Part shown: piece after piece, positions 1-64,000 of the stretch
Position numbering within the stretch: position 1 is the stretch's first letter
Layout: each line of letters starts with the position of its first letter
Virus record (IMG/VR): IMGVR_UViG_3300032132_000748
Source of the DNA: a virus
Lineage: Duplodnaviria > Caudoviricetes
DNA: 64,000 nucleotides
Reading direction: 5' to 3' (one strand)
Notes under the pieces: generated by a model
The model's input: the letters and a program-made list of their open reading frames with translations, nothing else
The model's database searches: none
Told to the model about the DNA's origin: nothing
Program-made: the position numbers and the translations under genes

Positions 1-20
1 ATTTTTGTGTTTTTTAAACA

Positions 21-590
21 TCAAGTCCTTCCGGCTACGCCTGATATAAAGCCATGCAGCATCACTAAGCCTACTACCGAAACTATCCCGCCAATAATTA
101 GTTTAGTTTTGTGGCAAGTATATAAAGTTGCAATTTTTGATCTTCCGAAGATAGGACCAAAAGATTCTAGAGCTTGCTCTTCACAGAGAGTTGTTGATCT
201 ACCTTCTTCACGATTATAATCTCGCTCCATAGTTTGGGATATGGGATAAAGATCAGGATTAGTGGCGTTGCCTACCGGGTCGGCACTAGCGGCTGGGCCG
301 CTGGTCCTGGTTGATACTTCTCTAGCGACACTTATAGGATATTCTCTGAGAATTCTATTTAGTTCATTACTAATATACTCGGAACTGTAGTAGCCGCCTA
401 ACCTAATAGGTGCCCAAGATGAATCCCACGAATTATAGCGGATAAAGTCTAGTCGAATTCGTTCTGCTTCCACATAAATAGCGTCAGCTTGTCTGGTGCC
501 ATCATTAATAGTTGCTTTGAGCGCGTTTAGTTGATGGGAGAAGGCCCCCCTAGCATCATCACTTGCTCTTACTCCTGCAAAGTTATTCAT
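21..590 (-). CDS. hypothetical protein with C-terminal TM helix
   Basis: 189-aa ORF whose start overlaps the stop of the upstream ORF; hydrophobic LIIGGIVSVVGLVMLHGFI near the C-terminus. Confidence 0.6.
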   Translation of the reverse strand: MNNFAGVRASDDARGAFSHQLNALKATINDGTRQADAIYVEAERIRLDFIRYNSWDSSWAPIRLGGYYSSEYISNELNRILREYPISVAREVSTRTSGPAASADPVGNATNPDLYPISQTMERDYNREEGRSTTLCEEQALESFGPIFGRSKIATLYTCHKTKLIIGGIVSVVGLVMLHGFISGVAGRT

Positions 591-1111
591 TATTCGTAAC
601 CATCCTCAGTATAGCGACCTTCTTTAGCATTACAGAACATATTATCCCAACTACAGTTCGCTTCACTACATAGTACACATAAACCCTCATCTTCTTCTAC
701 CATGTGATAGCATTGACGACACCCGCAAAATTTTTGTGGGTTGTAACGGTAACTGGAGCGCGGACTACACCCACTGCAATAAACGGTTCCTCTCCCACCA
801 GGGGTTAGGGTATGAGTCCACTTGCTACAACCAGCGCACATCGTATCTCTATCGTAAGGATGCCCATAAACACCACACTTAAATACTCCAGACCAGTGTT
901 TAATAGCTGGTTGCCTAATATTGCCAGTATAGTCTTCACATTTATAGCAGTTAATGGTATGTGCAGATCGATCACAGCTTCCGCACCTAAAATCTACTTC
1001 GTTGTAGCCCTTATGTATACCGTGTTGTTTTGTGTTCTCTCTGCAATTGGAACAATAAAGATATCTGGTTACAGGATCTCCATCTGGGTTCCATCTATAG
1101 CTATAATCCAT
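590..1111 (-). CDS. Cys-rich multi-zinc-ribbon protein (start revised to MDYSY)
   Basis: many CxxC pairs; TATAAT lies 6 nt before the ATG at 1111. Confidence 0.7.
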   Translation of the reverse strand: MDYSYRWNPDGDPVTRYLYCSNCRENTKQHGIHKGYNEVDFRCGSCDRSAHTINCYKCEDYTGNIRQPAIKHWSGVFKCGVYGHPYDRDTMCAGCSKWTHTLTPGGRGTVYCSGCSPRSSYRYNPQKFCGCRQCYHMVEEDEGLCVLCSEANCSWDNMFCNAKEGRYTEDGYE

Positions 1112-1128
1112 ACTCGGATTATACAAAA

Positions 1129-1359
1129 TTATAGACAACTTAATAAAAGAGTTGTTGCGCAAAGACCCGTAATACATTTAGCAAGGGTCTTACCTCTCTT
1201 AGAATCACCCACTGTGTAATATATTAATGGGTGGGCGCACGGGATCGGTGTTGTAGGATCCCATGGCGTATGATTGTGCCATCCATATGTTGGGTGCCAG
1301 ACCGGCCCCAGGTGCTGTTCACCTTGTGAGTGACTTCAGCCTCGGTGTTCTTTAAACAT
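1129..1359 (-). pseudogene. 76-codon ORF interrupted by one TGA at codon 8 (pseudogene, readthrough or sequence error)
   Basis: TATGAT-6nt-ATG at 1359; MFKEHRG*SHSQGEQHLGPVWHPTYGWHNHTPWDP...LLLSCL stays open to TAA at 1129. Confidence 0.4.
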
Positions 1360-1435
1360 GCTCTTATCATACCAAATGTAGTTTTATTGATCCATGAGGT
1401 CTTGCCGCTTATTTTGAATACGGTATTCTCTTGGT

Positions 1436-2590
1436 ATGAGACATAAGCATTGGTTAGACGCCCGCACTCAAGTATATGAAGAGCTTGCTAGTAGGGGCAT
1501 AATTAAAGAACATCCCTCAACAGACACAGAAGAGGGTCTAGAATACGGTCAACCTTATATAGATGAAACTCTCTTAGAAAAATCGTTTCGGAATAGAAAC
1601 GACCCTAGATATTGGGAAGTATCCCTCGGGTTTGAAGACGTTGCAGTTAAACAAAAAAAGAATATCTGCAAATCTCGCCTTGAGGTCGATACTAAATCGG
1701 AAATTATTAAAGGAGTTTTTCGCCCCTTACCGATGATCGCTGCAAATATGTCAACTGTTTGCAATGCCGATTTCATCAATCACCTATATAAAATGGGCGC
1801 TCTTGGTGTGATGCATAGAGCCGCTCCTGACGACCATATTCTCTCTGAAATAGAGAAGATTGCTGCAGAATGTGAGTGGGTGGCTGCGTCAATAGGTGTA
1901 AGTGAAAGAGACAAAGCCCTTGCAACTAAAATGGCCGAAAGAGGCTGCAATATTATCTTTATAGATATTGCGCACGGATTTAGCAACGTTACTTTTGACA
2001 TGGCCAAATGGCTTAAAGACAGTTTTTCTGATATCAAGGTAGTAGTTGGAAACACAACTAATCTGGATTTTATATATGAAGCTGCGGCAGTGTCTGACGG
2101 TATAAAGGTGGGCATAGCTCAAGGATATGCCTGCGAGACTAAAAATACAGCAGGCTGCACAGAAAAGCAATTCAGCGCTACCCTTAAATTCAAAGAAGCC
2201 TCTCGCAAGCTAGGTATTCCAGTAATCTCAGATGGCGGAACTCGTGAGCCTGCAGATCTTGTTAAAGCCATCGGTGCGGGCGCTAATAGCATCATGGCAG
2301 GAAGCATCTTCGCAAGATGCCCTGAAAGCGCGGCTGAAGTTTTTCATAAAGATGGTAGCGTTAAGAAAATCTATGCTGGGATGGCCTCCAGATATGTCCA
2401 AGACAAGTGGAAAGGCGGCCTAAAAGATGGAACATGCCCTGAAGGTGGAGTCAGATTATTAGACTTAGGAGAAACTCTAGATAAGTTTCTGGAAAGATGG
2501 TCTGGAGCCCTTAAATCTGGGATTACATATGGTGGAGGAAATAACATCCAATCATTTCAAGACACTGTAGAGTTTGTTAGGTTTAAGTAA
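1436..2590 (+). CDS. guaC: GMP reductase / IMP dehydrogenase family, no CBS domains
   Basis: IAANMSTV, GALGVMHR, IDIAHG, KVGIAQGYACET (catalytic Cys), ISDGG, YAGMAS, ALKSGITYGG; GuaC vs GuaB not resolved. Confidence 0.85.
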   Translation: MRHKHWLDARTQVYEELASRGIIKEHPSTDTEEGLEYGQPYIDETLLEKSFRNRNDPRYWEVSLGFEDVAVKQKKNICKSRLEVDTKSEIIKGVFRPLPMIAANMSTVCNADFINHLYKMGALGVMHRAAPDDHILSEIEKIAAECEWVAASIGVSERDKALATKMAERGCNIIFIDIAHGFSNVTFDMAKWLKDSFSDIKVVVGNTTNLDFIYEAAAVSDGIKVGIAQGYACETKNTAGCTEKQFSATLKFKEASRKLGIPVISDGGTREPADLVKAIGAGANSIMAGSIFARCPESAAEVFHKDGSVKKIYAGMASRYVQDKWKGGLKDGTCPEGGVRLLDLGETLDKFLERWSGALKSGITYGGGNNIQSFQDTVEFVRFK

Positions 2591-2874
2591 TGGATCCAGA
2601 ATGCGCAGTTTGCCACGCCTTACAAGAAGCTACCGATAATCTAAAACGTATATGCGACTTTATATTATTGTCACAACCAAAATCTAAAAAAGATTTTGGC
2701 CTCCATAAAAGTCTTGTGGAAAGGCATATGGGAAGTATTGCACAGATGCAAAATTACCATGAGTACTTCCATGCCACAGGCGAGAGCTTGAGTGACGCCA
2801 ATTCTAGGTTAAACTCTACATCAGGGGATGAAGGCCCTCCTCAGCAAAGACCGAGGAGATTTCGCCCTTCATAG
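2590..2874 (+). CDS. hypothetical protein
   Basis: TAATG coupling to the upstream gene; N-terminal CxxC. Confidence 0.55.
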   Translation: MDPECAVCHALQEATDNLKRICDFILLSQPKSKKDFGLHKSLVERHMGSIAQMQNYHEYFHATGESLSDANSRLNSTSGDEGPPQQRPRRFRPS

Positions 2875-2881
2875 GATATAT

Positions 2882-3997
2882 ATGACAAGTTTTACCGTAG
2901 ATACGAAGATATTTGAGAAGGCACTAGCCTCAGTCTACCCTATCGTCCCCAACAAACCGTCTAGAGACGTTCTAAAGGGCGTCAAGATTATTGCTAAGTC
3001 AGGAGCTACCGACACACTAGAGCTTTTGGTGACCGATCTGGAAACCTACGCTAAGGCATCAGTTAAGACAGATGTGATAGTTCAAAAAGCAGGAGAGGTT
3101 GTTGTCCCGGCACAAATATTGTTCGATTATGTGAAATCCCTTTCTGCCCAAAACATTGAATTAAGAGCTACAGATGAAGAAACCGTCAAGGTCAACGAAT
3201 CTGGAACCGAATTTGAAGTTGGTATTAAAGATCTTGACGAATTCCCTGAGTTCCCTGAGATCCCGAAGGGAATTAACTGGATTGAATTATCGTCAGCAAA
3301 TGTATCTCACGCGCTGTCGCGCGTCGGTTTTGCCGTAGCCGATAGAGGACACCCTAGATGGGGTGCTTTAAGCGCTATTTGCATGGATTTTGATAAAGAT
3401 AAAATAACGATGATAGGTACTGACCAACATCGGGCTAGCCTAGTCGAGGTTGAGGCAGATACGAAACTATCAGATAAACAGTTTTTAGTATCAGCCAAGG
3501 CTCTTGCATTACTTCCGAAAGTATTAGATGGCGATATCAAAGTTTCTGTTGGAAGTAAAAACGCAGTTATATTAACTGATGGTGACAACTATCTCTTTGT
3601 TCGATTAATGCATGGACAGTATCCCCCTGTCCGTAAAATTGTTCCAAAGAAGCACCCAAATATGCTCGCTATTGAAACAAAGCTTTTATTGCATCAGGTA
3701 AGGAAGGCATCCCTAGCTACAGATCAACATGGCACCCTTAGAATGAGCCTATCCAAAGACAAATTATTATTGCAGACTAAAACCAGAGAACAAAATCGCG
3801 TCGCTAAGATTGAACAAGATGTTGTTTATTCCGGTCCTGATGCTAAATTTGCGTTTAACTGCAAGTATTTATTAGAGCTTTTAAAGGCCGCAGATAATAA
3901 CGAAGAACTAGAAATACATTTCAATAAGAGTAACAATCCTGTGCTCTTCAAACAAACAAACTTTGACCATGTAATGGTCCCACTAGAAGTTAGATAA
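2882..3997 (+). CDS. dnaN: DNA polymerase III beta sliding clamp (start revised to MTSF)
   Basis: TDLE, EFPEFP, GTDQHRAS, GQYPPVRKIVP, FNCKYLLE, HVMVPL; about 370 aa; AGGA before ATG 2882. Confidence 0.92.
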   Translation: MTSFTVDTKIFEKALASVYPIVPNKPSRDVLKGVKIIAKSGATDTLELLVTDLETYAKASVKTDVIVQKAGEVVVPAQILFDYVKSLSAQNIELRATDEETVKVNESGTEFEVGIKDLDEFPEFPEIPKGINWIELSSANVSHALSRVGFAVADRGHPRWGALSAICMDFDKDKITMIGTDQHRASLVEVEADTKLSDKQFLVSAKALALLPKVLDGDIKVSVGSKNAVILTDGDNYLFVRLMHGQYPPVRKIVPKKHPNMLAIETKLLLHQVRKASLATDQHGTLRMSLSKDKLLLQTKTREQNRVAKIEQDVVYSGPDAKFAFNCKYLLELLKAADNNEELEIHFNKSNNPVLFKQTNFDHVMVPLEVR

Positions 3998-4009
3998 ATA
4001 GGAGTAAAA

Positions 4010-4294
4010 ATGAAATTCAAAGTAATTTATGACAGAGTATTAGTTAAGCGTGATGCCAATATGGAAACAAGCCACCTGATGATACCTGACAAAGTAAAGA
4101 AAGCCCCGAGAACGGGGATTGTTCTCTCCTGCGGAGATAATGTCAAATTCATCAAGGTTAATGACCGAGTTGTATTTAGTGAGTATGCTGGCCAATTTTT
4201 AGAAGCCAGTCAAGACTTAACAGAATCTGATCTCATAGTAATGAGAGAAGACGAAGTTCTTGCCGTAGAGGATGGAACGGTTGAAACTGCCTAG
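4010..4294 (+). CDS. groES: co-chaperonin GroES
   Basis: YDRVLVKR, VNDRVVFSEYAG, VMREDEVLA; AGGAG SD. Confidence 0.9.
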   Translation: MKFKVIYDRVLVKRDANMETSHLMIPDKVKKAPRTGIVLSCGDNVKFIKVNDRVVFSEYAGQFLEASQDLTESDLIVMREDEVLAVEDGTVETA

Positions 4295-4928
4295 AATCAT
4301 TCTTGATTTGGATGGCGTGGTCGTAGATTTTTTTCAACGTCTAATAGCTGTCTATAATAAAAGATATCCTGATGATATGATCACGGTTGAAGATATCAAC
4401 TGTGAACTAGAGCAGCTTGGGCCGGAAAGAGCAAGCAGGTTTATTGATATTTTCAATGAACCTGGCTGGTTTATAGAGTTAAAGTCTTTGCCAGGAGCAA
4501 TTAATATTGTCTCTCACTACGCAAGCGCTGGGCACCATATCTTGGTATGCACCGCACCCGCTAGATATCAAGATGGTAAAATAAACGGCATGAGTGCAGC
4601 AGAGAAATTTGACTGGATTCAACGCCATCTCCCGGCCTGGGGGCATAAAATAAGTATTACTCGGGATAAAGAATTTGTAGATGGAGATATCCTTGTGGAT
4701 GATACTCCACATAATATTATTAAGTGGTGTGACACGCACCCAGAGGGAATAGGAGTTTTGGTTGATCAGCCGTGGAATAGTCGATGGATTGATCTTCCAC
4801 GAAATGCTATTCGTGCGGATTTGCAAGATGTGGGAGCCATTATGGCTCATTTCTGGTGCAAAGAAACAGAGAAGTTTGCGTATAGAGCGCATGAACTGAG
4901 GAATTGGAAAAATGCGCATACTCTATAG
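4272..4928 (+). CDS. 5'(3')-deoxyribonucleotidase (NT5C, HAD fold)
   Basis: LDLDGVVVDF, EKFDWI, GDILVDD, QPWN. Confidence 0.85.
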   Translation: MERLKLPRIILDLDGVVVDFFQRLIAVYNKRYPDDMITVEDINCELEQLGPERASRFIDIFNEPGWFIELKSLPGAINIVSHYASAGHHILVCTAPARYQDGKINGMSAAEKFDWIQRHLPAWGHKISITRDKEFVDGDILVDDTPHNIIKWCDTHPEGIGVLVDQPWNSRWIDLPRNAIRADLQDVGAIMAHFWCKETEKFAYRAHELRNWKNAHTL

Positions 4929-5976
4929 TCCGGTTGGAAGTTGTGCCACTTCCTGCCAAAGACTTATTTATCCTTTGATGGCTTTACAAAAAGCAGGTAA
5001 AGCTGAGGTCGAAGTTCTTAATACAAATGATGTTAGGTCTCAGCTACGTAAAGCTGACTTAGTTGTCCTTCAGTGCTTAATAGGCCCAGAACAGCATCAG
5101 TTGATTGACTATATTCACGAGCAAGGTAAAAAGGTCGTCGTAGATTACGATGATTTGATGTCAGACTTACCTTCCAGACTCCTAAAAAATCTCGGAATGG
5201 AGCAAGAAACCATTACCCAGAATTGGATTAAATATCTAAACAGCGCGGACACTCTAACGACCCCTTCGCAGACCCTAGCTATGGAGATGCAGGATCATAC
5301 AGGAACTCCTATCCAGATACTTGATAACTTAATTCCCAGAAGTGAGTATGAGGCTTCAGATGCTTACACCCCTTTCGATGATTCCAACGAAGTTAGAATC
5401 ATGTATTCTTGCAGTGAATCTCATTTAAACGATTTCCAATTCATGGGACCCATTCTTAAGGAGATTGGTGAAAAATACCCTAATGTTACTGTAGTTTCTC
5501 AGGGTGGGTTAGAGTTTGGGTATCATTTCTGGGATTATAATGGCAAAACTCTCCATGAACCAAAAACCTCTTATGGAAGTTATTTTTCTATGCTCCGTAG
5601 GGTCAAGCCCCATATTTTCTTAGGGCCACTAACTTTAAATTCACACAATACTTGTCGTTCTAACTTAAAATATTACCAAGCAGGGGCTGTAAAGGCCGCT
5701 TTTATAGGAAGTAATATGCCGCCTTTCGTAAACGACTCTCCTTACGCGGGCAGAGTGAGGCATGGTTCAACGGGTTACACAGTTCCGGGGTCCGCTCCTT
5801 GGGAGATTTCGAAAGAGTCTATTGAAGAGCAGTGGATCTCAACTCTATCCCGATTAATAGAAGATCGAGAGTTGAATAAGAAAATTGGAACACAAGCCTA
5901 CGAGGATATGAAAGGCTATATTTTAGAAGATCGTATCGACGAGTGGGAATCTGTTTACAAAGAACTACTAGAATAG
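4912..5976 (+). CDS. GT-B glycosyltransferase
   Basis: VVVDYDD, NTCRSNLKYYQ, IGSNMPPF, WESVY; motif set typical of phage GT-B proteins. Confidence 0.75.
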   Translation: MRILYSPVGSCATSCQRLIYPLMALQKAGKAEVEVLNTNDVRSQLRKADLVVLQCLIGPEQHQLIDYIHEQGKKVVVDYDDLMSDLPSRLLKNLGMEQETITQNWIKYLNSADTLTTPSQTLAMEMQDHTGTPIQILDNLIPRSEYEASDAYTPFDDSNEVRIMYSCSESHLNDFQFMGPILKEIGEKYPNVTVVSQGGLEFGYHFWDYNGKTLHEPKTSYGSYFSMLRRVKPHIFLGPLTLNSHNTCRSNLKYYQAGAVKAAFIGSNMPPFVNDSPYAGRVRHGSTGYTVPGSAPWEISKESIEEQWISTLSRLIEDRELNKKIGTQAYEDMKGYILEDRIDEWESVYKELLE

Positions 5977-5990
5977 TTTAGTATTCGTTT

Positions 5991-6290
5991 ATGATGACTG
6001 ATCAAATTACAGACGCTACCACTGTAGCTAAAGAAAAAACAAAAAAATCAAAACTAACAACTCAAATCAAATCCTTGCTGCTTCAATTGACGGCAGAAAT
6101 TGATGAGATGATGAAATCTGGAGACTGGGACTTCGCCGTTCGTCTCAGCCACTATAGACACGAATTCGCAAAGACCCATAATAACTTAGACTGGTATACC
6201 TCCTACTTAGAAATTCGAAAAGTTCGAGATTACATAAAGGTGCTGATAGGAAATGGCCGAAAAGACAAGAAAAAAGGACAAAAAGGATGA
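5991..6290 (+). CDS. hypothetical protein
   Basis: TAGTAT-6nt-ATG; overlaps the start of dinG. Confidence 0.55.
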   Translation: MMTDQITDATTVAKEKTKKSKLTTQIKSLLLQLTAEIDEMMKSGDWDFAVRLSHYRHEFAKTHNNLDWYTSYLEIRKVRDYIKVLIGNGRKDKKKGQKG

Positions 6291-8358
6291 GAAACCAGAG
6301 TTCAAACTACCTGTTGTTCAGGGCACCTACAACTTCAAACCCAAGCACGTTCTGGGGGCAGAAGGTCCTTTAGCTAAGGACTTAAAAGCTTTTCAAGTTA
6401 GAAATGCTCAAATTGTTCTTGCAGAACAGATGCAAGAAGCCTTTGAAAAATCAAGGCATCTAATTGCTGAGGCTCAGACAGGCACGGGGAAGTCCTATGC
6501 AGCCCTCTTAGCTGCTTTTGAGACTTCTATTAGGACTAGAACTCCGGTGATCATCAGCACGCATACAATAGCGTTACAGGAGCAACTATGTCAAAAGGAT
6601 GTCCCATTCTTACTCGATAAACTGAAACTCAACATAAGAGTTTCTCTAGCAAAAGGACGAGGAAACTACGTAAGTATTCGTAGAGCAAACATTGCTATTA
6701 AAGAGAAACAAAAAGGGTATACCAAGCTAACTGATTGGCTGTCGGAAACCGATGACGGAACAAAATCCAGCCTACCTTTTAAGCCAGACTACCTTACATG
6801 GAGTCGAGCAAGGAGTGACGCTGATCAATGTTTAGGGGAAAACTGCCCTACCTTCAAAGAGTGCTTTTATCAAAAGAGCCGACGAAACCTAGGAGAAGCT
6901 CACGTAATCATCACTAACCATAACTTAGTGTTGCTAGACCTGAAAATGAAGTCCATGGGGCAAAAAGGTGTTCTACCTGATTACAAACACCTCGTTTTGG
7001 ACGAAGCTCACGAAGTAGAAAATGTAGCAAGACAGACCTTCACCTTCGAACTTCGCCAAAAAGAGTTGCAGTCCGTTTTATACGAGATATGGAATTCTGA
7101 TAAGAGTAATGGATTCCTCAATCAAATGGTAACCAATTCCAATAAATCTTTGTTGGCAAGTAAAGTATCTGGAAAAGTCGACGTTAAGTCTAAGATCGTT
7201 AAAGAAGCGGCAAAAGCAGTTGAGAAGGTATTTGAAGAGAACGAAGAGTTCTTCAAAAAAATTAAAGCTTATGTTGGAAATGAGTATTTAAAACGATTTA
7301 CAGAAAAAAATGCAATCAAAACAACGTTAGTAGAGGACATCGGAGCTATGCTCGGATGTTTTAAAAGCCTGACCTCCCATGTTCCTGATAAAAATGATAA
7401 GGCCGCTTTAGAGTTCGCAGCTAAACGGTGTACTGAAATTGCAATGGGTGTAGATCAAATCATAACTCTCCCTAACGTAACAGGTAAGGATTACCCAGAG
7501 GTTGTTGCTTGGGCTAGTTCTAGAATGCTTCCAAATAAAAGCAAAACATATTCAGTGACTTGCTCTCCCATTTTTCTTAAACCGTTAATGCAAAGAATGG
7601 TGTTTAAGCCGCTAAACTCAGTAGTTTTAATGTCAGCAACATTATCTACAGGAGGTAAAAACCCTTTCCGAATGTTTGAAAGCATTTTGGGTGTTCCAGA
7701 TCCTATGAGATTAAGGCTGGCTTCTGTTTTTGATTATAAGGAGCAAGCTTTTGTTGTGTTGGTTACAGATATGCCGGAACAAAAGAAGGATAATTACGCA
7801 GAAGAGCTAGCTAAGCAAGTTAAAAAGTATGTAAAGGCAACCTCTGGCGGAGCTTTTGTTTTATTCACATCCTTTAAGGTTATGAATAAGGTATATGAAG
7901 GAGTCAAGGTTAGTTTAGAGCTTTCCGGGTATAAACTCTTTTGCCAAGGAAAAGAATTGAACAGGAATCAAATGATTTCTGAATTTAAAAAGACTACTAA
8001 AGGAGTATTATTCGGGGTATCTTCTTTCTGGACAGGGGTGGACATTCCTGGTCGAGCACTAAGTAAACTTATAATTACTAAATTACCCTTCCCTTCTCCT
8101 GCTGACCCTTTAATGGAGGCACAATCTGAAATCTATGAGAAGTTTGGGCGTAATTTCTTTATGGAGCGGTCTATCCCTATGACTGCTATTATGTTAAAAC
8201 AAGGTTTTGGAAGACTAATAAGAACTAATACGGACAAAGGTATGGTTGTCATACTAGATAGTCGAGTAGTAACTAAAAGGTATGGATCAATGATCCTAAG
8301 CGCATTACCTTCAAAGTGTCCGCAGATAAAGGTAACACGAGATACGGCTCTTAATTAA
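6253..8358 (+). CDS. dinG: DinG/YoaA family ATP-dependent helicase
   Basis: AQTGTGKS, LQEQL, KGRGNY, DEAH, MSATL, SFWTGVDIPG, KQGFGRLIR. Confidence 0.93.
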   Translation: MAEKTRKKDKKDEKPEFKLPVVQGTYNFKPKHVLGAEGPLAKDLKAFQVRNAQIVLAEQMQEAFEKSRHLIAEAQTGTGKSYAALLAAFETSIRTRTPVIISTHTIALQEQLCQKDVPFLLDKLKLNIRVSLAKGRGNYVSIRRANIAIKEKQKGYTKLTDWLSETDDGTKSSLPFKPDYLTWSRARSDADQCLGENCPTFKECFYQKSRRNLGEAHVIITNHNLVLLDLKMKSMGQKGVLPDYKHLVLDEAHEVENVARQTFTFELRQKELQSVLYEIWNSDKSNGFLNQMVTNSNKSLLASKVSGKVDVKSKIVKEAAKAVEKVFEENEEFFKKIKAYVGNEYLKRFTEKNAIKTTLVEDIGAMLGCFKSLTSHVPDKNDKAALEFAAKRCTEIAMGVDQIITLPNVTGKDYPEVVAWASSRMLPNKSKTYSVTCSPIFLKPLMQRMVFKPLNSVVLMSATLSTGGKNPFRMFESILGVPDPMRLRLASVFDYKEQAFVVLVTDMPEQKKDNYAEELAKQVKKYVKATSGGAFVLFTSFKVMNKVYEGVKVSLELSGYKLFCQGKELNRNQMISEFKKTTKGVLFGVSSFWTGVDIPGRALSKLIITKLPFPSPADPLMEAQSEIYEKFGRNFFMERSIPMTAIMLKQGFGRLIRTNTDKGMVVILDSRVVTKRYGSMILSALPSKCPQIKVTRDTALN

Positions 8359-8425
8359 AGGGGATTCTATCATCATAACATAATAGTTACGATCAAATAA
8401 TATTTATATAATATGCGTTGAATGC

Positions 8426-8454
8426 TTGACTCATACATCTCATTGCTGTACTAT
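8426..8454 (+). promoter_or_regulatory. sigma70-type promoter
   Basis: TTGACT-17nt-TACTAT. Confidence 0.6.
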
Positions 8455-8511
8455 TTTAGTAGATGCTCAAAAGAGCTTTGAAAAGATAAAAGGAATGGAG
8501 TTAAACAGCAC

Positions 8512-8901
8512 GTGAGGCCCTACGAACCAGATTTTAATGACCCGCTAATCAGGAACCCCTGGGATCCTGAAAAACACCCGGAACACCACAGCTATATTCA
8601 GTCGATTATAGAGCGCTTGGAGAAGGAGAATATCCGTCCTCCCAAATATACAAATGAGACTAAGCTCGAAGTGTATAGATTGAGAGATGAAGGACATACT
8701 CTTCGACAAATAGCCGAAACTGTGGGTGTCTCTAAGAGCACTGCGTGTTTGTATTTACAAAAACGCAAGAAGCTAGCAGCCACGAAGAAGGTTGTTGTCA
8801 CTCAACCGGGAACAAATAACAAAATTGAAACACAATACACCTTGAACGAAGTTAATGTGGGAAAAATTTCCCCCAAAACTGTCGATAACAAGGTGTCCTA
8901 A
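8512..8901 (+). CDS. helix-turn-helix DNA-binding protein
   Basis: GHTLRQIAETVGVSKSTA; start uncertain. Confidence 0.75.
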   Translation: MRPYEPDFNDPLIRNPWDPEKHPEHHSYIQSIIERLEKENIRPPKYTNETKLEVYRLRDEGHTLRQIAETVGVSKSTACLYLQKRKKLAATKKVVVTQPGTNNKIETQYTLNEVNVGKISPKTVDNKVS

Positions 8902-9398
8902 TGTCCCTACCAGTAATTGCGCTTGATTTAGCCACTAAAACTGGCTGGGCATTAAAAGATAGGGACGGGCGACTAGCCTCGGGGGTTCAAGCTTTCGAAC
9001 TCAAACGAGGGGAGAGTCGTGGAATGCGTTTTCTTAGGTTTAGAAAATGGCTCAACGAAATGCTTGAGCTATGTCGAATGGGAAAAAAACACTCCGCTAC
9101 AGAGCCCGGAATTATTATATTCGAACAAGCCCATCACAGAGGCGGGCACGCAACAGAATTAGCTGTTGGTTTAGTAACTGATGTTTTGGCTGAAGCAGCC
9201 CGGCACGGCTTAGAACATATGCCTGTCCATACCGGCGCTTTGAAAAAATGGGCAACAGGTAAGGGCAACTCCGGTAAGCCCTTGATGATAGCCAGAGCTA
9301 AGGAACTTTTCCCTAAAGTAGAGATTATCGATGACAACCACGCCGATGCACTCTTACTCTTATCCTACGGAGCAGAAGAAGTAGGAATTACTGTTTAG
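8901..9398 (+). CDS. RuvC-like (RNase H fold) Holliday junction resolvase, phage type
   Basis: IALDLATKTGWA, IIFEQ, LKKWATGKGN, DDNHADA. Confidence 0.85.
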   Translation: MSLPVIALDLATKTGWALKDRDGRLASGVQAFELKRGESRGMRFLRFRKWLNEMLELCRMGKKHSATEPGIIIFEQAHHRGGHATELAVGLVTDVLAEAARHGLEHMPVHTGALKKWATGKGNSGKPLMIARAKELFPKVEIIDDNHADALLLLSYGAEEVGITV

Positions 9399-9444
9399 TC
9401 GTTGAACTTACTCGTATATTAGCTAACCTATGTGTAGGTGATAT

Positions 9445-9870
9445 ATGAGCGAATTTGATAGTTCCAAATCTTCAGACGATTTAAGCGGAGAAAAGATGCA
9501 AACTCTTATGGATAAGAGTTTTGTAACAGTAACTAAAACCAAGATGTATGAGTCGGATGATGAGATGCGACTTAAGGATCCCGGTGAAGAGTTCGCCATT
9601 AAGCCTTGGGGACCTCCAGGTAAAGTCTTGTGCTGGTCATACAGATTTGCATTTAACAACCAAGCACGTAAACGTAGATTTTTCTCTACTGTTCTTACTG
9701 CTCCCGATCAAGAGTGGGATAATTACGTTAAATGGCAAGATGATATTAGTAATTATCAAGGACAGATTACTGTTGAAGCCCAAGTTAGAGTCCCGCCAGG
9801 TGAGGCCGGAAAGTTCAGATATCAATTCGAACAATTCTATACTAGAATAGTTGTAAAGGAAGATAACTAA
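9445..9870 (+). CDS. hypothetical protein
   Basis: AGGTG SD; 141-aa ORF. Confidence 0.6.
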   Translation: MSEFDSSKSSDDLSGEKMQTLMDKSFVTVTKTKMYESDDEMRLKDPGEEFAIKPWGPPGKVLCWSYRFAFNNQARKRRFFSTVLTAPDQEWDNYVKWQDDISNYQGQITVEAQVRVPPGEAGKFRYQFEQFYTRIVVKEDN

Positions 9871-10199
9871 TGGCTAATAAAACAGTTAAATGTATAATTA
9901 GTAAGGATCTCGTTCCAAGTCAACCGGATTTGTTAACATCGGAATGCCTGAGAGTTGAAACCCCAGATAAGATTGTTCTTACTCCCGGCTCAATGACTAA
10001 GATAAATCTTACGGTGTATAATAGTTCTACCAACGGTCGTATAGCACACATTAAAGCATCCTATGATAGTCGGGTAGTAAATGTCCATATACCAGATCCA
10101 TCTTTTTATGTTTCCCCTGACGGACAAACAACAACTTATGCATTGATCATGCCCCAATCACCCTCGGGGGACGCAGTCATCACTTTCGACGCAACTTAA
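9870..10199 (+). CDS. hypothetical beta-rich (Ig-like?) protein
   Basis: TAATG coupling; alternating beta-strand pattern. Confidence 0.55.
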   Translation: MANKTVKCIISKDLVPSQPDLLTSECLRVETPDKIVLTPGSMTKINLTVYNSSTNGRIAHIKASYDSRVVNVHIPDPSFYVSPDGQTTTYALIMPQSPSGDAVITFDAT

Positions 10200-10295
10200 T
10201 TAACACTAATTTAAAGGTATTTATTCTTAATTTACCTTTATTTTTTTCTAATTATTGATTCTTCTTTTATTGGTTCTTACAATAGCAGTAGAGTA

Positions 10296-10697
10296 ATGAT
10301 GACATTGAAGGAAACCTTGGATCGCATAACAGAGATACTACGTTGCATTCAATATGCAAACCAATCTAAAGAAGAATTAGTAGGGTTGCTTCAGAATCTA
10401 ATATACCTGGTTGGACAAGTTTTGGTTCAACGAGATACAGCAGCCGAAGAGCTACAAAGATATAACAGCCAACTATGGATATCCCATATAGTCGGAGAGA
10501 TTGAGTGTCCTGAATGCACTACCCGAGGTGATGACGGCAAACTACCAATTGATTTTTTCGTAGGATCTAAGGGCGCTATGGGCCAACCAATTACCGCAGC
10601 TACTCAAGACGAGCTAATAGAACTTTTAGAATTTCCGCCTATTACAAAAGACGATCTGAAAACAAGCCCAATCCCAGATTGCATGCCAGACCTTTAG
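10296..10697 (+). CDS. hypothetical protein (CxxC)
   Basis: TACAAT upstream; 133-aa ORF. Confidence 0.6.
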   Translation: MMTLKETLDRITEILRCIQYANQSKEELVGLLQNLIYLVGQVLVQRDTAAEELQRYNSQLWISHIVGEIECPECTTRGDDGKLPIDFFVGSKGAMGQPITAATQDELIELLEFPPITKDDLKTSPIPDCMPDL

Positions 10698-10742
10698 CTT
10701 TTTATGGGGTGCTTACCTTTACAGATTGGGTATAATTGATGC

Positions 10743-11327
10743 ATGGAAGAATCAGATTTCATTACTAGACATCACATAGATTCTCTGACGCCTTGCAATG
10801 ATCCTAGCACTTTCGAGCTGCTTAATCGTTATAGACACCCTCCAGTCGAGCCAAGACCGCGTCAGGGGCCTCCACAGCAGTTTGCTGGTAGCTTCCCTGT
10901 AGCAGTGCAAGGAAACTCCAACGAAGTCATGTTGGGGCATATGATTGGTCAGCTTCAAGGAACCTTACAAAATCAAAACCAGAGTCAGAAGTCTAATTTT
11001 GACGGGTTTTCGATGAATGTTAATTCTGATATTTTTAAATGGGTTATTCTTTTCATATTTTTAGCCCTACTAGTTTGGGTTGTTTTTAAGATTCAAAAGA
11101 ACAACAACCCAGAAGATAAGCGGCTGAAAAGAATAGAGAGACAACTAAGAAAGCTACGACGTTTTAGTAGAAAAAAGAAAAATCCCCAACCAATTCAGGA
11201 AGAGGATGATTTATTAGCTTTCGATGATCCGTTTGATGATTTTGATGACTATGATGATTCAGACCCAGACTCAGCGCCAGACACCTTCGACGAAGACGTT
11301 GAAGAGTTAGATTTACTAGAAGACTGA
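10743..11327 (+). CDS. single-pass membrane protein with basic then acidic tail
   Basis: TM WVILFIFLALLVWVVF; TATAAT-6nt-ATG. Confidence 0.7.
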   Translation: MEESDFITRHHIDSLTPCNDPSTFELLNRYRHPPVEPRPRQGPPQQFAGSFPVAVQGNSNEVMLGHMIGQLQGTLQNQNQSQKSNFDGFSMNVNSDIFKWVILFIFLALLVWVVFKIQKNNNPEDKRLKRIERQLRKLRRFSRKKKNPQPIQEEDDLLAFDDPFDDFDDYDDSDPDSAPDTFDEDVEELDLLED

Positions 11328-12178
11328 TCAATTTCATCTAGGTTTCTAGATAAACGCATAATAGAGAGAAGATCCTTGAAAAAACTAAATAGTTTTTTCC
11401 CTCTCTGGTGATATTTATCCATATGTTTCTTTTTTGGTAATGATCGGTAGCGAGATTTCCCTTCCTTTTTTATTGGGTGAGGTTTTATTCCCTGCTTAAA
11501 TTGTTTTAAGATCTCTACGAGCTTATTTATGCCATGATTAGCAGATTTGAGAGACAAACTAAGCTTAGTATCCTCACTATTTATAGGATAAGTCGTTTCA
11601 GCAAGAAGCTCTCCCGCGTCTATTTCCTCATTTATATAGTGAATACTTACCCCAGCTTGTTTCTCTCCTTTGTAGAGTTTCCAAAATCCAGGCCAAACTC
11701 CACGATATCCTGGTAGTATACCTGGATGCATATTTATGGTCGCTATTGAGGCCACTTGAATAGCTTCTGTTTTGAGTATTTGATCAAAGTATAGAGAAAC
11801 AACCAGATCCGGCTTTAAGGCTTTAAGTGCTTCAAGACCTTTTCCTTCATTCAGATTTTCTGTATAAATAGTTTTTACGTCATATCGATAGGCCAACTCA
11901 TCCAAGGTTAACCATTGCCGTTTTCTCCACCAATAGAGAAATCCAGAAAAAAACAAACCTATCAAGTGTAGGTAAGAGATGAGCGCTATCAGAACTCCAT
12001 AAAATAGTCCAGATCTCTTCACTCCGTAAATTACATATTTCCAAAAGCTTTTAGTAAGAGGAGAGATGTCGCTTATTACTAAACCAGCGATGTCCAGCTC
12101 TCCTTTACTCCTGAACAGCTTGTTCAAGGCAAACTCCGCAGCCGGATGAAGCTTGGATGTCAAAATAACTATTTTCAT
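11249..12178 (-). CDS. formyltransferase (Fmt/sugar N-formyltransferase N-domain) with hydrophobic insert
   Basis: INMHPGILPGYRG, GVSIHYINEEIDAG, PDLVVS. Confidence 0.85.
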   Translation of the reverse strand: MKIVILTSKLHPAAEFALNKLFRSKGELDIAGLVISDISPLTKSFWKYVIYGVKRSGLFYGVLIALISYLHLIGLFFSGFLYWWRKRQWLTLDELAYRYDVKTIYTENLNEGKGLEALKALKPDLVVSLYFDQILKTEAIQVASIATINMHPGILPGYRGVWPGFWKLYKGEKQAGVSIHYINEEIDAGELLAETTYPINSEDTKLSLSLKSANHGINKLVEILKQFKQGIKPHPIKKEGKSRYRSLPKKKHMDKYHQRGKKLFSFFKDLLSIMRLSRNLDEIDQSSSKSNSSTSSSKVSGAESGSESS

Positions 12179-12225
12179 TTTTGTTCCATACTTTAGTGAC
12201 CCTGTATCTATGGTACAATCCGTCC

Positions 12226-15200
12226 ATGTTAAGTCTAGCTTTGATCGTTAAAAATGAAGAGAAAAACCTGGCACGGTGTTTAGATTCTGTAGCCGGGCTT
12301 TGGGATGAATTAGTTATTGTTGATACCGGATCTACGGATCGAACGGTAGAAATAGCAAAGGAGTATACGGATAACATCCACCATTTTAAGTGGGTGGATC
12401 ATTTCGCTAAAGCTAGAAATTTTTGTTTTAGCAAATGCACTCAACCTTGGGTTATGTGGATTGATGCGGATGATATTTTAAAGCCAGAAGATGTTAAGAA
12501 CATTAGAGAACAATTTCAGGAAATCATAGCCACTAAACCTCACGTAGATTACATTTTAATTAACTATCATTATTGGGTAGACCCACCAAGTGCATCAGGG
12601 ACCCCAAGAGCAACACAACTTCGAGAGCGAATAATCAGAAAAGAAAAGGCTATTTGGACGGGCCGATGCCATGAGCATATTATGATTGATTGGTTGAGGA
12701 GCGAACCGATTAAAGATGCATACGTTTGGCACTTACGCGATGCTCATGATGTTCAGATGGATCAAAACAGAAATATCAAGTTAATGAAATTAGGAATTAA
12801 AGAAGATCCATCAGCCAGAAACCATTTTTACTTGGGAGACGAATTTACAGGAGCAGGACAACGAGAAGAGGCTATAAAAGTCTACAAAAAAGCTTATGAA
12901 CTAGCGACAAATCCCGATCTTCTTTTTCAGGCTGCTTGGAAGATAGGTAAAAGTTATCGAGACAAGGGAAATGTAGCGGCAGACGCAGTAAAAGATTCAA
13001 AGAAGTCTGAAACTTTTCGAAAAAATAAAAACTTCGATAAAGCACTGTACTGGTTTAAGAAATCCTTAGAACACCATATTGCCTATCGTGAACCACTGCT
13101 TGCTATGGCTGGTGTTTACTCTGGAAGAGAGGACTACTCAAAAGCTGCGTTTTGGCTTGAAGCGGCCTTGCAGATAGACAAGCCGGAAAATCCCGCTATG
13201 TGTATTTTAGATAGTAGATATACCTTCGAACCCTATAATGCACTAGCAAAAGCATACTTTAAGATGAAAGAGTATGACAAGGCTGTTGAAGCCACGATGA
13301 AATTATACGAATATACTAAACAGCCCCATCTTTTAGGAGATATTAGCTTAATAAAATCAACAAAAAGAAAAACCTATAAAAGACCTACGAAAACTACTAG
13401 ATTGAATTTAGGTAGTGGACCAAAAACTATAGAGGGTTTCATAAATTGCGATCTATTCCCGGCCCCTGGTGTTGATGAAATATTCAGCATGGATGATATC
13501 CCGTATGCAAATTGCAGTGTCGATGAGATATCCAGTGAGCACGCTCTCGAACACTTACCTAGATTAGACGGAGAAAGAGCCCTCCGAGAAATGGCAAGGG
13601 TTCTTAAAAAGGGCGGGAAACTTACCATCAAAGTTCCTGATCTAGAGGAGTGCTGCCGTAAGTTCCTAGAACGACCTCACTTGCAGGATAGTTGGTATAT
13701 GCACACACTCTATGGAGTGCAGGATTTTAGAGATGATCCTCATAATGTTTTCCCTGAAAAGATTAACTACGGACAAATACACTATACAGGGTTCACTGAA
13801 CAAAGATTTCGGAAGCTCCTTACGGAGAATGGCTTTATTGTAGATAGGATGTGGAAATATGACGGATTCGATACCCCAAGCTTAGGCGTAGAGGCCCATA
13901 TACCCAATATTCCAGAAGCAGAACAGAAGAAAATTGCCTTTATCAACAATACGTTAATGCCAAGATATCTAAGCTATGGGGATTATTGGGTTGATGCCTT
14001 CAAAGCGTCAGGACACTCTGTAACAGAATTTAAATACGAAGAAATATCTACATTATCAGATGAGTATGATATGTATTTCTTTATAGAAGCAGATTATCGA
14101 TATGACCCAGAATCAATTCCGTTACATGCCCATCCAAGAGTGCTCTATACTCAGGAGAACCCCCCTCAAAAACAACTTAGTCACTTTGATCTGATAGCTA
14201 CCCCCTTCATGGATAAGTCAGAGAGTTATGGCAAAGCAGGGCACTCTACGGTAGTGTTATCAAATGATAATCATTTACAGCAAGTAAACACTCTATTAGA
14301 GTTAAATATTGAAAGCCTTAATAGAAAACAACCGGAGATAGTTGCTAAAACTGACACAGTAGACGTTATAATACCAAGCTATAAAAGTTGCAAATATCTG
14401 AAACTGGCTGTTGAATCAGTTAGGAGAAATAGTAAAAACTATAACTTAATAGTAGTTAATAGCGGCGATGACTCAGAGACACGAGAGTGGCTACAAAAAC
14501 AAGATGATATTCATTTAATAGATTCAATTGAAAGAATGAGTTTTAGCCAAGCAGTTAATAAGGGGATAAGAAGAAGTTCCAATGACGTAGTAATACTAAA
14601 TAATGATACTATTGTTGGTAAAGATTGGCTAAAGAATTTGAGAACAAGCCCTTTTGATATAACTAATCCTTATAGCAACTGTGACGTTGGCTGGATCCAT
14701 AACAGAATTCTCAATGTTGACGGAGTGGACTTAAAGCCCGATATGACTGTCGATGATGTCAATGTGGAAGCTTTGTATGAAACAGGTAGCCCTCATGTTG
14801 ATACTCGTAATAGAGATTGGGTTGCTTTTTACGCTACTTATATAAAAAGAGAAGTAATAAACGCTACTGGATTACTTGATGAGAAATTTATAAATGGAGG
14901 CGAAGATTTTGATTATTGCCGCCGAGCAAATTTATACGGTTTTACTTGTGGCCATGTATTCTCTAGTTGGGTCTTCCATTTTGGCGGGAAAACAAGAAAA
15001 GTAAGTGAAAATGATAATTATGTTCAACACCATGAAGAAGATAAGTTAAATCAAAAATATATGCACCACAAAGCCAAGGAGACTGTAGTTATTTATACAG
15101 GTCCAGCTTGGGAATCATGGACTGTTGAGAATATCAATACTACAGGTATTGGAGGGTCTGAGACTTGTGCTGCTCTGTTGGCCAAACAATTTGTAGAAAA

Positions 15201-16143
15201 GGGGTATAGATGTGTTCTTATAGGTGATTGCAAAGATTCTGAAGGAACTTACGACGGAGTAGAGTATTTACACCACACTAAATTCGAGGAATTTAAGTGG
15301 GAGAATTACGTAAACTACTTTATCAGCAGTAGAAAAGTAGGACCCCTATCGCATCAGATAGAAAATGGGAAAAATTATGTGTGGTCCCACGATATTTTTA
15401 TTCCTGAGTGTCGAGGACAATATCCTCCAAACGCAGAAAAAATAACTAAGTTTGTGTGTCTATCTCCTTGGCATGTCGATTTCTTTAGTCAACACCACAG
15501 AGTTGATAAATCAGATATCTACATTCAAGGCAACGGGCTGGATATTTCTCGCTATGAAACCGCAGACCAGGTAGAGAAAGATCCCTACAGATTAATCTAT
15601 AGTTCCAGCCCAGATAGAGGGCTTATCCACCTATTGAGAATGGTCCCTAGATGGCGAGAAGAGTTCCCAGAACTTACCCTCCATGTGTTTTATGGTTTTG
15701 ATAACTGGAAAAAAGCAGTTAAGCATAGAAATAACCCGTCAGAGATGGCTCACATGGAAGAGGTGGAAAGAGGTCTTAAGCAGCCCGGCGTTCACTATCA
15801 TGGGCGCATCTCTCAAAAACAGCTTGCCGATGAACAAATGAAGTCTTCTCTCTGGGTTTACCCCACAGAGTTTACTGAAACATATTGTATTACAGCTAAC
15901 GAAGCTATGCTTAGCGGCTGCGTACCTGTATGCACCACCCTAGCCGCTCTAGAAACTACTGTGCCGGATGATTGTGGGGTTAAGGTCAGCAGCCCCGAAG
16001 AATGTTTTGAGGCCACTGCAGACCTCCTAAGGCATCCTGATAAGCTTGAAGCTTACAGGAAGCGCGGAAGAGAGCATGTAATGAAAAACTGTAATTGGGA
16101 TTCGACAGTTGAAAATTGGATCAAGATGTTTAAAAATACATGA
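12226..16143 (+). CDS. multidomain glycosyltransferase: GT2 + TPR + SAM methyltransferase + GT2 + GT-B (start revised to MLSL)
   Basis: IVKNEE/VDTGSTD/IDADD; TPR-like helices; LNLGSG...HALEHL; VIIPSY...LNNDT; GGSET...YSSSPDRGL...ETYCITANEA; TACAAT-6nt-ATG. Confidence 0.9.
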   Translation: MLSLALIVKNEEKNLARCLDSVAGLWDELVIVDTGSTDRTVEIAKEYTDNIHHFKWVDHFAKARNFCFSKCTQPWVMWIDADDILKPEDVKNIREQFQEIIATKPHVDYILINYHYWVDPPSASGTPRATQLRERIIRKEKAIWTGRCHEHIMIDWLRSEPIKDAYVWHLRDAHDVQMDQNRNIKLMKLGIKEDPSARNHFYLGDEFTGAGQREEAIKVYKKAYELATNPDLLFQAAWKIGKSYRDKGNVAADAVKDSKKSETFRKNKNFDKALYWFKKSLEHHIAYREPLLAMAGVYSGREDYSKAAFWLEAALQIDKPENPAMCILDSRYTFEPYNALAKAYFKMKEYDKAVEATMKLYEYTKQPHLLGDISLIKSTKRKTYKRPTKTTRLNLGSGPKTIEGFINCDLFPAPGVDEIFSMDDIPYANCSVDEISSEHALEHLPRLDGERALREMARVLKKGGKLTIKVPDLEECCRKFLERPHLQDSWYMHTLYGVQDFRDDPHNVFPEKINYGQIHYTGFTEQRFRKLLTENGFIVDRMWKYDGFDTPSLGVEAHIPNIPEAEQKKIAFINNTLMPRYLSYGDYWVDAFKASGHSVTEFKYEEISTLSDEYDMYFFIEADYRYDPESIPLHAHPRVLYTQENPPQKQLSHFDLIATPFMDKSESYGKAGHSTVVLSNDNHLQQVNTLLELNIESLNRKQPEIVAKTDTVDVIIPSYKSCKYLKLAVESVRRNSKNYNLIVVNSGDDSETREWLQKQDDIHLIDSIERMSFSQAVNKGIRRSSNDVVILNNDTIVGKDWLKNLRTSPFDITNPYSNCDVGWIHNRILNVDGVDLKPDMTVDDVNVEALYETGSPHVDTRNRDWVAFYATYIKREVINATGLLDEKFINGGEDFDYCRRANLYGFTCGHVFSSWVFHFGGKTRKVSENDNYVQHHEEDKLNQKYMHHKAKETVVIYTGPAWESWTVENINTTGIGGSETCAALLAKQFVEKGYRCVLIGDCKDSEGTYDGVEYLHHTKFEEFKWENYVNYFISSRKVGPLSHQIENGKNYVWSHDIFIPECRGQYPPNAEKITKFVCLSPWHVDFFSQHHRVDKSDIYIQGNGLDISRYETADQVEKDPYRLIYSSSPDRGLIHLLRMVPRWREEFPELTLHVFYGFDNWKKAVKHRNNPSEMAHMEEVERGLKQPGVHYHGRISQKQLADEQMKSSLWVYPTEFTETYCITANEAMLSGCVPVCTTLAALETTVPDDCGVKVSSPEECFEATADLLRHPDKLEAYRKRGREHVMKNCNWDSTVENWIKMFKNT

Positions 16144-16164
16144 TATAATACGGAAGGAGATATT

Positions 16165-16683
16165 ATGCGACCACAATCATCCGCCTTTAGGCCCCAAACA
16201 TACAAAGACTGGCTAAATGAAGTTAATTTTTCATCTAAACCCCAGGAGATGGTTCAGGCTGGGCTAATGGCTGGAAAACTTGCCCCAAATAAACAGACTG
16301 CTCAACACGATCTAGCACTAGTTCTTGCAGAGAAATATCGGCAAGAAGTTCAACGTGCTCGCGGAAACTCCATGGTTGTTAAAAGCATCAAGGCTAAATT
16401 CGATGAAGTAGCTAGAGATTTATTCAAAAGCAAGTTTTCCTCAATGCTAAACTACGTTATGCAGAATGAACCAAGCTTTGACCCACAAGCTTCGAGAGCC
16501 GCTAAAGGGGTGGCCTTAGGTTTTATAGGAGCAAAAACTACTCGTGATTCTGACGGACGTGTAAGAAATCCTCTAGGTTTCATAAAGAAGCCTTCAGGCA
16601 AAGGAGCAGGAGGAAAAGCTGCTCCGGGACTAGGATTTCTTGAGGAAGATAATTCCACAAATGGTTCGTTAGGTTTCTTATAA
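16165..16683 (+). CDS. hypothetical protein with four LGF motifs
   Basis: TATAAT plus GAAGGAG SD; ALGF, PLGF, GLGF, SLGFL-stop. Confidence 0.7.
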   Translation: MRPQSSAFRPQTYKDWLNEVNFSSKPQEMVQAGLMAGKLAPNKQTAQHDLALVLAEKYRQEVQRARGNSMVVKSIKAKFDEVARDLFKSKFSSMLNYVMQNEPSFDPQASRAAKGVALGFIGAKTTRDSDGRVRNPLGFIKKPSGKGAGGKAAPGLGFLEEDNSTNGSLGFL

Positions 16684-16690
16684 TACATAT

Positions 16691-17080
16691 ATGTATTGTA
16701 AGCCGATACCCATTACTGAATGGAAAACCATTAAACGAGGACCTTACAGGGTAATTGTTGCCAAAACTCCCTGCGAGAAGCAGCAAGGATTGCAGGGCGC
16801 AAAGAAATTACCACGTAAGACCATATTGTTTTTTATGGGTATTCGACCCAATATATTCTTTCACACCAGAAATTGCCAGTTTCCGATAGATATTATCCCA
16901 CTCACTAGTGGAGGTAGGGTGCTTTCTATCTGGGGAGCCTACCCTGGGGCAAATTTCATTGGCCCCACCCCTCCAGGAACATTTAATGTTGTTGAGGCAC
17001 CACTTGGTTGGGCTGAGAAAAACAAAATAAAGGTAGGAGACGTTCTATCTATGTTCGCGGTTGGGTATTGCTTTAAGTAG
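16691..17080 (+). CDS. DUF192-like protein
   Basis: VAKTP.EKQQGL, FHTRNCQFPIDII, VVEAPLGW, IKVGD. Confidence 0.75.
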   Translation: MYCKPIPITEWKTIKRGPYRVIVAKTPCEKQQGLQGAKKLPRKTILFFMGIRPNIFFHTRNCQFPIDIIPLTSGGRVLSIWGAYPGANFIGPTPPGTFNVVEAPLGWAEKNKIKVGDVLSMFAVGYCFK

Positions 17081-17101
17081 TTCCGGTGCTATTATTTATG
17101 C

Positions 17102-17923
17102 ATGAGCCTAACTTATCCTTCTAAGACACACCCCTCGGATAATTTTGATCTTATTGATTACAGATATGTGCTAGGGAGGGATAATTACACCTGCCGTTCC
17201 TGCGTATCTGAAATTCAGAATTCGAATTATTGTTTCCTTAAGGTTGATCCGAATGCAGAGGCTGACGCCTCAAATATCGGATTAGTGTGTAATGCTTGTT
17301 ATGAAAATTATTTGCGTCCGCTAGCACATCCCTCAGATTTTAATGGACACCTAATTGCCATTACGGGACCTATGTATGCCGAAAAAACAACTACTAGCGA
17401 ATCTTATTACTGTAATTATGGTATTAAATATAAAAAACAAGCCTGGATAAAGCCTGATAGAGACGATCGATCAAAAGATAGTATTACACACAGTGGAAGA
17501 GTAATACCTTCACAAATAATAAGCGCAGACAGACCCGATCAGCATGTTGATCATCTTAAAGATTACGAGGTTATTGTCATCGATGAAACTCAGTTCTTTA
17601 GCGAAAGGATTATATATTTAATACATCAGTTGCTTAGGAACGGCTGTTTAGTTATCATAAACGGATTAAAATTAACCGCAAAGAGAGACTTTTTTGGTGT
17701 TATGCATTATTTATTGGCCGAAGCTGATGAAATAGTAAGCTTGCGGGCGGTATGTAATATTTGTATGCGAATTAATTGTGCCACACGAACAAAAAGTTTT
17801 GAAATTAACCCCCCTACGGTAAATACCGGAGGGGTGGACAAGTACTATGCCGTATGTCCGGCATGTGACGGAGGGGATGATGAAAAACAATTCATTAAAC
17901 AAGCGATTCAAACCAGAGGATAA
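17102..17923 (+). CDS. tdk: thymidine kinase with N-terminal HNH-like zinc ribbon
   Basis: ITGPMYAEKTT, KPDRDDR, THSG, VIDETQFF, AVCNIC, GGVDKYYAVCPAC; N-terminal RDNYTCRSC...LVCNAC. Confidence 0.85.
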   Translation: MSLTYPSKTHPSDNFDLIDYRYVLGRDNYTCRSCVSEIQNSNYCFLKVDPNAEADASNIGLVCNACYENYLRPLAHPSDFNGHLIAITGPMYAEKTTTSESYYCNYGIKYKKQAWIKPDRDDRSKDSITHSGRVIPSQIISADRPDQHVDHLKDYEVIVIDETQFFSERIIYLIHQLLRNGCLVIINGLKLTAKRDFFGVMHYLLAEADEIVSLRAVCNICMRINCATRTKSFEINPPTVNTGGVDKYYAVCPACDGGDDEKQFIKQAIQTRG

Positions 17924-18062
17924 CTACAACTGGGACTCTAAGAAATACTTAGAGGACTGTATTCAGTTATGCAAAGAGACTCTAGAATTCGATTTAGTTA
18001 GGACACACGGCAAGACCCCGAATAATTTTCTGTACAAGTTGAATCAGCTAGCTGATAAGTAG
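17877..18062 (+). CDS. small hypothetical protein
   Basis: GGAGGG before an in-frame ATG; fills the gap after tdk. Confidence 0.4.
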   Translation: MMKNNSLNKRFKPEDNYNWDSKKYLEDCIQLCKETLEFDLVRTHGKTPNNFLYKLNQLADK

Positions 18063-18097
18063 ATCTTATGATATAATTTCGTTTAGAGACATATCAT

Positions 18098-19054
18098 ATG
18101 GTTGACACTAAAAAATTAAAAGAAGTCTCGGCAACTTTCTCAGCAACTGCCGCGTCACCAGGCTCATTCCCTGCAGCCGTAGCCGATGGTGCTCCACAGG
18201 TCCTTACTGTATCTTCGGTAGGTGTTCAGTGGGTTTCTTTTGCATCAGAGGACGGTAGTGTTACGCTATCCGTGGTTGCAGATCAAGATCCCGCACCAGC
18301 TACACCTACCGGGTTATTCGTAGAGGGTATTTATCGGGCTACGTTACCTACATACACAGACGGCGACGCCGCAGTAATGCATTTCGATAGTCGCGGAAGA
18401 CTATTAGTTTCTCCTGGAGAAACGGGATTATCTGCCGATGTCGATATAGATCAAGCAGCCGGTCCTGCAACTCCAACAGGTATTTACCAGATTGGTAAAA
18501 GAGAAGCGACGCTACCTGCTTACGCTGATGGAGAAAACTCAGTATTTCACTTCGATTCTCGCGGTAGACTGATTGTTACAGCCGTTGATCTCACTTCTGG
18601 ATCCGAAGTAAGTATATCAACCGAAGATTCCGCTGGACCCACCAATCCTGTTGGAAACTTTCCTCTCGGATTATTTAGAACGGCATTACCTACATATACT
18701 GATGGTGACGCCGCTAATATGCATTTCAGTGCTGCAGGTCGTCTATTAACCTCAGATTCCGGTGTAACATCAGGAACAGGAACAACATCAACAGTAGCAG
18801 GAGCGGCTGCAAGCACTTCCTTGCTAGCTTCAAATGCAGCAAGATTAGGAGCTACTTTCTTTAACGACCAGCCGACGGATGGCACAGGAGAGATACTCTT
18901 TCTTTTGTTAGACGCTGCTGTAGCCTCAACAACAAACTACACTGTTCAGATGGCTCCAAACACTTATTATGAAGTCCCTTTTGGTTATACCGGAGAGATT
19001 CGTGGTATTTGGGGTGCTGCTATAGGCGATGTAAGAGTAACGGAGCTAACATAA
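18098..19054 (+). CDS. Ala/Gly/Thr-rich repeat protein, probably a virion fibre or surface protein
   Basis: three imperfect repeats (ATLPTYTDGD..MHFDSRGRLLV); C-terminal beta domain GYTGEIRGIW. Confidence 0.7.
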   Translation: MVDTKKLKEVSATFSATAASPGSFPAAVADGAPQVLTVSSVGVQWVSFASEDGSVTLSVVADQDPAPATPTGLFVEGIYRATLPTYTDGDAAVMHFDSRGRLLVSPGETGLSADVDIDQAAGPATPTGIYQIGKREATLPAYADGENSVFHFDSRGRLIVTAVDLTSGSEVSISTEDSAGPTNPVGNFPLGLFRTALPTYTDGDAANMHFSAAGRLLTSDSGVTSGTGTTSTVAGAAASTSLLASNAARLGATFFNDQPTDGTGEILFLLLDAAVASTTNYTVQMAPNTYYEVPFGYTGEIRGIWGAAIGDVRVTELT

Positions 19055-19055
19055 T

Positions 19056-19535
19056 ATGCCTTTGACAACGTCAACCCAACTACCTTTTCCAATCTCTGAT
19101 GACACTACAGCGTCAGCAACTTATCGAGCCGCTCTGAGCTTCACAGCACCTTCAGGGCAATTTTTAGAACTTCGAGGTTCTGGATCAAGCATCTCTACCA
19201 TAACTAAAGTAGTGGTTGAGTTGGGAGCAAGCGATACCCTTACGGTTACGAAGCAATCCGCAGCTAGCACTGGCGGAACCTCAAGTGACGCAACTAATGT
19301 TCCTTTGGATGCAACAAATGCTGCCGCTAATATGGTCGTTAGAACTTATACTGCGGCTTCAACAGCAGGCGCTGCTGTAGGTGATATTGCTGTTTTAATC
19401 GGAACTAGTTTTATTTTTGATTTTGGCTCGGGTAGTAAACAAGGAGTTATGTTAAATGCAGCCACCGAAACCCTTGGATTTGACCTAGCTACTGGCACCA
19501 CAGTCACTGGGTATGTAGAGTGGACAGAAGCTTAA
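19056..19535 (+). CDS. Ser/Thr/Ala-rich beta protein, probably structural
   Basis: directly follows the repeat protein; ends GYVEWTEA. Confidence 0.6.
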   Translation: MPLTTSTQLPFPISDDTTASATYRAALSFTAPSGQFLELRGSGSSISTITKVVVELGASDTLTVTKQSAASTGGTSSDATNVPLDATNAAANMVVRTYTAASTAGAAVGDIAVLIGTSFIFDFGSGSKQGVMLNAATETLGFDLATGTTVTGYVEWTEA

Positions 19536-19582
19536 ATGTCCGCCAATTAGAATTTACTTCATAACTAGTTATAATTTAGAGT

Positions 19583-20656
19583 ATGGACTACTACGAAATC
19601 TTAGGTGTAGCTCCCGATGCCTCCATCGAGGACATCAGGAAAGCCTATAAAAATAAGGCAAAAGAGTGGCACCCTGATAAACCATCAGGATCTGTGCAAA
19701 AATTCAAGAAACTGGGTAGTGCATACAAAATACTCAATGACGAGGATTCTCGAAAAGCCTACGACCGTAGGATGAGAAATACCCAATCAAATTTTGCCAG
19801 CAGATTTTCTAAGGTGGCTACTGCAGCTTCGACCACTGCCAAAAAGGTCATGAATGATTTTGTTGATGAAGGATTATTTGATACCCTCGATAAATTTTTA
19901 GGTCGTCAAAAAGAACCTAATAATGTAGAAATGGGGATACAGATCACGCTTGAAGAGCTTTACGAAGGGGCTGACAAGACCGTTCGATTTAAACGCCACG
20001 AATTGTGCGAGACGTGCCATGGCCATGGAGCAGAGAAACGTGAAGATATCAAAGTATGTGTCGAATGTTACGGCCTAGGGCATGTGGTATCGAATCTCGC
20101 TGCACTCTTTACCAAAGAAGATTGTAAAAAGTGTAAAGGTACTGGAAGAATCATTCTTAAAAAATGTTCTGAATGTCGAGGAAAGGGAGAATGCAAATAT
20201 CAGAGAGAATTTACTTTTGGCATTCCTAAGGATTTAAACCTTGGAAAAGAAAAAGATAAGCTGGTCTTACCAGAAGAAGGGGAGTATGGAGGAGATTTAC
20301 TAATTAAGGTAAATCTAAAACCACATAAATACTATGAAATAGATTGGCCCAACTTGTCAATCGATCTACCTATAAAATTCTACCAAGCTATTTTAGGTGA
20401 TCATCTGGAAATAGATTCTATGAGAGGATCTGCTATCTTTAAAATTCCTGCAGGAACACAACACGGAGATACCATCATATTAAAGGGTTACGGACTTAGA
20501 CAGAATCAAAAAGAGGGCGGAATAAAGTTCGGAGATTTGTACATTAAAATTCTAATATCTGTTCCTAAGAAGATAAATAAAAAACAAAAAATTCTCCTAG
20601 AGGATTACAGGAATTCTGATCAGAGCGCCAAGAAGCTCAAGCCAAAAAAGAAGTAA
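19583..20656 (+). CDS. dnaJ: DnaJ chaperone (class A)
   Basis: DYYEILGV, HPD, four CxxCxGxG motifs, C-terminal GDLYI. Confidence 0.93.
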   Translation: MDYYEILGVAPDASIEDIRKAYKNKAKEWHPDKPSGSVQKFKKLGSAYKILNDEDSRKAYDRRMRNTQSNFASRFSKVATAASTTAKKVMNDFVDEGLFDTLDKFLGRQKEPNNVEMGIQITLEELYEGADKTVRFKRHELCETCHGHGAEKREDIKVCVECYGLGHVVSNLAALFTKEDCKKCKGTGRIILKKCSECRGKGECKYQREFTFGIPKDLNLGKEKDKLVLPEEGEYGGDLLIKVNLKPHKYYEIDWPNLSIDLPIKFYQAILGDHLEIDSMRGSAIFKIPAGTQHGDTIILKGYGLRQNQKEGGIKFGDLYIKILISVPKKINKKQKILLEDYRNSDQSAKKLKPKKK

Positions 20657-20693
20657 ACCTTGACAGGTTAACTGGTTATGCTAAAACCATTAT

Positions 20694-21197
20694 ATGATCG
20701 AGTTATTAGATTACCGCCTGAGCAAGAAGAAGCTTCTCACACCTGGCAAGACCGTCTCCAAAGAGACCTTAAATTCTAGCGAATTTTTAGAAAACATAGA
20801 GGAAATGAAAAAAATCCTAGCCCAAGATGGGGTAGGCTTAGCGGCTACTCAGGTGAACTGGCCCATTCAATTATTTATGCTTTGTATCGACAAGGAGGAC
20901 AATAAAATTGACCCAACTATCTTTCTAAACCCAAAAATATTATCCTTTTCTAAAAAAGAAATTAGATCGGAAGAAGGTTGTCTGTCTTTTCCATATCTCT
21001 ACATAAAAGTATCTCGACCTGGATCCATAACTTGGGAATACCAAGATTTAGAGGGTAATAGGCATGAAACAACTTCTACGGGATTTTATGCTAGGGCCGT
21101 TCAACATGAAATAGATCACTTAAATGGAAAAGTATTTATAAACCGAGCCAGCCCCGTTCAAAAAATGAAAGTTAAAAAATGGTTAAAAGACAGCTAA
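20694..21197 (+). CDS. def: peptide deformylase
   Basis: GVGLAATQV, EEGCLS, QHEIDHLNG. Confidence 0.95.
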   Translation: MIELLDYRLSKKKLLTPGKTVSKETLNSSEFLENIEEMKKILAQDGVGLAATQVNWPIQLFMLCIDKEDNKIDPTIFLNPKILSFSKKEIRSEEGCLSFPYLYIKVSRPGSITWEYQDLEGNRHETTSTGFYARAVQHEIDHLNGKVFINRASPVQKMKVKKWLKDS

Positions 21198-21249
21198 TGT
21201 ATTTTGCAGTGCTTATTTTAGAAAATTGCTATAATGGAGGTAGGTAGGT

Positions 21250-21597
21250 ATGGGATCCTTGGATGCTCACAAAGAAGAAATTTTATCACAACTAGTGCAT
21301 GGAGATTGGAAAGCCTTATTTCCAAAAAAAGCGTACGAAAATCTTGCTAACTGGGCAAAAACCCAAATTAACGAGACATTAGTAAATGTGCGTTTTCTTT
21401 TTACGTCAAATGATGTAAAATATGCAGTATACTTGGTGTGCTCACCTAAGTTTCAAAAAGGTAAGGTTGATGTTAGAAATATGAAGTTAGGTGAGGAAGG
21501 GCTACCTTTGGCTATTCCTCCCGCTCTATATAAAATGCCTCTTTACTGCATGCCGAGAGACGCAATAGAAAAAATTATTAAAAAGAAAAATAAGTAG
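21250..21597 (+). CDS. hypothetical protein
   Basis: TATAAT plus GGAGGT upstream. Confidence 0.65.
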   Translation: MGSLDAHKEEILSQLVHGDWKALFPKKAYENLANWAKTQINETLVNVRFLFTSNDVKYAVYLVCSPKFQKGKVDVRNMKLGEEGLPLAIPPALYKMPLYCMPRDAIEKIIKKKNK

Positions 21598-21786
21598 ATG
21601 ACCAGTTTAGAGAGAAAAGTTGATAGATTAATTACTTTGCTAGAAGAGAAAGAAATGGCCTCTTACAGTAAGCAATGCAGGGATCATCAGCATTTAACTC
21701 TAGAGATGATTACAAACACGGTGCTGGGAAGCATGGTAGGTTACTTTCTCTTTAGAGTAATGGACCACCATTTCAGAAAAGCATAG
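21598..21786 (+). CDS. small membrane protein
   Basis: abuts upstream stop; hydrophobic C-terminal segment. Confidence 0.5.
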   Translation: MTSLERKVDRLITLLEEKEMASYSKQCRDHQHLTLEMITNTVLGSMVGYFLFRVMDHHFRKA

Positions 21787-21821
21787 TTGCTTATTTAGTC
21801 TTTATTTCCTAGTATATAGAC

Positions 21822-22229
21822 ATGAGTTTATTAGCCAATTACATGCACAGCCCTGTTGGATTCGGAGAGTATGGCAATGCTCCCACCGCAGGATCTGTTA
21901 TTTCAAACGCAACTTTAGTTGATATCACAAGCCCTGCCGAGCTTAAAGGCGGTAAGATAACCGCTGGTCTTTCAGTTAAGAAAGACGGTGATCAGTTCAA
22001 AGCCGGAGTCGAATTACCTTTAGTCGGTTTTATTGGTTTGCACGCTTTTAAAGGTGATGAGCCTGTAACTGTTAGCTTACCGGTTCCCGGTCCAGCACAA
22101 CCTATCCTGGGTGCAAATGTAGCTTTACAGTTCATTCCGCCTGAGAACAAGCCTCTTGATATGAAAATGATTGCTGGAATTGGCTTAGGTATAGTAGTTG
22201 TTCTTCTTCTTCTCAAGAAAAAGAAATAG
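21822..22229 (+). CDS. Gly/Phe-motif protein with C-terminal TM and KKKK
   Basis: VGFGEYG near the N-terminus; IAGIGLGIVVVLLLLKKKK; TTGCTT-17-TAGTAT-6-ATG. Confidence 0.7.
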   Translation: MSLLANYMHSPVGFGEYGNAPTAGSVISNATLVDITSPAELKGGKITAGLSVKKDGDQFKAGVELPLVGFIGLHAFKGDEPVTVSLPVPGPAQPILGANVALQFIPPENKPLDMKMIAGIGLGIVVVLLLLKKKK

Positions 22230-22233
22230 CATT

Positions 22234-22995
22234 CTATTTTAGCGTTTTAATAAAAGCTTTTGTGGCCTTCATACTTTTATGGCCGCAAAAGCTTTTTACT
22301 GCTTCTTCTGATCCTGTTTGATCATAAATTTGCTTGGCTCGCAATCGCTTTAGCGCTTGAAAATCCAGAAATTTTTCTGGATAACCTGCTTTAACTGCGT
22401 ACTTAGTGAGAATACGACGAGCCCCAGATAGAGATAAACCTTTGGAATTGTTTCTATCAGTGTTGAAGAATAAGTGCCCTCCCTCAACTAAATTATCATC
22501 TGGAACAGAGTTTTTATATTTATGTAGCACACTTGCCAGGGAGGCAGGCAAATCCTGATCCCAGCTAATCCCTATTACCTTTTTAACGTCTCCAGTTAGA
22601 AAAATTAACCTAATGAGAAGATAATCTCTCACCCCAACCAAAGTGGTGATATCTATCTTACCAAGGATTTTTTTAAGATCTCCAAAGCTCACATTTTTGG
22701 CCTTTGCATATTTTTCTATTGGATTAGCTCTTACTGATAAGGAAGGATCAGAAGATAACCATCCTTGATCCCAGCAGTAGTCACAAAAACTTCTAATAGC
22801 CGCTAGGCGGGCCGCGATAGTCTGTGGAGCCTTATCTGCCAGACCTTTTTTATACGTAACTACTCGATTTGTTGTTATCTGGCCAACAGCAGAGATGTTT
22901 TCAATAAAATCTCTCAGGACTATCTCATAGTTTATTTTTGTTGTTCGATTATCAAGGCTATTTAGGTATTGTTCAAGCGCGCTTTTTACGTCCAT
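22234..22995 (-). CDS. degenerate tyrosine recombinase (XerC/D-like)
   Basis: core-binding domain APQTIAARLAAIRSFCDY..DP; RDYLLI; FQALKR and CGHKS..ATKAF replace HxLR and the catalytic Tyr. Confidence 0.75.
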   Translation of the reverse strand: MDVKSALEQYLNSLDNRTTKINYEIVLRDFIENISAVGQITTNRVVTYKKGLADKAPQTIAARLAAIRSFCDYCWDQGWLSSDPSLSVRANPIEKYAKAKNVSFGDLKKILGKIDITTLVGVRDYLLIRLIFLTGDVKKVIGISWDQDLPASLASVLHKYKNSVPDDNLVEGGHLFFNTDRNNSKGLSLSGARRILTKYAVKAGYPEKFLDFQALKRLRAKQIYDQTGSEEAVKSFCGHKSMKATKAFIKTLK

Positions 22996-23022
22996 TTTTG
23001 TATAATACCTTTAAGGTGTTAT

Positions 23023-23775
23023 ATGTCAAACTTTGATCTCTCAGATTTATCCTTTCCCTCCCGGTTTAATAAGAAGAAACCCTCTAAGGCTCAGATGGAG
23101 GAGATGTTCTGGGAGATCGTTGATTACATCAAGAGTAAGGGCTGCCCCGTTACGGTTTTTTCGAATAAATCCAAGATTAATGGATCAAATGGTTACTTCT
23201 GTTCCGATCCAAAACCCCACATCAAAGCAGCTATCAAAGGAAAAGGCTGGGATAAGGCAATTCAACTCATCACTCATGAATTTTGCCACTACTGGCAATG
23301 GAAAGACAAGTTCATCGGACACAAAGATGACCAAGGAAATATATACTACTCAATGATTTTAGAGGGAGAAGATATTACACCTAAACAGAGAGAGAAAGCG
23401 AGTGTTCTAGTAAGATTATCTGAGTATGATTGTGAAATAAGAACAGCAGAATTACTTGAAAAATGGAATATTACATCGATTTATCCTATTCATGAACACA
23501 TAAAATCAGCAAATACCTATAACAGACATATTGCTTGGTCCGTCGGAAGTGAGCAGGAAGAGGGGAGTGGGGTTTTCTTACATACATACGATAAACTAGC
23601 TCCTCAGTTGTGGGGAGGCAGAAAGTTTAAAAATTTCTGGAATCCCAAAACAGCTAGCGGGAGAAAAAAGATCTTCTCTTCTATATCTAGAGACCATAAA
23701 GCTGTCTTTGAAAGAGCTTTAGCTAGAGCCGGTGGAAAAAAAGCTGTTGCTGCAAGACGTAAAAGAAAAAAATAG
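23023..23775 (+). CDS. zincin-like metallopeptidase domain protein (start revised to MSNF)
   Basis: THEFCHYWQ (HExxH) plus downstream EYDCE. Confidence 0.65.
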   Translation: MSNFDLSDLSFPSRFNKKKPSKAQMEEMFWEIVDYIKSKGCPVTVFSNKSKINGSNGYFCSDPKPHIKAAIKGKGWDKAIQLITHEFCHYWQWKDKFIGHKDDQGNIYYSMILEGEDITPKQREKASVLVRLSEYDCEIRTAELLEKWNITSIYPIHEHIKSANTYNRHIAWSVGSEQEEGSGVFLHTYDKLAPQLWGGRKFKNFWNPKTASGRKKIFSSISRDHKAVFERALARAGGKKAVAARRKRKK

Positions 23776-23820
23776 TTGTTCAGAGATTGAAAATTACTAT
23801 AATTTAGTTACATATAACTT

Positions 23821-24045
23821 ATGCAAAAAACCGAACTATCTCAAAAACAAATGACTGCAGTCTTGGCTGCTAATTTTAGCGAGCTTAGCGCTGTTTTCAA
23901 TTCACTACCTCCGCTTAAAAAAATATTAGGTGATGATTCAGAAAGAAGACAGCGCATTTTAGATGATCTAAATTATATTTTGACTAAGGGCCTAGCTCAC
24001 GACCCCAAAAAAAAGAACTTATACAACGCATTTGAGGCGAAATAG
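23821..24045 (+). CDS. hypothetical protein
   Basis: TTGAAA..TATAAT upstream. Confidence 0.55.
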   Translation: MQKTELSQKQMTAVLAANFSELSAVFNSLPPLKKILGDDSERRQRILDDLNYILTKGLAHDPKKKNLYNAFEAK

Positions 24046-24087
24046 GTTGAGCCTTGATCCTTTAGTCCTATCGGATATACTTCATTA

Positions 24088-24393
24088 ATGGATATAACAT
24101 TCTGTATACTATTAACAATAACTATCCTCATGTATCTTGAAGGGGCGCTCATCTCCACAATATCGGGCATGATGCTCCGATCACCCAAAGGGGTGCTTGC
24201 ACTCATGATAGTTTTTTGGCCGCTGGCCCTGCCCTACCTAATGTTCAGAGCCTACAAAGCATTTCAGCCCATAATAGCCCAAGTACAGATGCTGGAACAA
24301 CTTCAATCAACTTTTCAAAACCCCTTAGTGGGAGAATTAATGGATCATAACACGGAGGATCTAACTACAGCTCAGGCTGGTCAAAATTTATGA
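24088..24393 (+). CDS. two-TM membrane protein
   Basis: two hydrophobic segments, FWPL; TATACT-6nt-ATG. Confidence 0.6.
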   Translation: MDITFCILLTITILMYLEGALISTISGMMLRSPKGVLALMIVFWPLALPYLMFRAYKAFQPIIAQVQMLEQLQSTFQNPLVGELMDHNTEDLTTAQAGQNL

Positions 24394-24980
24394 GACGAGG
24401 CGGAAAAAAAAGACCAAACGGACCACCCAGAGATCCGTTCGATAAAAAATACAGAGTAAACGACAGAATACGCGCCAGAACCGTGCGTGTTATAGGCCCC
24501 GAAGGCGGTCAGGTAGGTGTCATGTCAAAATATGACGCTATCTCAAAAGCTAAAGAATTCGGAATGGACCTGGTTGAGATAGCTCAAGATGCTAAACCCC
24601 CAGTTTGCAAGATAGCTGATTTTGGGAAAATGCGTTACGAGCATAGTAAGAAACAAAAGCAGCAACGCAAAAAGCAGGCACAGTCAGTAAAGACTGTCCA
24701 GTTTCGCCCTAATATTGGAGAGTCTGATCTACATAGAAAGATTACGGACATACAAAAGTTCCTAGATAAGGGACATCGGGTTGTTGTTCAGGTAACGATG
24801 AAGGGAAGGCAGAAAGCTAACCCTCGATTAGCCGAAACCCAGACTATCGGTAAAATTCAAGAAACTCTAATAGACGCCAGTATGGAAAAACCTTCACGAC
24901 AAGGCGGAAGGATCACAGTAGCTTTTACTAAGATTATTCCAAAAGAAGATAAAGCAAATGAGCAAGCCCAGCAGAGATAG
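24390..24980 (+). CDS. infC: translation initiation factor IF-3
   Basis: RVNDRIRARTVRVIG, GMDLVEIA..AKPPVCKIADFGKMRYE, FRPNIGESD, FLDKGHRV. Confidence 0.93.
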   Translation: MRRGGKKRPNGPPRDPFDKKYRVNDRIRARTVRVIGPEGGQVGVMSKYDAISKAKEFGMDLVEIAQDAKPPVCKIADFGKMRYEHSKKQKQQRKKQAQSVKTVQFRPNIGESDLHRKITDIQKFLDKGHRVVVQVTMKGRQKANPRLAETQTIGKIQETLIDASMEKPSRQGGRITVAFTKIIPKEDKANEQAQQR

Positions 24981-25161
24981 ATGCGGCACGCCATCTTGTA
25001 AAGAAAAGCCTTGGTGGAATAAATATTGGCCAGCTACTAATCAATTTTATTGTGGAAAGTGCTCTAATATCATCAAAGAAGAGTTGGTGGGCCTGGATAG
25101 CGAAGTTCAGCTATTTACTGCTTGGAAAATGGTGGACCCCCCTCAATATGAGATCCCATAA
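24958..25161 (+). CDS. small zinc-finger protein
   Basis: CGTPSC...YCGKC. Confidence 0.5.
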   Translation: MSKPSRDRCGTPSCKEKPWWNKYWPATNQFYCGKCSNIIKEELVGLDSEVQLFTAWKMVDPPQYEIP

Positions 25162-25187
25162 AAATAGCCCCTTGCGGGGCTATTTTT
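25160..25187. terminator. bidirectional intrinsic terminator
   Basis: AAAAATAGCCCC-TTGC-GGGGCTATTTTT between convergent genes. Confidence 0.85.
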
Positions 25188-25189
25188 GT

Positions 25190-25768
25190 TTACCAGTTCT
25201 CTTTCAGGAGAGGTTTCCAGCTTTGTGGCCTAGATTCCTTTTTAACCCCGAGAACGGGATTCCACTTGGGCCTGACTGGCTTGCGCGGTAGTTTTAATCC
25301 TGCTTCTACTGGAGTCCTGTCTGCCTTTTTATTATTACACCTAAGGCAGGAAGTAACACAGTTTTCCCAAGTGTTCCCACCATTCCTTGATTTAGGAATA
25401 ACGTGGTCTAAGGAAAGCTCATCTTTCTTGAATTGTTTCAAGCAATACTGGCATCGGTAATCATCTCTGCGGTAAATAGCTCTAGATGAAAACTTAACAC
25501 TCGCCCTATGCAGCTTACCATATTTAGTTAGTATAACTACTTGAGGTGCAGGAACATCAATACTTGGAGTCTTGATGTAGCTAGTAACTTCTGGGGTGTT
25601 TTCTCCAGAAATCCAATCCTCCCAGGAATAAGTTAAAAAGCTTGTTGTACATAAAGCTCTTGCACTATCCCTACACATAAGGTCGATAGCGTCTTTGGTA
25701 CTTGTTGTACCAATGACTGTCCAACTCTTATTTAGAACTAATACAGGCTTGTTTAAAATAGCTGTCAT
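25190..25768 (-). CDS. HNH endonuclease (McrA-like)
   Basis: VLVLN, RRDDYRCQYC, SLDHVIPKSRNG, WENCVTSCLRCNNKK. Confidence 0.92.
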   Translation of the reverse strand: MTAILNKPVLVLNKSWTVIGTTSTKDAIDLMCRDSARALCTTSFLTYSWEDWISGENTPEVTSYIKTPSIDVPAPQVVILTKYGKLHRASVKFSSRAIYRRDDYRCQYCLKQFKKDELSLDHVIPKSRNGGNTWENCVTSCLRCNNKKADRTPVEAGLKLPRKPVRPKWNPVLGVKKESRPQSWKPLLKENW

Positions 25769-25773
25769 AAAAC

Positions 25774-25917
25774 CTACTTGTCTCTATTAACCCAGACCGT
25801 AAATACCGTGAGCAATGTCACCAGAAGCATAAGCCGTTTGTTCAGCCGCATTTGAGCCTCTAGGAAGCAGAGCCGCTCCTCGCTGAGGACGCACATTTGC
25901 CGTATCTTTTGATCCAT
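25774..25917 (-). CDS. 47-aa membrane peptide missed by the ORF track (an overlapping 35-aa frame also exists)
   Basis: TATAAT-7nt-ATG; MDQKIRQMCVLSEERLCFLEAQMRLNKRLMLLVTLLTVFTVWVNRDK. Confidence 0.45.
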   Translation of the reverse strand: MDQKIRQMCVLSEERLCFLEAQMRLNKRLMLLVTLLTVFTVWVNRDK

Positions 25918-25952
25918 ATAGACTATTATAACACAAATGATATGATGGGGTT

Positions 25953-26294
25953 ATGATTTATTTGACTGATACCGCTGCAACGAAGATACAAACTCTTTTT
26001 GAGGAAAAAAACATGGCTGCTGACTCTGCAATAAGGTTTGCAGTTAAAGGCGGCGGTTGTTCTGGGTTTTCTTTAGACGTTAACTTGGAACCACCCAGAA
26101 AATATGAGATGGCTCGCAAGAATGATTGTAAGTTTCTAGAGAAAGGTATTCGTATATTGGTAGATAAAAAATCTTTACTCTTCTTAGATCAAACTAGAGT
26201 TGATTACGTTAAAGAAAAGTTTGGACACAAATTCTCTTACGAAAACCCTAACGCAAAAGGTTGGTGTGGCTGCGGAGAGAGTTTCTCAGTTTAA
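25953..26294 (+). CDS. A-type Fe-S carrier (IscA/HesB/ErpA family)
   Basis: GGGCSGF, NPNAKGWCGCGESF. Confidence 0.92.
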   Translation: MIYLTDTAATKIQTLFEEKNMAADSAIRFAVKGGGCSGFSLDVNLEPPRKYEMARKNDCKFLEKGIRILVDKKSLLFLDQTRVDYVKEKFGHKFSYENPNAKGWCGCGESFSV

Positions 26295-27532
26295 TAAGCC
26301 ACCAGATGGGTAACCCCGTCTAGTGGATCATATACCGAACGAAGTGATGACTTTTGATAGGGTTTTTTAAAACTAGAATGCTGATGTTCTAGGTTTGGTG
26401 GTGATTTTGATACGTGCAGTTCTGGTTTAAGGAACGCAATATGAGTCCCTCCTCCGTGACCAGTGCGGATTTTTAGTTTACCCCAAGTTCTAACATTAAT
26501 GGTTTCATTAAGTTGAAAGGGCTTTCCGTTAACTTCTACATAAGGTATGTTTTCTGGTATACCTGTATCCATACATACAACTTTTGCGGTAAATTCAGTT
26601 ATACGAGGTGGAAGATCCCAAGTCACTTCACTCCCTCCGTGAAGATAAAGAGCATCTGTAACAAACTTCCCTTCAAACGTTGAGGGTATTTTTTGTAACT
26701 CTGCATTAAAATTATATGTGCCGTATTCTAGCAATCCCCAACTTATATACTTTTCTATTGGAGAAATTTGGCTTAAATGAATAATGTCAGGCAGGGCTTG
26801 CATCGAGTGATCCACTAAGGAACTAAGACCGTTAGGTCTTGTTCTCATACCCATAAGATGAGCACCCCTTTGGCTTAAAACCCACTGCCATAAATCTGAA
26901 TTACTTTCAGCATTATTGATAACGCATTTAATCCCTTCGACATAACTTAATTCTCCATGAAAGGCAGCGACCATAATTCCTTGGTCTTCCATAATCATGA
27001 ATGGAGTTTTAAGGTGTGTCTCCAAAGCGGTATCTATCCGATGATAATCTTCCGCTCGTATAGAAATGATTCCAGTATTACAGTTAGGTGTCGTTAAATC
27101 TTCACCAACCCCAAATAATTCTTTATATTGTTTTACATTTGGCCCCAAACTGGAGCCCCAGTCTCGCATGACAACAGCCTTTTCTGAAACTATTTTTCTT
27201 AAATCTGCATCCCAGTTTTTATAGAAGAAAATATCACAGTCGAAAACAACTACACGTTCAGCTTTGTAGGTCTCAAACCCACGCTTGAGACATTCGAGCT
27301 TTCCTAGTAGTATGGCTTTAGGCACGTCATAAATGACGATAGGCTCCTCTTCAACCATTAAGTTGGGAAGTTGTTCCAGTTCTGCACGATCTTCCTCAGT
27401 AAGAGAACCATCGCTCAATATTAGATGGGGGATGTCGAATCCGCGATCTAGATGGGCGCGCATACAGAACCAATTGAATTTGAAAATTTGTACGTCTCGG
27501 TGACATAAGAGGGATGCAAAAAGTAATTTCAT
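26291..27532 (-). CDS. GT-A glycosyltransferase (GT8-like) with C-terminal beta domain
   Basis: VVFDCDIFF (DxD), NTGII, EDQG; TAGTAT-6nt-ATG. Confidence 0.7.
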   Translation of the reverse strand: MKLLFASLLCHRDVQIFKFNWFCMRAHLDRGFDIPHLILSDGSLTEEDRAELEQLPNLMVEEEPIVIYDVPKAILLGKLECLKRGFETYKAERVVVFDCDIFFYKNWDADLRKIVSEKAVVMRDWGSSLGPNVKQYKELFGVGEDLTTPNCNTGIISIRAEDYHRIDTALETHLKTPFMIMEDQGIMVAAFHGELSYVEGIKCVINNAESNSDLWQWVLSQRGAHLMGMRTRPNGLSSLVDHSMQALPDIIHLSQISPIEKYISWGLLEYGTYNFNAELQKIPSTFEGKFVTDALYLHGGSEVTWDLPPRITEFTAKVVCMDTGIPENIPYVEVNGKPFQLNETINVRTWGKLKIRTGHGGGTHIAFLKPELHVSKSPPNLEHQHSSFKKPYQKSSLRSVYDPLDGVTHLVAY

Positions 27533-27603
27533 GATGCCATACTATAACATGCCCCACTTCTCGAAACTAGATCGGTAAGAAGATATTGTGACGTTTCTAA
27601 GGG

Positions 27604-27632
27604 TTGACAGATATACATCAATTGTGTAGAAT
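27604..27632 (+). promoter_or_regulatory. sigma70 promoter of the tmRNA
   Basis: TTGACA-17nt-(TG)TAGAAT, 9 nt before the mature 5' end. Confidence 0.85.
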
Positions 27633-27641
27633 CACGCACAT

Positions 27642-28092
27642 GGGGTCGAAATGGTTTCGACTGAACGTGGAAAGTAGAGATGCGTGCCGCAGATGAGATT
27701 AAGGCTGCGCTGTATGAAGCTTGCTTCAAACAGAAAATATCTCAAATTTTTCAATTGCCAACACTAACGTTGACACCCCCAGCAGCTTAAGCGACGCTGA
27801 CATCCACGCATGGATCGATGGCGCTGTCGCTGTTGCCGTTTAATTAGTCTAACGACTAACCGCTAGGAAACGGATGCTTATTGAATCTCTCGTCTCTGAG
27901 AGGATATAGGTATTGGGTAGCAAGAGAGACTGCTAAAGTTAAATCGCTCTCGATTGACTTTCTAAGATTAGAGAGCTGGGTAGTTAGGCTGTGTTCATTC
28001 ATGCTAACTGCTAAGACCAACAATAGAACTATGTTACGTAGATTCTGTGCTGGAAGCGTTTCAACACCTGGGTTCGATTCCCAGCGACTCCA
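27642..28092 (+). ncRNA. ssrA: tmRNA; tag ORF 27757-27843 ANTNVDTPSSLSDADIHAWIDGAVAVAV
   Basis: 5' GGGGTCGAAATGGTTTCGAC; acceptor stem GGGGTCG/CGACTCC-A with G3.U; T-arm CTGGG-TTCGATT-CCCAG; GCC resume codon after an AT-rich stretch; CCA not encoded. Confidence 0.93.
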
Positions 28093-28096
28093 TTTT

Positions 28097-28117
28097 AGCC
28101 CTCTTCGGAGGGCTTTT
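28097..28117 (+). terminator. hairpin/terminator after tmRNA
   Basis: AGCCCTC-TTCG-GAGGGCT followed by TTT. Confidence 0.75.
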
Positions 28118-28136
28118 CCTTTACCCAGGAGCAATA

Positions 28137-28856
28137 GTGATTGATCTTGACGTTCTCGCTACCGAAGATTTTCGGTATAGCCCCCTCACCTGTAAAAATG
28201 CTGAAGCAATTATAGGATGCATTGCAAGTACGGAGGCCGTCGAAACTTTTCGGAGGACACTCCATAGCGATGACTATAAAGAGATAGAAACCTTTGGAGA
28301 GGACCTAATCAAAAAACACCATAAAGACGGTGTTCATTTTGATTACGATATCACCTTAGCTGCTTTGGCTATTATTCTTGTGGAATCCGATGATGAATTT
28401 CCTGAGAAATTTTTAGCGGAGTTGGCAGGCTTATACGAAGCTAAGAAAGCCCCTGAACTTTTTTGGTCTAGAAAAGTCGCTGCAAAATTGCTCTCTCTTA
28501 AAAAGAGGCTTTCGGATAAGGTTAAGGCCAAGGTCCGAAAGCATTTTCCTGATGCAATCTTTTTGCCGGTCGATGAGATGGGACTGATATTTGATCCTCC
28601 TCCACACCTCGCTAAAGCCAAAGTACTTCAGCAACTTATTATTGCTGTATCAGTCAAGGAAGGCATGGTCAAAGTCATCGATCATGATGGACAAGTGTTT
28701 GATTTGCCTGAAGAAGCCATATTGGCATCGCATAAAGACGCTGACATCACTAAGCCCTACTTAACTGATTATGGTCAGACACTAGGCTTTGGTAAATATG
28801 GTGAGTGCGAACTAGAAGGTGATTGGGTTTTTGCTCAAAGCAAGACTACTGCGTAG
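28137..28856 (+). CDS. hypothetical protein (start revised to GTG after the tmRNA)
   Basis: AGGAG SD before GTG 28137; the annotated start lies inside the tmRNA. Confidence 0.65.
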   Translation: MIDLDVLATEDFRYSPLTCKNAEAIIGCIASTEAVETFRRTLHSDDYKEIETFGEDLIKKHHKDGVHFDYDITLAALAIILVESDDEFPEKFLAELAGLYEAKKAPELFWSRKVAAKLLSLKKRLSDKVKAKVRKHFPDAIFLPVDEMGLIFDPPPHLAKAKVLQQLIIAVSVKEGMVKVIDHDGQVFDLPEEAILASHKDADITKPYLTDYGQTLGFGKYGECELEGDWVFAQSKTTA

Positions 28857-29523
28857 TCTTTTCTGCCTTCTTTCTAGCTTTGGATTTCTTTTTAGCAGCT
28901 ACAAAGGGCGTCTGTTCTCTAATAACGGCCCTTTGAATCTTTATCATTAAGATAGCCACAATCATAAGAAATAGCCCGGAACCTACTCTTAGGAGTAGGT
29001 TCATGGTGCCTACGTCTATTTTGTGAGTTTTAAGATGCTGAAAGCGTCGATCTCCTTTGAATTTGTTCGCATAGGCGATACTAAATTCATCGTGACCATT
29101 TTTACACCCAGAAGCCCATATAGGCCCCACATCCCGAGGTAGCTGGGTAGGTTTTTTTACAAAACCACTTCTATTTATCGATCCCCAGACTTTTCGAGGC
29201 TTTCCGAAGGCATCTTCTTTGCCCATAGGCCAGTAGATATCTGCATTACAGTAGCTTCTGTAAAACATATCATTAATCAACGCTTTCTTTAGTAAAAGAT
29301 TAAATTCTGGAGTTCCTGGTCGATGCCTTGTTGTTCTTGCGAGACGAGTACCTAGAGATTTAAATCTAGCTACCATTAATCGAATGTAGTCCATTCGAGC
29401 AGCGTCATTGTCCAGTTTCTTTTGGAAACCTTGCTGCATCTTGTTCATCTTTACAGCATGGCCTGCTGTGAGTGCAACATTAGTGACTGCTGATCCGATT
29501 AGTGCTACTGCGGGTAATACCAT
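28846..29523 (-). CDS. membrane protein, paralogue 3 of tandem trio
   Basis: shared domain PG..F...L....Y...C...W...CK; N-terminal hydrophobic stretch; C-terminal TM and basic tail. Confidence 0.75.
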   Translation of the reverse strand: MVLPAVALIGSAVTNVALTAGHAVKMNKMQQGFQKKLDNDAARMDYIRLMVARFKSLGTRLARTTRHRPGTPEFNLLLKKALINDMFYRSYCNADIYWPMGKEDAFGKPRKVWGSINRSGFVKKPTQLPRDVGPIWASGCKNGHDEFSIAYANKFKGDRRFQHLKTHKIDVGTMNLLLRVGSGLFLMIVAILMIKIQRAVIREQTPFVAAKKKSKARKKAEKTTQ

Positions 29524-29527
29524 AGTG

Positions 29528-30340
29528 TTATTTTACTTTTTTCCTGCTAGGTTTTGATTTTTTAATTAGAACTTTTCCTTTTTTAGCGGCAGAGGTCGCA
29601 GCTTCTTTACTAGCTGCGGCCTTTTTTTCATGCCATTTCTTTTTCCTAATTCCTCGCATTTTCCCTAGCTTCTTTTTTTGTTTCAAAGTGTAACCCATTA
29701 GTAGCATTATAATACCACCGTTTACTAATAATCTAGTGATGGTGTTGCGTTGTGCATTGTCTTTATCTTTCTGAATATCTCTTTCAAGTAAAATATTTTG
29801 TTTTTGGTCTTCTGCCCACGCCTGTAGTGCGGCTTTATGTAGTTCTTTGCACGCCTCTGCCCATTTAGGCCCGAGCGCTTGATCTATGTGGGGAGAGTAG
29901 GCGGTTAGTTTTCCTGACCTGCTTATTGACGCGATAACTTTTCTAGGCTTCCCTGGAGGGGCAGGCCCATAAAGCTCAAGAGCACATTTTCCCTTATAGC
30001 CAACTTCGGCACTTAATTTTTTAACAAGCATTTGATCAAATTGCTCACTACCAGGTTTTAATCCTAGAGCAGATAGATAAACCATACCTGATCCAACTCG
30101 TTGTAGAGACGAGATGAATACTTGCTGGTTGTATCGTTTCAGGAGAGCCGCAAGGAACGCCTTTTTAGCTGCCTTTCTCTCTTCCTTTTTTCGCTTAGCG
30201 CCTATGTATACATCAACGATAGCTCCAATAGCTGCTCCCGCAACAAGACCTACCGGACCAAAAAGGTATCCAATACCTGCACCTACAGTTGCGGCGGAAA
30301 CAGGACTATCTTCAATACCATTTAGTTCAAAATTGGACAT
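29528..30340 (-). CDS. membrane protein, paralogue 2 of tandem trio
   Basis: glycine zipper GAGIG..GLVAGAAIGA; GYKGKC..KWAEACK; TM and Lys-rich tail. Confidence 0.75.
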   Translation of the reverse strand: MSNFELNGIEDSPVSAATVGAGIGYLFGPVGLVAGAAIGAIVDVYIGAKRKKEERKAAKKAFLAALLKRYNQQVFISSLQRVGSGMVYLSALGLKPGSEQFDQMLVKKLSAEVGYKGKCALELYGPAPPGKPRKVIASISRSGKLTAYSPHIDQALGPKWAEACKELHKAALQAWAEDQKQNILLERDIQKDKDNAQRNTITRLLVNGGIIMLLMGYTLKQKKKLGKMRGIRKKKWHEKKAAASKEAATSAAKKGKVLIKKSKPSRKKVK

Positions 30341-31111
30341 TTATACCTTTATCTTCGTGGAGTTTATAAATACTATAATACCTATTATTAAAAATATAAT
30401 AGCAAATACTGCTTGGACTACCCTCTGTCCTTTTTTAAGGGAAGCTTGAAAATTTTCTAATTCTTGAAGTCTCCCTTGCTGGATCAATAAGTCTGTATAT
30501 GCAATTATCCATCGATCTCGGGCATTTTTACATTGCACATACCAAAAGGTTTGGAGATTGGGCGGGACACTAGCTGTTCCTGGGGTGAATTTTCTACCAT
30601 TACCTGTGATGTAAAAGGAGACGGGCCTATTTTTACTAGGCTTACTTCCTGGCTGCCAGACAGTAGCATTACAATTACCTCGATACCCTATTTTTTGAAA
30701 CAAAGTATCATACAAGACCTTCTCAAAATCAGCACTTGTTGGGTCTATCCCATGCTGCTCAATAATGGCAAGACCTGTCTCCTCTACTTCAGCTAATATG
30801 CCAGAAACTGATGTTTGGGTGGCTTCCTCTCCCTTAAGACGACGCTCTCTTTTCTTTCTTTGCTTTTTTTGCGTCATAAACGACCAGGCAGCAACGCCTA
30901 TTGTACCTACAAGCTCAATAACCGCTGCCCAGCCTGATGCTGCATTAAAGTTTGTAACTGATGTTGCGGCATGACCACCAGCGGCTATGGCGGCTGAAAA
31001 GGAAGCCTGCTTCCCTATTTGGACAACGGTGCCCGCCACTGAGCCTATAAGCTTTTTTTGCTTAAATGCTGCAGCTTGTTCTGCTTTTTTTTGTTCCCAA
31101 AGTGTTGCCAC
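30341..31111 (-). CDS. membrane protein, paralogue 1 of tandem trio (start revised to GTG)
   Basis: GAGG SD before GTG 31111; GYRGNC..FWYVQCK; C-terminal TM. Confidence 0.75.
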   Translation of the reverse strand: MATLWEQKKAEQAAAFKQKKLIGSVAGTVVQIGKQASFSAAIAAGGHAATSVTNFNAASGWAAVIELVGTIGVAAWSFMTQKKQRKKRERRLKGEEATQTSVSGILAEVEETGLAIIEQHGIDPTSADFEKVLYDTLFQKIGYRGNCNATVWQPGSKPSKNRPVSFYITGNGRKFTPGTASVPPNLQTFWYVQCKNARDRWIIAYTDLLIQQGRLQELENFQASLKKGQRVVQAVFAIIFLIIGIIVFINSTKIKV

Positions 31112-31192
31112 ATGCGCCTCTACAAATAATTTTATCAAAATTGCTTGCTATATGCATACAAGATTTGCTAATCTACTGTTGGAGAGTTAATT

Positions 31193-31591
31193 ATGAAACA
31201 TCACAGACGAGCAGACCGTATTAAAGCTTGTGGCATCCGCCAGGACCGCCCAGGTATCATTAAACCATTTCTTATGCCCGCAAAGCTTAAGAATCAAGTT
31301 AAAACTGGATCTCCTCTAACAGACTTAAAATTTAAACCTACTGGTAAAACCTTAGTTGGTGGAACCCAATGGGCTATTAAAATATCCCGCCCAGGACTAG
31401 CCGCACCTCTTATTGTTGCAAAGAAAGAGCAGGCAGCTATCAAAAAGGGTATGGCAGTAGCTAAGGCTAAGGTCGCAGCACACGCCAGCGCAAAAGCCAA
31501 GGCAAAGGCCGTAGCAGTTGATATAGAAGCAGCAAAAGGCGCTGCTCAAGCCTCAGCAAAAGCCAAACCCCTAAGCGGTTGGTTCTTCTAA
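31193..31591 (+). CDS. basic Ala/Lys-rich protein ending LSGWFF
   Basis: GGAGAG SD; AK-rich helix. Confidence 0.65.
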   Translation: MKHHRRADRIKACGIRQDRPGIIKPFLMPAKLKNQVKTGSPLTDLKFKPTGKTLVGGTQWAIKISRPGLAAPLIVAKKEQAAIKKGMAVAKAKVAAHASAKAKAKAVAVDIEAAKGAAQASAKAKPLSGWFF

Positions 31592-31617
31592 GATTGAACA
31601 TAACCTCTCTTCAAAAT

Positions 31618-31653
31618 AAAAAACACTGCTCTACATCAGAGCAGTGTTTTTTT
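31618..31653 (+). terminator. intrinsic terminator
   Basis: AAAAAACACTGCTCT-ACATC-AGAGCAGTGTTTTTTT. Confidence 0.85.
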
Positions 31654-31669
31654 ATTAACATTTCGTAAT

Positions 31670-31698
31670 TTGACACGAAAGATATTTGTACTTATACT
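31670..31698 (+). promoter_or_regulatory. near-consensus sigma70 promoter, leaderless arrangement
   Basis: TTGACA-17nt-TATACT-6nt-ATG. Confidence 0.85.
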
Positions 31699-31704
31699 TA
31701 AAGC

Positions 31705-32538
31705 ATGAACGACCACAACATCCTTAACGCCGCTAATTTCGACGATATGCAAAAAACTTTCACAGTTCAGGTCCAACCTTTTATTCATGAAGGGGGCGGA
31801 ACTCTGGAGCTTGGCGGGCAAGACAATGTCTTTTGGATAAAACATATAGGCTGGGAATACAAATATATTGATGTTGGTTACCCAAACGCCACTCGCAAGC
31901 CAATTAAAAAAATCGAGGTATCGGTAGCTGATATTTTACATAAAGCCACAAGAGCACTACCACCCTTCACAGAACCTCGTTTTATAGTTGGATCTATTCC
32001 GTTCAGAGTAATTAATACAAATTTGGATAATAACCATAAGCTACAGGTAGATTTTCATATAAGGGGGGTTCTAGTGAGCCCAAGACCCGGTTGTGAACCT
32101 CTTCCTCTCAAAAAGCAAAAAGGCTACGTCATGATGGACAGCAACCAACGAGGTATGCTGGCTATGGATGAAGCCACCACAGATCAACTTGAGGAGACTT
32201 TTAATCACCTCGGGCTAGGGTCCTTAAGGGAAGCATTGCCTGGCGGCATATCTGCTCTTAAAGGTTTGCCAGGACCAATACAAAACGCTGTTATCGCAGG
32301 ATTGATAAACAAAGGGGAACTTCCAAATTTGGGAGCGATGATACCTGGAATGCCAAGTTTTGGTGCGCCACCCTCAGAGACACCGCTCGCCTTACCCGAT
32401 GCTGATCCAGCAAAAGAGAGCAGCGCTTTTGTAGGCGACATGCTGAATGCTTGTCCTGACGAATGTCAGGATGCAGTTATTAAGCATTTAAAGAACATAG
32501 CGGAAGTTATGATAGAGAAAGGGTGGCGAAGGGTTTAA
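31705..32538 (+). CDS. hypothetical protein, paralogue of 57273..57956
   Basis: shared QRGMLA and IAE....KGW.R motifs. Confidence 0.75.
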   Translation: MNDHNILNAANFDDMQKTFTVQVQPFIHEGGGTLELGGQDNVFWIKHIGWEYKYIDVGYPNATRKPIKKIEVSVADILHKATRALPPFTEPRFIVGSIPFRVINTNLDNNHKLQVDFHIRGVLVSPRPGCEPLPLKKQKGYVMMDSNQRGMLAMDEATTDQLEETFNHLGLGSLREALPGGISALKGLPGPIQNAVIAGLINKGELPNLGAMIPGMPSFGAPPSETPLALPDADPAKESSAFVGDMLNACPDECQDAVIKHLKNIAEVMIEKGWRRV

Positions 32539-33333
32539 GTGCCTAGAAGCTCCAGAAAAGCAAAACGTAAACGTTTGTCAGATCAAAAAACACAAGTACA
32601 GAGCCGTTCCCGTGAACCGGCAAAATTAAAACCAAAAACTATGCTTCATCCATTAGAAGCAAAAACAGCCGGACAACAGTTATTTCTTGATGCTATTAAG
32701 AGTAAACCGGTAACCATATGTGATGGGCCTGCAGGAACAGGAAAAACCTTTATATCCTTTGGATGTGCTTTAAGGGAGTATGTAAAAAACCCTGATATTA
32801 GCCGCATTGTAGTTGTTAGACCAACTATTACAGCAGGAGATGAGCCAGGATTAGGCTTCCTTCCAGGAAGTTTAGACGACAAGATGGCACCCTTCTTAGC
32901 TCCAATATTACGAGATTCAGCACCGCTATTAATAAGGAAAATTCCTAGATCATCTAGTGATGAGCGCTTTATAAATAGATTCGGAAATGAGCGTAGTGAA
33001 ACTGATAAGATCTTATCATCTTTCGATATTGAAATAGTCCCGCTTCACCTTATGCGAGGCAGAACTTTTCATAATGCTTTCGTTATATTGGACGAAGCAC
33101 AAAACTGCACAATGGCTGATTTTAAGCTTTTCCTAACTAGAATAGGTAAAAAAAGTCAAGTTGTTATTGAAGGCGATGCATCACAATGTGATCGACCAGA
33201 AGGATCACTTGTTAACCTAATGCAAAAGCTGCAAGGTCTTGATTCAGTCGCAAATGTGCGATTGACCGGAGAGGATATCATTAGAAACCCAATTATCTAC
33301 GGAATCCTTAAAAGGCTTAACGGAACAGATTAG
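32539..33333 (+). CDS. phoH: PhoH-like ATPase
   Basis: GPAGTGKT, LGFLPG, MRGRTF, ILDEAQN, LTRIG, DIIRNP. Confidence 0.93.
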   Translation: MPRSSRKAKRKRLSDQKTQVQSRSREPAKLKPKTMLHPLEAKTAGQQLFLDAIKSKPVTICDGPAGTGKTFISFGCALREYVKNPDISRIVVVRPTITAGDEPGLGFLPGSLDDKMAPFLAPILRDSAPLLIRKIPRSSSDERFINRFGNERSETDKILSSFDIEIVPLHLMRGRTFHNAFVILDEAQNCTMADFKLFLTRIGKKSQVVIEGDASQCDRPEGSLVNLMQKLQGLDSVANVRLTGEDIIRNPIIYGILKRLNGTD

Positions 33334-33389
33334 CTGTCGTCCTACACTAGATACTTCTGAGTCATTTACTAAAATAAATACGGTGCCAT

Positions 33390-33896
33390 ATGCCTTGGAT
33401 TTTTAGTTACGCAGAATTAGGACCGCATAACATCAAAGATGTTATCGGTAAAGTTCCTTTTTGTTCGCTACCCGCGTCTTTACCCAAACACAAAGTTACC
33501 TTTAAAGGTAAGAGTAGGAAGTGGGGCGGCGCGGTAGCCACTCTTGAGAAAGCACGAGGAGGAATGGTATACGGCTCAGCCTTGCTTGTTCCTCCTGCAG
33601 ACATTAAAATACTTGACAGATGCTATCAATTCTATGAGAGAAAGCAGATTTCAATTTTAGTTGAGGCTACTCAGGATAAAGTAAAAGCTTTTGTTTATAT
33701 TATAACCAAGGAAGCTCCTTACGGTAACCCCAGCAGTGATTACACTAAAAATATGGTTAAACACCTCAAATTTTTCTGGGGTCAGAATGATAAAAAAAAT
33801 CTTAAACTAGGAGATTTCGGTATAACAGTATCTGAAGTTGCAAAGACAAAAGTAGTTAAGAATAAAGATGCTTCTAAGACTAAGAGCAAAGCGTAG
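33390..33896 (+). CDS. gamma-glutamylcyclotransferase-like fold protein
   Basis: WIFSY, WGGAVAT, VYG, ILDR, YER, PSSDY. Confidence 0.65.
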   Translation: MPWIFSYAELGPHNIKDVIGKVPFCSLPASLPKHKVTFKGKSRKWGGAVATLEKARGGMVYGSALLVPPADIKILDRCYQFYERKQISILVEATQDKVKAFVYIITKEAPYGNPSSDYTKNMVKHLKFFWGQNDKKNLKLGDFGITVSEVAKTKVVKNKDASKTKSKA

Positions 33897-34565
33897 ATGA
33901 CAGAAACTGCAAAAATATTAACTACAATCAGCTCCCTTAAAGATCGGGGATGGTTTCCAGGAGGAAGTGGCGGTCTTGCCCACTTACAAAAAATAAGTGA
34001 GAGCAGCCAAAAAATATATGTTACGCCAGATAAACTAAATTCGGTCAAAGCAAATGATTTATTTTTACTTCGAAGTTTATATGGACAACAAGATATTCAA
34101 ACTCCCCTAAATAAGGTAGATAATGGGCTAGAGTTGTCTCCTTGGACGAGTATCTTTTTAGAGATTATAGGACAAAAACAAGCAACTTGCGTTGCGGCTC
34201 TTCACACAAAATGGGCAACTCTAGCTACAAGAGCGGCTTTTCATTCATGGAGAAAAAATTCAGAGTCTTACCCAAATCTTCTTCGACTATCTCATTGGGG
34301 GATGATTAAAGATATCACAGGAAAAGATGAAATGCTCATTCCTGTAGTAGATTATACAGATTCGGGAACAATGTTAGCTAAAACCAAAGAGGCCCTGGCT
34401 CTTTACCCCGAATCTTGCGCAATTCTAATTAGAGATTATGCTGTAGTTGTCTGGGAGAGATCCCTGAAGCTACTCGAAAGTAGGGCCGAAGCAATCGAAT
34501 ACTTATGCGAGTTGCAGGTTGCGGACATTAATTTATTCTCTGGCTATAGTGATAGTTTGCTATAA
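33897..34565 (+). CDS. class II aldolase/MtnB-like protein, degenerate
   Basis: RGWFPGGSGG, IYVTP, ALHT, AILIRDYAVVVW, EAIEYLCE. Confidence 0.65.
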   Translation: MTETAKILTTISSLKDRGWFPGGSGGLAHLQKISESSQKIYVTPDKLNSVKANDLFLLRSLYGQQDIQTPLNKVDNGLELSPWTSIFLEIIGQKQATCVAALHTKWATLATRAAFHSWRKNSESYPNLLRLSHWGMIKDITGKDEMLIPVVDYTDSGTMLAKTKEALALYPESCAILIRDYAVVVWERSLKLLESRAEAIEYLCELQVADINLFSGYSDSLL

Positions 34566-34580
34566 TCAATATGGTTTGAT

Positions 34581-34799
34581 ATGAAAGACTATTTTAGAGA
34601 ATTTTTAATACCCAATCGACCCGGCTTTGGAAGTGCTTCAGCACCCAGCGCACCAAAGAGCGTTGCTACTAATTCCGAAAAGACTAAGGCACCCATGAAA
34701 TCACGTATTATGTTGGCTGCCGGACTCGTCGGAGTAGGCTTAATTTCTTGGAAAGCAAGCAAGTGGCACACGATCATTACTTCCTCCTCAGACAAATAA
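34581..34799 (+). CDS. small RPGFG-motif membrane protein
   Basis: NRPGFGS; TM IMLAAGLVGVGLISW; TATAAT upstream. Confidence 0.6.
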   Translation: MKDYFREFLIPNRPGFGSASAPSAPKSVATNSEKTKAPMKSRIMLAAGLVGVGLISWKASKWHTIITSSSDK

Positions 34800-34815
34800 A
34801 CTAGGCAGGTTTCCG

Positions 34816-35910
34816 ATGCACGGAATTGAACGAGATAAAGAGCGTTTTCGTCAAATTGTACGCGGTAAGATTAAACAGAATCTTCGCAAGTACATGTCTC
34901 AAGATGGGCTTGAGATTTATGATAAGGACGGTAAACACAAAATTACTGTTCCTATCCCCCACATTGAACTGCCTAGGTTTATTCACGGCAGTAAGGGCGG
35001 CGGAATAGGCCAAGGCGATGGCCCTCCTGGTCCCGGACAAGGGAAGGGACAAGGAGAGGGTGGTCAAGAAGGAGGAAACAACCCAGCAGAGAATGCGTTG
35101 GAGGTTGATGTTTCTCTGGAAGAGATCGCGGATCTTCTTAGTGAAGAGTTAAAACTTCCTAGGATTGAGCCAAAGGGTAAAAGTGAAATATCCATTGACT
35201 CCAATAAGTATCGAACACTAAGAAACGAAGGGCCAGAATCTCTTCGACACTTTAAGAAAACTTACATTAGGGCGATGAAACGGCAAATTGCCGCTGGTGA
35301 GTATGATCCAGATAATCCCGTAATTATTCCCATTAAAGAAGATAAGGTATATAGAGCAGCTAAGCCCGTAACAATACCACAATATCAAGCAGTTGTCTTT
35401 TATCTAATGGACGTATCCGGTTCTATGGGACCCCATCAGAAAGAAATGGCTCGTTTAACTAGTTTCTGGATTGATTTGTGGCTACGCCATCACTATGACT
35501 TCATTAAGTCTCGGTATATCATTCACAACTACACTGCCAAAGAAGTTGATCGCCACACTTTTTACCATACTATGGAGAGCGGTGGCACGAGAATCGCGTC
35601 AGCCTATGAGTTGTGTCGGGATCTTATCAAAAAGAATTATCACCCATCACAGTGGAATATCTACATCTTCCAATACTCGGATGGCGATGATTGGGGCGGT
35701 GCTACTTCGTCGGCTTGCAATATTATTTCTGATCTGCTCGAATCTGTTAACCAGATTGCCTACTGCCAGGTTAGGGAGCATGGAGATTTCAAGGGCCAGC
35801 TTGAGAAGCGTTTCGGAGAGGGTGGCAAGAAGAATCTTGTTATTACGACCGCTTTTGAGAAGGAGCAAATCTTTGATGCCATTAAGGATATGTTTGTAGG
35901 GGGCAACTAA
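34816..35910 (+). CDS. YeaH/YhbH (DUF444) vWA protein
   Basis: RFRQIVRGKIK, Gly-rich linker, LMDVSGSM, ESGGT, YSDGDDW. Confidence 0.9.
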   Translation: MHGIERDKERFRQIVRGKIKQNLRKYMSQDGLEIYDKDGKHKITVPIPHIELPRFIHGSKGGGIGQGDGPPGPGQGKGQGEGGQEGGNNPAENALEVDVSLEEIADLLSEELKLPRIEPKGKSEISIDSNKYRTLRNEGPESLRHFKKTYIRAMKRQIAAGEYDPDNPVIIPIKEDKVYRAAKPVTIPQYQAVVFYLMDVSGSMGPHQKEMARLTSFWIDLWLRHHYDFIKSRYIIHNYTAKEVDRHTFYHTMESGGTRIASAYELCRDLIKKNYHPSQWNIYIFQYSDGDDWGGATSSACNIISDLLESVNQIAYCQVREHGDFKGQLEKRFGEGGKKNLVITTAFEKEQIFDAIKDMFVGGN

Positions 35911-35935
35911 CCCCGCACACCTAATCTGCCCAAAT

Positions 35936-35984
35936 AACACCCCGGTAAAGATGATTGCGCTATCATTCTTTACCGGGGTGTTTT
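35936..35984 (+). terminator. long hairpin / intrinsic terminator
   Basis: AACACCCCGGTAAAGA...TCTTTACCGGGGTGTTTT. Confidence 0.75.
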
Positions 35985-36025
35985 CGTTAAAATTTAGCTT
36001 CCAATACTGGAATTACAATGGTAAG

Positions 36026-37810
36026 TTGATACCCTGTGTAAAGGGTATACCATTGAAGTGCAATCGCTATATATTTAGTTATACAAGTTCTCCCGAAGAG
36101 GTTGAGAACTTTATTCTTAGATCTGCTGACTTAGCAGAACAAACTTACGGCAGAGACGCCTATTTTTCACGTCTCAATCAGGTGCTTAACCAAGCTCGAT
36201 TTTTGGGCTGGGATTTGCCTAGATTTAGTCCTGATAACATGCCGGAAGAGATTACTGAGATTCCTCCCCCAGGGGTCGATCATATCTTCGAATTACAAGC
36301 TAAGCTGCTTGTTGACGTTGCGCCCATTACACGAGTCGCTTTAGACGATGGAAGTTATTGTCCTGTGCGAATGGTTTGTGGCACTACCGCCGCTGGAGAT
36401 TTAGTCTGGAAATGTCATCTTCTCTTAGATAGAGATGGGGTTCCTTTTGTACAACGAGAAGGTAAACAACTAAAAGTTAAAACGAGAGGCACACGGATTG
36501 TCTGTCAAACTGAATCACTTCCTTACGAAGAAAAGTATCTATTTGAATGCTTTGGTGGTGAGGAAAAAGGTATATGGCCGATGCCCTTTTTACCTGAATT
36601 TTTCTCTGACCAATTAATTGCCCGTGTTTTTAGTACCGATGGTGTTGTCGAAGTAGTAACTATTGATGAGGTAGAACCAGTAAGGGTTTTAGCTCAAGAG
36701 CTAGTTCCTTGGTATAGAAATATTTATGTAGATAGAACAAAAGCATTAACCTTTGATGACTACAATCCTCAACAATCCGAACAACCGTTTGCTGCCCCTA
36801 ACCCAACAAGTTTTGACGCCAATACTTTAGTATCTGGATGGGACTCTATTGAAGAGAATGAACAAATCGAGCTAGACGATGATGGGTTACTCCCTGAAGA
36901 AGATGAAGATGATGAGGAAGATATTGATGCAGCACAATTTATTAATACCATAGCTTCATTTACGCCCCTCGAAGAAAAAAGTCTGGAAGAATATGAGCAA
37001 ATTTTACAAGCAAGCAAAATTTCTTCTAAAAAAGAGGCTGAGGAGCTAAGAAAAGATCCTTCTCATAAGGAGAGAGCAGAAAACTGGCTCATGGCTGCAG
37101 TTAATAGACTCAGATTGATTGCTAATTTCGAGCAAAAAATAGGCGCGCTTATCTCCCTAATAAATAAACATAGAGGACAACAAATTCTTGTTATTCAGCC
37201 GCGTCAAAAATGGGCTGCAAAATTATCGCAAGTCCTGAATAAAAAAGGAATTAGTGCACAGCTATTAGATTCCGAACATAGCCAAGCCTTGATGAGGGGT
37301 TTTTATGAGGGAGAGGTGGACGTATTAGTTACCTGCAATCCTGTTCAAGAACTCTTTATTGAAGATCTAATAGTTATCTCTGTATCTAGCTTCGATACTA
37401 TTAAGTGGCTTGATTGGCTAAATCCTTCACACTTAGTTCATAGTATAACCATCAAACAGTTTGGCTATACGGATCACAATCTGGTTACACAACATCCAAA
37501 TGTGGTGGTAGATACCGAAGATTACCAAGGACCTGGGTTGGATATACTCAAACTTGCTGAAAACCAAAGCTTCTCTCCTGGTCCAAAGACTAAGACCAAA
37601 ACCAAAGCACCCCCTAAACCCCGGTTTAAGGTTAAGGTTGTTGGAAGCAAGGGCCGACCTAAATCTACAGGATCTTACGAAAAAGCACTTAAGATGGCTA
37701 AGAAGTTTGAGTCAGAAGGTAAAAAAGTAGAAATATACGGTCCTGAGAATGAAAAAGATGTACTTTACAGCACAGGTATGCCGGAAGTACTTCAAGGAGA
37801 ACTAGAATAG
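36026..37810 (+). CDS. large hypothetical protein with degenerate SF2 helicase C-terminal-like domain (start revised to TTG)
   Basis: KIGALISLINKHRGQQILV, FYEGEVDVLVT; acidic linker; no Walker motifs; TACAAT-6nt-TTG. Confidence 0.6.
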   Translation: MIPCVKGIPLKCNRYIFSYTSSPEEVENFILRSADLAEQTYGRDAYFSRLNQVLNQARFLGWDLPRFSPDNMPEEITEIPPPGVDHIFELQAKLLVDVAPITRVALDDGSYCPVRMVCGTTAAGDLVWKCHLLLDRDGVPFVQREGKQLKVKTRGTRIVCQTESLPYEEKYLFECFGGEEKGIWPMPFLPEFFSDQLIARVFSTDGVVEVVTIDEVEPVRVLAQELVPWYRNIYVDRTKALTFDDYNPQQSEQPFAAPNPTSFDANTLVSGWDSIEENEQIELDDDGLLPEEDEDDEEDIDAAQFINTIASFTPLEEKSLEEYEQILQASKISSKKEAEELRKDPSHKERAENWLMAAVNRLRLIANFEQKIGALISLINKHRGQQILVIQPRQKWAAKLSQVLNKKGISAQLLDSEHSQALMRGFYEGEVDVLVTCNPVQELFIEDLIVISVSSFDTIKWLDWLNPSHLVHSITIKQFGYTDHNLVTQHPNVVVDTEDYQGPGLDILKLAENQSFSPGPKTKTKTKAPPKPRFKVKVVGSKGRPKSTGSYEKALKMAKKFESEGKKVEIYGPENEKDVLYSTGMPEVLQGELE

Positions 37811-38356
37811 ATGACACCATTTCAAGAAGAGCTATATAGATTATTTCAGGATGCTCGTAAAGAAACAAATGCCTTTACCAGCGCCGCAGAAGATCAGGGG
37901 GGCGATTTACAAAAAATTGTAAAATTTGCAGAAAAGTGGGATTTTAAATCTCAGCACGATAAACTAGCAGAAGAAAAAACCGCTCTCCAAAAAAAGTATG
38001 ATAGAGATAAATTACTTATCGCAAAAAAAGCTACCCAGTATGTTATACGAGAACTTTGTCCCATAATAGATCAGGTCTTTATATTACAAAACAATGTCGA
38101 AAAAAACGGCCCCTTGGATCGCGGAACGCTTCTTATGTTAGAAAATTTAGAACGAATTCTAACTCAAAGAAAAGGTGGAATTATTCGCCCTAAAATTGGA
38201 GATGAGCTTGATCCTGCAAAACATAAAGCAATTGCTGCTGAAGAGATTGCAGGACATCGAGGAAATACAATATCAGAAGTATGTAGATACGGGTATTTTG
38301 TGTTAGGAACAGTTATTAGAGAAGCTGAGGTTAAGGTTAGGTGCGGAACTAAATGA
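37811..38356 (+). CDS. grpE: nucleotide exchange factor GrpE
   Basis: ELCPIID, GDELDPAKHKAI, GYFVLGTVIREAEVKV. Confidence 0.85.
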   Translation: MTPFQEELYRLFQDARKETNAFTSAAEDQGGDLQKIVKFAEKWDFKSQHDKLAEEKTALQKKYDRDKLLIAKKATQYVIRELCPIIDQVFILQNNVEKNGPLDRGTLLMLENLERILTQRKGGIIRPKIGDELDPAKHKAIAAEEIAGHRGNTISEVCRYGYFVLGTVIREAEVKVRCGTK

Positions 38357-39048
38357 GATTAAATGATACCGCTTGGCAAAAATGGAGGTTAGTTAAATAT
38401 CCCTCAATCAGAACAAAAGCAGAGCTAGAAGCCTTGGGGGTTCCCGAGGGATTTGGGTCAGAATCTGAGCCCGATTCCTCCCTATGGCTAGCATCTCTAT
38501 CCGAGGGTTTAGGGGATTTCTTTAAAGAAGGGATGAAGGTGCTCGATTACGGTTGCGGAAATGCTCGCTATTGCAACTTCATCAGTGAGAGACTCGGTGA
38601 CTTTACTTACTATGGGGTAGAGCCGCCAGGCAGCCCCCTGAGCGACGCTGCGATTGAGAATGGTAGGAAAGCCTACAACAGACCTTATGTGAAGCTAGGC
38701 TTTATTGGGGACGACGTAGAGGCCGAAGCTTTGGCTACCGTAGACGCAGTTGTTCTCGGAAGTATTTTTACACATCTACTTTTTGATGAGTTTCACAAAA
38801 TATGTGATAAGTTCAAACCGATTCTAGATAGAGGAGGAAAAGTAGTCTTCTCTGTATTTATCGATCAGTTTTATAGATGGCAACTCCCAAATACCGCCTA
38901 CGCTCATAGTGAGTGTTATTCGGCTGTTTGGTATACAGAGAATCAGCTCAAGAACTATTGTCAAAAAAACAAGTATGCGCTTGAGCTGAAAGAAACCTTC
39001 CCCGCAGGGGCAGGCCACAAAATTCTTTGTATGTATAAACCGGGCTAG
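38353..39048 (+). CDS. class I SAM-dependent methyltransferase
   Basis: VLDYGCGNAR, YYGVE, SIFTHL. Confidence 0.85.
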   Translation: MRLNDTAWQKWRLVKYPSIRTKAELEALGVPEGFGSESEPDSSLWLASLSEGLGDFFKEGMKVLDYGCGNARYCNFISERLGDFTYYGVEPPGSPLSDAAIENGRKAYNRPYVKLGFIGDDVEAEALATVDAVVLGSIFTHLLFDEFHKICDKFKPILDRGGKVVFSVFIDQFYRWQLPNTAYAHSECYSAVWYTENQLKNYCQKNKYALELKETFPAGAGHKILCMYKPG

Positions 39049-40139
39049 TTTTTATCGCCAGCCATTTGAAGTGCTTTGTGCTTAACAATCTTGAAGCAAA
39101 TATCAAATAACTCTTCGCTCAGAGGTTCTGGTATATTTTCGAACAGAGGCATTGGGATACGGAATCGACCAGCACCAGGTCTTCCTCCGCCACCGCCAAA
39201 AGCATTTTTGACAAAGTCGTTAACTACTAGGCCAGGATTTTCTGAACGAACGCTGATGTCAAGCGCGCCATCCACGATACCGAATACGATAGCCGTACGA
39301 ACACCTTCAGTTTCTACAAATTCGTCTGCCAAGAAACTAATAACACCGCTCCGACCTGTTGGAATTGCTCCAATACCTGTAACTAAGACCGCACTTTCGA
39401 TTACTTTGTTTTGCCATCCCAGACAAAACAGGTCGCGGTAGTATTCAGGTTTGGCGTATTTTATTACCTCTTTATAAGCTTTGTTATCTTTGTGCGATAA
39501 ACAAAAACCTAAAGCATCGAAATCAAGCTGTGACGCTTTATCCGAACCACCGAACCCTGTGTCGGTAATAATACCCAAGGCAAGCGCTGTAGCTAATATC
39601 TGGCCTTGCTCATCTTCAAAATCTATCCCAGCCTCTAGGGCATATTCCCACATTATAGCGGAACATGATCCAATAATTCTAACATCACTGGTTTTTTTCG
39701 GACCTTCTCCCTTTTCTGGGTGATGGTCGATGATGAAATCAGGCTGAACCGGACAAGTAGTTGAGGGTCCATCGACGGAGATAATACAGGTATACCCATC
39801 TTCTGGCCTAAATTCTTCTTCAGGCTTTGGGTTTAGATTAAATACCTGACGAGCAATTCTGTTTTGGGGTCGATTGAATGTTCCTCGAAAGAAACATTCA
39901 GGTGTGTAATCCCACATTTCTAGTATTCTGGCCATAACAGCCTGGCTAGCCAGACCGTCAGGATCTACACCAGCACCCAAGAAAATAGCAGTCTTGCTTA
40001 AATCCGCTGCTTTAATTTCACCCAGAATTGAAGACGTAGGGGTGTCCTCTTCGGGATTTTCTCCCTCTGCTAGAGCAGTGGTCATTTTTGTTGTACCCTT
40101 CTTCTTTTTATTAAAAGAACGCGTAGGAGGTCGTGTCAT
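39045..40139 (-). CDS. DHH/DHHA1 phosphoesterase
   Basis: DPDGLAS, IIDHHP, GIITDT, ISVRS, GGGG. Confidence 0.88.
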   Translation of the reverse strand: MTRPPTRSFNKKKKGTTKMTTALAEGENPEEDTPTSSILGEIKAADLSKTAIFLGAGVDPDGLASQAVMARILEMWDYTPECFFRGTFNRPQNRIARQVFNLNPKPEEEFRPEDGYTCIISVDGPSTTCPVQPDFIIDHHPEKGEGPKKTSDVRIIGSCSAIMWEYALEAGIDFEDEQGQILATALALGIITDTGFGGSDKASQLDFDALGFCLSHKDNKAYKEVIKYAKPEYYRDLFCLGWQNKVIESAVLVTGIGAIPTGRSGVISFLADEFVETEGVRTAIVFGIVDGALDISVRSENPGLVVNDFVKNAFGGGGGRPGAGRFRIPMPLFENIPEPLSEELFDICFKIVKHKALQMAGDKN

Positions 40140-40175
40140 AAATCCTTCAAAGTTATACCTTGGATCGTTCGCGGT

Positions 40176-40352
40176 TCAAAAAACCACAGCAAAGATGGTG
40201 ATCACAATAGGTAGCCAAGATTTTCTACTATAGTCGGAAACGTTGCCAAGTAAAGATTTTTTGGTCTGCTTAGGGAAAGGATGCTGGGATAGTTGATATT
40301 CAGCTTGATCCACCTGTTGAACAGGTAGTTCTCGATGCCAGTTTCCAATCAT
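40176..40352 (-). CDS. 58-aa membrane peptide missed by the ORF track
   Basis: TATAAT-6nt-ATG; MIGNWHRE...SLLGN...WLPIVITIFAVVF. Confidence 0.55.
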   Translation of the reverse strand: MIGNWHRELPVQQVDQAEYQLSQHPFPKQTKKSLLGNVSDYSRKSWLPIVITIFAVVF

Positions 40353-40377
40353 AAATCGATTATATCAAAGGTTTAAA

Positions 40378-41268
40378 ATGAATAAACGAATACTCATCGA
40401 CGGCTCTAACTTCTGGTATCGAGCCCATTGTATGGCTTCAAGTCGCCAATTAGATAATCCCGGAGCCGCCGTCACTATAATGACTTATATGCTTAGAAGG
40501 GTTTGTTCCGAGTTTGGAAAGCGAAACGTTATTATATGTTGGGATGCTGGTCGCGGTGGCCGCACTGAACTAGACCCAGATTACAAAGCCAAAAGAAAAT
40601 CGGTTCCAGAGGTCTGGACAGACCTACCTTATATGAAAAAAATGGTTGCCTGTCTAGGCTTACGGGAAGCACAACATCAAGGGTATGAGGCTGATGACGT
40701 TATAGGCAGTTTATCTAGAGATGAAGATTCAACTATAGTAAGTTACGATAAGGACTTCTATCAGCTTGTTGCGGATAATGTGGAAATTTTACGACCAGAA
40801 AGAACTGTAAGGGGTAATGAAATTCCAAGAGAAATAATACAAGAAAATGAAGTAATAGAAGAGTTTGGATGCACTCCTGGCAGAGTTATTTTGGTCAAAG
40901 GCTTTAAAGGAGATGCATCTGATAATATCCCTAAACTTCCCATTCGATTCTCTCAGAAATTCAAAAAGACTTTTTATTCAGTTATTACTAAGAGTAAAAC
41001 TGTAGATGATTTTTATTCTTATTTAGATGAATTCGATGAAAAATACCATGATCAGTTAAAAGACTTTAAAGATCGAGCTAAGTTAAATGTTAAGTTGGTA
41101 ACTATAATAAGAGACCTGGATGTAAACATCGATACACATAAATTAAGTGCGCAAGCTTTTGAAAAATTATGCAAGGAACTAGAGATCAATAGACTTAAAA
41201 TCGCAGATTGGGAGAGTATGCCTGATGAAGCTGCTCCGCCCCCTCCTGTCCAGAATAGTTTATTCTAA
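40378..41268 (+). CDS. 5'-3' exonuclease / flap endonuclease (PolA N-domain type)
   Basis: LIDGSN, YKAKR, YEADDVIG, SYDKDFYQL, GDASDNIP. Confidence 0.92.
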   Translation: MNKRILIDGSNFWYRAHCMASSRQLDNPGAAVTIMTYMLRRVCSEFGKRNVIICWDAGRGGRTELDPDYKAKRKSVPEVWTDLPYMKKMVACLGLREAQHQGYEADDVIGSLSRDEDSTIVSYDKDFYQLVADNVEILRPERTVRGNEIPREIIQENEVIEEFGCTPGRVILVKGFKGDASDNIPKLPIRFSQKFKKTFYSVITKSKTVDDFYSYLDEFDEKYHDQLKDFKDRAKLNVKLVTIIRDLDVNIDTHKLSAQAFEKLCKELEINRLKIADWESMPDEAAPPPPVQNSLF

Positions 41269-41290
41269 TCAAATATGCTAATATCTATCT

Positions 41291-41626
41291 ATGAAGTTAT
41301 CAACATTAGAGTCCCTTGCTATCCTATATGATCGAACTGCGCACGAACTGCGTGAGGTTGTAACTGCTGCTGCCGGAGGTGGTTCTTCTATACCTCTTCA
41401 TAGTGAAGCAATGCAAAACAAAGTCAGATGGCTAGGAGAGATATCTAAAACCTTATCTCTTGTCTATCAACTCGAAAAATTACGAGCAAAAGACGCAGAA
41501 GTTGCAGAAGGGCTTCCGGCTGAAAAAGTAGTAGAAGATCCCGCGATGAAACAGGCTAAAAAAAATCAACCTGGAGTAAATCAAGACCTATCACAATTTT
41601 CAGGCTGGAAACCTCTGGGCCAGTAA
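41291..41626 (+). CDS. hypothetical protein
   Basis: TAATAT-6nt-ATG; ends FSGWKPLGQ. Confidence 0.6.
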   Translation: MKLSTLESLAILYDRTAHELREVVTAAAGGGSSIPLHSEAMQNKVRWLGEISKTLSLVYQLEKLRAKDAEVAEGLPAEKVVEDPAMKQAKKNQPGVNQDLSQFSGWKPLGQ

Positions 41627-41640
41627 GTTAAAGTAGCACC

Positions 41641-42318
41641 ATGACCGAACCAAAAATTGTGGTGTATCAGTACACCCTATGCGCCGAGCGCACCGATGAC
41701 ACCCTCACCTGGAAAGACGAGGATTCTATTAATAAGCTTTTCTTAGGCTTCCCTTGGAAAGAACCTTTAAATGAATATAACAAAAGAGCCCGATTTTACT
41801 GGGGCTTTAGTATTTCCGGTCACGGTGAAGAAGTATATCCCGTAATAGATGCTAAAGTGGAGCTAAGTAAGCCCTCGATGGCTACACCAGAGTTCACCCT
41901 AGAGATGGCTGTTATTTTAGAGAAACTATCTATAGACCAACGCCGTCAGTTTGAGTCCTTATTAGATGACTATATTAATGATAAATCCTTTAAGGTTTGG
42001 TGGGATGATGATCCTCGCGGTCCTCGTAAAAGAAGCGCTAAGGTTAAAAAGAAATTAATAGCAGCCATAAAACGAATTAAGACTTATGACGGTAGTGATG
42101 ATCTTAAACTAGAAGATGTAGAAGTTTCTCTAAAAGAGGCCCTAGAATTTTTTGAATATGATTATTCAGCAAAAACTAGAGATGTTAAAGATAGCTATAA
42201 ACTCGCATTTAAAAAATTAGCCCTTAAGCACCATCCAGATGCTGATACGGGTAGTGAAAGTTCTTTTATTTATCTCGGAAAGTGCCGTTCCGTTTTAGAG
42301 ACCTGGATTAAGCGCTAA
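41641..42318 (+). CDS. protein with C-terminal J-domain
   Basis: FKKLALKHHPD..GSESSF; TAAAGT-6nt-ATG. Confidence 0.75.
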   Translation: MTEPKIVVYQYTLCAERTDDTLTWKDEDSINKLFLGFPWKEPLNEYNKRARFYWGFSISGHGEEVYPVIDAKVELSKPSMATPEFTLEMAVILEKLSIDQRRQFESLLDDYINDKSFKVWWDDDPRGPRKRSAKVKKKLIAAIKRIKTYDGSDDLKLEDVEVSLKEALEFFEYDYSAKTRDVKDSYKLAFKKLALKHHPDADTGSESSFIYLGKCRSVLETWIKR

Positions 42319-42337
42319 TTTTTGATAGACTCTTAGT

Positions 42338-43360
42338 ATGACTCACTATGATGTTTTAGGTGTCGGGCAGGGTGCCTCAGACAATGATATTAGAAATTCG
42401 TATAAGAAATTAGCGAAAAAGTATCACCCAGACAAGAACCCCGGTAACCCGGAAGCCGAAAAACGTTTCAAAGAAATATCGGCTGCTTATTCTATTTTAA
42501 GCGACCAACAAAATCGTGCTAAATATGACCAACAGCTTCGAGCACCCAGAGGCCCAAACATAAATTTTGACCCGTTTGGCGGTATGGGGGGTTTCGAAAA
42601 TTTATTTGCTCAGCACGCCATATTTAAAGAAAATCTGGATGTCGCAGTAACTGTAAGTATTCCTTTTCTTGACGCTAAAAGCACTCAAAAAAGAACTATA
42701 AAATATGCTAGAAAAGTTCTCTGTAAAGATTGTCGAGGCACCGGAGCCAAAAGTTTCCACCCCAAAAATTGTTTTGTATGTAAAGGCCAAGGCCAAACTG
42801 TAAAAACAGTATTAGGGGGGATGTACCAAGCCACCCAAATCTGCGGTGCCTGCAAAGGCAAAGGGCGTACAATTAAAGAAACCTGTAAATGCAACGATGG
42901 GTTTGTCAAAGAAACTAATCAAATAGAGGTTAGCATTCCTGCAGGAATCAGCACCGGAAAAATACTCCGAGTAACGGGAGAAGGAAATCAGTCGCTTACC
43001 GGAAAAGGAAATTTATGTATAGTGGTGGCTACTAATCCTCCGCTCATGGAACATCCCTCGTGGATCAGAGAGGGGGCTAACGTCCGTGAAAAAGTCTCAG
43101 TTTCATACCCCACTCTAGTATTAGGCGGGATTATAAACGTTGAAACTATCTGGGGCAGAGAGAAAGTTAATGTTCCCCCTAAAACAAAGGCCGGACAGAT
43201 AATGATGCTACCTAGTAAGGGTTTTCCTAGATTAGGTCGGTTACATGATGAAGAACGCGGAGTCCATTACATAGAAATAGATCTTCTGCTTCCCGATTTA
43301 AATTCAAAAGAACACCTCGAACTATTACAGCAGCTAGGCCAGCTTTATGAAACGCCTTAG
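42338..43360 (+). CDS. dnaJ: DnaJ chaperone (second copy)
   Basis: HYDVLGV, YHPDKNPG, G/F region, CxxCxGxG repeats. Confidence 0.93.
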   Translation: MTHYDVLGVGQGASDNDIRNSYKKLAKKYHPDKNPGNPEAEKRFKEISAAYSILSDQQNRAKYDQQLRAPRGPNINFDPFGGMGGFENLFAQHAIFKENLDVAVTVSIPFLDAKSTQKRTIKYARKVLCKDCRGTGAKSFHPKNCFVCKGQGQTVKTVLGGMYQATQICGACKGKGRTIKETCKCNDGFVKETNQIEVSIPAGISTGKILRVTGEGNQSLTGKGNLCIVVATNPPLMEHPSWIREGANVREKVSVSYPTLVLGGIINVETIWGREKVNVPPKTKAGQIMMLPSKGFPRLGRLHDEERGVHYIEIDLLLPDLNSKEHLELLQQLGQLYETP

Positions 43361-43619
43361 AGAAAAAGACATTGAACGAATTAGAAACAATGTTGGAGAA
43401 GTAGATTGCCTATTATGGCAAGACATCACTTTTAGGTGGGATAGCTCCCCAGCAGACGGGGTTGACGAATATATTGTTGAAGGCCCTTTTATTTTTAGGT
43501 ATGATCCCCAAAAAGTTTATAGCAACCTAGCTATTAAGGCAGATTGGGGAAATAAAACCTTTTTCCTTAAGACAGGTAAGGGCAAGAGAGCCACCTGGAT
43601 TAATCTTTTAGAAGTTTAG
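43347..43619 (+). CDS. hypothetical protein
   Basis: overlaps the end of dnaJ. Confidence 0.55.
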   Translation: MKRLREKDIERIRNNVGEVDCLLWQDITFRWDSSPADGVDEYIVEGPFIFRYDPQKVYSNLAIKADWGNKTFFLKTGKGKRATWINLLEV

Positions 43620-43673
43620 ATCTTGATCTTCTTCTAGAGAAACTTACTATCTAAGTAGAATTTTGGAGTAATT

Positions 43674-45275
43674 ATGTCAAAAGAAATGCGATTTAATGAT
43701 GAAGCGCGCAGTTTGGTTTTCAAGGGTGTCCAAAAATTGGCTCAAGCAGTCAAGACAACCTTAGGCCCTACTGGCAGAAATGTCATTATCAAGAAAACAG
43801 GAAAAGCCCCCTTCATAACAAAGGATGGGGTGACCGTCGCTAGGGAGGTTGAACTATCTGATGAGTTCGAAAATCTAGGTGCGGAATTAGTTAGGGAGGT
43901 TGCGAGTAGAACAGCTCTCGCCGCTGGCGATGGAACAACTACAGCAACAGTTCTAGCTGAAGCTATATTAGAAGAAGGCGCTCGCCATCTCACAACAGGA
44001 GTTAACACTACTGAGCTTAAGCGAGGAATTGATTTGGCAGTTAAAGCCGTAAGATCTGAGCTTGATTCATTATCTCAGCCAGTTAAGTCAAAAAAGGAGA
44101 TGTTTCAAGTTGCTAGTATATCCGCGAATAATGATAGTGAAATAGGAGAGTTACTGTCGGAGCTTATTGATGAGATCGGTTCGGACGGAGTAGCTACCAT
44201 AGAGAAGAGCGGTACTACTGAGACCTTCATAGAAAAGGTTGACGGACTTCAACTTCGCGGTGGGTATCTTACTCACTATTTTGCTAACAAAGAGAATGGA
44301 GAGGCTGTATGGGATGATCCTAGGATCCTTATCTATCAAGGACGAATTACCGCAGCTAGGGACTTAATCCTTGGCAACGGCAACGGCTTTCTGGAGAAAG
44401 CTCTTTCCCCTGCCGAAGGTAGACCTATTGTAATCATTGCAGATGGTGTTGACGGTGAAGCTCTTCATGCACTTGTCATGAACCGAGTACAGGGTGGGCA
44501 AAAAGTTCTTGCGGTTAAGACCCCATTTAGCTTGGATAAAGCTGAGACGCTACAAGATGTTGCAACATTAACTGGTGGAAAGGTGTTTTCACGAGAAGCC
44601 GGACATAATTTGCACAAAATAGAGCTAAGTGACTTAGGGGAGGCCGAAAGAATTATCGCCACTAAAGACCGAACGCTTATCCTTAAAGGAAAGGGCAAGC
44701 CAGCCGATATTACTAAGCGGGTAGAGAATCTACGAAGCCAAGCAGCAGAGGCCGATTCTGAGGAGAAGAGACGTTCTCTCAAAGAAAGGGCGGCTAAATT
44801 GGATTCAGGTATTGCTGTAATTAAGGTTGGAGGTTCTTCGGAAGTAGAACTACGAGAACGTCACGATAGAGTTGAGGATGCTTTGTTTGCTACTCAAGCC
44901 GCTGTTGACGAAGGTATTGTTCCTGGCGGCGGTGTTGCGCTTGTAAGATGCATTAAAGTCGTAAGAGCGCTTAAACTAGAAAACGATTCCCAAATGGTAG
45001 GAGCTAGTATTATTGAAAGAGCACTTTCGGCCCCTCTTAAGCAAATCGCAAACAATGCAGGTATCTCAGGCGAAGTTGTTTTGGAAAAAGTTCTAGAGCA
45101 AAAAGGGAACTTCGGATATAACGCCAGAAAGGGGACTTACTGCGATTTAGTAAAAGCTGGAATTATAGACCCCGCAAAAGTTGCTAAATCAGCGATTGAA
45201 AATGCAGCTAGTGTTGCCGGACTTCTTTTGACTACGGATGTTCTTTTGGTAGAAACTACCACTGAATCAAGCTAA
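43674..45275 (+). CDS. groEL: chaperonin GroEL
   Basis: TLGPTGRNV, ITKDGVTVA, GDGTTTATVLA, GIVPGGG, GIIDPAKV; no GGM tail. Confidence 0.96.
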   Translation: MSKEMRFNDEARSLVFKGVQKLAQAVKTTLGPTGRNVIIKKTGKAPFITKDGVTVAREVELSDEFENLGAELVREVASRTALAAGDGTTTATVLAEAILEEGARHLTTGVNTTELKRGIDLAVKAVRSELDSLSQPVKSKKEMFQVASISANNDSEIGELLSELIDEIGSDGVATIEKSGTTETFIEKVDGLQLRGGYLTHYFANKENGEAVWDDPRILIYQGRITAARDLILGNGNGFLEKALSPAEGRPIVIIADGVDGEALHALVMNRVQGGQKVLAVKTPFSLDKAETLQDVATLTGGKVFSREAGHNLHKIELSDLGEAERIIATKDRTLILKGKGKPADITKRVENLRSQAAEADSEEKRRSLKERAAKLDSGIAVIKVGGSSEVELRERHDRVEDALFATQAAVDEGIVPGGGVALVRCIKVVRALKLENDSQMVGASIIERALSAPLKQIANNAGISGEVVLEKVLEQKGNFGYNARKGTYCDLVKAGIIDPAKVAKSAIENAASVAGLLLTTDVLLVETTTESS

Positions 45276-46245
45276 TCTGAATTGAAGCTCTATACTCTTC
45301 TCTGAAGGGTTTAACAGAGGCTCTGAGGGATACGTTAAGCCAAGGCACACCGCGTATTCCTCGGAGCCCTATTATTTTAATCTGACCTTTTATTGTTGAT
45401 CCATTGTTAGCAAAATTATCTACCCGAAGATTTAACTTCATAGAGCCGGAGACGGTCCAGGTTTCTCCTGTATAGATGTTTCCTCTCGGAGGTTTGATGC
45501 CAAAAGATAATCTCCGTGATTCAGAATGTAAAAAACTAGAGTCAGCAGGATCAGTTATTATTCTATCTTCTTCGGCGGATACGCTGAAACGCCAACCGCT
45601 CCAACCTATTTTTCCGGTATTATGAACATGAACAGGACCTAGAGAAAAAAGCTCATGTTTTCTGCCTATAGTGTGGTATACGACACGAGAACCCCCTTTT
45701 TCTACGGGAAAGCTGTCAAAAAAACTTACTCGACGTTCCCACCACCTACTGCCGTAATCACTACTTCGAAGATTATAGTCGTCCATTCTTCTCTTCAGTG
45801 CCATAGGTTGAAGATCTAGTTGATTCCAGTAGTCTCGAAGCATCCTCTTGTAGTATTTACCTGCGAATCTTTCTATCTGTTTATACACAACTCCATGGAA
45901 ACCCTCGTACTGAGTAATTACTACTTCTCTAGGTCTATTTGCATATTCGTTCCAATAGTCAGGTAGATGGGGGATTGGTATTCTTATACGAAAATCATAA
46001 TCAAGAGATTGAAGCGCAGGCTCTATTTTCTTTTCTTCTCTCCTAACATCTGGACGAGAATAGTCGGAGCCGCGTGTTCCAAGACTTGCTAGTAAAGTTT
46101 GATTTAAATCAAGCCTGATGGGAAATGAGGGGGCCGCATAATCGATTGGGGTGGTATCTCTACCGCTAGACTCTTCCTGCGTGTATCCCGGCGAAGAAAA
46201 TACACATATAAATAGGACTGAAACGAAAAATCTAAACCATGACAC
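45256..46245 (-). CDS. exported protein, possibly outer-membrane
   Basis: signal-peptide-like N-terminus; C-terminal amphipathic beta strands ending in W. Confidence 0.6.
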   Translation of the reverse strand: MSWFRFFVSVLFICVFSSPGYTQEESSGRDTTPIDYAAPSFPIRLDLNQTLLASLGTRGSDYSRPDVRREEKKIEPALQSLDYDFRIRIPIPHLPDYWNEYANRPREVVITQYEGFHGVVYKQIERFAGKYYKRMLRDYWNQLDLQPMALKRRMDDYNLRSSDYGSRWWERRVSFFDSFPVEKGGSRVVYHTIGRKHELFSLGPVHVHNTGKIGWSGWRFSVSAEEDRIITDPADSSFLHSESRRLSFGIKPPRGNIYTGETWTVSGSMKLNLRVDNFANNGSTIKGQIKIIGLRGIRGVPWLNVSLRASVKPFREEYRASIQISLIQW

Positions 46246-46271
46246 GATATGCTACTATTATTATAGCTAAG

Positions 46272-46565
46272 ATGTCAATTAATTCGTGTGAGAAATGTGG
46301 AATAAGCTTAATTGGAGCAAAATGCCATATATGCCAAGCAACGGACGCCCTAGGAACAAAATTCATTTCGGGTATAGTAGAAGGATTAGCTTTATTTTTA
46401 GGCGCAAATAGTTCTGAAATTAAAAACTGCCCCTCCTGTACCATATCTTGGGATGAAATCCTTAAAACCGGACGAATGGGTTGTAAAGATGACTATAACC
46501 ACTTCAAAGAAAATTTAGAACCTATTTTGTTAAAATTCCATGGTGCTATAAGACATAAAGCATAA
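46272..46565 (+). CDS. McsA-like zinc-finger protein (start revised to MSIN)
   Basis: CEKC..CHIC, CPSC.ISW.EI...GRMGCKDDY..F...LEPIL.KFHG...H. Confidence 0.7.
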   Translation: MSINSCEKCGISLIGAKCHICQATDALGTKFISGIVEGLALFLGANSSEIKNCPSCTISWDEILKTGRMGCKDDYNHFKENLEPILLKFHGAIRHKA

Positions 46566-46591
46566 TTAATTGTTATAATACTGATAGCATT

Positions 46592-47170
46592 ATGGAACGT
46601 CCCGGATTTTTAAATGGTTTTGAAGGTTTTACCCCAAGACAAACGCAATTAAGTGCTCCTAGAAGAAGCAGACTTAATGGTTCTAGAACACTAGGGGCAT
46701 TTGGTAAAGGCTTTGTAGCACCTCCCCCACCCCCAGAACCATCACCTGCGGCCTTCCGCAGTGGGCAATGGGTTTGTGATGATCCAAAACCGCCTTCAGA
46801 TGCAAATAACTACTTTCACTGCTGTCCATCAGGATGGACTAAAGTGCCTTTTGGAGATACTCGTCCTTGTAAAGGAAAAGATAGAGAAATAGAAGTTTGT
46901 GGCCCTCTTCCGCAAGGAGCTTCGCCGGAAGAAGCAACCTGTTGTGAACAGATAAAAGAATGGGTTCCATCAGATCCTTCTGGTGGAGATCCATGTGCTG
47001 CCGCTGCGGCTAGTACAGGACAGGCTGTTCCCGGAATTCCAGAAACTATTTTAGCTCCTGATATTGTCGTTCCTCAAGATACCGGAGGCGGGGGTGGGAT
47101 TTTTGTGGTTCTGGGGATTGGTTTTGTATTATTGACGGGAATAACCATCTTCGTTAAAATGAGAAATTAA
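46592..47170 (+). CDS. RPGF-leader Cys-rich protein with C-terminal TM
   Basis: MERPGFLNGFEGFTP; 8 Cys in two repeats; TM then KMRN. Confidence 0.75.
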   Translation: MERPGFLNGFEGFTPRQTQLSAPRRSRLNGSRTLGAFGKGFVAPPPPPEPSPAAFRSGQWVCDDPKPPSDANNYFHCCPSGWTKVPFGDTRPCKGKDREIEVCGPLPQGASPEEATCCEQIKEWVPSDPSGGDPCAAAAASTGQAVPGIPETILAPDIVVPQDTGGGGGIFVVLGIGFVLLTGITIFVKMRN

Positions 47171-47628
47171 TTTCTTTCAATAATTTTTACAAAAAGAGGG
47201 TTCGACATAGCAAAAATGCTTCTGTTTTTCCTTATACCCTTCACTATTTCACGAGTATCTTTTTGAGTTAGTTTCTTTAAGGCAAGACCTGATATAAGAC
47301 CGCTACGATTCCAACCTGCTTGGCAGGTACTTAAAACATTTTTTCCCTTGAGGATATTCTTAATAGTTTTATTAGCCGCAAATTTAGCGAGCTTGATCGT
47401 ATCTCTAAGTTGCTTTCCCTTAAGTTTAGTGCTATCGTCCATAGGAACATAAAGTCTTTCCGCCCTTAAAAACTGCTCATTAGATTTTCTCAGTATTTGG
47501 GGCTGAAATTCTTGGGCTGCAAGAATAATAAGATCTATATTATTTCTTGCTATTATGTAGGGAATTTCTCTTTGTCCAGCTTGATGAAGCTCGCCTCCTG
47601 ATTTAGGATGTTTAAATATTAAGCTCAT
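47167..47628 (-). CDS. dual-specificity/tyrosine phosphatase
   Basis: PMDD acid loop; CQAGWNRSG (CX5R); SNPLF. Confidence 0.85.
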   Translation of the reverse strand: MSLIFKHPKSGGELHQAGQREIPYIIARNNIDLIILAAQEFQPQILRKSNEQFLRAERLYVPMDDSTKLKGKQLRDTIKLAKFAANKTIKNILKGKNVLSTCQAGWNRSGLISGLALKKLTQKDTREIVKGIRKNRSIFAMSNPLFVKIIERN

Positions 47629-47629
47629 T

Positions 47630-48598
47630 TTAACCCTTCTTTTGGGATAGTTTTATTATTCCAAAAACAACTATTGCTGTAATTACAAGTTTTGTCAAAT
47701 CGTGTGATTTGTATTCACCAAGACCTGTGTGACCGCTAAAACCGCCGAACAAAGTATTTTTAAGCCAACTAAATAATCCCCCAGTATCTTCAGCAGGTGC
47801 TGGGGGCGGTGGTGCAGGTGCAACTGAATTACTTGGGGGAGGTAGGGGTCTAGCAACTGGTTTTGCAGTTGTTCTATTTATAGCCTGTCTGGTTTCAAAA
47901 TCAGAAACAATCGATTCTACCTGCTGTGCTCTTGAGGGTGCTTGTTTTCTAGCACGAGTAGGTAAACCGGTAGGCATCCCTCCTCCTGTATACGCAGAAG
48001 GGGGGGCCATCATAGCCACCCTTGGCATAGATGATACCTCCTTTGATTCTGCTTCCAGTTGCTGTAGTTCTGCTGCCATCTTTGCTCTAATTGCGGGATC
48101 TTCTTCAGGCGGCGCTTGTTGTGGTTGAGCTTGTGGTTGAGCTTGTTGAACTTGTTTAGGCTGTGCTCTTTCTCTAAAGCAGTCTGGGCACGTATTTTTA
48201 TTGCAAGGTCCAGGATAGCCCGCTGATTTATATTGACTACAGCTTTCCCAACCACTAGCTGGTGGATCAGGTAATTCCCGGAAAAGAGGATCATCGTCAC
48301 ATTCTTCTCCTGATTCTACTTCGCCTGGATCACAATCAGCCCCCTGACACGACTCTGACCATTTTGTCATTACCATACCTTCGGTAGGACACCTAGGATC
48401 TTGTACATAGAACTCTCCAGTTTTAGTATTTATTGCTTCAGGTGAGGTATTACCCCCGCCAGGGACTCCAGCAGGAGGTGCTCCTGGTGGTGGGGCAATA
48501 AATCCTTTTCCAAAGTAACCAAATCCTTTGAATGATGAATAAGTAACAGCTTTGGGGGTAAATCCTTCAAAGCCATTTAGAAATCCGGGTCTGCGCAT
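47630..48598 (-). CDS. RPGF-leader Cys/Pro-rich protein with C-terminal TM (start revised to MRRPG)
   Basis: MRRPGFLNGFEGFTP; FGKGFIAPPP; Cys-rich domain; TM then KKG. Confidence 0.75.
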   Translation of the reverse strand: MRRPGFLNGFEGFTPKAVTYSSFKGFGYFGKGFIAPPPGAPPAGVPGGGNTSPEAINTKTGEFYVQDPRCPTEGMVMTKWSESCQGADCDPGEVESGEECDDDPLFRELPDPPASGWESCSQYKSAGYPGPCNKNTCPDCFRERAQPKQVQQAQPQAQPQQAPPEEDPAIRAKMAAELQQLEAESKEVSSMPRVAMMAPPSAYTGGGMPTGLPTRARKQAPSRAQQVESIVSDFETRQAINRTTAKPVARPLPPPSNSVAPAPPPPAPAEDTGGLFSWLKNTLFGGFSGHTGLGEYKSHDLTKLVITAIVVFGIIKLSQKKG

Positions 48599-48663
48599 TT
48601 TATCCTTTGTCAATTAATTATAACATTCTCAGGTAATTTTGTATAATACTTACTGAGGTACAC

Positions 48664-49368
48664 ATGAGCAATTATCATTCTACAGGTAGCGCTGGTAGGT
48701 TAGGGAGCTTTGAGCTTCACGGAACATCAAATACATTTGGAAACCAAGGATTTGCCGGATTCGGCGCATTGAATGCAGCAGACAGTAACCAACTTCGCCA
48801 ACAATTGACCGCAGGCGGTGCCTGCAGGGTAGTTGATAGCCTAGCTGCACAGATTATTAACGATATTAATCGTGGTAATTTTGGCGCAGCCGAACAAAAA
48901 GCCGCTAACCTGGCAAGCCAAGCATCAGGTGCGGCTAGAAACCCTGGTCTTGCAATTTGTGCTCAAGCAGCACAGCAGGCGCAAAATGCGACCAATTTTG
49001 CCATCGTCAAAGAGAAACAGAAGAGAGGTGGCGGTGGCGGCGGAGCAGCCGCACAACAAGATTCAGGAGCCTCTGCAGGAGAAGTTCTAGGTGGTATTGG
49101 TTCTATTTTAGGCGCAGTTGCCGGACCTCTATCTAATATTTTTGTATCTCACCAAAACGCTCAATTACAGCTAGAACAGATTAAATCAGGAGGCAGGTTT
49201 GCTACACCTTTCAGCCAAGGACCTGCTGGCGGCCAAAACTTTCAGCCAGGAATACAACAATCTGCAGCCGCAGCACGGGGTAATAATAACACAGCCATCA
49301 TAGCTATCGTTGTTGGAGTTATTTTGTTAGGTGGTATGTTCATGATGATGAAAGGTAAAAAGGACTAA
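48664..49368 (+). CDS. RLGSFE-leader Gly/Ala/Gln-rich membrane protein
   Basis: TATAAT plus GAGGT; GRLGSFE; LGGIGSILGAV; C-terminal TM then KGKKD. Confidence 0.75.
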   Translation: MSNYHSTGSAGRLGSFELHGTSNTFGNQGFAGFGALNAADSNQLRQQLTAGGACRVVDSLAAQIINDINRGNFGAAEQKAANLASQASGAARNPGLAICAQAAQQAQNATNFAIVKEKQKRGGGGGGAAAQQDSGASAGEVLGGIGSILGAVAGPLSNIFVSHQNAQLQLEQIKSGGRFATPFSQGPAGGQNFQPGIQQSAAAARGNNNTAIIAIVVGVILLGGMFMMMKGKKD

Positions 49369-49375
49369 ATAACTA

Positions 49376-49996
49376 ATGGGCTACGAAAATATAGCTAGTT
49401 TAGGGAGACTCGGCTCATTTGAAAATGAGCTGGGAGGTATGTTCGATATGGTGTCCTCTGCCGGTGCAAACGTTAATGCCTCGGTAGCCGCCGCCGCACA
49501 ACCAACTGAACAACAACTACTTCAACAGCAATTAGCTGCTGAAAAGCAAGCCCATGCCGGAACATCAAAACAATTAGCGTCTAATCAGGCGATGGGAACT
49601 GCGTTAACTGGTATTGGTCAAATTGTTGGCGCAATAGGTGGCGTAGGCGCTCAATTTTTCCAAGCGCACCAACAAGCTAAACTTCAGAAAGCAATGATGA
49701 AGATGCAGCAAAACCAGCCCCAGCAATTCGCCCCTCAACAAGTTTTTATACCACCCCCACCCCCATCTAAGCTACCTCTTATTTTAGGTGGCCTGGCTGT
49801 TGTCGGAGCAATAGGGTTTGTCATCTACAGTCAAAATAAGGATGATGGTTATGGCGGTGGTTATGCACCCCCAGCACAGGGACCGGTGACAGCAGTTGTA
49901 GGGGGCCAGCCCGTTTCACAACCATATTACCCCACACCACCCCCACCGAGAAGGCGTGTAATCCGTAGAAGACGGAAAAAGAAGCCTAAAAAATAA
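49376..49996 (+). CDS. RLGSFE-leader membrane protein with Arg/Lys tail
   Basis: GRLGSFE; LTGIGQIVGAI; TM; RRRVIRRRRKKK. Confidence 0.75.
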   Translation: MGYENIASLGRLGSFENELGGMFDMVSSAGANVNASVAAAAQPTEQQLLQQQLAAEKQAHAGTSKQLASNQAMGTALTGIGQIVGAIGGVGAQFFQAHQQAKLQKAMMKMQQNQPQQFAPQQVFIPPPPPSKLPLILGGLAVVGAIGFVIYSQNKDDGYGGGYAPPAQGPVTAVVGGQPVSQPYYPTPPPPRRRVIRRRRKKKPKK

Positions 49997-50283
49997 TGTT
50001 TGGACAAATTGATACATATAGCCCTACTCCCAAGAGTGGCGTACCTGAGTGGGCCGCAGGAACCGCTGCTATTATTGAAGCAGCAGCGCAACCAGCCGTT
50101 GACGCGTATGCTATTAATCAGAGAGCGGAAGTTAACGCTGAAAGAATAAAAGCTGGATTACCTCCGCTCTCTCCTATCCAGAGAAGAGTTGTAGCGGGAC
50201 CTCCAATACCAAAAAAACAAGAAGGTTTTGGCATTGGACCTATTATTTTAGCTGTTATTATAGTAGTATTACTTTTCCGGTAA
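49996..50283 (+). CDS. small membrane protein
   Basis: TAATG coupling; MFG start; C-terminal TM. Confidence 0.65.
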   Translation: MFGQIDTYSPTPKSGVPEWAAGTAAIIEAAAQPAVDAYAINQRAEVNAERIKAGLPPLSPIQRRVVAGPPIPKKQEGFGIGPIILAVIIVVLLFR

Positions 50284-50295
50284 GAGCCGGACTCT

Positions 50296-50586
50296 ATGGA
50301 TAAAGACAAAGCTTACAGCGAAATACTCAGACAGATTGATGTACTCAGAAAAAGGGGAATTCCTAACTCTGATGCAAAGATGATGCGCCTACGTATTAGA
50401 TTACGGGACATGTTGGAGCATAAAAAAAAGAGAGGTCTTCCTAAACGAAAAACTCTTGTGCCCAAGCTCACATCTATAAGGACAATGACTTTTCAAAATG
50501 TAGAAAAGGAAGACCTTAAGAAATATGCATATCTGGGGGTAGTAGTTGCTCTTGGTGGTATAGCTTGGAAGTTCTGGAAAGATTAG
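50296..50586 (+). CDS. small basic membrane protein
   Basis: C-terminal TM YAYLGVVVALGGIAW. Confidence 0.6.
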   Translation: MDKDKAYSEILRQIDVLRKRGIPNSDAKMMRLRIRLRDMLEHKKKRGLPKRKTLVPKLTSIRTMTFQNVEKEDLKKYAYLGVVVALGGIAWKFWKD

Positions 50587-50945
50587 GTTTTAGAAACACC
50601 TATTCTATTTCGACAGATATTCCATGCGATTGCAGCCCCTATAAGACCTGCAATAGCTGTAGATAGGATTAACATAGAAAACATTCCAGCCCTTGGTTTT
50701 CCGTATGGGGCGATGGAGTGTCTTAGCGCTCCCTGCAACGTGGAAACTTCAATCTCGGGCTGGATTAATTTCAGAGCTAGCTCATTGCTCCCAGAAACCG
50801 CAGTATCTGGGGGCGATGGTGAAAGGGCAGCAGCCAGATCAATGATGATTTCAGGTGTTACGTTACTTTCAATTACGATCTCTGCTCCTGTTGCAGATAA
50901 GCCTGTTGCAAGCATATCACGAGCACTTCCGAGTTGGGTTTTCAT
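50583..50945 (-). CDS. membrane-anchored protein (start revised to MKTQLG)
   Basis: TATAAT-6nt-ATG; IAPYGKP then TM. Confidence 0.65.
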   Translation of the reverse strand: MKTQLGSARDMLATGLSATGAEIVIESNVTPEIIIDLAAALSPSPPDTAVSGSNELALKLIQPEIEVSTLQGALRHSIAPYGKPRAGMFSMLILSTAIAGLIGAAIAWNICRNRIGVSKT

Positions 50946-51024
50946 GTAAGTATTATAGCAAAAAATAATAGCATCGACGAGAATTACGCCGATGCTATTG
51001 CACATTAAATGTATTAGTTAAGAA

Positions 51025-51495
51025 CTAAAACCAGCCACCGAAGTAGCCACTAACACCTGGATCTACTGCAGTTGGGTCAACTCCGACCTCAGCACCGGCA
51101 TCGGTCACTGCATCAGCGACTTTCTCTGCCTCAACAGACGCAGCATCCAAAGGAAGCGGGATACCTGGATGAACAGCAGGAACTAACTTAGCCAGTTTGC
51201 GCTCAATCCAACGTTTTCTCCATTGGCAATACCAACCACAAGTAGGTCTTGCTTGAAACCTTGCAAGTTTTCTGGAAAGGATAGCTGCTTTATCCGCACC
51301 TTCGCGACGGAATTTCTTTTTCATTTTATGCTTAAAATGTCTTTTTCTGGCTTTTCTATTTCCTACAAACGGAGCCATCTTTCCGCGTCCACGACCTCTT
51401 CCACGACCGCGTCCACGACCTCTTCCACGACCGCGTCCTCTTCCAAAATCACCGAATGCCCAGTGATCGAACCCTTGTAAATTTCCTGGTCTCAT
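51025..51495 (-). CDS. RG-repeat basic protein with Gly/Phe termini (start revised to MRPG)
   Basis: AGGAG SD; MRPGNLQGF..FGDFG, (GR)10, ends VSGYFGGWF. Confidence 0.7.
   Translation of the reverse strand: MRPGNLQGFDHWAFGDFGRGRGRGRGRGRGRGRGRGRGKMAPFVGNRKARKRHFKHKMKKKFRREGADKAAILSRKLARFQARPTCGWYCQWRKRWIERKLAKLVPAVHPGIPLPLDAASVEAEKVADAVTDAGAEVGVDPTAVDPGVSGYFGGWF
51383..51444. repeat. 24-nt tandem repeat (about 2.5 copies) encoding poly-GR
   Basis: CCGCGTCCACGACCTCTTCCACGA x2 plus a partial copy. Confidence 0.85.
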
Positions 51496-51590
51496 ATTGA
51501 CTCCTATAGACATTGTATCAAATCAAAAGATTTAGGCGGTCGATGATGTTAATTATTTTGCTAAATTGCTATAATCGTGGCAGGTGAATT

Positions 51591-51926
51591 ATGAATACTT
51601 TAGCACTAATACTACTCGTTCTTTTGGCAGCTTCTCCTCTAATTAAAAAGCTGTTTGATCGACTAAACCTGGGAGTTGCTGATAAGCAATATGGACTTCT
51701 TAAAACCGCTGTTGAAGACGCTGTTTCCCATGTTTCGCAAGTCGCATCTAACGGAGAGATGACGTCAGAAGAGAAAAAAGAAAAAGCTATAGAGATCGGC
51801 AATAAGATAGCCTCTCAGCTAGGTGTCTCAGAGCCACGAAGAGAGTTGGTGTCAGATTTGATTGAGTCGGTTCTGTGGAAAGACGAAGTTGACGAAAATG
51901 ATGAAGACGACGAAGACGATTACTAG
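51591..51926 (+). CDS. phage holin, LL-H-like
   Basis: N-terminal TM; AVEDAVSHVSQ, EEKKEKA, LIESVL; acidic tail. Confidence 0.6.
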   Translation: MNTLALILLVLLAASPLIKKLFDRLNLGVADKQYGLLKTAVEDAVSHVSQVASNGEMTSEEKKEKAIEIGNKIASQLGVSEPRRELVSDLIESVLWKDEVDENDEDDEDDY

Positions 51927-52028
51927 TTGTCCAAAATCGTTGCTATTTGGTCTTTTTCCCTGTAGTATAGATTTTACACGTAAGAGCAGACGTAAATACG
52001 CTTAATAAACACATCTAGGAATAATAAT

Positions 52029-52724
52029 ATGTCAACAGGTCTAGAGACTTTCAAAAAACAACTTAAAAAGTATGCCGAAGAGCTTACCCCCGAAGGGCTG
52101 ATGAGCTGGAAAACAACTTATTGGTCACATCTCATAGCAGTGGCTGCAGGATTGTCTCCATTTGAAGAGCCCGCCACTAAGATAATACCACCAGCCTTCA
52201 GGGTTTTTCTACCGAAGGATAAATTTACTCCTACAGCAGAAGACAGACTTAACGCTGTAAGCGCATTATGCAATGCTCTTAACTATATTAACTCTGCAAT
52301 TATAGAAACCACAAGACAAGCATATATGAATTTCTCTGCATTCGGAGGAGCACAATTACCTATTGATTTTGATACTGTAGTAACAGAATTATTAACAGAT
52401 TTGAATCAATATGAAAAAAGAAAAATGTATTTTCAAGCAGGCATGGCAATGATGCCAGAGGAAGAGGCTTGGATCGGAAAACATCATATCTTTGCTATTG
52501 GTGTAATAAACTGGTATGATTCAGACGAAGAAAAGGTTCTTACAGAAACTGAATTTCTAAATATAGCTAGAGATTTGGATGTTCTTGATGGACAAGATGC
52601 AGTATCTTTCAACCCCCTCGCACCAAAAAAAGCTGAAGTCAGTGCCCCTAATTTCCTCGCAGATATAGTTAGTTCTGTAGGAAACGCTCTCCAACAAAAC
52701 CCGGAAAACCCGGAAAAATCCTAA
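52029..52724 (+). CDS. hypothetical protein
   Basis: 231-aa ORF with upstream AGGA and downstream terminator. Confidence 0.7.
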   Translation: MSTGLETFKKQLKKYAEELTPEGLMSWKTTYWSHLIAVAAGLSPFEEPATKIIPPAFRVFLPKDKFTPTAEDRLNAVSALCNALNYINSAIIETTRQAYMNFSAFGGAQLPIDFDTVVTELLTDLNQYEKRKMYFQAGMAMMPEEEAWIGKHHIFAIGVINWYDSDEEKVLTETEFLNIARDLDVLDGQDAVSFNPLAPKKAEVSAPNFLADIVSSVGNALQQNPENPEKS

Positions 52725-52730
52725 AAGCCA

Positions 52731-52758
52731 AAAGCCCGTTGTGCAAACAACGGGCTTC
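52731..52758. terminator. intrinsic terminator between convergent genes
   Basis: AAGCCCGTTGT-GCAA-ACAACGGGCTT. Confidence 0.75.
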
Positions 52759-52799
52759 TACCTGCTAAAAGATAATAATTACATCATCATAATATCAAA

Positions 52800-53555
52800 T
52801 TAATCGGGGTTTTTCTTAGGACGACCCCGTTTTTTCGGTTTTTCATCAGGGTTCTTTCTAGGCCGCCCTCTTTTTTTCGGCGTATCTTTAGCCTTTGGTG
52901 GGCGTCCCCTTTTCTTCGGGGTTTTCTTTGCATCTGTGGGATTCTTTCTAGGCCGTCCGCGTGGACGTTTTTCTTTCGGATCCTTCTTAGGATGTTTTCT
53001 AGGCCGTCCGCGTGGACGTTTTTCTTTCGGATCCTTCTTAGGATGTTTTCTAGGCCGTCCGCGTGGACGTTTTTCTTTCGGATCCTTCTTAGGGTTCTTT
53101 CTAGGCCGTCCGCGTGGACGTTTTTCTTTTGTTTTAGTGCCGGAGATTTTTTTAGGTCTGCCCCGCTTTCTTCCTGTGCTCTTTTTTGGTGTTCGCCGAA
53201 GTGGAATCTTCTCTTTTACTAAAATCTTTTTAGCGGCAGCTAACTTATCACTAACACTCTTTGGGGGCCTCCCTTTTTTTCTTGGAGCAAACCATATACG
53301 CTTGGCAGCTCTCAAACTCATTGTTGCCAAGGAAGAGTCTTTCCGTTTAAGCGCATTTTTTGGTTTGCGCTCTTTAGTCTTTTTGGGCTTCTTTTCTTGT
53401 CTAATTTTTTTCCCAATCTTAGCTATAGGGTTTTTTCGACGTTTTTTCATATTTTTCATAAAATCCTTATCTAGACGCCTATTTCGTTTAGGCACCCGTG
53501 TAGGTTCGGGAAACTCAGGAAAATCGTCATAATAGTCAAATTCGTCTGATATCAT
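52800..53555 (-). CDS. AT-hook-rich, highly basic DNA-binding/condensing protein
   Basis: nine GRP cores (mostly RGRP[RKP]); GAGGT SD; short acidic N-terminus. Confidence 0.8.
   Translation of the reverse strand: MISDEFDYYDDFPEFPEPTRVPKRNRRLDKDFMKNMKKRRKNPIAKIGKKIRQEKKPKKTKERKPKNALKRKDSSLATMSLRAAKRIWFAPRKKGRPPKSVSDKLAAAKKILVKEKIPLRRTPKKSTGRKRGRPKKISGTKTKEKRPRGRPRKNPKKDPKEKRPRGRPRKHPKKDPKEKRPRGRPRKHPKKDPKEKRPRGRPRKNPTDAKKTPKKRGRPPKAKDTPKKRGRPRKNPDEKPKKRGRPKKNPD
52945..53130. repeat. 51-nt coding tandem repeat (about 3.6 copies)
   Basis: CTAGGCCGTCCGCGTGGACG recurs at 52948, 52999, 53050 and 53101. Confidence 0.9.
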
Positions 53556-53615
53556 GAGACCTCATTGTGAAATGATAGCATAGTTATTTTGACGAAACAG
53601 CAGTTAAACATCGCC

Positions 53616-53643
53616 TTGACAACTTAAAATTACCTACTATCAT
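53616..53643 (+). promoter_or_regulatory. sigma70 promoter, leaderless arrangement
   Basis: TTGACA-16nt-TATCAT-6nt-ATG. Confidence 0.75.
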
Positions 53644-53649
53644 AGTAGC

Positions 53650-54042
53650 ATGACACAACAAATAGCAAAACGTTATGCCTTAGATTCTATTAAAGCCAGA
53701 GCACTAACCGAGGCAGAGAGGGCGCAGATCGCAACTCAAAACTATATAAATCAACTCGGCATTCGAGCATCCGAATTAGAAAACCAAGCAGCGGAGGCGG
53801 AAAAAGAGCTGACAAAGCTTAAAGAAACTGCGATTGAATTGAGAGATAGTGCTGTCGAAGCAAAAGAGTCCGCAGACAAGGCTTTTAAAAAAACATTATC
53901 CGAGGTAGTAGAATCTTTTGGCCTAGAGCCTCCTTGGAAAGTAGCAATTGTTTATAGTGAAGGCGTTGCGGTTGGTTTGGATATAACAAAAGAAGAATCC
54001 CCAGCAGAGCCAGGCCAAGTGGCCGAACCAATGCAAGATTAG
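53650..54042 (+). CDS. coiled-coil protein
   Basis: A/E/K heptads. Confidence 0.65.
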   Translation: MTQQIAKRYALDSIKARALTEAERAQIATQNYINQLGIRASELENQAAEAEKELTKLKETAIELRDSAVEAKESADKAFKKTLSEVVESFGLEPPWKVAIVYSEGVAVGLDITKEESPAEPGQVAEPMQD

Positions 54043-54116
54043 CATTAAGTCTTGAATCTATCTCTTGAGCAGGTAGACTGATAAAGATCGCCCAGTCTAA
54101 ACGAATATATAAACCT

Positions 54117-54578
54117 ATGATAAAAAAATCAAAAACGGAGTTCATCCGTTCTTCTTGCAGAGTATCTATGAAAGGTAGGCCCCTTAAGATAAATTACAAA
54201 TTCATCTTTGCCGATCCTGACGTTAAAGAAGACACCATTTTTACCGGAGAAGTAATTGATTTAAGTGCAACAGGTGCCCAAATATTGGGTTGTATTAAAA
54301 ATCCTAAGTGGGTGTCACATTTGGCGGATGACGCCGTTCTTATTGGTTGTAATATCATTTTAAATGAAGATACTTACATTAAAACTCTCGCAAGGATGCG
54401 ATGGTTCAATGCTAGTGATTGTGCAACTAGGTGTCTGATTGGATTAGAATTTATGCAAATGGAGGATGATCATATACCCTTACTTAAACGTTTCTTAATT
54501 CGCCGTCAAATCGAAACCTCAAGATTAAATCGTACCCAGGAACTACTTAATTCAGAATATTGGAAATGTAATGACTAG
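54117..54578 (+). CDS. PilZ-domain protein
   Basis: RSSCR (RxxxR), DLSATG (DxSxxG), ARMRW, IGLEF. Confidence 0.8.
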   Translation: MIKKSKTEFIRSSCRVSMKGRPLKINYKFIFADPDVKEDTIFTGEVIDLSATGAQILGCIKNPKWVSHLADDAVLIGCNIILNEDTYIKTLARMRWFNASDCATRCLIGLEFMQMEDDHIPLLKRFLIRRQIETSRLNRTQELLNSEYWKCND

Positions 54579-54984
54579 AGTCACAAAAATATTTGAAGAC
54601 GGGGCCTTGATGTCTTTAAAGAAAGCCGCAAAGTCTCCACCTATTAAACACGGAAAAGTTCTGAAATCTCTGGCTGTTGCGAGAGCAAAACAAAAAGATT
54701 CCTTATGGGCTTTTGAGAATTTCGAAAAAGAGTTATCCGAGCTACGAAAGGCACTTATAGTAGCGGAGCGACTTGCCAAAGTTAGAACAAAAGAACGAAA
54801 TGCTGTAAGTGAAGCTCACAAAAAGAGGCTAGCACAAATTAAAGAACTAAAATATCAAATGGACGATTTGAAATTCCAGGTAGAGGCGTTAGAGGAAGAG
54901 AGAGATGAGATCGCTAGTATAGCGCTAACACCTAACAAAAACCTCTCAAGATCAGCAGCAGCTAGGCCAATTAAACAACGATGA
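54571..54984 (+). CDS. coiled-coil protein
   Basis: overlap-coupled; heptad pattern. Confidence 0.6.
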   Translation: MTRVTKIFEDGALMSLKKAAKSPPIKHGKVLKSLAVARAKQKDSLWAFENFEKELSELRKALIVAERLAKVRTKERNAVSEAHKKRLAQIKELKYQMDDLKFQVEALEEERDEIASIALTPNKNLSRSAAARPIKQR

Positions 54985-55877
54985 ATATCAATTCAATTCT
55001 TGCGAAAAGCATCCAAAAAGGAAAAGAAAAAGCCAAGAAAGCAGAAAAACTAGCTACGAGAACAGCAGTCAGGATTAAATCGGATTCAGAACCTGTAAAA
55101 AAAGTAAAAATACCCGGAATCAGCTCTTCTAAATATGATGCCATCATAGCTAAGCATCTTAAGAAAAAGAAAAAGAAAAAAGAACAAACTAAGCTTCGAA
55201 GAACTAAACCTGAGAATAGAGAGCCAGACTTTAGAATCTCTTTTGATTTCATAATGTCGATATATGAAAAAATTAATGCTACCCCCATGCGAGCTGTATA
55301 CTGGTACGAATACCCTTTTCTCAAAAGAGATTGGACCAACGAAGATAGGTCTGAGGCTACTCCTCTGGCTGCCATGTGCTTGTTAAGATACAAAGATCTA
55401 CCGTCTCAAGATGATGTTAGAGAATATCAAATAAGACATTCTAAATTTATAGATAAACCAAGCCATACCTGGGTAGCCGGATCAGTTTCTCAGTTGTTAA
55501 GCACTCTATATACGGGAATGACATGTAGTTATCTGTTGGGATTTAAAGCTGGGTTTGATGGAAATAAAAAATGGGATACTTTCCATATGATGAGTTTGGT
55601 CTATACCCGAGGATTTGAGGACGGCCACGCCATTTTAAATCAAATGCTGGAAAAAGGTTTGGTAACCACAGAAGGCTCTATTGACGATGAGAATGACATC
55701 TACGAGAATGAGGAAGATGAGCATGCCCTTCGCGAATTATATAGGATCCGAGGATACAAAAGAGACGGATTTGACCCTTACTCAAAAACAAAATTTATTT
55801 CCGAAGAGGAGCAGCGAAAGAAATCGCTAAAAAAAGTATTCAATAATGGAGAAATTAAAAATACAAAATCTGGGTAA
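54981..55877 (+). CDS. hypothetical protein with Lys-rich N-terminus
   Basis: ATGA coupling; 298 aa. Confidence 0.65.
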   Translation: MNINSILAKSIQKGKEKAKKAEKLATRTAVRIKSDSEPVKKVKIPGISSSKYDAIIAKHLKKKKKKKEQTKLRRTKPENREPDFRISFDFIMSIYEKINATPMRAVYWYEYPFLKRDWTNEDRSEATPLAAMCLLRYKDLPSQDDVREYQIRHSKFIDKPSHTWVAGSVSQLLSTLYTGMTCSYLLGFKAGFDGNKKWDTFHMMSLVYTRGFEDGHAILNQMLEKGLVTTEGSIDDENDIYENEEDEHALRELYRIRGYKRDGFDPYSKTKFISEEEQRKKSLKKVFNNGEIKNTKSG

Positions 55878-57075
55878 ACTACCTCTCGGAAATACAAATA
55901 TCTTTGTAAGTCTTTTGCCGACTGGTGTTAAAAATATACTCGTTAAATACTCCCCAGAAGTATTAGTTTCTTGCATAATCCCCCCAAAAGATTTTCATAT
56001 ACAGTATTCCTCTGTAAAAAGCTATTCATCCAGCAAAAAACATAACCTCGAACTCGCGTCTCCTGCTCTTATTATGAGCTGTGGTTATGGAGATATACCC
56101 GCAGCTAGAACCCACAAAGCGATTAATAGTGGATATACCTTATGGGCCTTAGACACTACACGAGATGATGGAATATACGTCAAACCATATAAATTAGCGA
56201 ATGTTTGGGATCAAGGTAAAATCTGTTTTGGAGATCTTACCCCAAATAGCTTAAGGCAAGCATTCAACTATTATTGGACCAGCGGTTTTAACGACGATAT
56301 CAAAATACCGCATATATTTTGTTTAAACAAAAAACACAAGTATGAATTTCATTCCGGCTGCGTCTGCGATGAATCCCAGAAGAAACATATTTGCGATTGT
56401 TCTAGAAAAACTTTTCATAATCATTACGGATGTGGATGCACTACAGTAGCAAAATCTAAAAATTGCAAAGGGAGTTGTAAAGAAAAAGACTGTAGCTGCT
56501 GTAAAGCAATAAGGACCTACCAAAAGAAAAACAAAAAGAATGGGATGTCCGATAAAAAGATATCAAAATTAGCTGTTATTAAATTAGAGCACGGAAAACT
56601 CTATCCGGGATGTAACTGTTCCTGGAGGCATAAACGACACTGTTCCTGCGCTAAAACTTCCTGTGGATGTGTTTGCGACTGTGACTGCTGCAACAAACAC
56701 TGTGAGCACGGAAGTTGCGAGTGTAAGTGCTGCAGAAATGTCTGTAAATGTAAGTGCAACTGCTCCAAAGTAGAAAAGCTTAAACAACACTTAACTACAT
56801 ATCACCAAACAAAACTCCCACTTCAAAAGTGGAAAAATCGTACAGCTTTCTTTTGTGGAGAGAAATATTGGGCAGCCCCCGAAGGTGCTGAAGGTGTCCT
56901 AGTTTCCAATGATCGAAGACTGCTTACAGCGATACCTCAACAATTTTGGCGTAGAGATAGGGACGGAAGACCCTTAGTGATCGCTTTAGGGCATCGACAA
57001 GGAATCCGAGGGTGGGAGTTCCGTTCAGGTAGCTATAGCTTCTATTTAGATCATAGAAACGTGGTGTTTAAGTAG
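55846..57075 (+). CDS. Prok-E2 family D-like domain protein with metallothionein-like Cys-rich insert
   Basis: PYKLANVWDQGKICFG...YYWTSGFNDD; 31 Cys in aa 159-306. Confidence 0.6.
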   Translation: MEKLKIQNLGKLPLGNTNIFVSLLPTGVKNILVKYSPEVLVSCIIPPKDFHIQYSSVKSYSSSKKHNLELASPALIMSCGYGDIPAARTHKAINSGYTLWALDTTRDDGIYVKPYKLANVWDQGKICFGDLTPNSLRQAFNYYWTSGFNDDIKIPHIFCLNKKHKYEFHSGCVCDESQKKHICDCSRKTFHNHYGCGCTTVAKSKNCKGSCKEKDCSCCKAIRTYQKKNKKNGMSDKKISKLAVIKLEHGKLYPGCNCSWRHKRHCSCAKTSCGCVCDCDCCNKHCEHGSCECKCCRNVCKCKCNCSKVEKLKQHLTTYHQTKLPLQKWKNRTAFFCGEKYWAAPEGAEGVLVSNDRRLLTAIPQQFWRRDRDGRPLVIALGHRQGIRGWEFRSGSYSFYLDHRNVVFK

Positions 57076-57081
57076 TTTAGT

Positions 57082-57282
57082 ATGGAAGCCAATCCGCCCA
57101 AGGTGTTAGAATGTATTAATGCGTGGGTCGAACTCAACAAGGAAATTAATTCCCAAGAAGGATGTATTTGTGACGAGTGCGAATCTCTAGCAGTTAGTTT
57201 AAAAAGAGAAAAGCTCGCTATTCTTAGCGCTAAATTATCTAAGGAAGAATTTAGAGAGCTTCGTATGAGATTGTGTTATTAA
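57082..57282 (+). CDS. small hypothetical protein
   Basis: CICDEC. Confidence 0.5.
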   Translation: MEANPPKVLECINAWVELNKEINSQEGCICDECESLAVSLKREKLAILSAKLSKEEFRELRMRLCY

Positions 57283-57956
57283 TGATTGATTTTAATATAG
57301 GTGATAAAGCCGTTTTTGAGCAAAAAACTATAGAGCTTTCGGTAAATGTAAAACCTGGACTTTCGGAAACTTGCCAACAAAAATTAGGTGAAGCAGTCTT
57401 CTGCTTGGAAAAAATTGCTTGGAGTTATAGTGTAGATTCTGCCAATGCCGGAGACTATGGTTGGCCGAAAACTCCGCAACGAATAACTTTGGCTGACGTC
57501 TTTTCTGATAAAACAGGAAGCCCCCATACTTTTTTACCACCTAAACTACTCAGGAGCATAGACGTTCACGTAGCCAATCCTGCAGGTATTACGGTTATTA
57601 CAAAATTAGTATTAGAGGGAACCCTGGTTACCCCAAAAGTGGGCGAGGTGTTGCCATCAGATGAAGAAATACTAAGTTACGTATCGCTCGACCCCTCACA
57701 AAGAGGGTTGCTTGCTTTAAACGGTGCAATGTTATTCCAAATGAATCAACAGTATGCGGCCCTTGTGGGTAGTGAAAAAAGAGCCCTGCCAACAGAGGAA
57801 CCCAAAGCCCTTTCGACAGATTCCTTGGATGACGATATTTTAAAGTCTTTGTTAATTGGAGATTTAGTGACCTGCGGACTAAGCAAACCCCTAGAGTCGG
57901 ATACTTTACAACAAATAGCAGAAGGACTTTTAGCTAAGGGCTGGAAACGAGGATAG
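57273..57956 (+). CDS. hypothetical protein, paralogue of 31705..32538 (start may be 57282)
   Basis: QKTIEL, QRGLLAL, IAEGLLAKGWKR. Confidence 0.75.
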   Translation: MLLMIDFNIGDKAVFEQKTIELSVNVKPGLSETCQQKLGEAVFCLEKIAWSYSVDSANAGDYGWPKTPQRITLADVFSDKTGSPHTFLPPKLLRSIDVHVANPAGITVITKLVLEGTLVTPKVGEVLPSDEEILSYVSLDPSQRGLLALNGAMLFQMNQQYAALVGSEKRALPTEEPKALSTDSLDDDILKSLLIGDLVTCGLSKPLESDTLQQIAEGLLAKGWKRG

Positions 57957-57961
57957 TCTTA

Positions 57962-58363
57962 GTGAACAGAATAGAGAGGGGTAAGAAGTCCGCACTAAAG
58001 GCGGCCCAGAGATCATCTTTTTACGCCCACAGGGTGGGCGCTGCTCTTTTCCTCGGTGCTAGGCTTGTTTCTATCGGCTGGAATCAACATAAAACCCACC
58101 CTGAATGTAATTGCTATACGCAACACGCAGAATTTGCAGCCATATGTCGTTCTAGAAAAAAACTACCTGAGTTAAGTAAAGTAACTCTATACGTAGCACG
58201 ACTAACCAGAACAGATAGAGTGAGCTACTCCAGGCCATGCCCTCATTGCCAAAGAGCTTTACTAGAATCAGGAATAACCAAAGTTTACTACACTGACTAT
58301 GATGGAGAGATGTCTCTTCTAGTATTTGATGATGTTTTAGACCAAGTAGGATTACAAGTATGA
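57962..58363 (+). CDS. cytidine/dCMP deaminase family protein
   Basis: VGAAL, IGWN, HAE, RPCPHC, GITKVYY. Confidence 0.88.
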   Translation: MNRIERGKKSALKAAQRSSFYAHRVGAALFLGARLVSIGWNQHKTHPECNCYTQHAEFAAICRSRKKLPELSKVTLYVARLTRTDRVSYSRPCPHCQRALLESGITKVYYTDYDGEMSLLVFDDVLDQVGLQV

Positions 58364-58539
58364 AAGATAAAGATGAATCTCCGTTTAAAGAAACACGTAA
58401 ATACTTAGGGTCATGGTTCACAGAATCTGCGGATAAGCTTAAAAAAGCCGCGTCTTCTTTTGTAAAAGAAACTAAAGCTATCATTGACGAGGCTCGAAAA
58501 GAATTTGAAGAATCCAAAAAAGACAAAAAAACACCTTAG
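58360..58539 (+). CDS. 59-aa helical protein missed by the ORF track
   Basis: ATGA coupling to the deaminase; MKDKDESPFKETRKYLGSWF...DKKTP. Confidence 0.55.
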   Translation: MKDKDESPFKETRKYLGSWFTESADKLKKAASSFVKETKAIIDEARKEFEESKKDKKTP

Positions 58540-58801
58540 TGAATCTCAGATCGAGAAAGCCGTTGCAGATCAAATCCAACAACGAGGTTTGCAAGTTAGT
58601 CAAATCACACTGAAAGACGGTTTGATAAAGGTAGGTATTCTAGTAGAGACTACTCAAGTATCGATTTCAGCCCGTTTTACAGCCCCTCGCCGCAAGCGAA
58701 GTTTTCCTGAAGTATCGATCCTCCCAAACCCCTACGCCTATTTTCTGGAGAAGCTCGTTAAAGATTCTATATATCAAGCGTTGCTGAATATAAATCTTTA
58801 A
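58484..58801 (+). CDS. hypothetical protein
   Basis: fills the gap; start uncertain. Confidence 0.5.
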   Translation: MTRLEKNLKNPKKTKKHLSESQIEKAVADQIQQRGLQVSQITLKDGLIKVGILVETTQVSISARFTAPRRKRSFPEVSILPNPYAYFLEKLVKDSIYQALLNINL

Positions 58802-58843
58802 ATATGCTTGCACAGAATTAGAGAATGTTGTAAGATTCCATTT

Positions 58844-59047
58844 ATGTCCCTAAACTTGGAAGATATAAAAATTATTTGCCCAGACTGCCTCGGAGAAGAT
58901 TTTCTTGCAAGATGTACAACTTGTCAGGGGGTGGGTCTTATAGTTTACGCAAGTGTTGTTCTCGCGTTAGAGGACGTTGGTAAGAAAAAACAATGTCCGG
59001 TTAGGCACGAAACTTCCCAGAGAGAGTTTCCCATGCTATTATCATAG
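58844..59047 (+). CDS. small zinc-finger protein (start revised to MSLN)
   Basis: CPDCLG..CTTCQGVG; TTGCAC-17-TAAGAT-7-ATG. Confidence 0.55.
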   Translation: MSLNLEDIKIICPDCLGEDFLARCTTCQGVGLIVYASVVLALEDVGKKKQCPVRHETSQREFPMLLS

Positions 59048-59372
59048 CTGCTCCGCCGACTACACAGTACCAGTTTTTCTTTAATTTATCGGTTAGTGTT
59101 CCTTGGGATCCTCTGTATTTCCAAACCGCAGCAAGGGTCCCTATAGTCATCAATGCTCCTGCAGCACCACCTATTAAGGTAGTTCCTGTTCCATCAAAAG
59201 CACCGTAGCCGCTATAGATGGAGCGAGGATTAGCCGGAGTTACTAATCGTTTTTCCTCCGCTTCTGCTTCTGCTTCACTAAAACCATATCTCCAAAGACC
59301 TATTTGGCCATCAAAGGGATTTATTACCGCGCTTCCTAGGCGCTGTTGTGTGTTTCCTAAGGTTGTATACAT
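59001..59372 (-). CDS. LG/FDG-motif membrane protein
   Basis: TLG..RLGS..FDG..YSGYGAFDG; two hydrophobic segments. Confidence 0.65.
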   Translation of the reverse strand: MYTTLGNTQQRLGSAVINPFDGQIGLWRYGFSEAEAEAEEKRLVTPANPRSIYSGYGAFDGTGTTLIGGAAGALMTIGTLAAVWKYRGSQGTLTDKLKKNWYCVVGGAAMIIAWETLSGKFRA

Positions 59373-60211
59373 TATGGAACTATCCTCTCTACGCGTTCTT
59401 TGGCGCTAGTTATAGCCTCTTTTGCCGCAGTTATTTGTTGATTTTTAAGGGTTATTACGAGCCCGATTACTAAAAATATAGCAAGCCACTTGTTTTTCAT
59501 AAATACGAGTAGCCCAAGACTCGCTATTCCGAGAAATGGGTTTGTTATGTTTCGCTCGTCAAGCCCGGTTATTATTCTTTGACCTACGGGCTTTGCCTCC
59601 TCAAAAGCTTCAGAACCCACTCGTTTAACTTGACCTCCTCTGCGAAGGCTTTCATCTAAGAGGGGTCTGGGAAGCTCTCTGGCAACCTCAAAAGCCTGCC
59701 CTCCAGGTCTAGATAGTCTTTGAGTGGTGGCCAAGAACTCTTGGGCAGATTCAGCGTTAATACGCCGCCTAAAGCTTCCTACATTTTCTGCATCAGCTTC
59801 GGCTTGAGTAAGTTGAACTGCGTTAGCTACTATCAAAGCTCTAGCGCGATCAGTTATATTTCTATGGCTTAGATAGTCTCGGAAGTCTTTACGATCTTTC
59901 ACAAGATTAAGATAACTGGCTGTAACTCCGTGACGGGAATCTTCCCATTTGCGGATTTGACCTAGTTTCGCTATAAGATCTTTAGCACCACGAACAATTG
60001 ATATTGGTGCTGCAGCGCTCGATTCCAGAGCGTCTAACTCATCTGAAAGATCGGCTTTTGCTGTTTCTATTTTCGCACTAGTGGCGACCCATATGAGTCT
60101 TGCGATGACTACCAGTGCAAGAACCCCTGATACGCCAACCTTAACAAAAGGTTTGCCGCGCACAGGGGCTTCTTTGTCACTATCTGGGTTTGCCCGTATG
60201 GCTGATATCAT
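59372..60211 (-). CDS. membrane protein (N-terminal TM, helical domain, C-terminal hairpin)
   Basis: TATCAT-6nt-ATG; three hydrophobic segments. Confidence 0.65.
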   Translation of the reverse strand: MISAIRANPDSDKEAPVRGKPFVKVGVSGVLALVVIARLIWVATSAKIETAKADLSDELDALESSAAAPISIVRGAKDLIAKLGQIRKWEDSRHGVTASYLNLVKDRKDFRDYLSHRNITDRARALIVANAVQLTQAEADAENVGSFRRRINAESAQEFLATTQRLSRPGGQAFEVARELPRPLLDESLRRGGQVKRVGSEAFEEAKPVGQRIITGLDERNITNPFLGIASLGLLVFMKNKWLAIFLVIGLVITLKNQQITAAKEAITSAKERVERIVP

Positions 60212-60251
60212 GTTTAAATGATAACATATTTGGGCAAGAAAGGCTAAGCTT

Positions 60252-61037
60252 CTAAGTTAGCCCCACCTTTCCACAGCTATTCGAAAGAGGACATAGATTA
60301 CATCTAGGATTTTTGCTAAGACAGACAGTTTTAGCTAAACTCACTAGTTTTTTATGTTTTCTTACTGTCCGGTGAATTCCCATAAATTGATTGTATTTCT
60401 TAACCCTAGCACGACCTAGATCCGCCTTTTCCACTACGCCTAGACGAAGCAAAATGCGATCCATGTAAGGATCGTAAGGCGCTTGTTTTGTCATACCAAG
60501 CAAGTATTTAACATACTTAATAGCAAAATCCGGTAAAACTTGTTCATCTACCCGACGCAGTTTTCTCCGATTAAAGATAGAATAGCCGGGCCGGAAAGGC
60601 GAAGTTGATTCGCCCATAGCGCCAGGAGTACCGGAAAGTTGTTTAAGGTAGCGACCTATTTCTTTTGGTTCATTACTTTGTTCAATTTTACTTAGATTAT
60701 CCGTAAAAATAGTGTCATAGGCATTTTGTAAGAAATCCTTAATTGTTACAGCCAACTCCCAAGTATTGGCTTTACCCCCAGAAGCTATTAAGGTATTTCG
60801 TATATCCCTTAAGGATGACGCCCGAACTTCACTCCAACCAGCATAGAGATTACCCTCTATTCCCGTAAAAGTTCTTATTGCTTTTCGTGCAACAGCGGGC
60901 ATTTCGTAATAACTAATTAGATAATGTATCAATCTGTCTGTAGCAGTTGGCTTTCTTTTCCTCTCTTCCGAAGTCCAAAAGACTTTCTGATTAGCAAATA
61001 CTTTATCAAGCGCGGGCCATAGGGTATCGACTTGCAT
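60252..61037 (-). CDS. endonuclease III (HhH-GPD)-like protein with 4Fe-4S motif, divergent
   Basis: WSEVRAS, PYD...RILLRLG, C-x6-C-x2-C-x5-C. Confidence 0.7.
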   Translation of the reverse strand: MQVDTLWPALDKVFANQKVFWTSEERKRKPTATDRLIHYLISYYEMPAVARKAIRTFTGIEGNLYAGWSEVRASSLRDIRNTLIASGGKANTWELAVTIKDFLQNAYDTIFTDNLSKIEQSNEPKEIGRYLKQLSGTPGAMGESTSPFRPGYSIFNRRKLRRVDEQVLPDFAIKYVKYLLGMTKQAPYDPYMDRILLRLGVVEKADLGRARVKKYNQFMGIHRTVRKHKKLVSLAKTVCLSKNPRCNLCPLSNSCGKVGLT

Positions 61038-61146
61038 GTTTTACCTCGTTAAGATGGGGCTACTGTAGCATTTAGAGAAATGGACGCAAGTCTCATTTCT
61101 TAGGTTATCTACTTGACTAGTGTCAGTTTTGGTATACACTTTTATA

Positions 61147-61518
61147 GTGAAGATGTGCAAAGAACGAACGTTTCAAAAGAAAATTACCGTCCAAAATTTT
61201 CAAATACTTAAGAAAACTAATTTAAAAGATGCGGGTAAGCCTAATTTCGGTCGAAAATTACGTGAAATCGCAGAAGTCATAGTAGAAATCTATTACAACC
61301 CTAAAGGTTACTGCATCGACGTTTGTGAAATCGCACCCCTACATCTATGGGATTTCGATCAGTATTGCAAGCTTCAAGGCATTTCGGATGAATTCCCAGA
61401 AGGAGATTTACCAGAGTTGAATTTCAATACGATGAAAAGCGCAATGCATTTTGTAACTAAGAGGTTTAAGGAATTTGGATGGAGCCCGGAAGGAAATTGG
61501 ACTCTTTCTAATTATTGA
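61147..61518 (+). CDS. hypothetical protein (start revised)
   Basis: TTGACT-16-TACACT-6-GTG. Confidence 0.55.
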   Translation: MKMCKERTFQKKITVQNFQILKKTNLKDAGKPNFGRKLREIAEVIVEIYYNPKGYCIDVCEIAPLHLWDFDQYCKLQGISDEFPEGDLPELNFNTMKSAMHFVTKRFKEFGWSPEGNWTLSNY

Positions 61519-61548
61519 ATTTTCTGGTGAATTGGATACCATAGACGT

Positions 61549-61863
61549 ATGAACGTTACCGAAAAAGCACAAACTAAAATAGAGCAATTCCTGAAAACCG
61601 AAGGGGCTCTCTTTTTCCGCACTAAGGTAACAACTGGTGGTTGTAGTGGATTTAGTTATGAATTCTTAGTCGAGAAAGATTCTTCTGACGATGATGAAGT
61701 CACAAAACTAGCCTACGGCTCCCTGTTAATTGATGCCCAAAGCAAAACTTTTCTTAATGATACTACACTGGATTATGTAGATGAGATAGGACAGTCAGGC
61801 TTTATAGTTATAAATCCAGATGTTAAAAGCGTATGTGGATGCGGGATAAGTTTTGATATCTAA
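61549..61863 (+). CDS. A-type Fe-S carrier (second copy)
   Basis: GGCSGFSY, NPDVKSVCGCGISF. Confidence 0.92.
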   Translation: MNVTEKAQTKIEQFLKTEGALFFRTKVTTGGCSGFSYEFLVEKDSSDDDEVTKLAYGSLLIDAQSKTFLNDTTLDYVDEIGQSGFIVINPDVKSVCGCGISFDI

Positions 61864-62314
61864 TTTTAATGAAACAGAAATTGCCCCCGGTGTTCTTTTC
61901 CGAGGAGGAAAGGATGGATTTAAGCTCTGTCTTGTAGACGAGGAGAGCGACGAGGTCATTGAGTGGGATTATCAAGAAGTTTGCGGGGATCCCACTGCTT
62001 GGCTGAGTAGCATGCAAGCAGTAGCTACTGCTGTCCAGTTTGGACCCAGTGCCGCTAAAAACGCTGCACGTATGCTCAGATCTGATGTTACGCCACCAAG
62101 CGGCACCTTATGCTGCAACGTATGTTCTACCAAATTTGTTGTAGGGAGGGCACATCCATTTGTTTTCTCGGCAACACTCAACGGTCGAAACTATTTAGAG
62201 TTTCAATGCAGTCCTGAGTGTAATGAACAGAGAAAAAAAGCCGTTTATGAAACAGAACTTGGCGATGCATTTATGAATCTCTGGACAAACAAAGTCTGTA
62301 AGACTAAATCTTGA
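61853..62314 (+). CDS. hypothetical zinc-binding protein
   Basis: CNVC...CSPEC. Confidence 0.6.
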   Translation: MISNFNETEIAPGVLFRGGKDGFKLCLVDEESDEVIEWDYQEVCGDPTAWLSSMQAVATAVQFGPSAAKNAARMLRSDVTPPSGTLCCNVCSTKFVVGRAHPFVFSATLNGRNYLEFQCSPECNEQRKKAVYETELGDAFMNLWTNKVCKTKS

Positions 62315-62374
62315 ACCTCCGCCCAGTTGTGGTATGGTATTTCACAGCTTAAACTGAACTAAGGATCATAAAAT

Positions 62375-62902
62375 ATGAAATGCCCTACCTGCGGTACCGA
62401 TGGATTTTATCAGGGGATGTTTGACGCAGACTGTCAGAACCCGAAATGTCGCCACTTTAATACCAAAAATACAGCACCTTCTGCGCCTACGCCGAACCCG
62501 TTCATACCTACTAAACAGCCCCCAACACAGACGGGCGGCCAACCTGCAGTTTCTGCTCCGCTACCGCACGGGATCGCTGCTCCGGCTCCCATACCTGGCG
62601 GTGGGCTTGCAGTTAAAACCCTAACTGTTAAGATTCTTACAGAAACGCCGAAACTCAACAGTGTTGAAATTGAATTTCAAGCTGATGGCGATCCTGGTTT
62701 CCCCGATAAAAAAGTTCAATTTACATTTGAGATTCCCGGAGTAACACCTAAAACCTTATGCACGTTGTCTAGTAGGCAAACTCATATGGTAATAGGTATT
62801 GATGCAAATGGGACAAATGTCTACACAACACATTGGAAATGCGCCCAGGACGGCGTAGCTCCTACAGATAAGTGGAAATTAGAAGCTACTATACTCCCTT
62901 AA
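62375..62902 (+). CDS. zinc ribbon + Pro-rich linker + beta domain protein
   Basis: MKCPTCG...CQNPKC; Pro-rich stretch. Confidence 0.65.
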   Translation: MKCPTCGTDGFYQGMFDADCQNPKCRHFNTKNTAPSAPTPNPFIPTKQPPTQTGGQPAVSAPLPHGIAAPAPIPGGGLAVKTLTVKILTETPKLNSVEIEFQADGDPGFPDKKVQFTFEIPGVTPKTLCTLSSRQTHMVIGIDANGTNVYTTHWKCAQDGVAPTDKWKLEATILP

Positions 62903-62911
62903 CGAGAAATA

Positions 62912-64000
62912 ATGATTACTGCCGAATATATATGGATTGATGGGTCAAAACCCACTAGAAAATTACGATCAAAGACAAAGATTCTCCAAGATGCTACTTG
63001 GAGTATAGACGCGGGTGGGAAGCCCCCTGCTTTGGATGACAAAGTCGAGTCTGCTGCGCCAAAGCACTATAAATTACCTGAATGGGGTTTTGATGGATCA
63101 AGTACAGATCAGGCGACTGGAATAAATTCGGATTGTATACTGAAGCCCGTTAGAGCAATAAGAGATCCTTTTAGAAATAACAGCTATAAGTTCCCTGGTT
63201 CTAATCATCTATTAGTGCTGTGCGAAGTTTTTGATTCAAACGGTAATCCCCATGAAACAAATACAAGAAGACAGGTAGCTGAACTAGCTGAAAAGTATGC
63301 AGATCAGAAGTGGCTGTTTGGTATGGAACAAGAATATACTCTCTATTCCAAAGGTATTCCTCTTGGATGGCCCGAACGCGGGCCTGCACAGCCACAAGGT
63401 ATGTATTATTGTGGGGTCGGGACGGACGAAGTATCTGGGTATGAGCTGGTAGAGGATCATCTCGCAGCGTGTATACATTCTTCCCTTCCTATATCCGGGA
63501 GAAACGCCGAAGTAATGCCAGGGCAGTGGGAATTCCAAGTTGGTCCTGCTGGACCGTTAGAAGTTTCCGATTATCTCTGGTTGGCTCGTTACCTACTCTA
63601 TACTGCAGGTATTAAATATAGGGTCACCGTTAAATTAGACCAGAAACCTCTTGCAGGAGATTGGAATGGCGCAGGACTACATACAAATTTCAGTACTTTT
63701 GAGATGAGAAGTAATGGGGGTCTTGAAGCCTGCGAGCTTGCAGCCAAAGCCCTAGGAGAAAGCTTTACTAGCGAAGGATTCCCCAAAATATACGGAGAAG
63801 GCTTTAAGGATCGCTTAACGGGTAAGCATGAAACATGTTCCTGGGAAGAATACAGATACGGAGATGCAGATAGAACTGCCTCAGTAAGAATTCCGCTTCA
63901 CGTAGGTCGGGCCAAAAAAGGCTACATCGAAGATCGTAGACCAGGTGCTTGTGCTGATCCCTATGAAATTGTTAGCTACCTAATGGATACTTGTGCATAA
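62912..64000 (+). CDS. glnII: glutamine synthetase type II
   Basis: AEYIWIDG, LRSKTK, WGFDGSST, FGMEQEY, NAEVMPGQWEFQVGP, DWNGAGLHTNFST, RLTGKHET, EDRRP. Confidence 0.95.
   Translation: MITAEYIWIDGSKPTRKLRSKTKILQDATWSIDAGGKPPALDDKVESAAPKHYKLPEWGFDGSSTDQATGINSDCILKPVRAIRDPFRNNSYKFPGSNHLLVLCEVFDSNGNPHETNTRRQVAELAEKYADQKWLFGMEQEYTLYSKGIPLGWPERGPAQPQGMYYCGVGTDEVSGYELVEDHLAACIHSSLPISGRNAEVMPGQWEFQVGPAGPLEVSDYLWLARYLLYTAGIKYRVTVKLDQKPLAGDWNGAGLHTNFSTFEMRSNGGLEACELAAKALGESFTSEGFPKIYGEGFKDRLTGKHETCSWEEYRYGDADRTASVRIPLHVGRAKKGYIEDRRPGACADPYEIVSYLMDTCA

Follow-up and report, generated by a model that had tools for sequence, protein, structure and literature searches.

In vaccinia virus, the membrane protein A17 is cleaved by I7, a Gly-site protease. 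A17 docks through the aromatic residues among its first 16 amino acids, which enter the base cavity of D13 (PMC13672803), and the virion carries a dual-specificity phosphatase (DSP), H1, that regulates I7 (10.1101/087270). In adenovirus, the N-terminus of pVI may occupy the hexon cavity, and the contact alters upon cleavage (PMC4246237). In STIV, the protein A55 has its C-terminal transmembrane (TM) helix in the internal membrane and its N-terminus touches the capsid (PMC10551542). No shared tag in A55 or in the membrane proteins of Halopanivirales is described in the literature searched. SSIP-1 is a cultured virus (44 kb, T=49), and the view has been that maturation proteases entered this lineage on its eukaryotic side (PMC6260650). 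Membrane-containing viruses have to select their own membrane proteins over host ones, and a short portable tag on unrelated proteins would be a concrete, testable answer to how they do so. Sorting signals at protein C-termini, such as those of the PGF-CTERM/archaeosortase and GlyGly-CTERM/rhombosortase systems, share a layout of motif, TM helix and basic tail.

Here, we report that an uncultured marine virus of bacteria (859 kb contig) encodes several membrane-anchored proteins, unrelated to one another, that start with a common short tag, a hydrophobic residue followed by Gly. The stretch of DNA analysed, 64,000 nucleotides in all, is called the window. The tag probably loads these proteins into a membrane-lined tailless particle; it may subsequently be removed by trimming, as happens in poxviruses and adenoviruses. 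No account of this tag or of the viral lineage was found in the literature, of which our coverage is incomplete.

The gene cluster and its protein families

The cluster holds eight ORFs and a phosphatase, and all of the motifs quoted for it in the initial annotation are present. Family A (46592..47170, + strand) combines a class-I leader (RPGFLxGF ... LGAFGKG), retained in six orthologues, with a Cys-rich domain and a C-terminal TM helix followed by basic residues. The adjacent dual-specificity phosphatase (47167..47628, − strand) has an intact CX5R motif and keeps its place inside the cluster in every syntenic relative examined. Family B (47630..48598, − strand) has a class-I leader, a Cys/Pro-rich body, an amphipathic segment ending in LFG, a second tag (GLGE), a TM helix and a basic tail; its two pre-anchor tags, LFG and GLGE, lie at 47714..47752 (− strand). 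Family C (48664..49368, + strand) carries a class-II leader (RLGxFE ... GFxGLG[DE]), an amphipathic segment and a C-terminal TM helix. Its leader of about 35 aa is conserved and its body is variable or deleted. Family D (49376..49996, + strand) is a paralogue of C with an RLGSFE leader, an amphipathic segment, a late TM helix and an Arg/Lys-rich tail.

The remaining proteins are smaller or simpler in layout. Family E (49996..50283, + strand) has the minimal tag MFGQ (LGQ in orthologues) and a C-terminal TM helix. Family F (50296..50586, + strand) is tail-anchored and untagged here, although its orthologue in L017 is tagged both at the N-terminus and ahead of the TM helix. Family G (50583..50945, − strand) has a QLGS tag, a small SNxTP...APYG domain and a C-terminal TM helix. 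Family H (51025..51495, − strand) has a class-I leader, RPGNLQGF (the form seen in the family-B orthologues of L026/L027), followed by an RG repeat, a basic body and an aromatic-Gly C-terminus. In L018, what looked like an MGQ start proved to be miscalled.

Seven of these proteins had been credited with a late TM helix and none with a Sec signal. No N-terminal hydrophobic segment is present in any of them, and a clear late TM helix is found in six (46592, 48598 on the − strand, 48664, 49376, 49996 and 50945 on the − strand). The tail of 50296 falls under the hydropathy cut-off, yet it is conserved among orthologues, and 51495 (− strand) has no TM helix. The cluster is thus rich in small single-TM proteins without signal peptides, as would be expected of virion membrane proteins of tailless jelly-roll prokaryotic viruses (Helvetiavirae/SSIP-1-like).

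The same ORFs had been described as orphans with mostly unrelated bodies, and neither description stands. Syntenic orthologues occur on about 10 related virus contigs. Families A and B have about 45 N-terminal residues in common (E=1e-9), C and D share their middle amphipathic segment (E=5e-6), and the family-E orthologue in L017 has a segment that, by eye, resembles the one in C/D; the eight ORFs therefore amount to about five independent families. Part of the similarity among cluster proteins is plain paralogy (A/B, C/D), which counts against reading the tag as a docking signal. Searches of the cluster proteins against Pfam and PHROG gave no significant match except DSPc for the phosphatase, and an ESM Atlas search gave no named match.

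Definition and enrichment of the tag

The motif first proposed as the marker of the cluster, [FLY]x0-1G, does not discriminate: all eight cluster proteins match it where 7.7 are expected, and so do 67 of the 73 other proteins. Against composition-matched shuffles this broad motif is at chance, whereas a narrower tag exceeds expectation near the N-terminus. The narrower tag is a hydrophobic residue plus Gly, then often D, E, Q, S or N. It is located close to the N-terminus or ahead of the anchor, and frequently comes in repeats. Most of the cluster ORFs had been said to carry a motif; for the narrower tag there is indeed enrichment in the cluster, with 50296 as an untagged member.

Within the first 40 aa of the cluster proteins, 14 instances of [FLY]G are observed versus 4.2 expected (p=5e-4), whereas the 73 other window proteins show no enrichment (30 versus 29.4 expected). 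The strict repeat form is found five times in the cluster, with 0.5 expected. These patterns were picked post hoc from the window, whereas the distant homologues and orthologues are outside sets that were not used for the definition: LG[DQSTN] falls within the first 15 aa of 16 of the 44 distant family-G homologues (1.2-1.5 expected from composition-preserving shuffles), and the strict tag form is present in 10 of 35 distant orthologues (0.4 expected). When no position limit is set, the core pattern is not significantly enriched in the cluster (7 versus 4.5). Gly codon use in the tags is equal to background, so the tag is a protein-level feature; on this ground, an origin in the DNA itself, for instance an internal AGGAG, was discarded.

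It could be argued that there is no system here, and that the similarity is the product of gene duplication and Gly-rich low complexity. The paralogy of A/B and C/D fits this account, as does the chance frequency of the broad motif. Nevertheless, we consider it very unlikely. Composition-preserving shuffles are exceeded inside one family with a median identity of 29%, which is strongly contrary, the tag is repeatedly gained and lost, and it is found on unrelated folds (E, G, H and the pre-capsid protein).

Family G and jelly-roll-like operons

The suggestion that the motif behaves as a portable tag is borne out at the protein level, and within family G it is repeatedly gained and lost. About half of the family-G homologues are untagged, including those of L026 and L027. 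When present, the tag tracks the N-terminus and not the folded domain, from which it lies about 10-65 residues away. On a tree built from the domain only, the tag state changes at least five times on the starred branches (12 times by parsimony). Untagged members start where a cut would fall in tagged ones. The family-G model gave no fold match.

Family G is also present in the compact operons of three smaller viruses, 4-7 genes behind a beta protein of 182-189 aa. The model of this beta protein is a jelly roll with the SPV1 capsid as best match, at a Z of 7.8 that falls in the range of common folds and comes from a weak model (pLDDT 60); HHIV-2 and HCIV-1 are also matched. The gene immediately ahead of the beta protein encodes 2-5 [MLV]GE repeats in tandem, with a spacing of 8-9 aa in most cases, and the tag in these operons often uses Met or Val as its hydrophobic residue. 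Because family-G homologues sit in the jelly-roll-like morphogenesis operons of three viruses, there is indirect support for the cluster proteins being candidate cargo of a virion membrane.

These operons also bear on whether the tags could be latent degradation or chaperone signals, either N-degrons for ClpS or LGF loops that dock on ClpP, with the viral GroEL, DnaJ, McsA and ClpS as readers. The gene neighbourhood fits, given that GroEL/DnaJ always adjoin the cluster, an McsA-like gene is adjacent and ClpS is present in L011, L017 and L018. Yet the tag also occurs, often with Met or Val, in compact operons where the part that was read contains no Clp gene, and it is restricted to anchored or basic structural-type proteins. 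Such a role appears extremely improbable.

Docking, self-association or cleavage

The best explanation, to which we would give an even chance, is that of a docking tag, perhaps trimmed at a later stage, on internal-membrane proteins; the bacterial virus that encodes them would be very large and probably of the tailless jelly-roll type. The cluster proteins would be internal-membrane proteins with one C-terminal anchor. Since this anchor is single and signal peptides are lacking, the N-terminal part would remain exposed to the host cytoplasm and, subsequently, be on the capsid-facing side of the viral membrane, a predicted topology that matches STIV A55. In a Gly-rich, disordered terminus, each protein would display at least one short linear tag of the form hydrophobic-Gly-[D/E/Q/S/N]. 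The tag would bind a hydrophobic pocket at the inner face of the shell or of a scaffold, with repeats adding avidity, and binding would bring the diverse membrane proteins made by the virus together in the growing particle and aid shell nucleation. A possible next step is trimming at Gly by a papain-like (transglutaminase-fold) viral protease, as for vaccinia A17 and adenovirus pVI.

One likeness to vaccinia A17/D13/I7/H1 concerns docking: there, a hydrophobic cavity of the jelly-roll shell receives the short aromatic peptide at the N-terminus of a membrane protein. Peptides of this type are found on the membrane proteins of the cluster, where docking would be by analogy. A further likeness is the DSP: H1 belongs to the vaccinia pathway and a DSP gene lies within the present cluster. 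On the other hand, vaccinia infects eukaryotes and docks a single protein, whereas here there are at least five unrelated tagged families; there is no sequence homology between the two systems, and no I7 homologue is found in the stretch read.

Alternatively, the aromatic/Leu-Gly repeats could simply stick to each other, like FG or LARKS segments, and so condense viral membrane proteins and exclude host proteins with no dedicated reader. In keeping with this, the tags are found in Gly-rich disordered termini, the repeats have a 3-aa period, and F, L, Y and M are all tolerated. However, single minimal copies are fixed at residues 2-6 and the conservation of their flanks is position-specific, which favours a receptor and makes self-association unlikely.

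A doubtful alternative is that the tag serves solely as a substrate motif (hydrophobic P2, Gly P1) of a membrane-anchored transglutaminase-like Cys enzyme, which would remove propeptides and anchors in the course of maturation, or transfer the newly formed C-terminal Gly to a lipid or Lys (transpeptidation), without any docking to the shell. Papain-fold enzymes prefer a hydrophobic P2, which fits the tag. Untagged family-G members start at the expected cut point of tagged ones, and one family-B orthologue (L018) naturally ends directly after LFG, with no TM anchor. In SSIP-1, gp34 is a tail-anchored virion protein with a Transglut_core domain, and GMG[DES] is found in gp34, ORF36 and gp53. The conserved DSP recalls poxvirus H1, the regulator of I7 (10.1101/087270), and adenovirus sites such as IVGL/G and QRGF/G resemble the tag, the former its GLG form (PMC4246237).

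Several observations argue against a pure cleavage motif. The adenovirus-type sites invoked initially are not enriched in the cluster ((M/L/I)xG(G|xG), 6 versus 4.9 expected). Adenovirus differs, too, in being free of membrane and in using a Ulp1-like protease. The leaders of about 35 aa, retained while the body behind them is swapped or lost (P0005; family B of L009), and the 3-aa-period repeats exceed what a cut site requires. P23-77 bears similar words, yet no protease domain was detected among its ten scanned ORFs, and no transglutaminase-like enzyme is found in the stretches of L014, L015 and L019 that were read. A parallel with the Gly-Gly leaders of C39 peptidases had also been drawn, but there is no GG consensus around the tags, no double-Gly leader of the C39 type, and no C39-ABC transporter recognised among the ORFs of the window. 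Similarly, the pre-anchor tag copies have the layout of C-terminal sorting signals, but here signal peptides are lacking, most copies are N-terminal, and no sortase is found in the window.

Comparable words were also counted in cultured tailless membrane viruses. The anchored P23-77 proteins ORF18, VP19 and VP22 bear GLG-like words (5 versus 1.9, p=0.03), whereas PRD1 and HCIV-1 show no tag enrichment, and the similarity between P23-77 VP19 and the C/D segment is not significant. SSIP-1 resembles the present cluster in its many tail-anchored proteins, in GMG[DES] on three of them and in its transglutaminase-like gp34; its tag words in aggregate are not significantly enriched (6 versus 4.6), and its best match to family G is unconvincing as a homologue (E=0.0045, over a TM protein). 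Halopanivirales (P23-77) and STIV have genomes of 17-31 kb, as opposed to the contigs of 0.37-0.86 Mb considered here.

Relatives and particle type

The gene order of the cluster is conserved on contigs of 859 kb (ERZ27248692:k141_839137), 712 kb (MDTG01008174.1) and 369 kb, and the cluster joins them into one lineage. IMG/VR scans with family C, the E2-like gene, family G, the candidate capsid and GroEL returned no syntenic relative, and three large IMG/VR records bearing a distant DSP lack family G; a match to L016 was spurious. Within the 64-kb window we recognised neither a jelly-roll or HK97 capsid, nor a portal, terminase, FtsK/A32-type packaging ATPase or Ulp1-like protease; all sequence read amounts to about 9% of the contig. 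As no capsid, packaging ATPase or protease gene is present in the window or in the flanks read, the particle type of the present genome rests on relatives. Family G is otherwise found beside jelly-roll-like genes, which points indirectly to tailless bacterial viruses much larger than any in the literature consulted on tailless viruses.

More tentatively, giant (0.7-0.86 Mb) tailless membrane-lined bacterial viruses might use a single hydrophobic-Gly code across the genome, carried by dozens of membrane proteins of unrelated families, for jelly-roll loading and for transglutaminase-like processing (cutting or covalent ligation), possibly under control of the phosphatase. If true, this code would amount to a poxvirus-style assembly and maturation pathway within a bacterial virus.

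In practice, the tag could be used as a marker of virion membrane proteins among dark ORFs. Similar motifs had been noted elsewhere in the window, and three of these are weak or probably of another kind: those at 30340 and 31591, and the LGF repeats at 16165, which probably do not belong to the tag set. A short ORF at 34581..34799 (+ strand), which has RPGFG and ends in a hydrophobic tail, is a possible member. Two others are likely members: a tail-anchored protein with FGEYG close to its N-terminus (21822..22229, + strand), and a protein that combines RLGS with an SGYG/GLG tag preceding the anchor and retained in two orthologues (59001..59372, − strand).

A portable tag on the clustered proteins

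Most of the proteins encoded at 46592-51495 carry a short tag, a hydrophobic residue followed by Gly (often then D/E/Q/S/N). The tag is real and portable, and its carriers are probably membrane proteins of the virion in a lineage of giant viruses. All ORFs and motifs quoted in the initial annotation were found at the cited positions: eight ORFs, here families A (46592+), B (48598-), C (48664+), D (49376+), E (49996+), F (50296+), G (50945-) and H (51495-), plus a phosphatase. The only significant Pfam/PHROG family among them is this dual-specificity phosphatase (DSP), with its CX5R motif intact. To that extent the eight are orphans as proposed, yet related contigs keep the cluster. Nor are the sequences behind the motif mostly unrelated, as had been thought, since the ORFs are not all independent: A and B have a common leader, and C and D have in common a leader and an amphipathic segment that probably also occurs in E. 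The motif had been ascribed to most cluster ORFs; F lacks it, and H lacks a TM helix.

As originally worded, [FLY]x0-1G is too loose: 67 of the 73 other proteins contain it, which is chance level. A version restricted by position reaches significance in the cluster: [FLY]G within the first 40 residues was observed 14 times vs 4.2 expected, against 30 vs 29.4 in proteins outside it. The repeat form was seen five times (0.5 expected). Codon usage at the motif Gly is the same as background, and the signal therefore resides in the protein.

Conservation and movement of the tag

The order of the cluster beside GroEL is maintained in ~10 related contigs, including L026 (Ga0233415_10000002; 368,768 bp, 369 kb) and L027 (MDTG01008174.1; 711,776 bp, 712 kb). 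These two share ~20 kb of synteny and 69% GroEL identity with the window, and are candidates for more giant genomes of its lineage. Conservation of the tag has three layers: A, B and H share a class-I leader (RPG[FYN]LxG[FY] ... [LF]GxFGKG), C and D a class-II leader ([RK]LGxFE ... [FL]G[DE]), and E and G a minimal form ([LF]G[QD]). A second copy precedes the anchor in B and a few other proteins, and the leaders of C and B are retained even where most of the body is deleted. Six distant loci supplied 35 orthologues, of which 10 carry the strict form (0.4 expected) and 17 the core form (4.4 expected).

The proposal of a portable tag was borne out, above all by family G (44 representatives, median identity 29%). 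LG[DQSTN] lies within the first 15 residues of 16 of the 44, vs 1.2-1.5 expected, at ~10 to 65 residues from the conserved domain, and members without the tag begin close to its end point in tagged ones. On a tree of the domain alone, with crude labels and few columns, tag state changes 12 times by parsimony, at least five of them on starred branches. An F orthologue in the related locus L017 has gained tags. Given this spacing, the repeated changes and the gain in F, the tag is an optional, movable appendage.

Proposed docking and possible trimming

Because the anchored proteins have no signal peptide and a single C-terminal anchor, the tagged N-terminus would face the cytoplasm and then the capsid, as in STIV A55 (PMC10551542); their basic C-tails could point to the opposite orientation. 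A binding element is the best fit for the long conserved leaders and tandem copies. In vaccinia, tyrosines of A17 residues 1-16 dock into the D13 base cavity (PMC13672803), and in adenovirus the pVI-hexon cavity contact is altered by cleavage (PMC4246237). Trimming in addition to docking is plausible: the words resemble the adenovirus IVGL/G site, homologues lacking the tag look as if already trimmed, one orthologue of B terminates at LFG without an anchor, and the embedded DSP recalls poxvirus H1/I7, where H1 controls I7 (10.1101/087270). The same features would suit a tag that is an enzyme substrate only, which we consider unlikely. The adenain consensus itself, however, is not enriched here. 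Docking, with or without subsequent trimming, has in our view about an even chance, and the remaining readings rank below both. We infer the reader of the tag, its cleavage and the particle type. The tag would work like the docking and maturation signals of eukaryotic jelly-roll viruses, yet falls outside those systems, and no description of it was found in the searchable literature.

Beside the phosphatase, loci L017 (15038-16291 -) and L018 (16005-17582 -) have a gene with a weak zinc-metallopeptidase-like match (ATLF, PF07737), absent from that position in the window.

Other viruses

Three compact virus operons (L014, L015, L019) contain distant homologues of family G; in each, a basic protein bearing [MLV]GE in 2-5 tandem repeats precedes a 182-189-aa beta protein and more structural-looking genes. 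[quoted passage not shown] At the end of the L014 structural operon (16562-17074 +) is a protein that by eye is permuted papain-like (His ... CSE), with no Pfam match. The L015 operon (15351-20375) borders bacterial genes (methyltransferase, P-type ATPase, RND efflux) and is therefore probably a provirus.

Of the cultured tailless membrane viruses, P23-77 has GLG-like words on its anchored proteins (5 vs 1.9 expected, p=0.03); scanning ten of its ORFs revealed no protease domain. In SSIP-1, three anchored proteins contain GMG[DES], without aggregate enrichment, and gp34 is a virion Transglut_core protein. PRD1 and HCIV-1 show no enrichment.

Genome setting

The window belongs to an 858,992-bp contig (ENA ERZ27248692), of which the analysis covered ~9%; the only run containing it is a marine metagenome. 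Its genes (GroEL, DnaJ, peptide deformylase, IF-3, McsA-like, GlnII and numerous short unknown ORFs) are those of a very large bacterial virus, and similar content, with SmpB, ClpS and RNA ligase, lies beyond its end. At 62912-64000, the stop codon of GlnII is the exact end of the window, and virus-like genes go on along the contig; the piece seems to have been cut at a gene boundary out of a longer molecule. Just beyond, in L011, are a core-like 550-aa protein with many RRNP repeats (12290-13942 -) and a membrane protein with a CxxC module and then an NGFGE tag (19076-19582 -). In L017 and L018 ClpS lies close to GroEL; in L011 it is located downstream.

Immediately 5' of the cluster is an McsA-like fragment (46239-46565 +; NCBIfam E=3e-11). 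A 329-aa protein (45256-46245 -), kept beside GroEL in every syntenic relative, has a signal-like N-terminal segment, an aromatic C-terminal beta pattern and no Pfam match, and is possibly an outer-membrane protein. TATAAT boxes lie 6-20 nt 5' of several cluster start codons (46550-46592, 48617-48664), among them a divergent pair in the B-C interval; the overall promoter total does not exceed shuffles. An AT-hook-like (RGRP) repeat protein (52800-53555 -), kept by relatives, is a candidate DNA-condensing protein. Three neighbouring membrane proteins (28846-31138 -) combine amphipathic Gly/Ala segments with basic tails and are possibly DNA-delivery proteins; one is a weak match (E=0.0012) to a PHROG annotated 'internal virion protein'.

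IGF/LGF loops dock on ClpP. The soluble 172-aa protein at 16165-16683 +, which lacks a TM helix, has four LGF[IL] words that had been likened to the cluster motif; they resemble these loops more than the membrane tag, and the protein may therefore be a ClpP activator or inhibitor.
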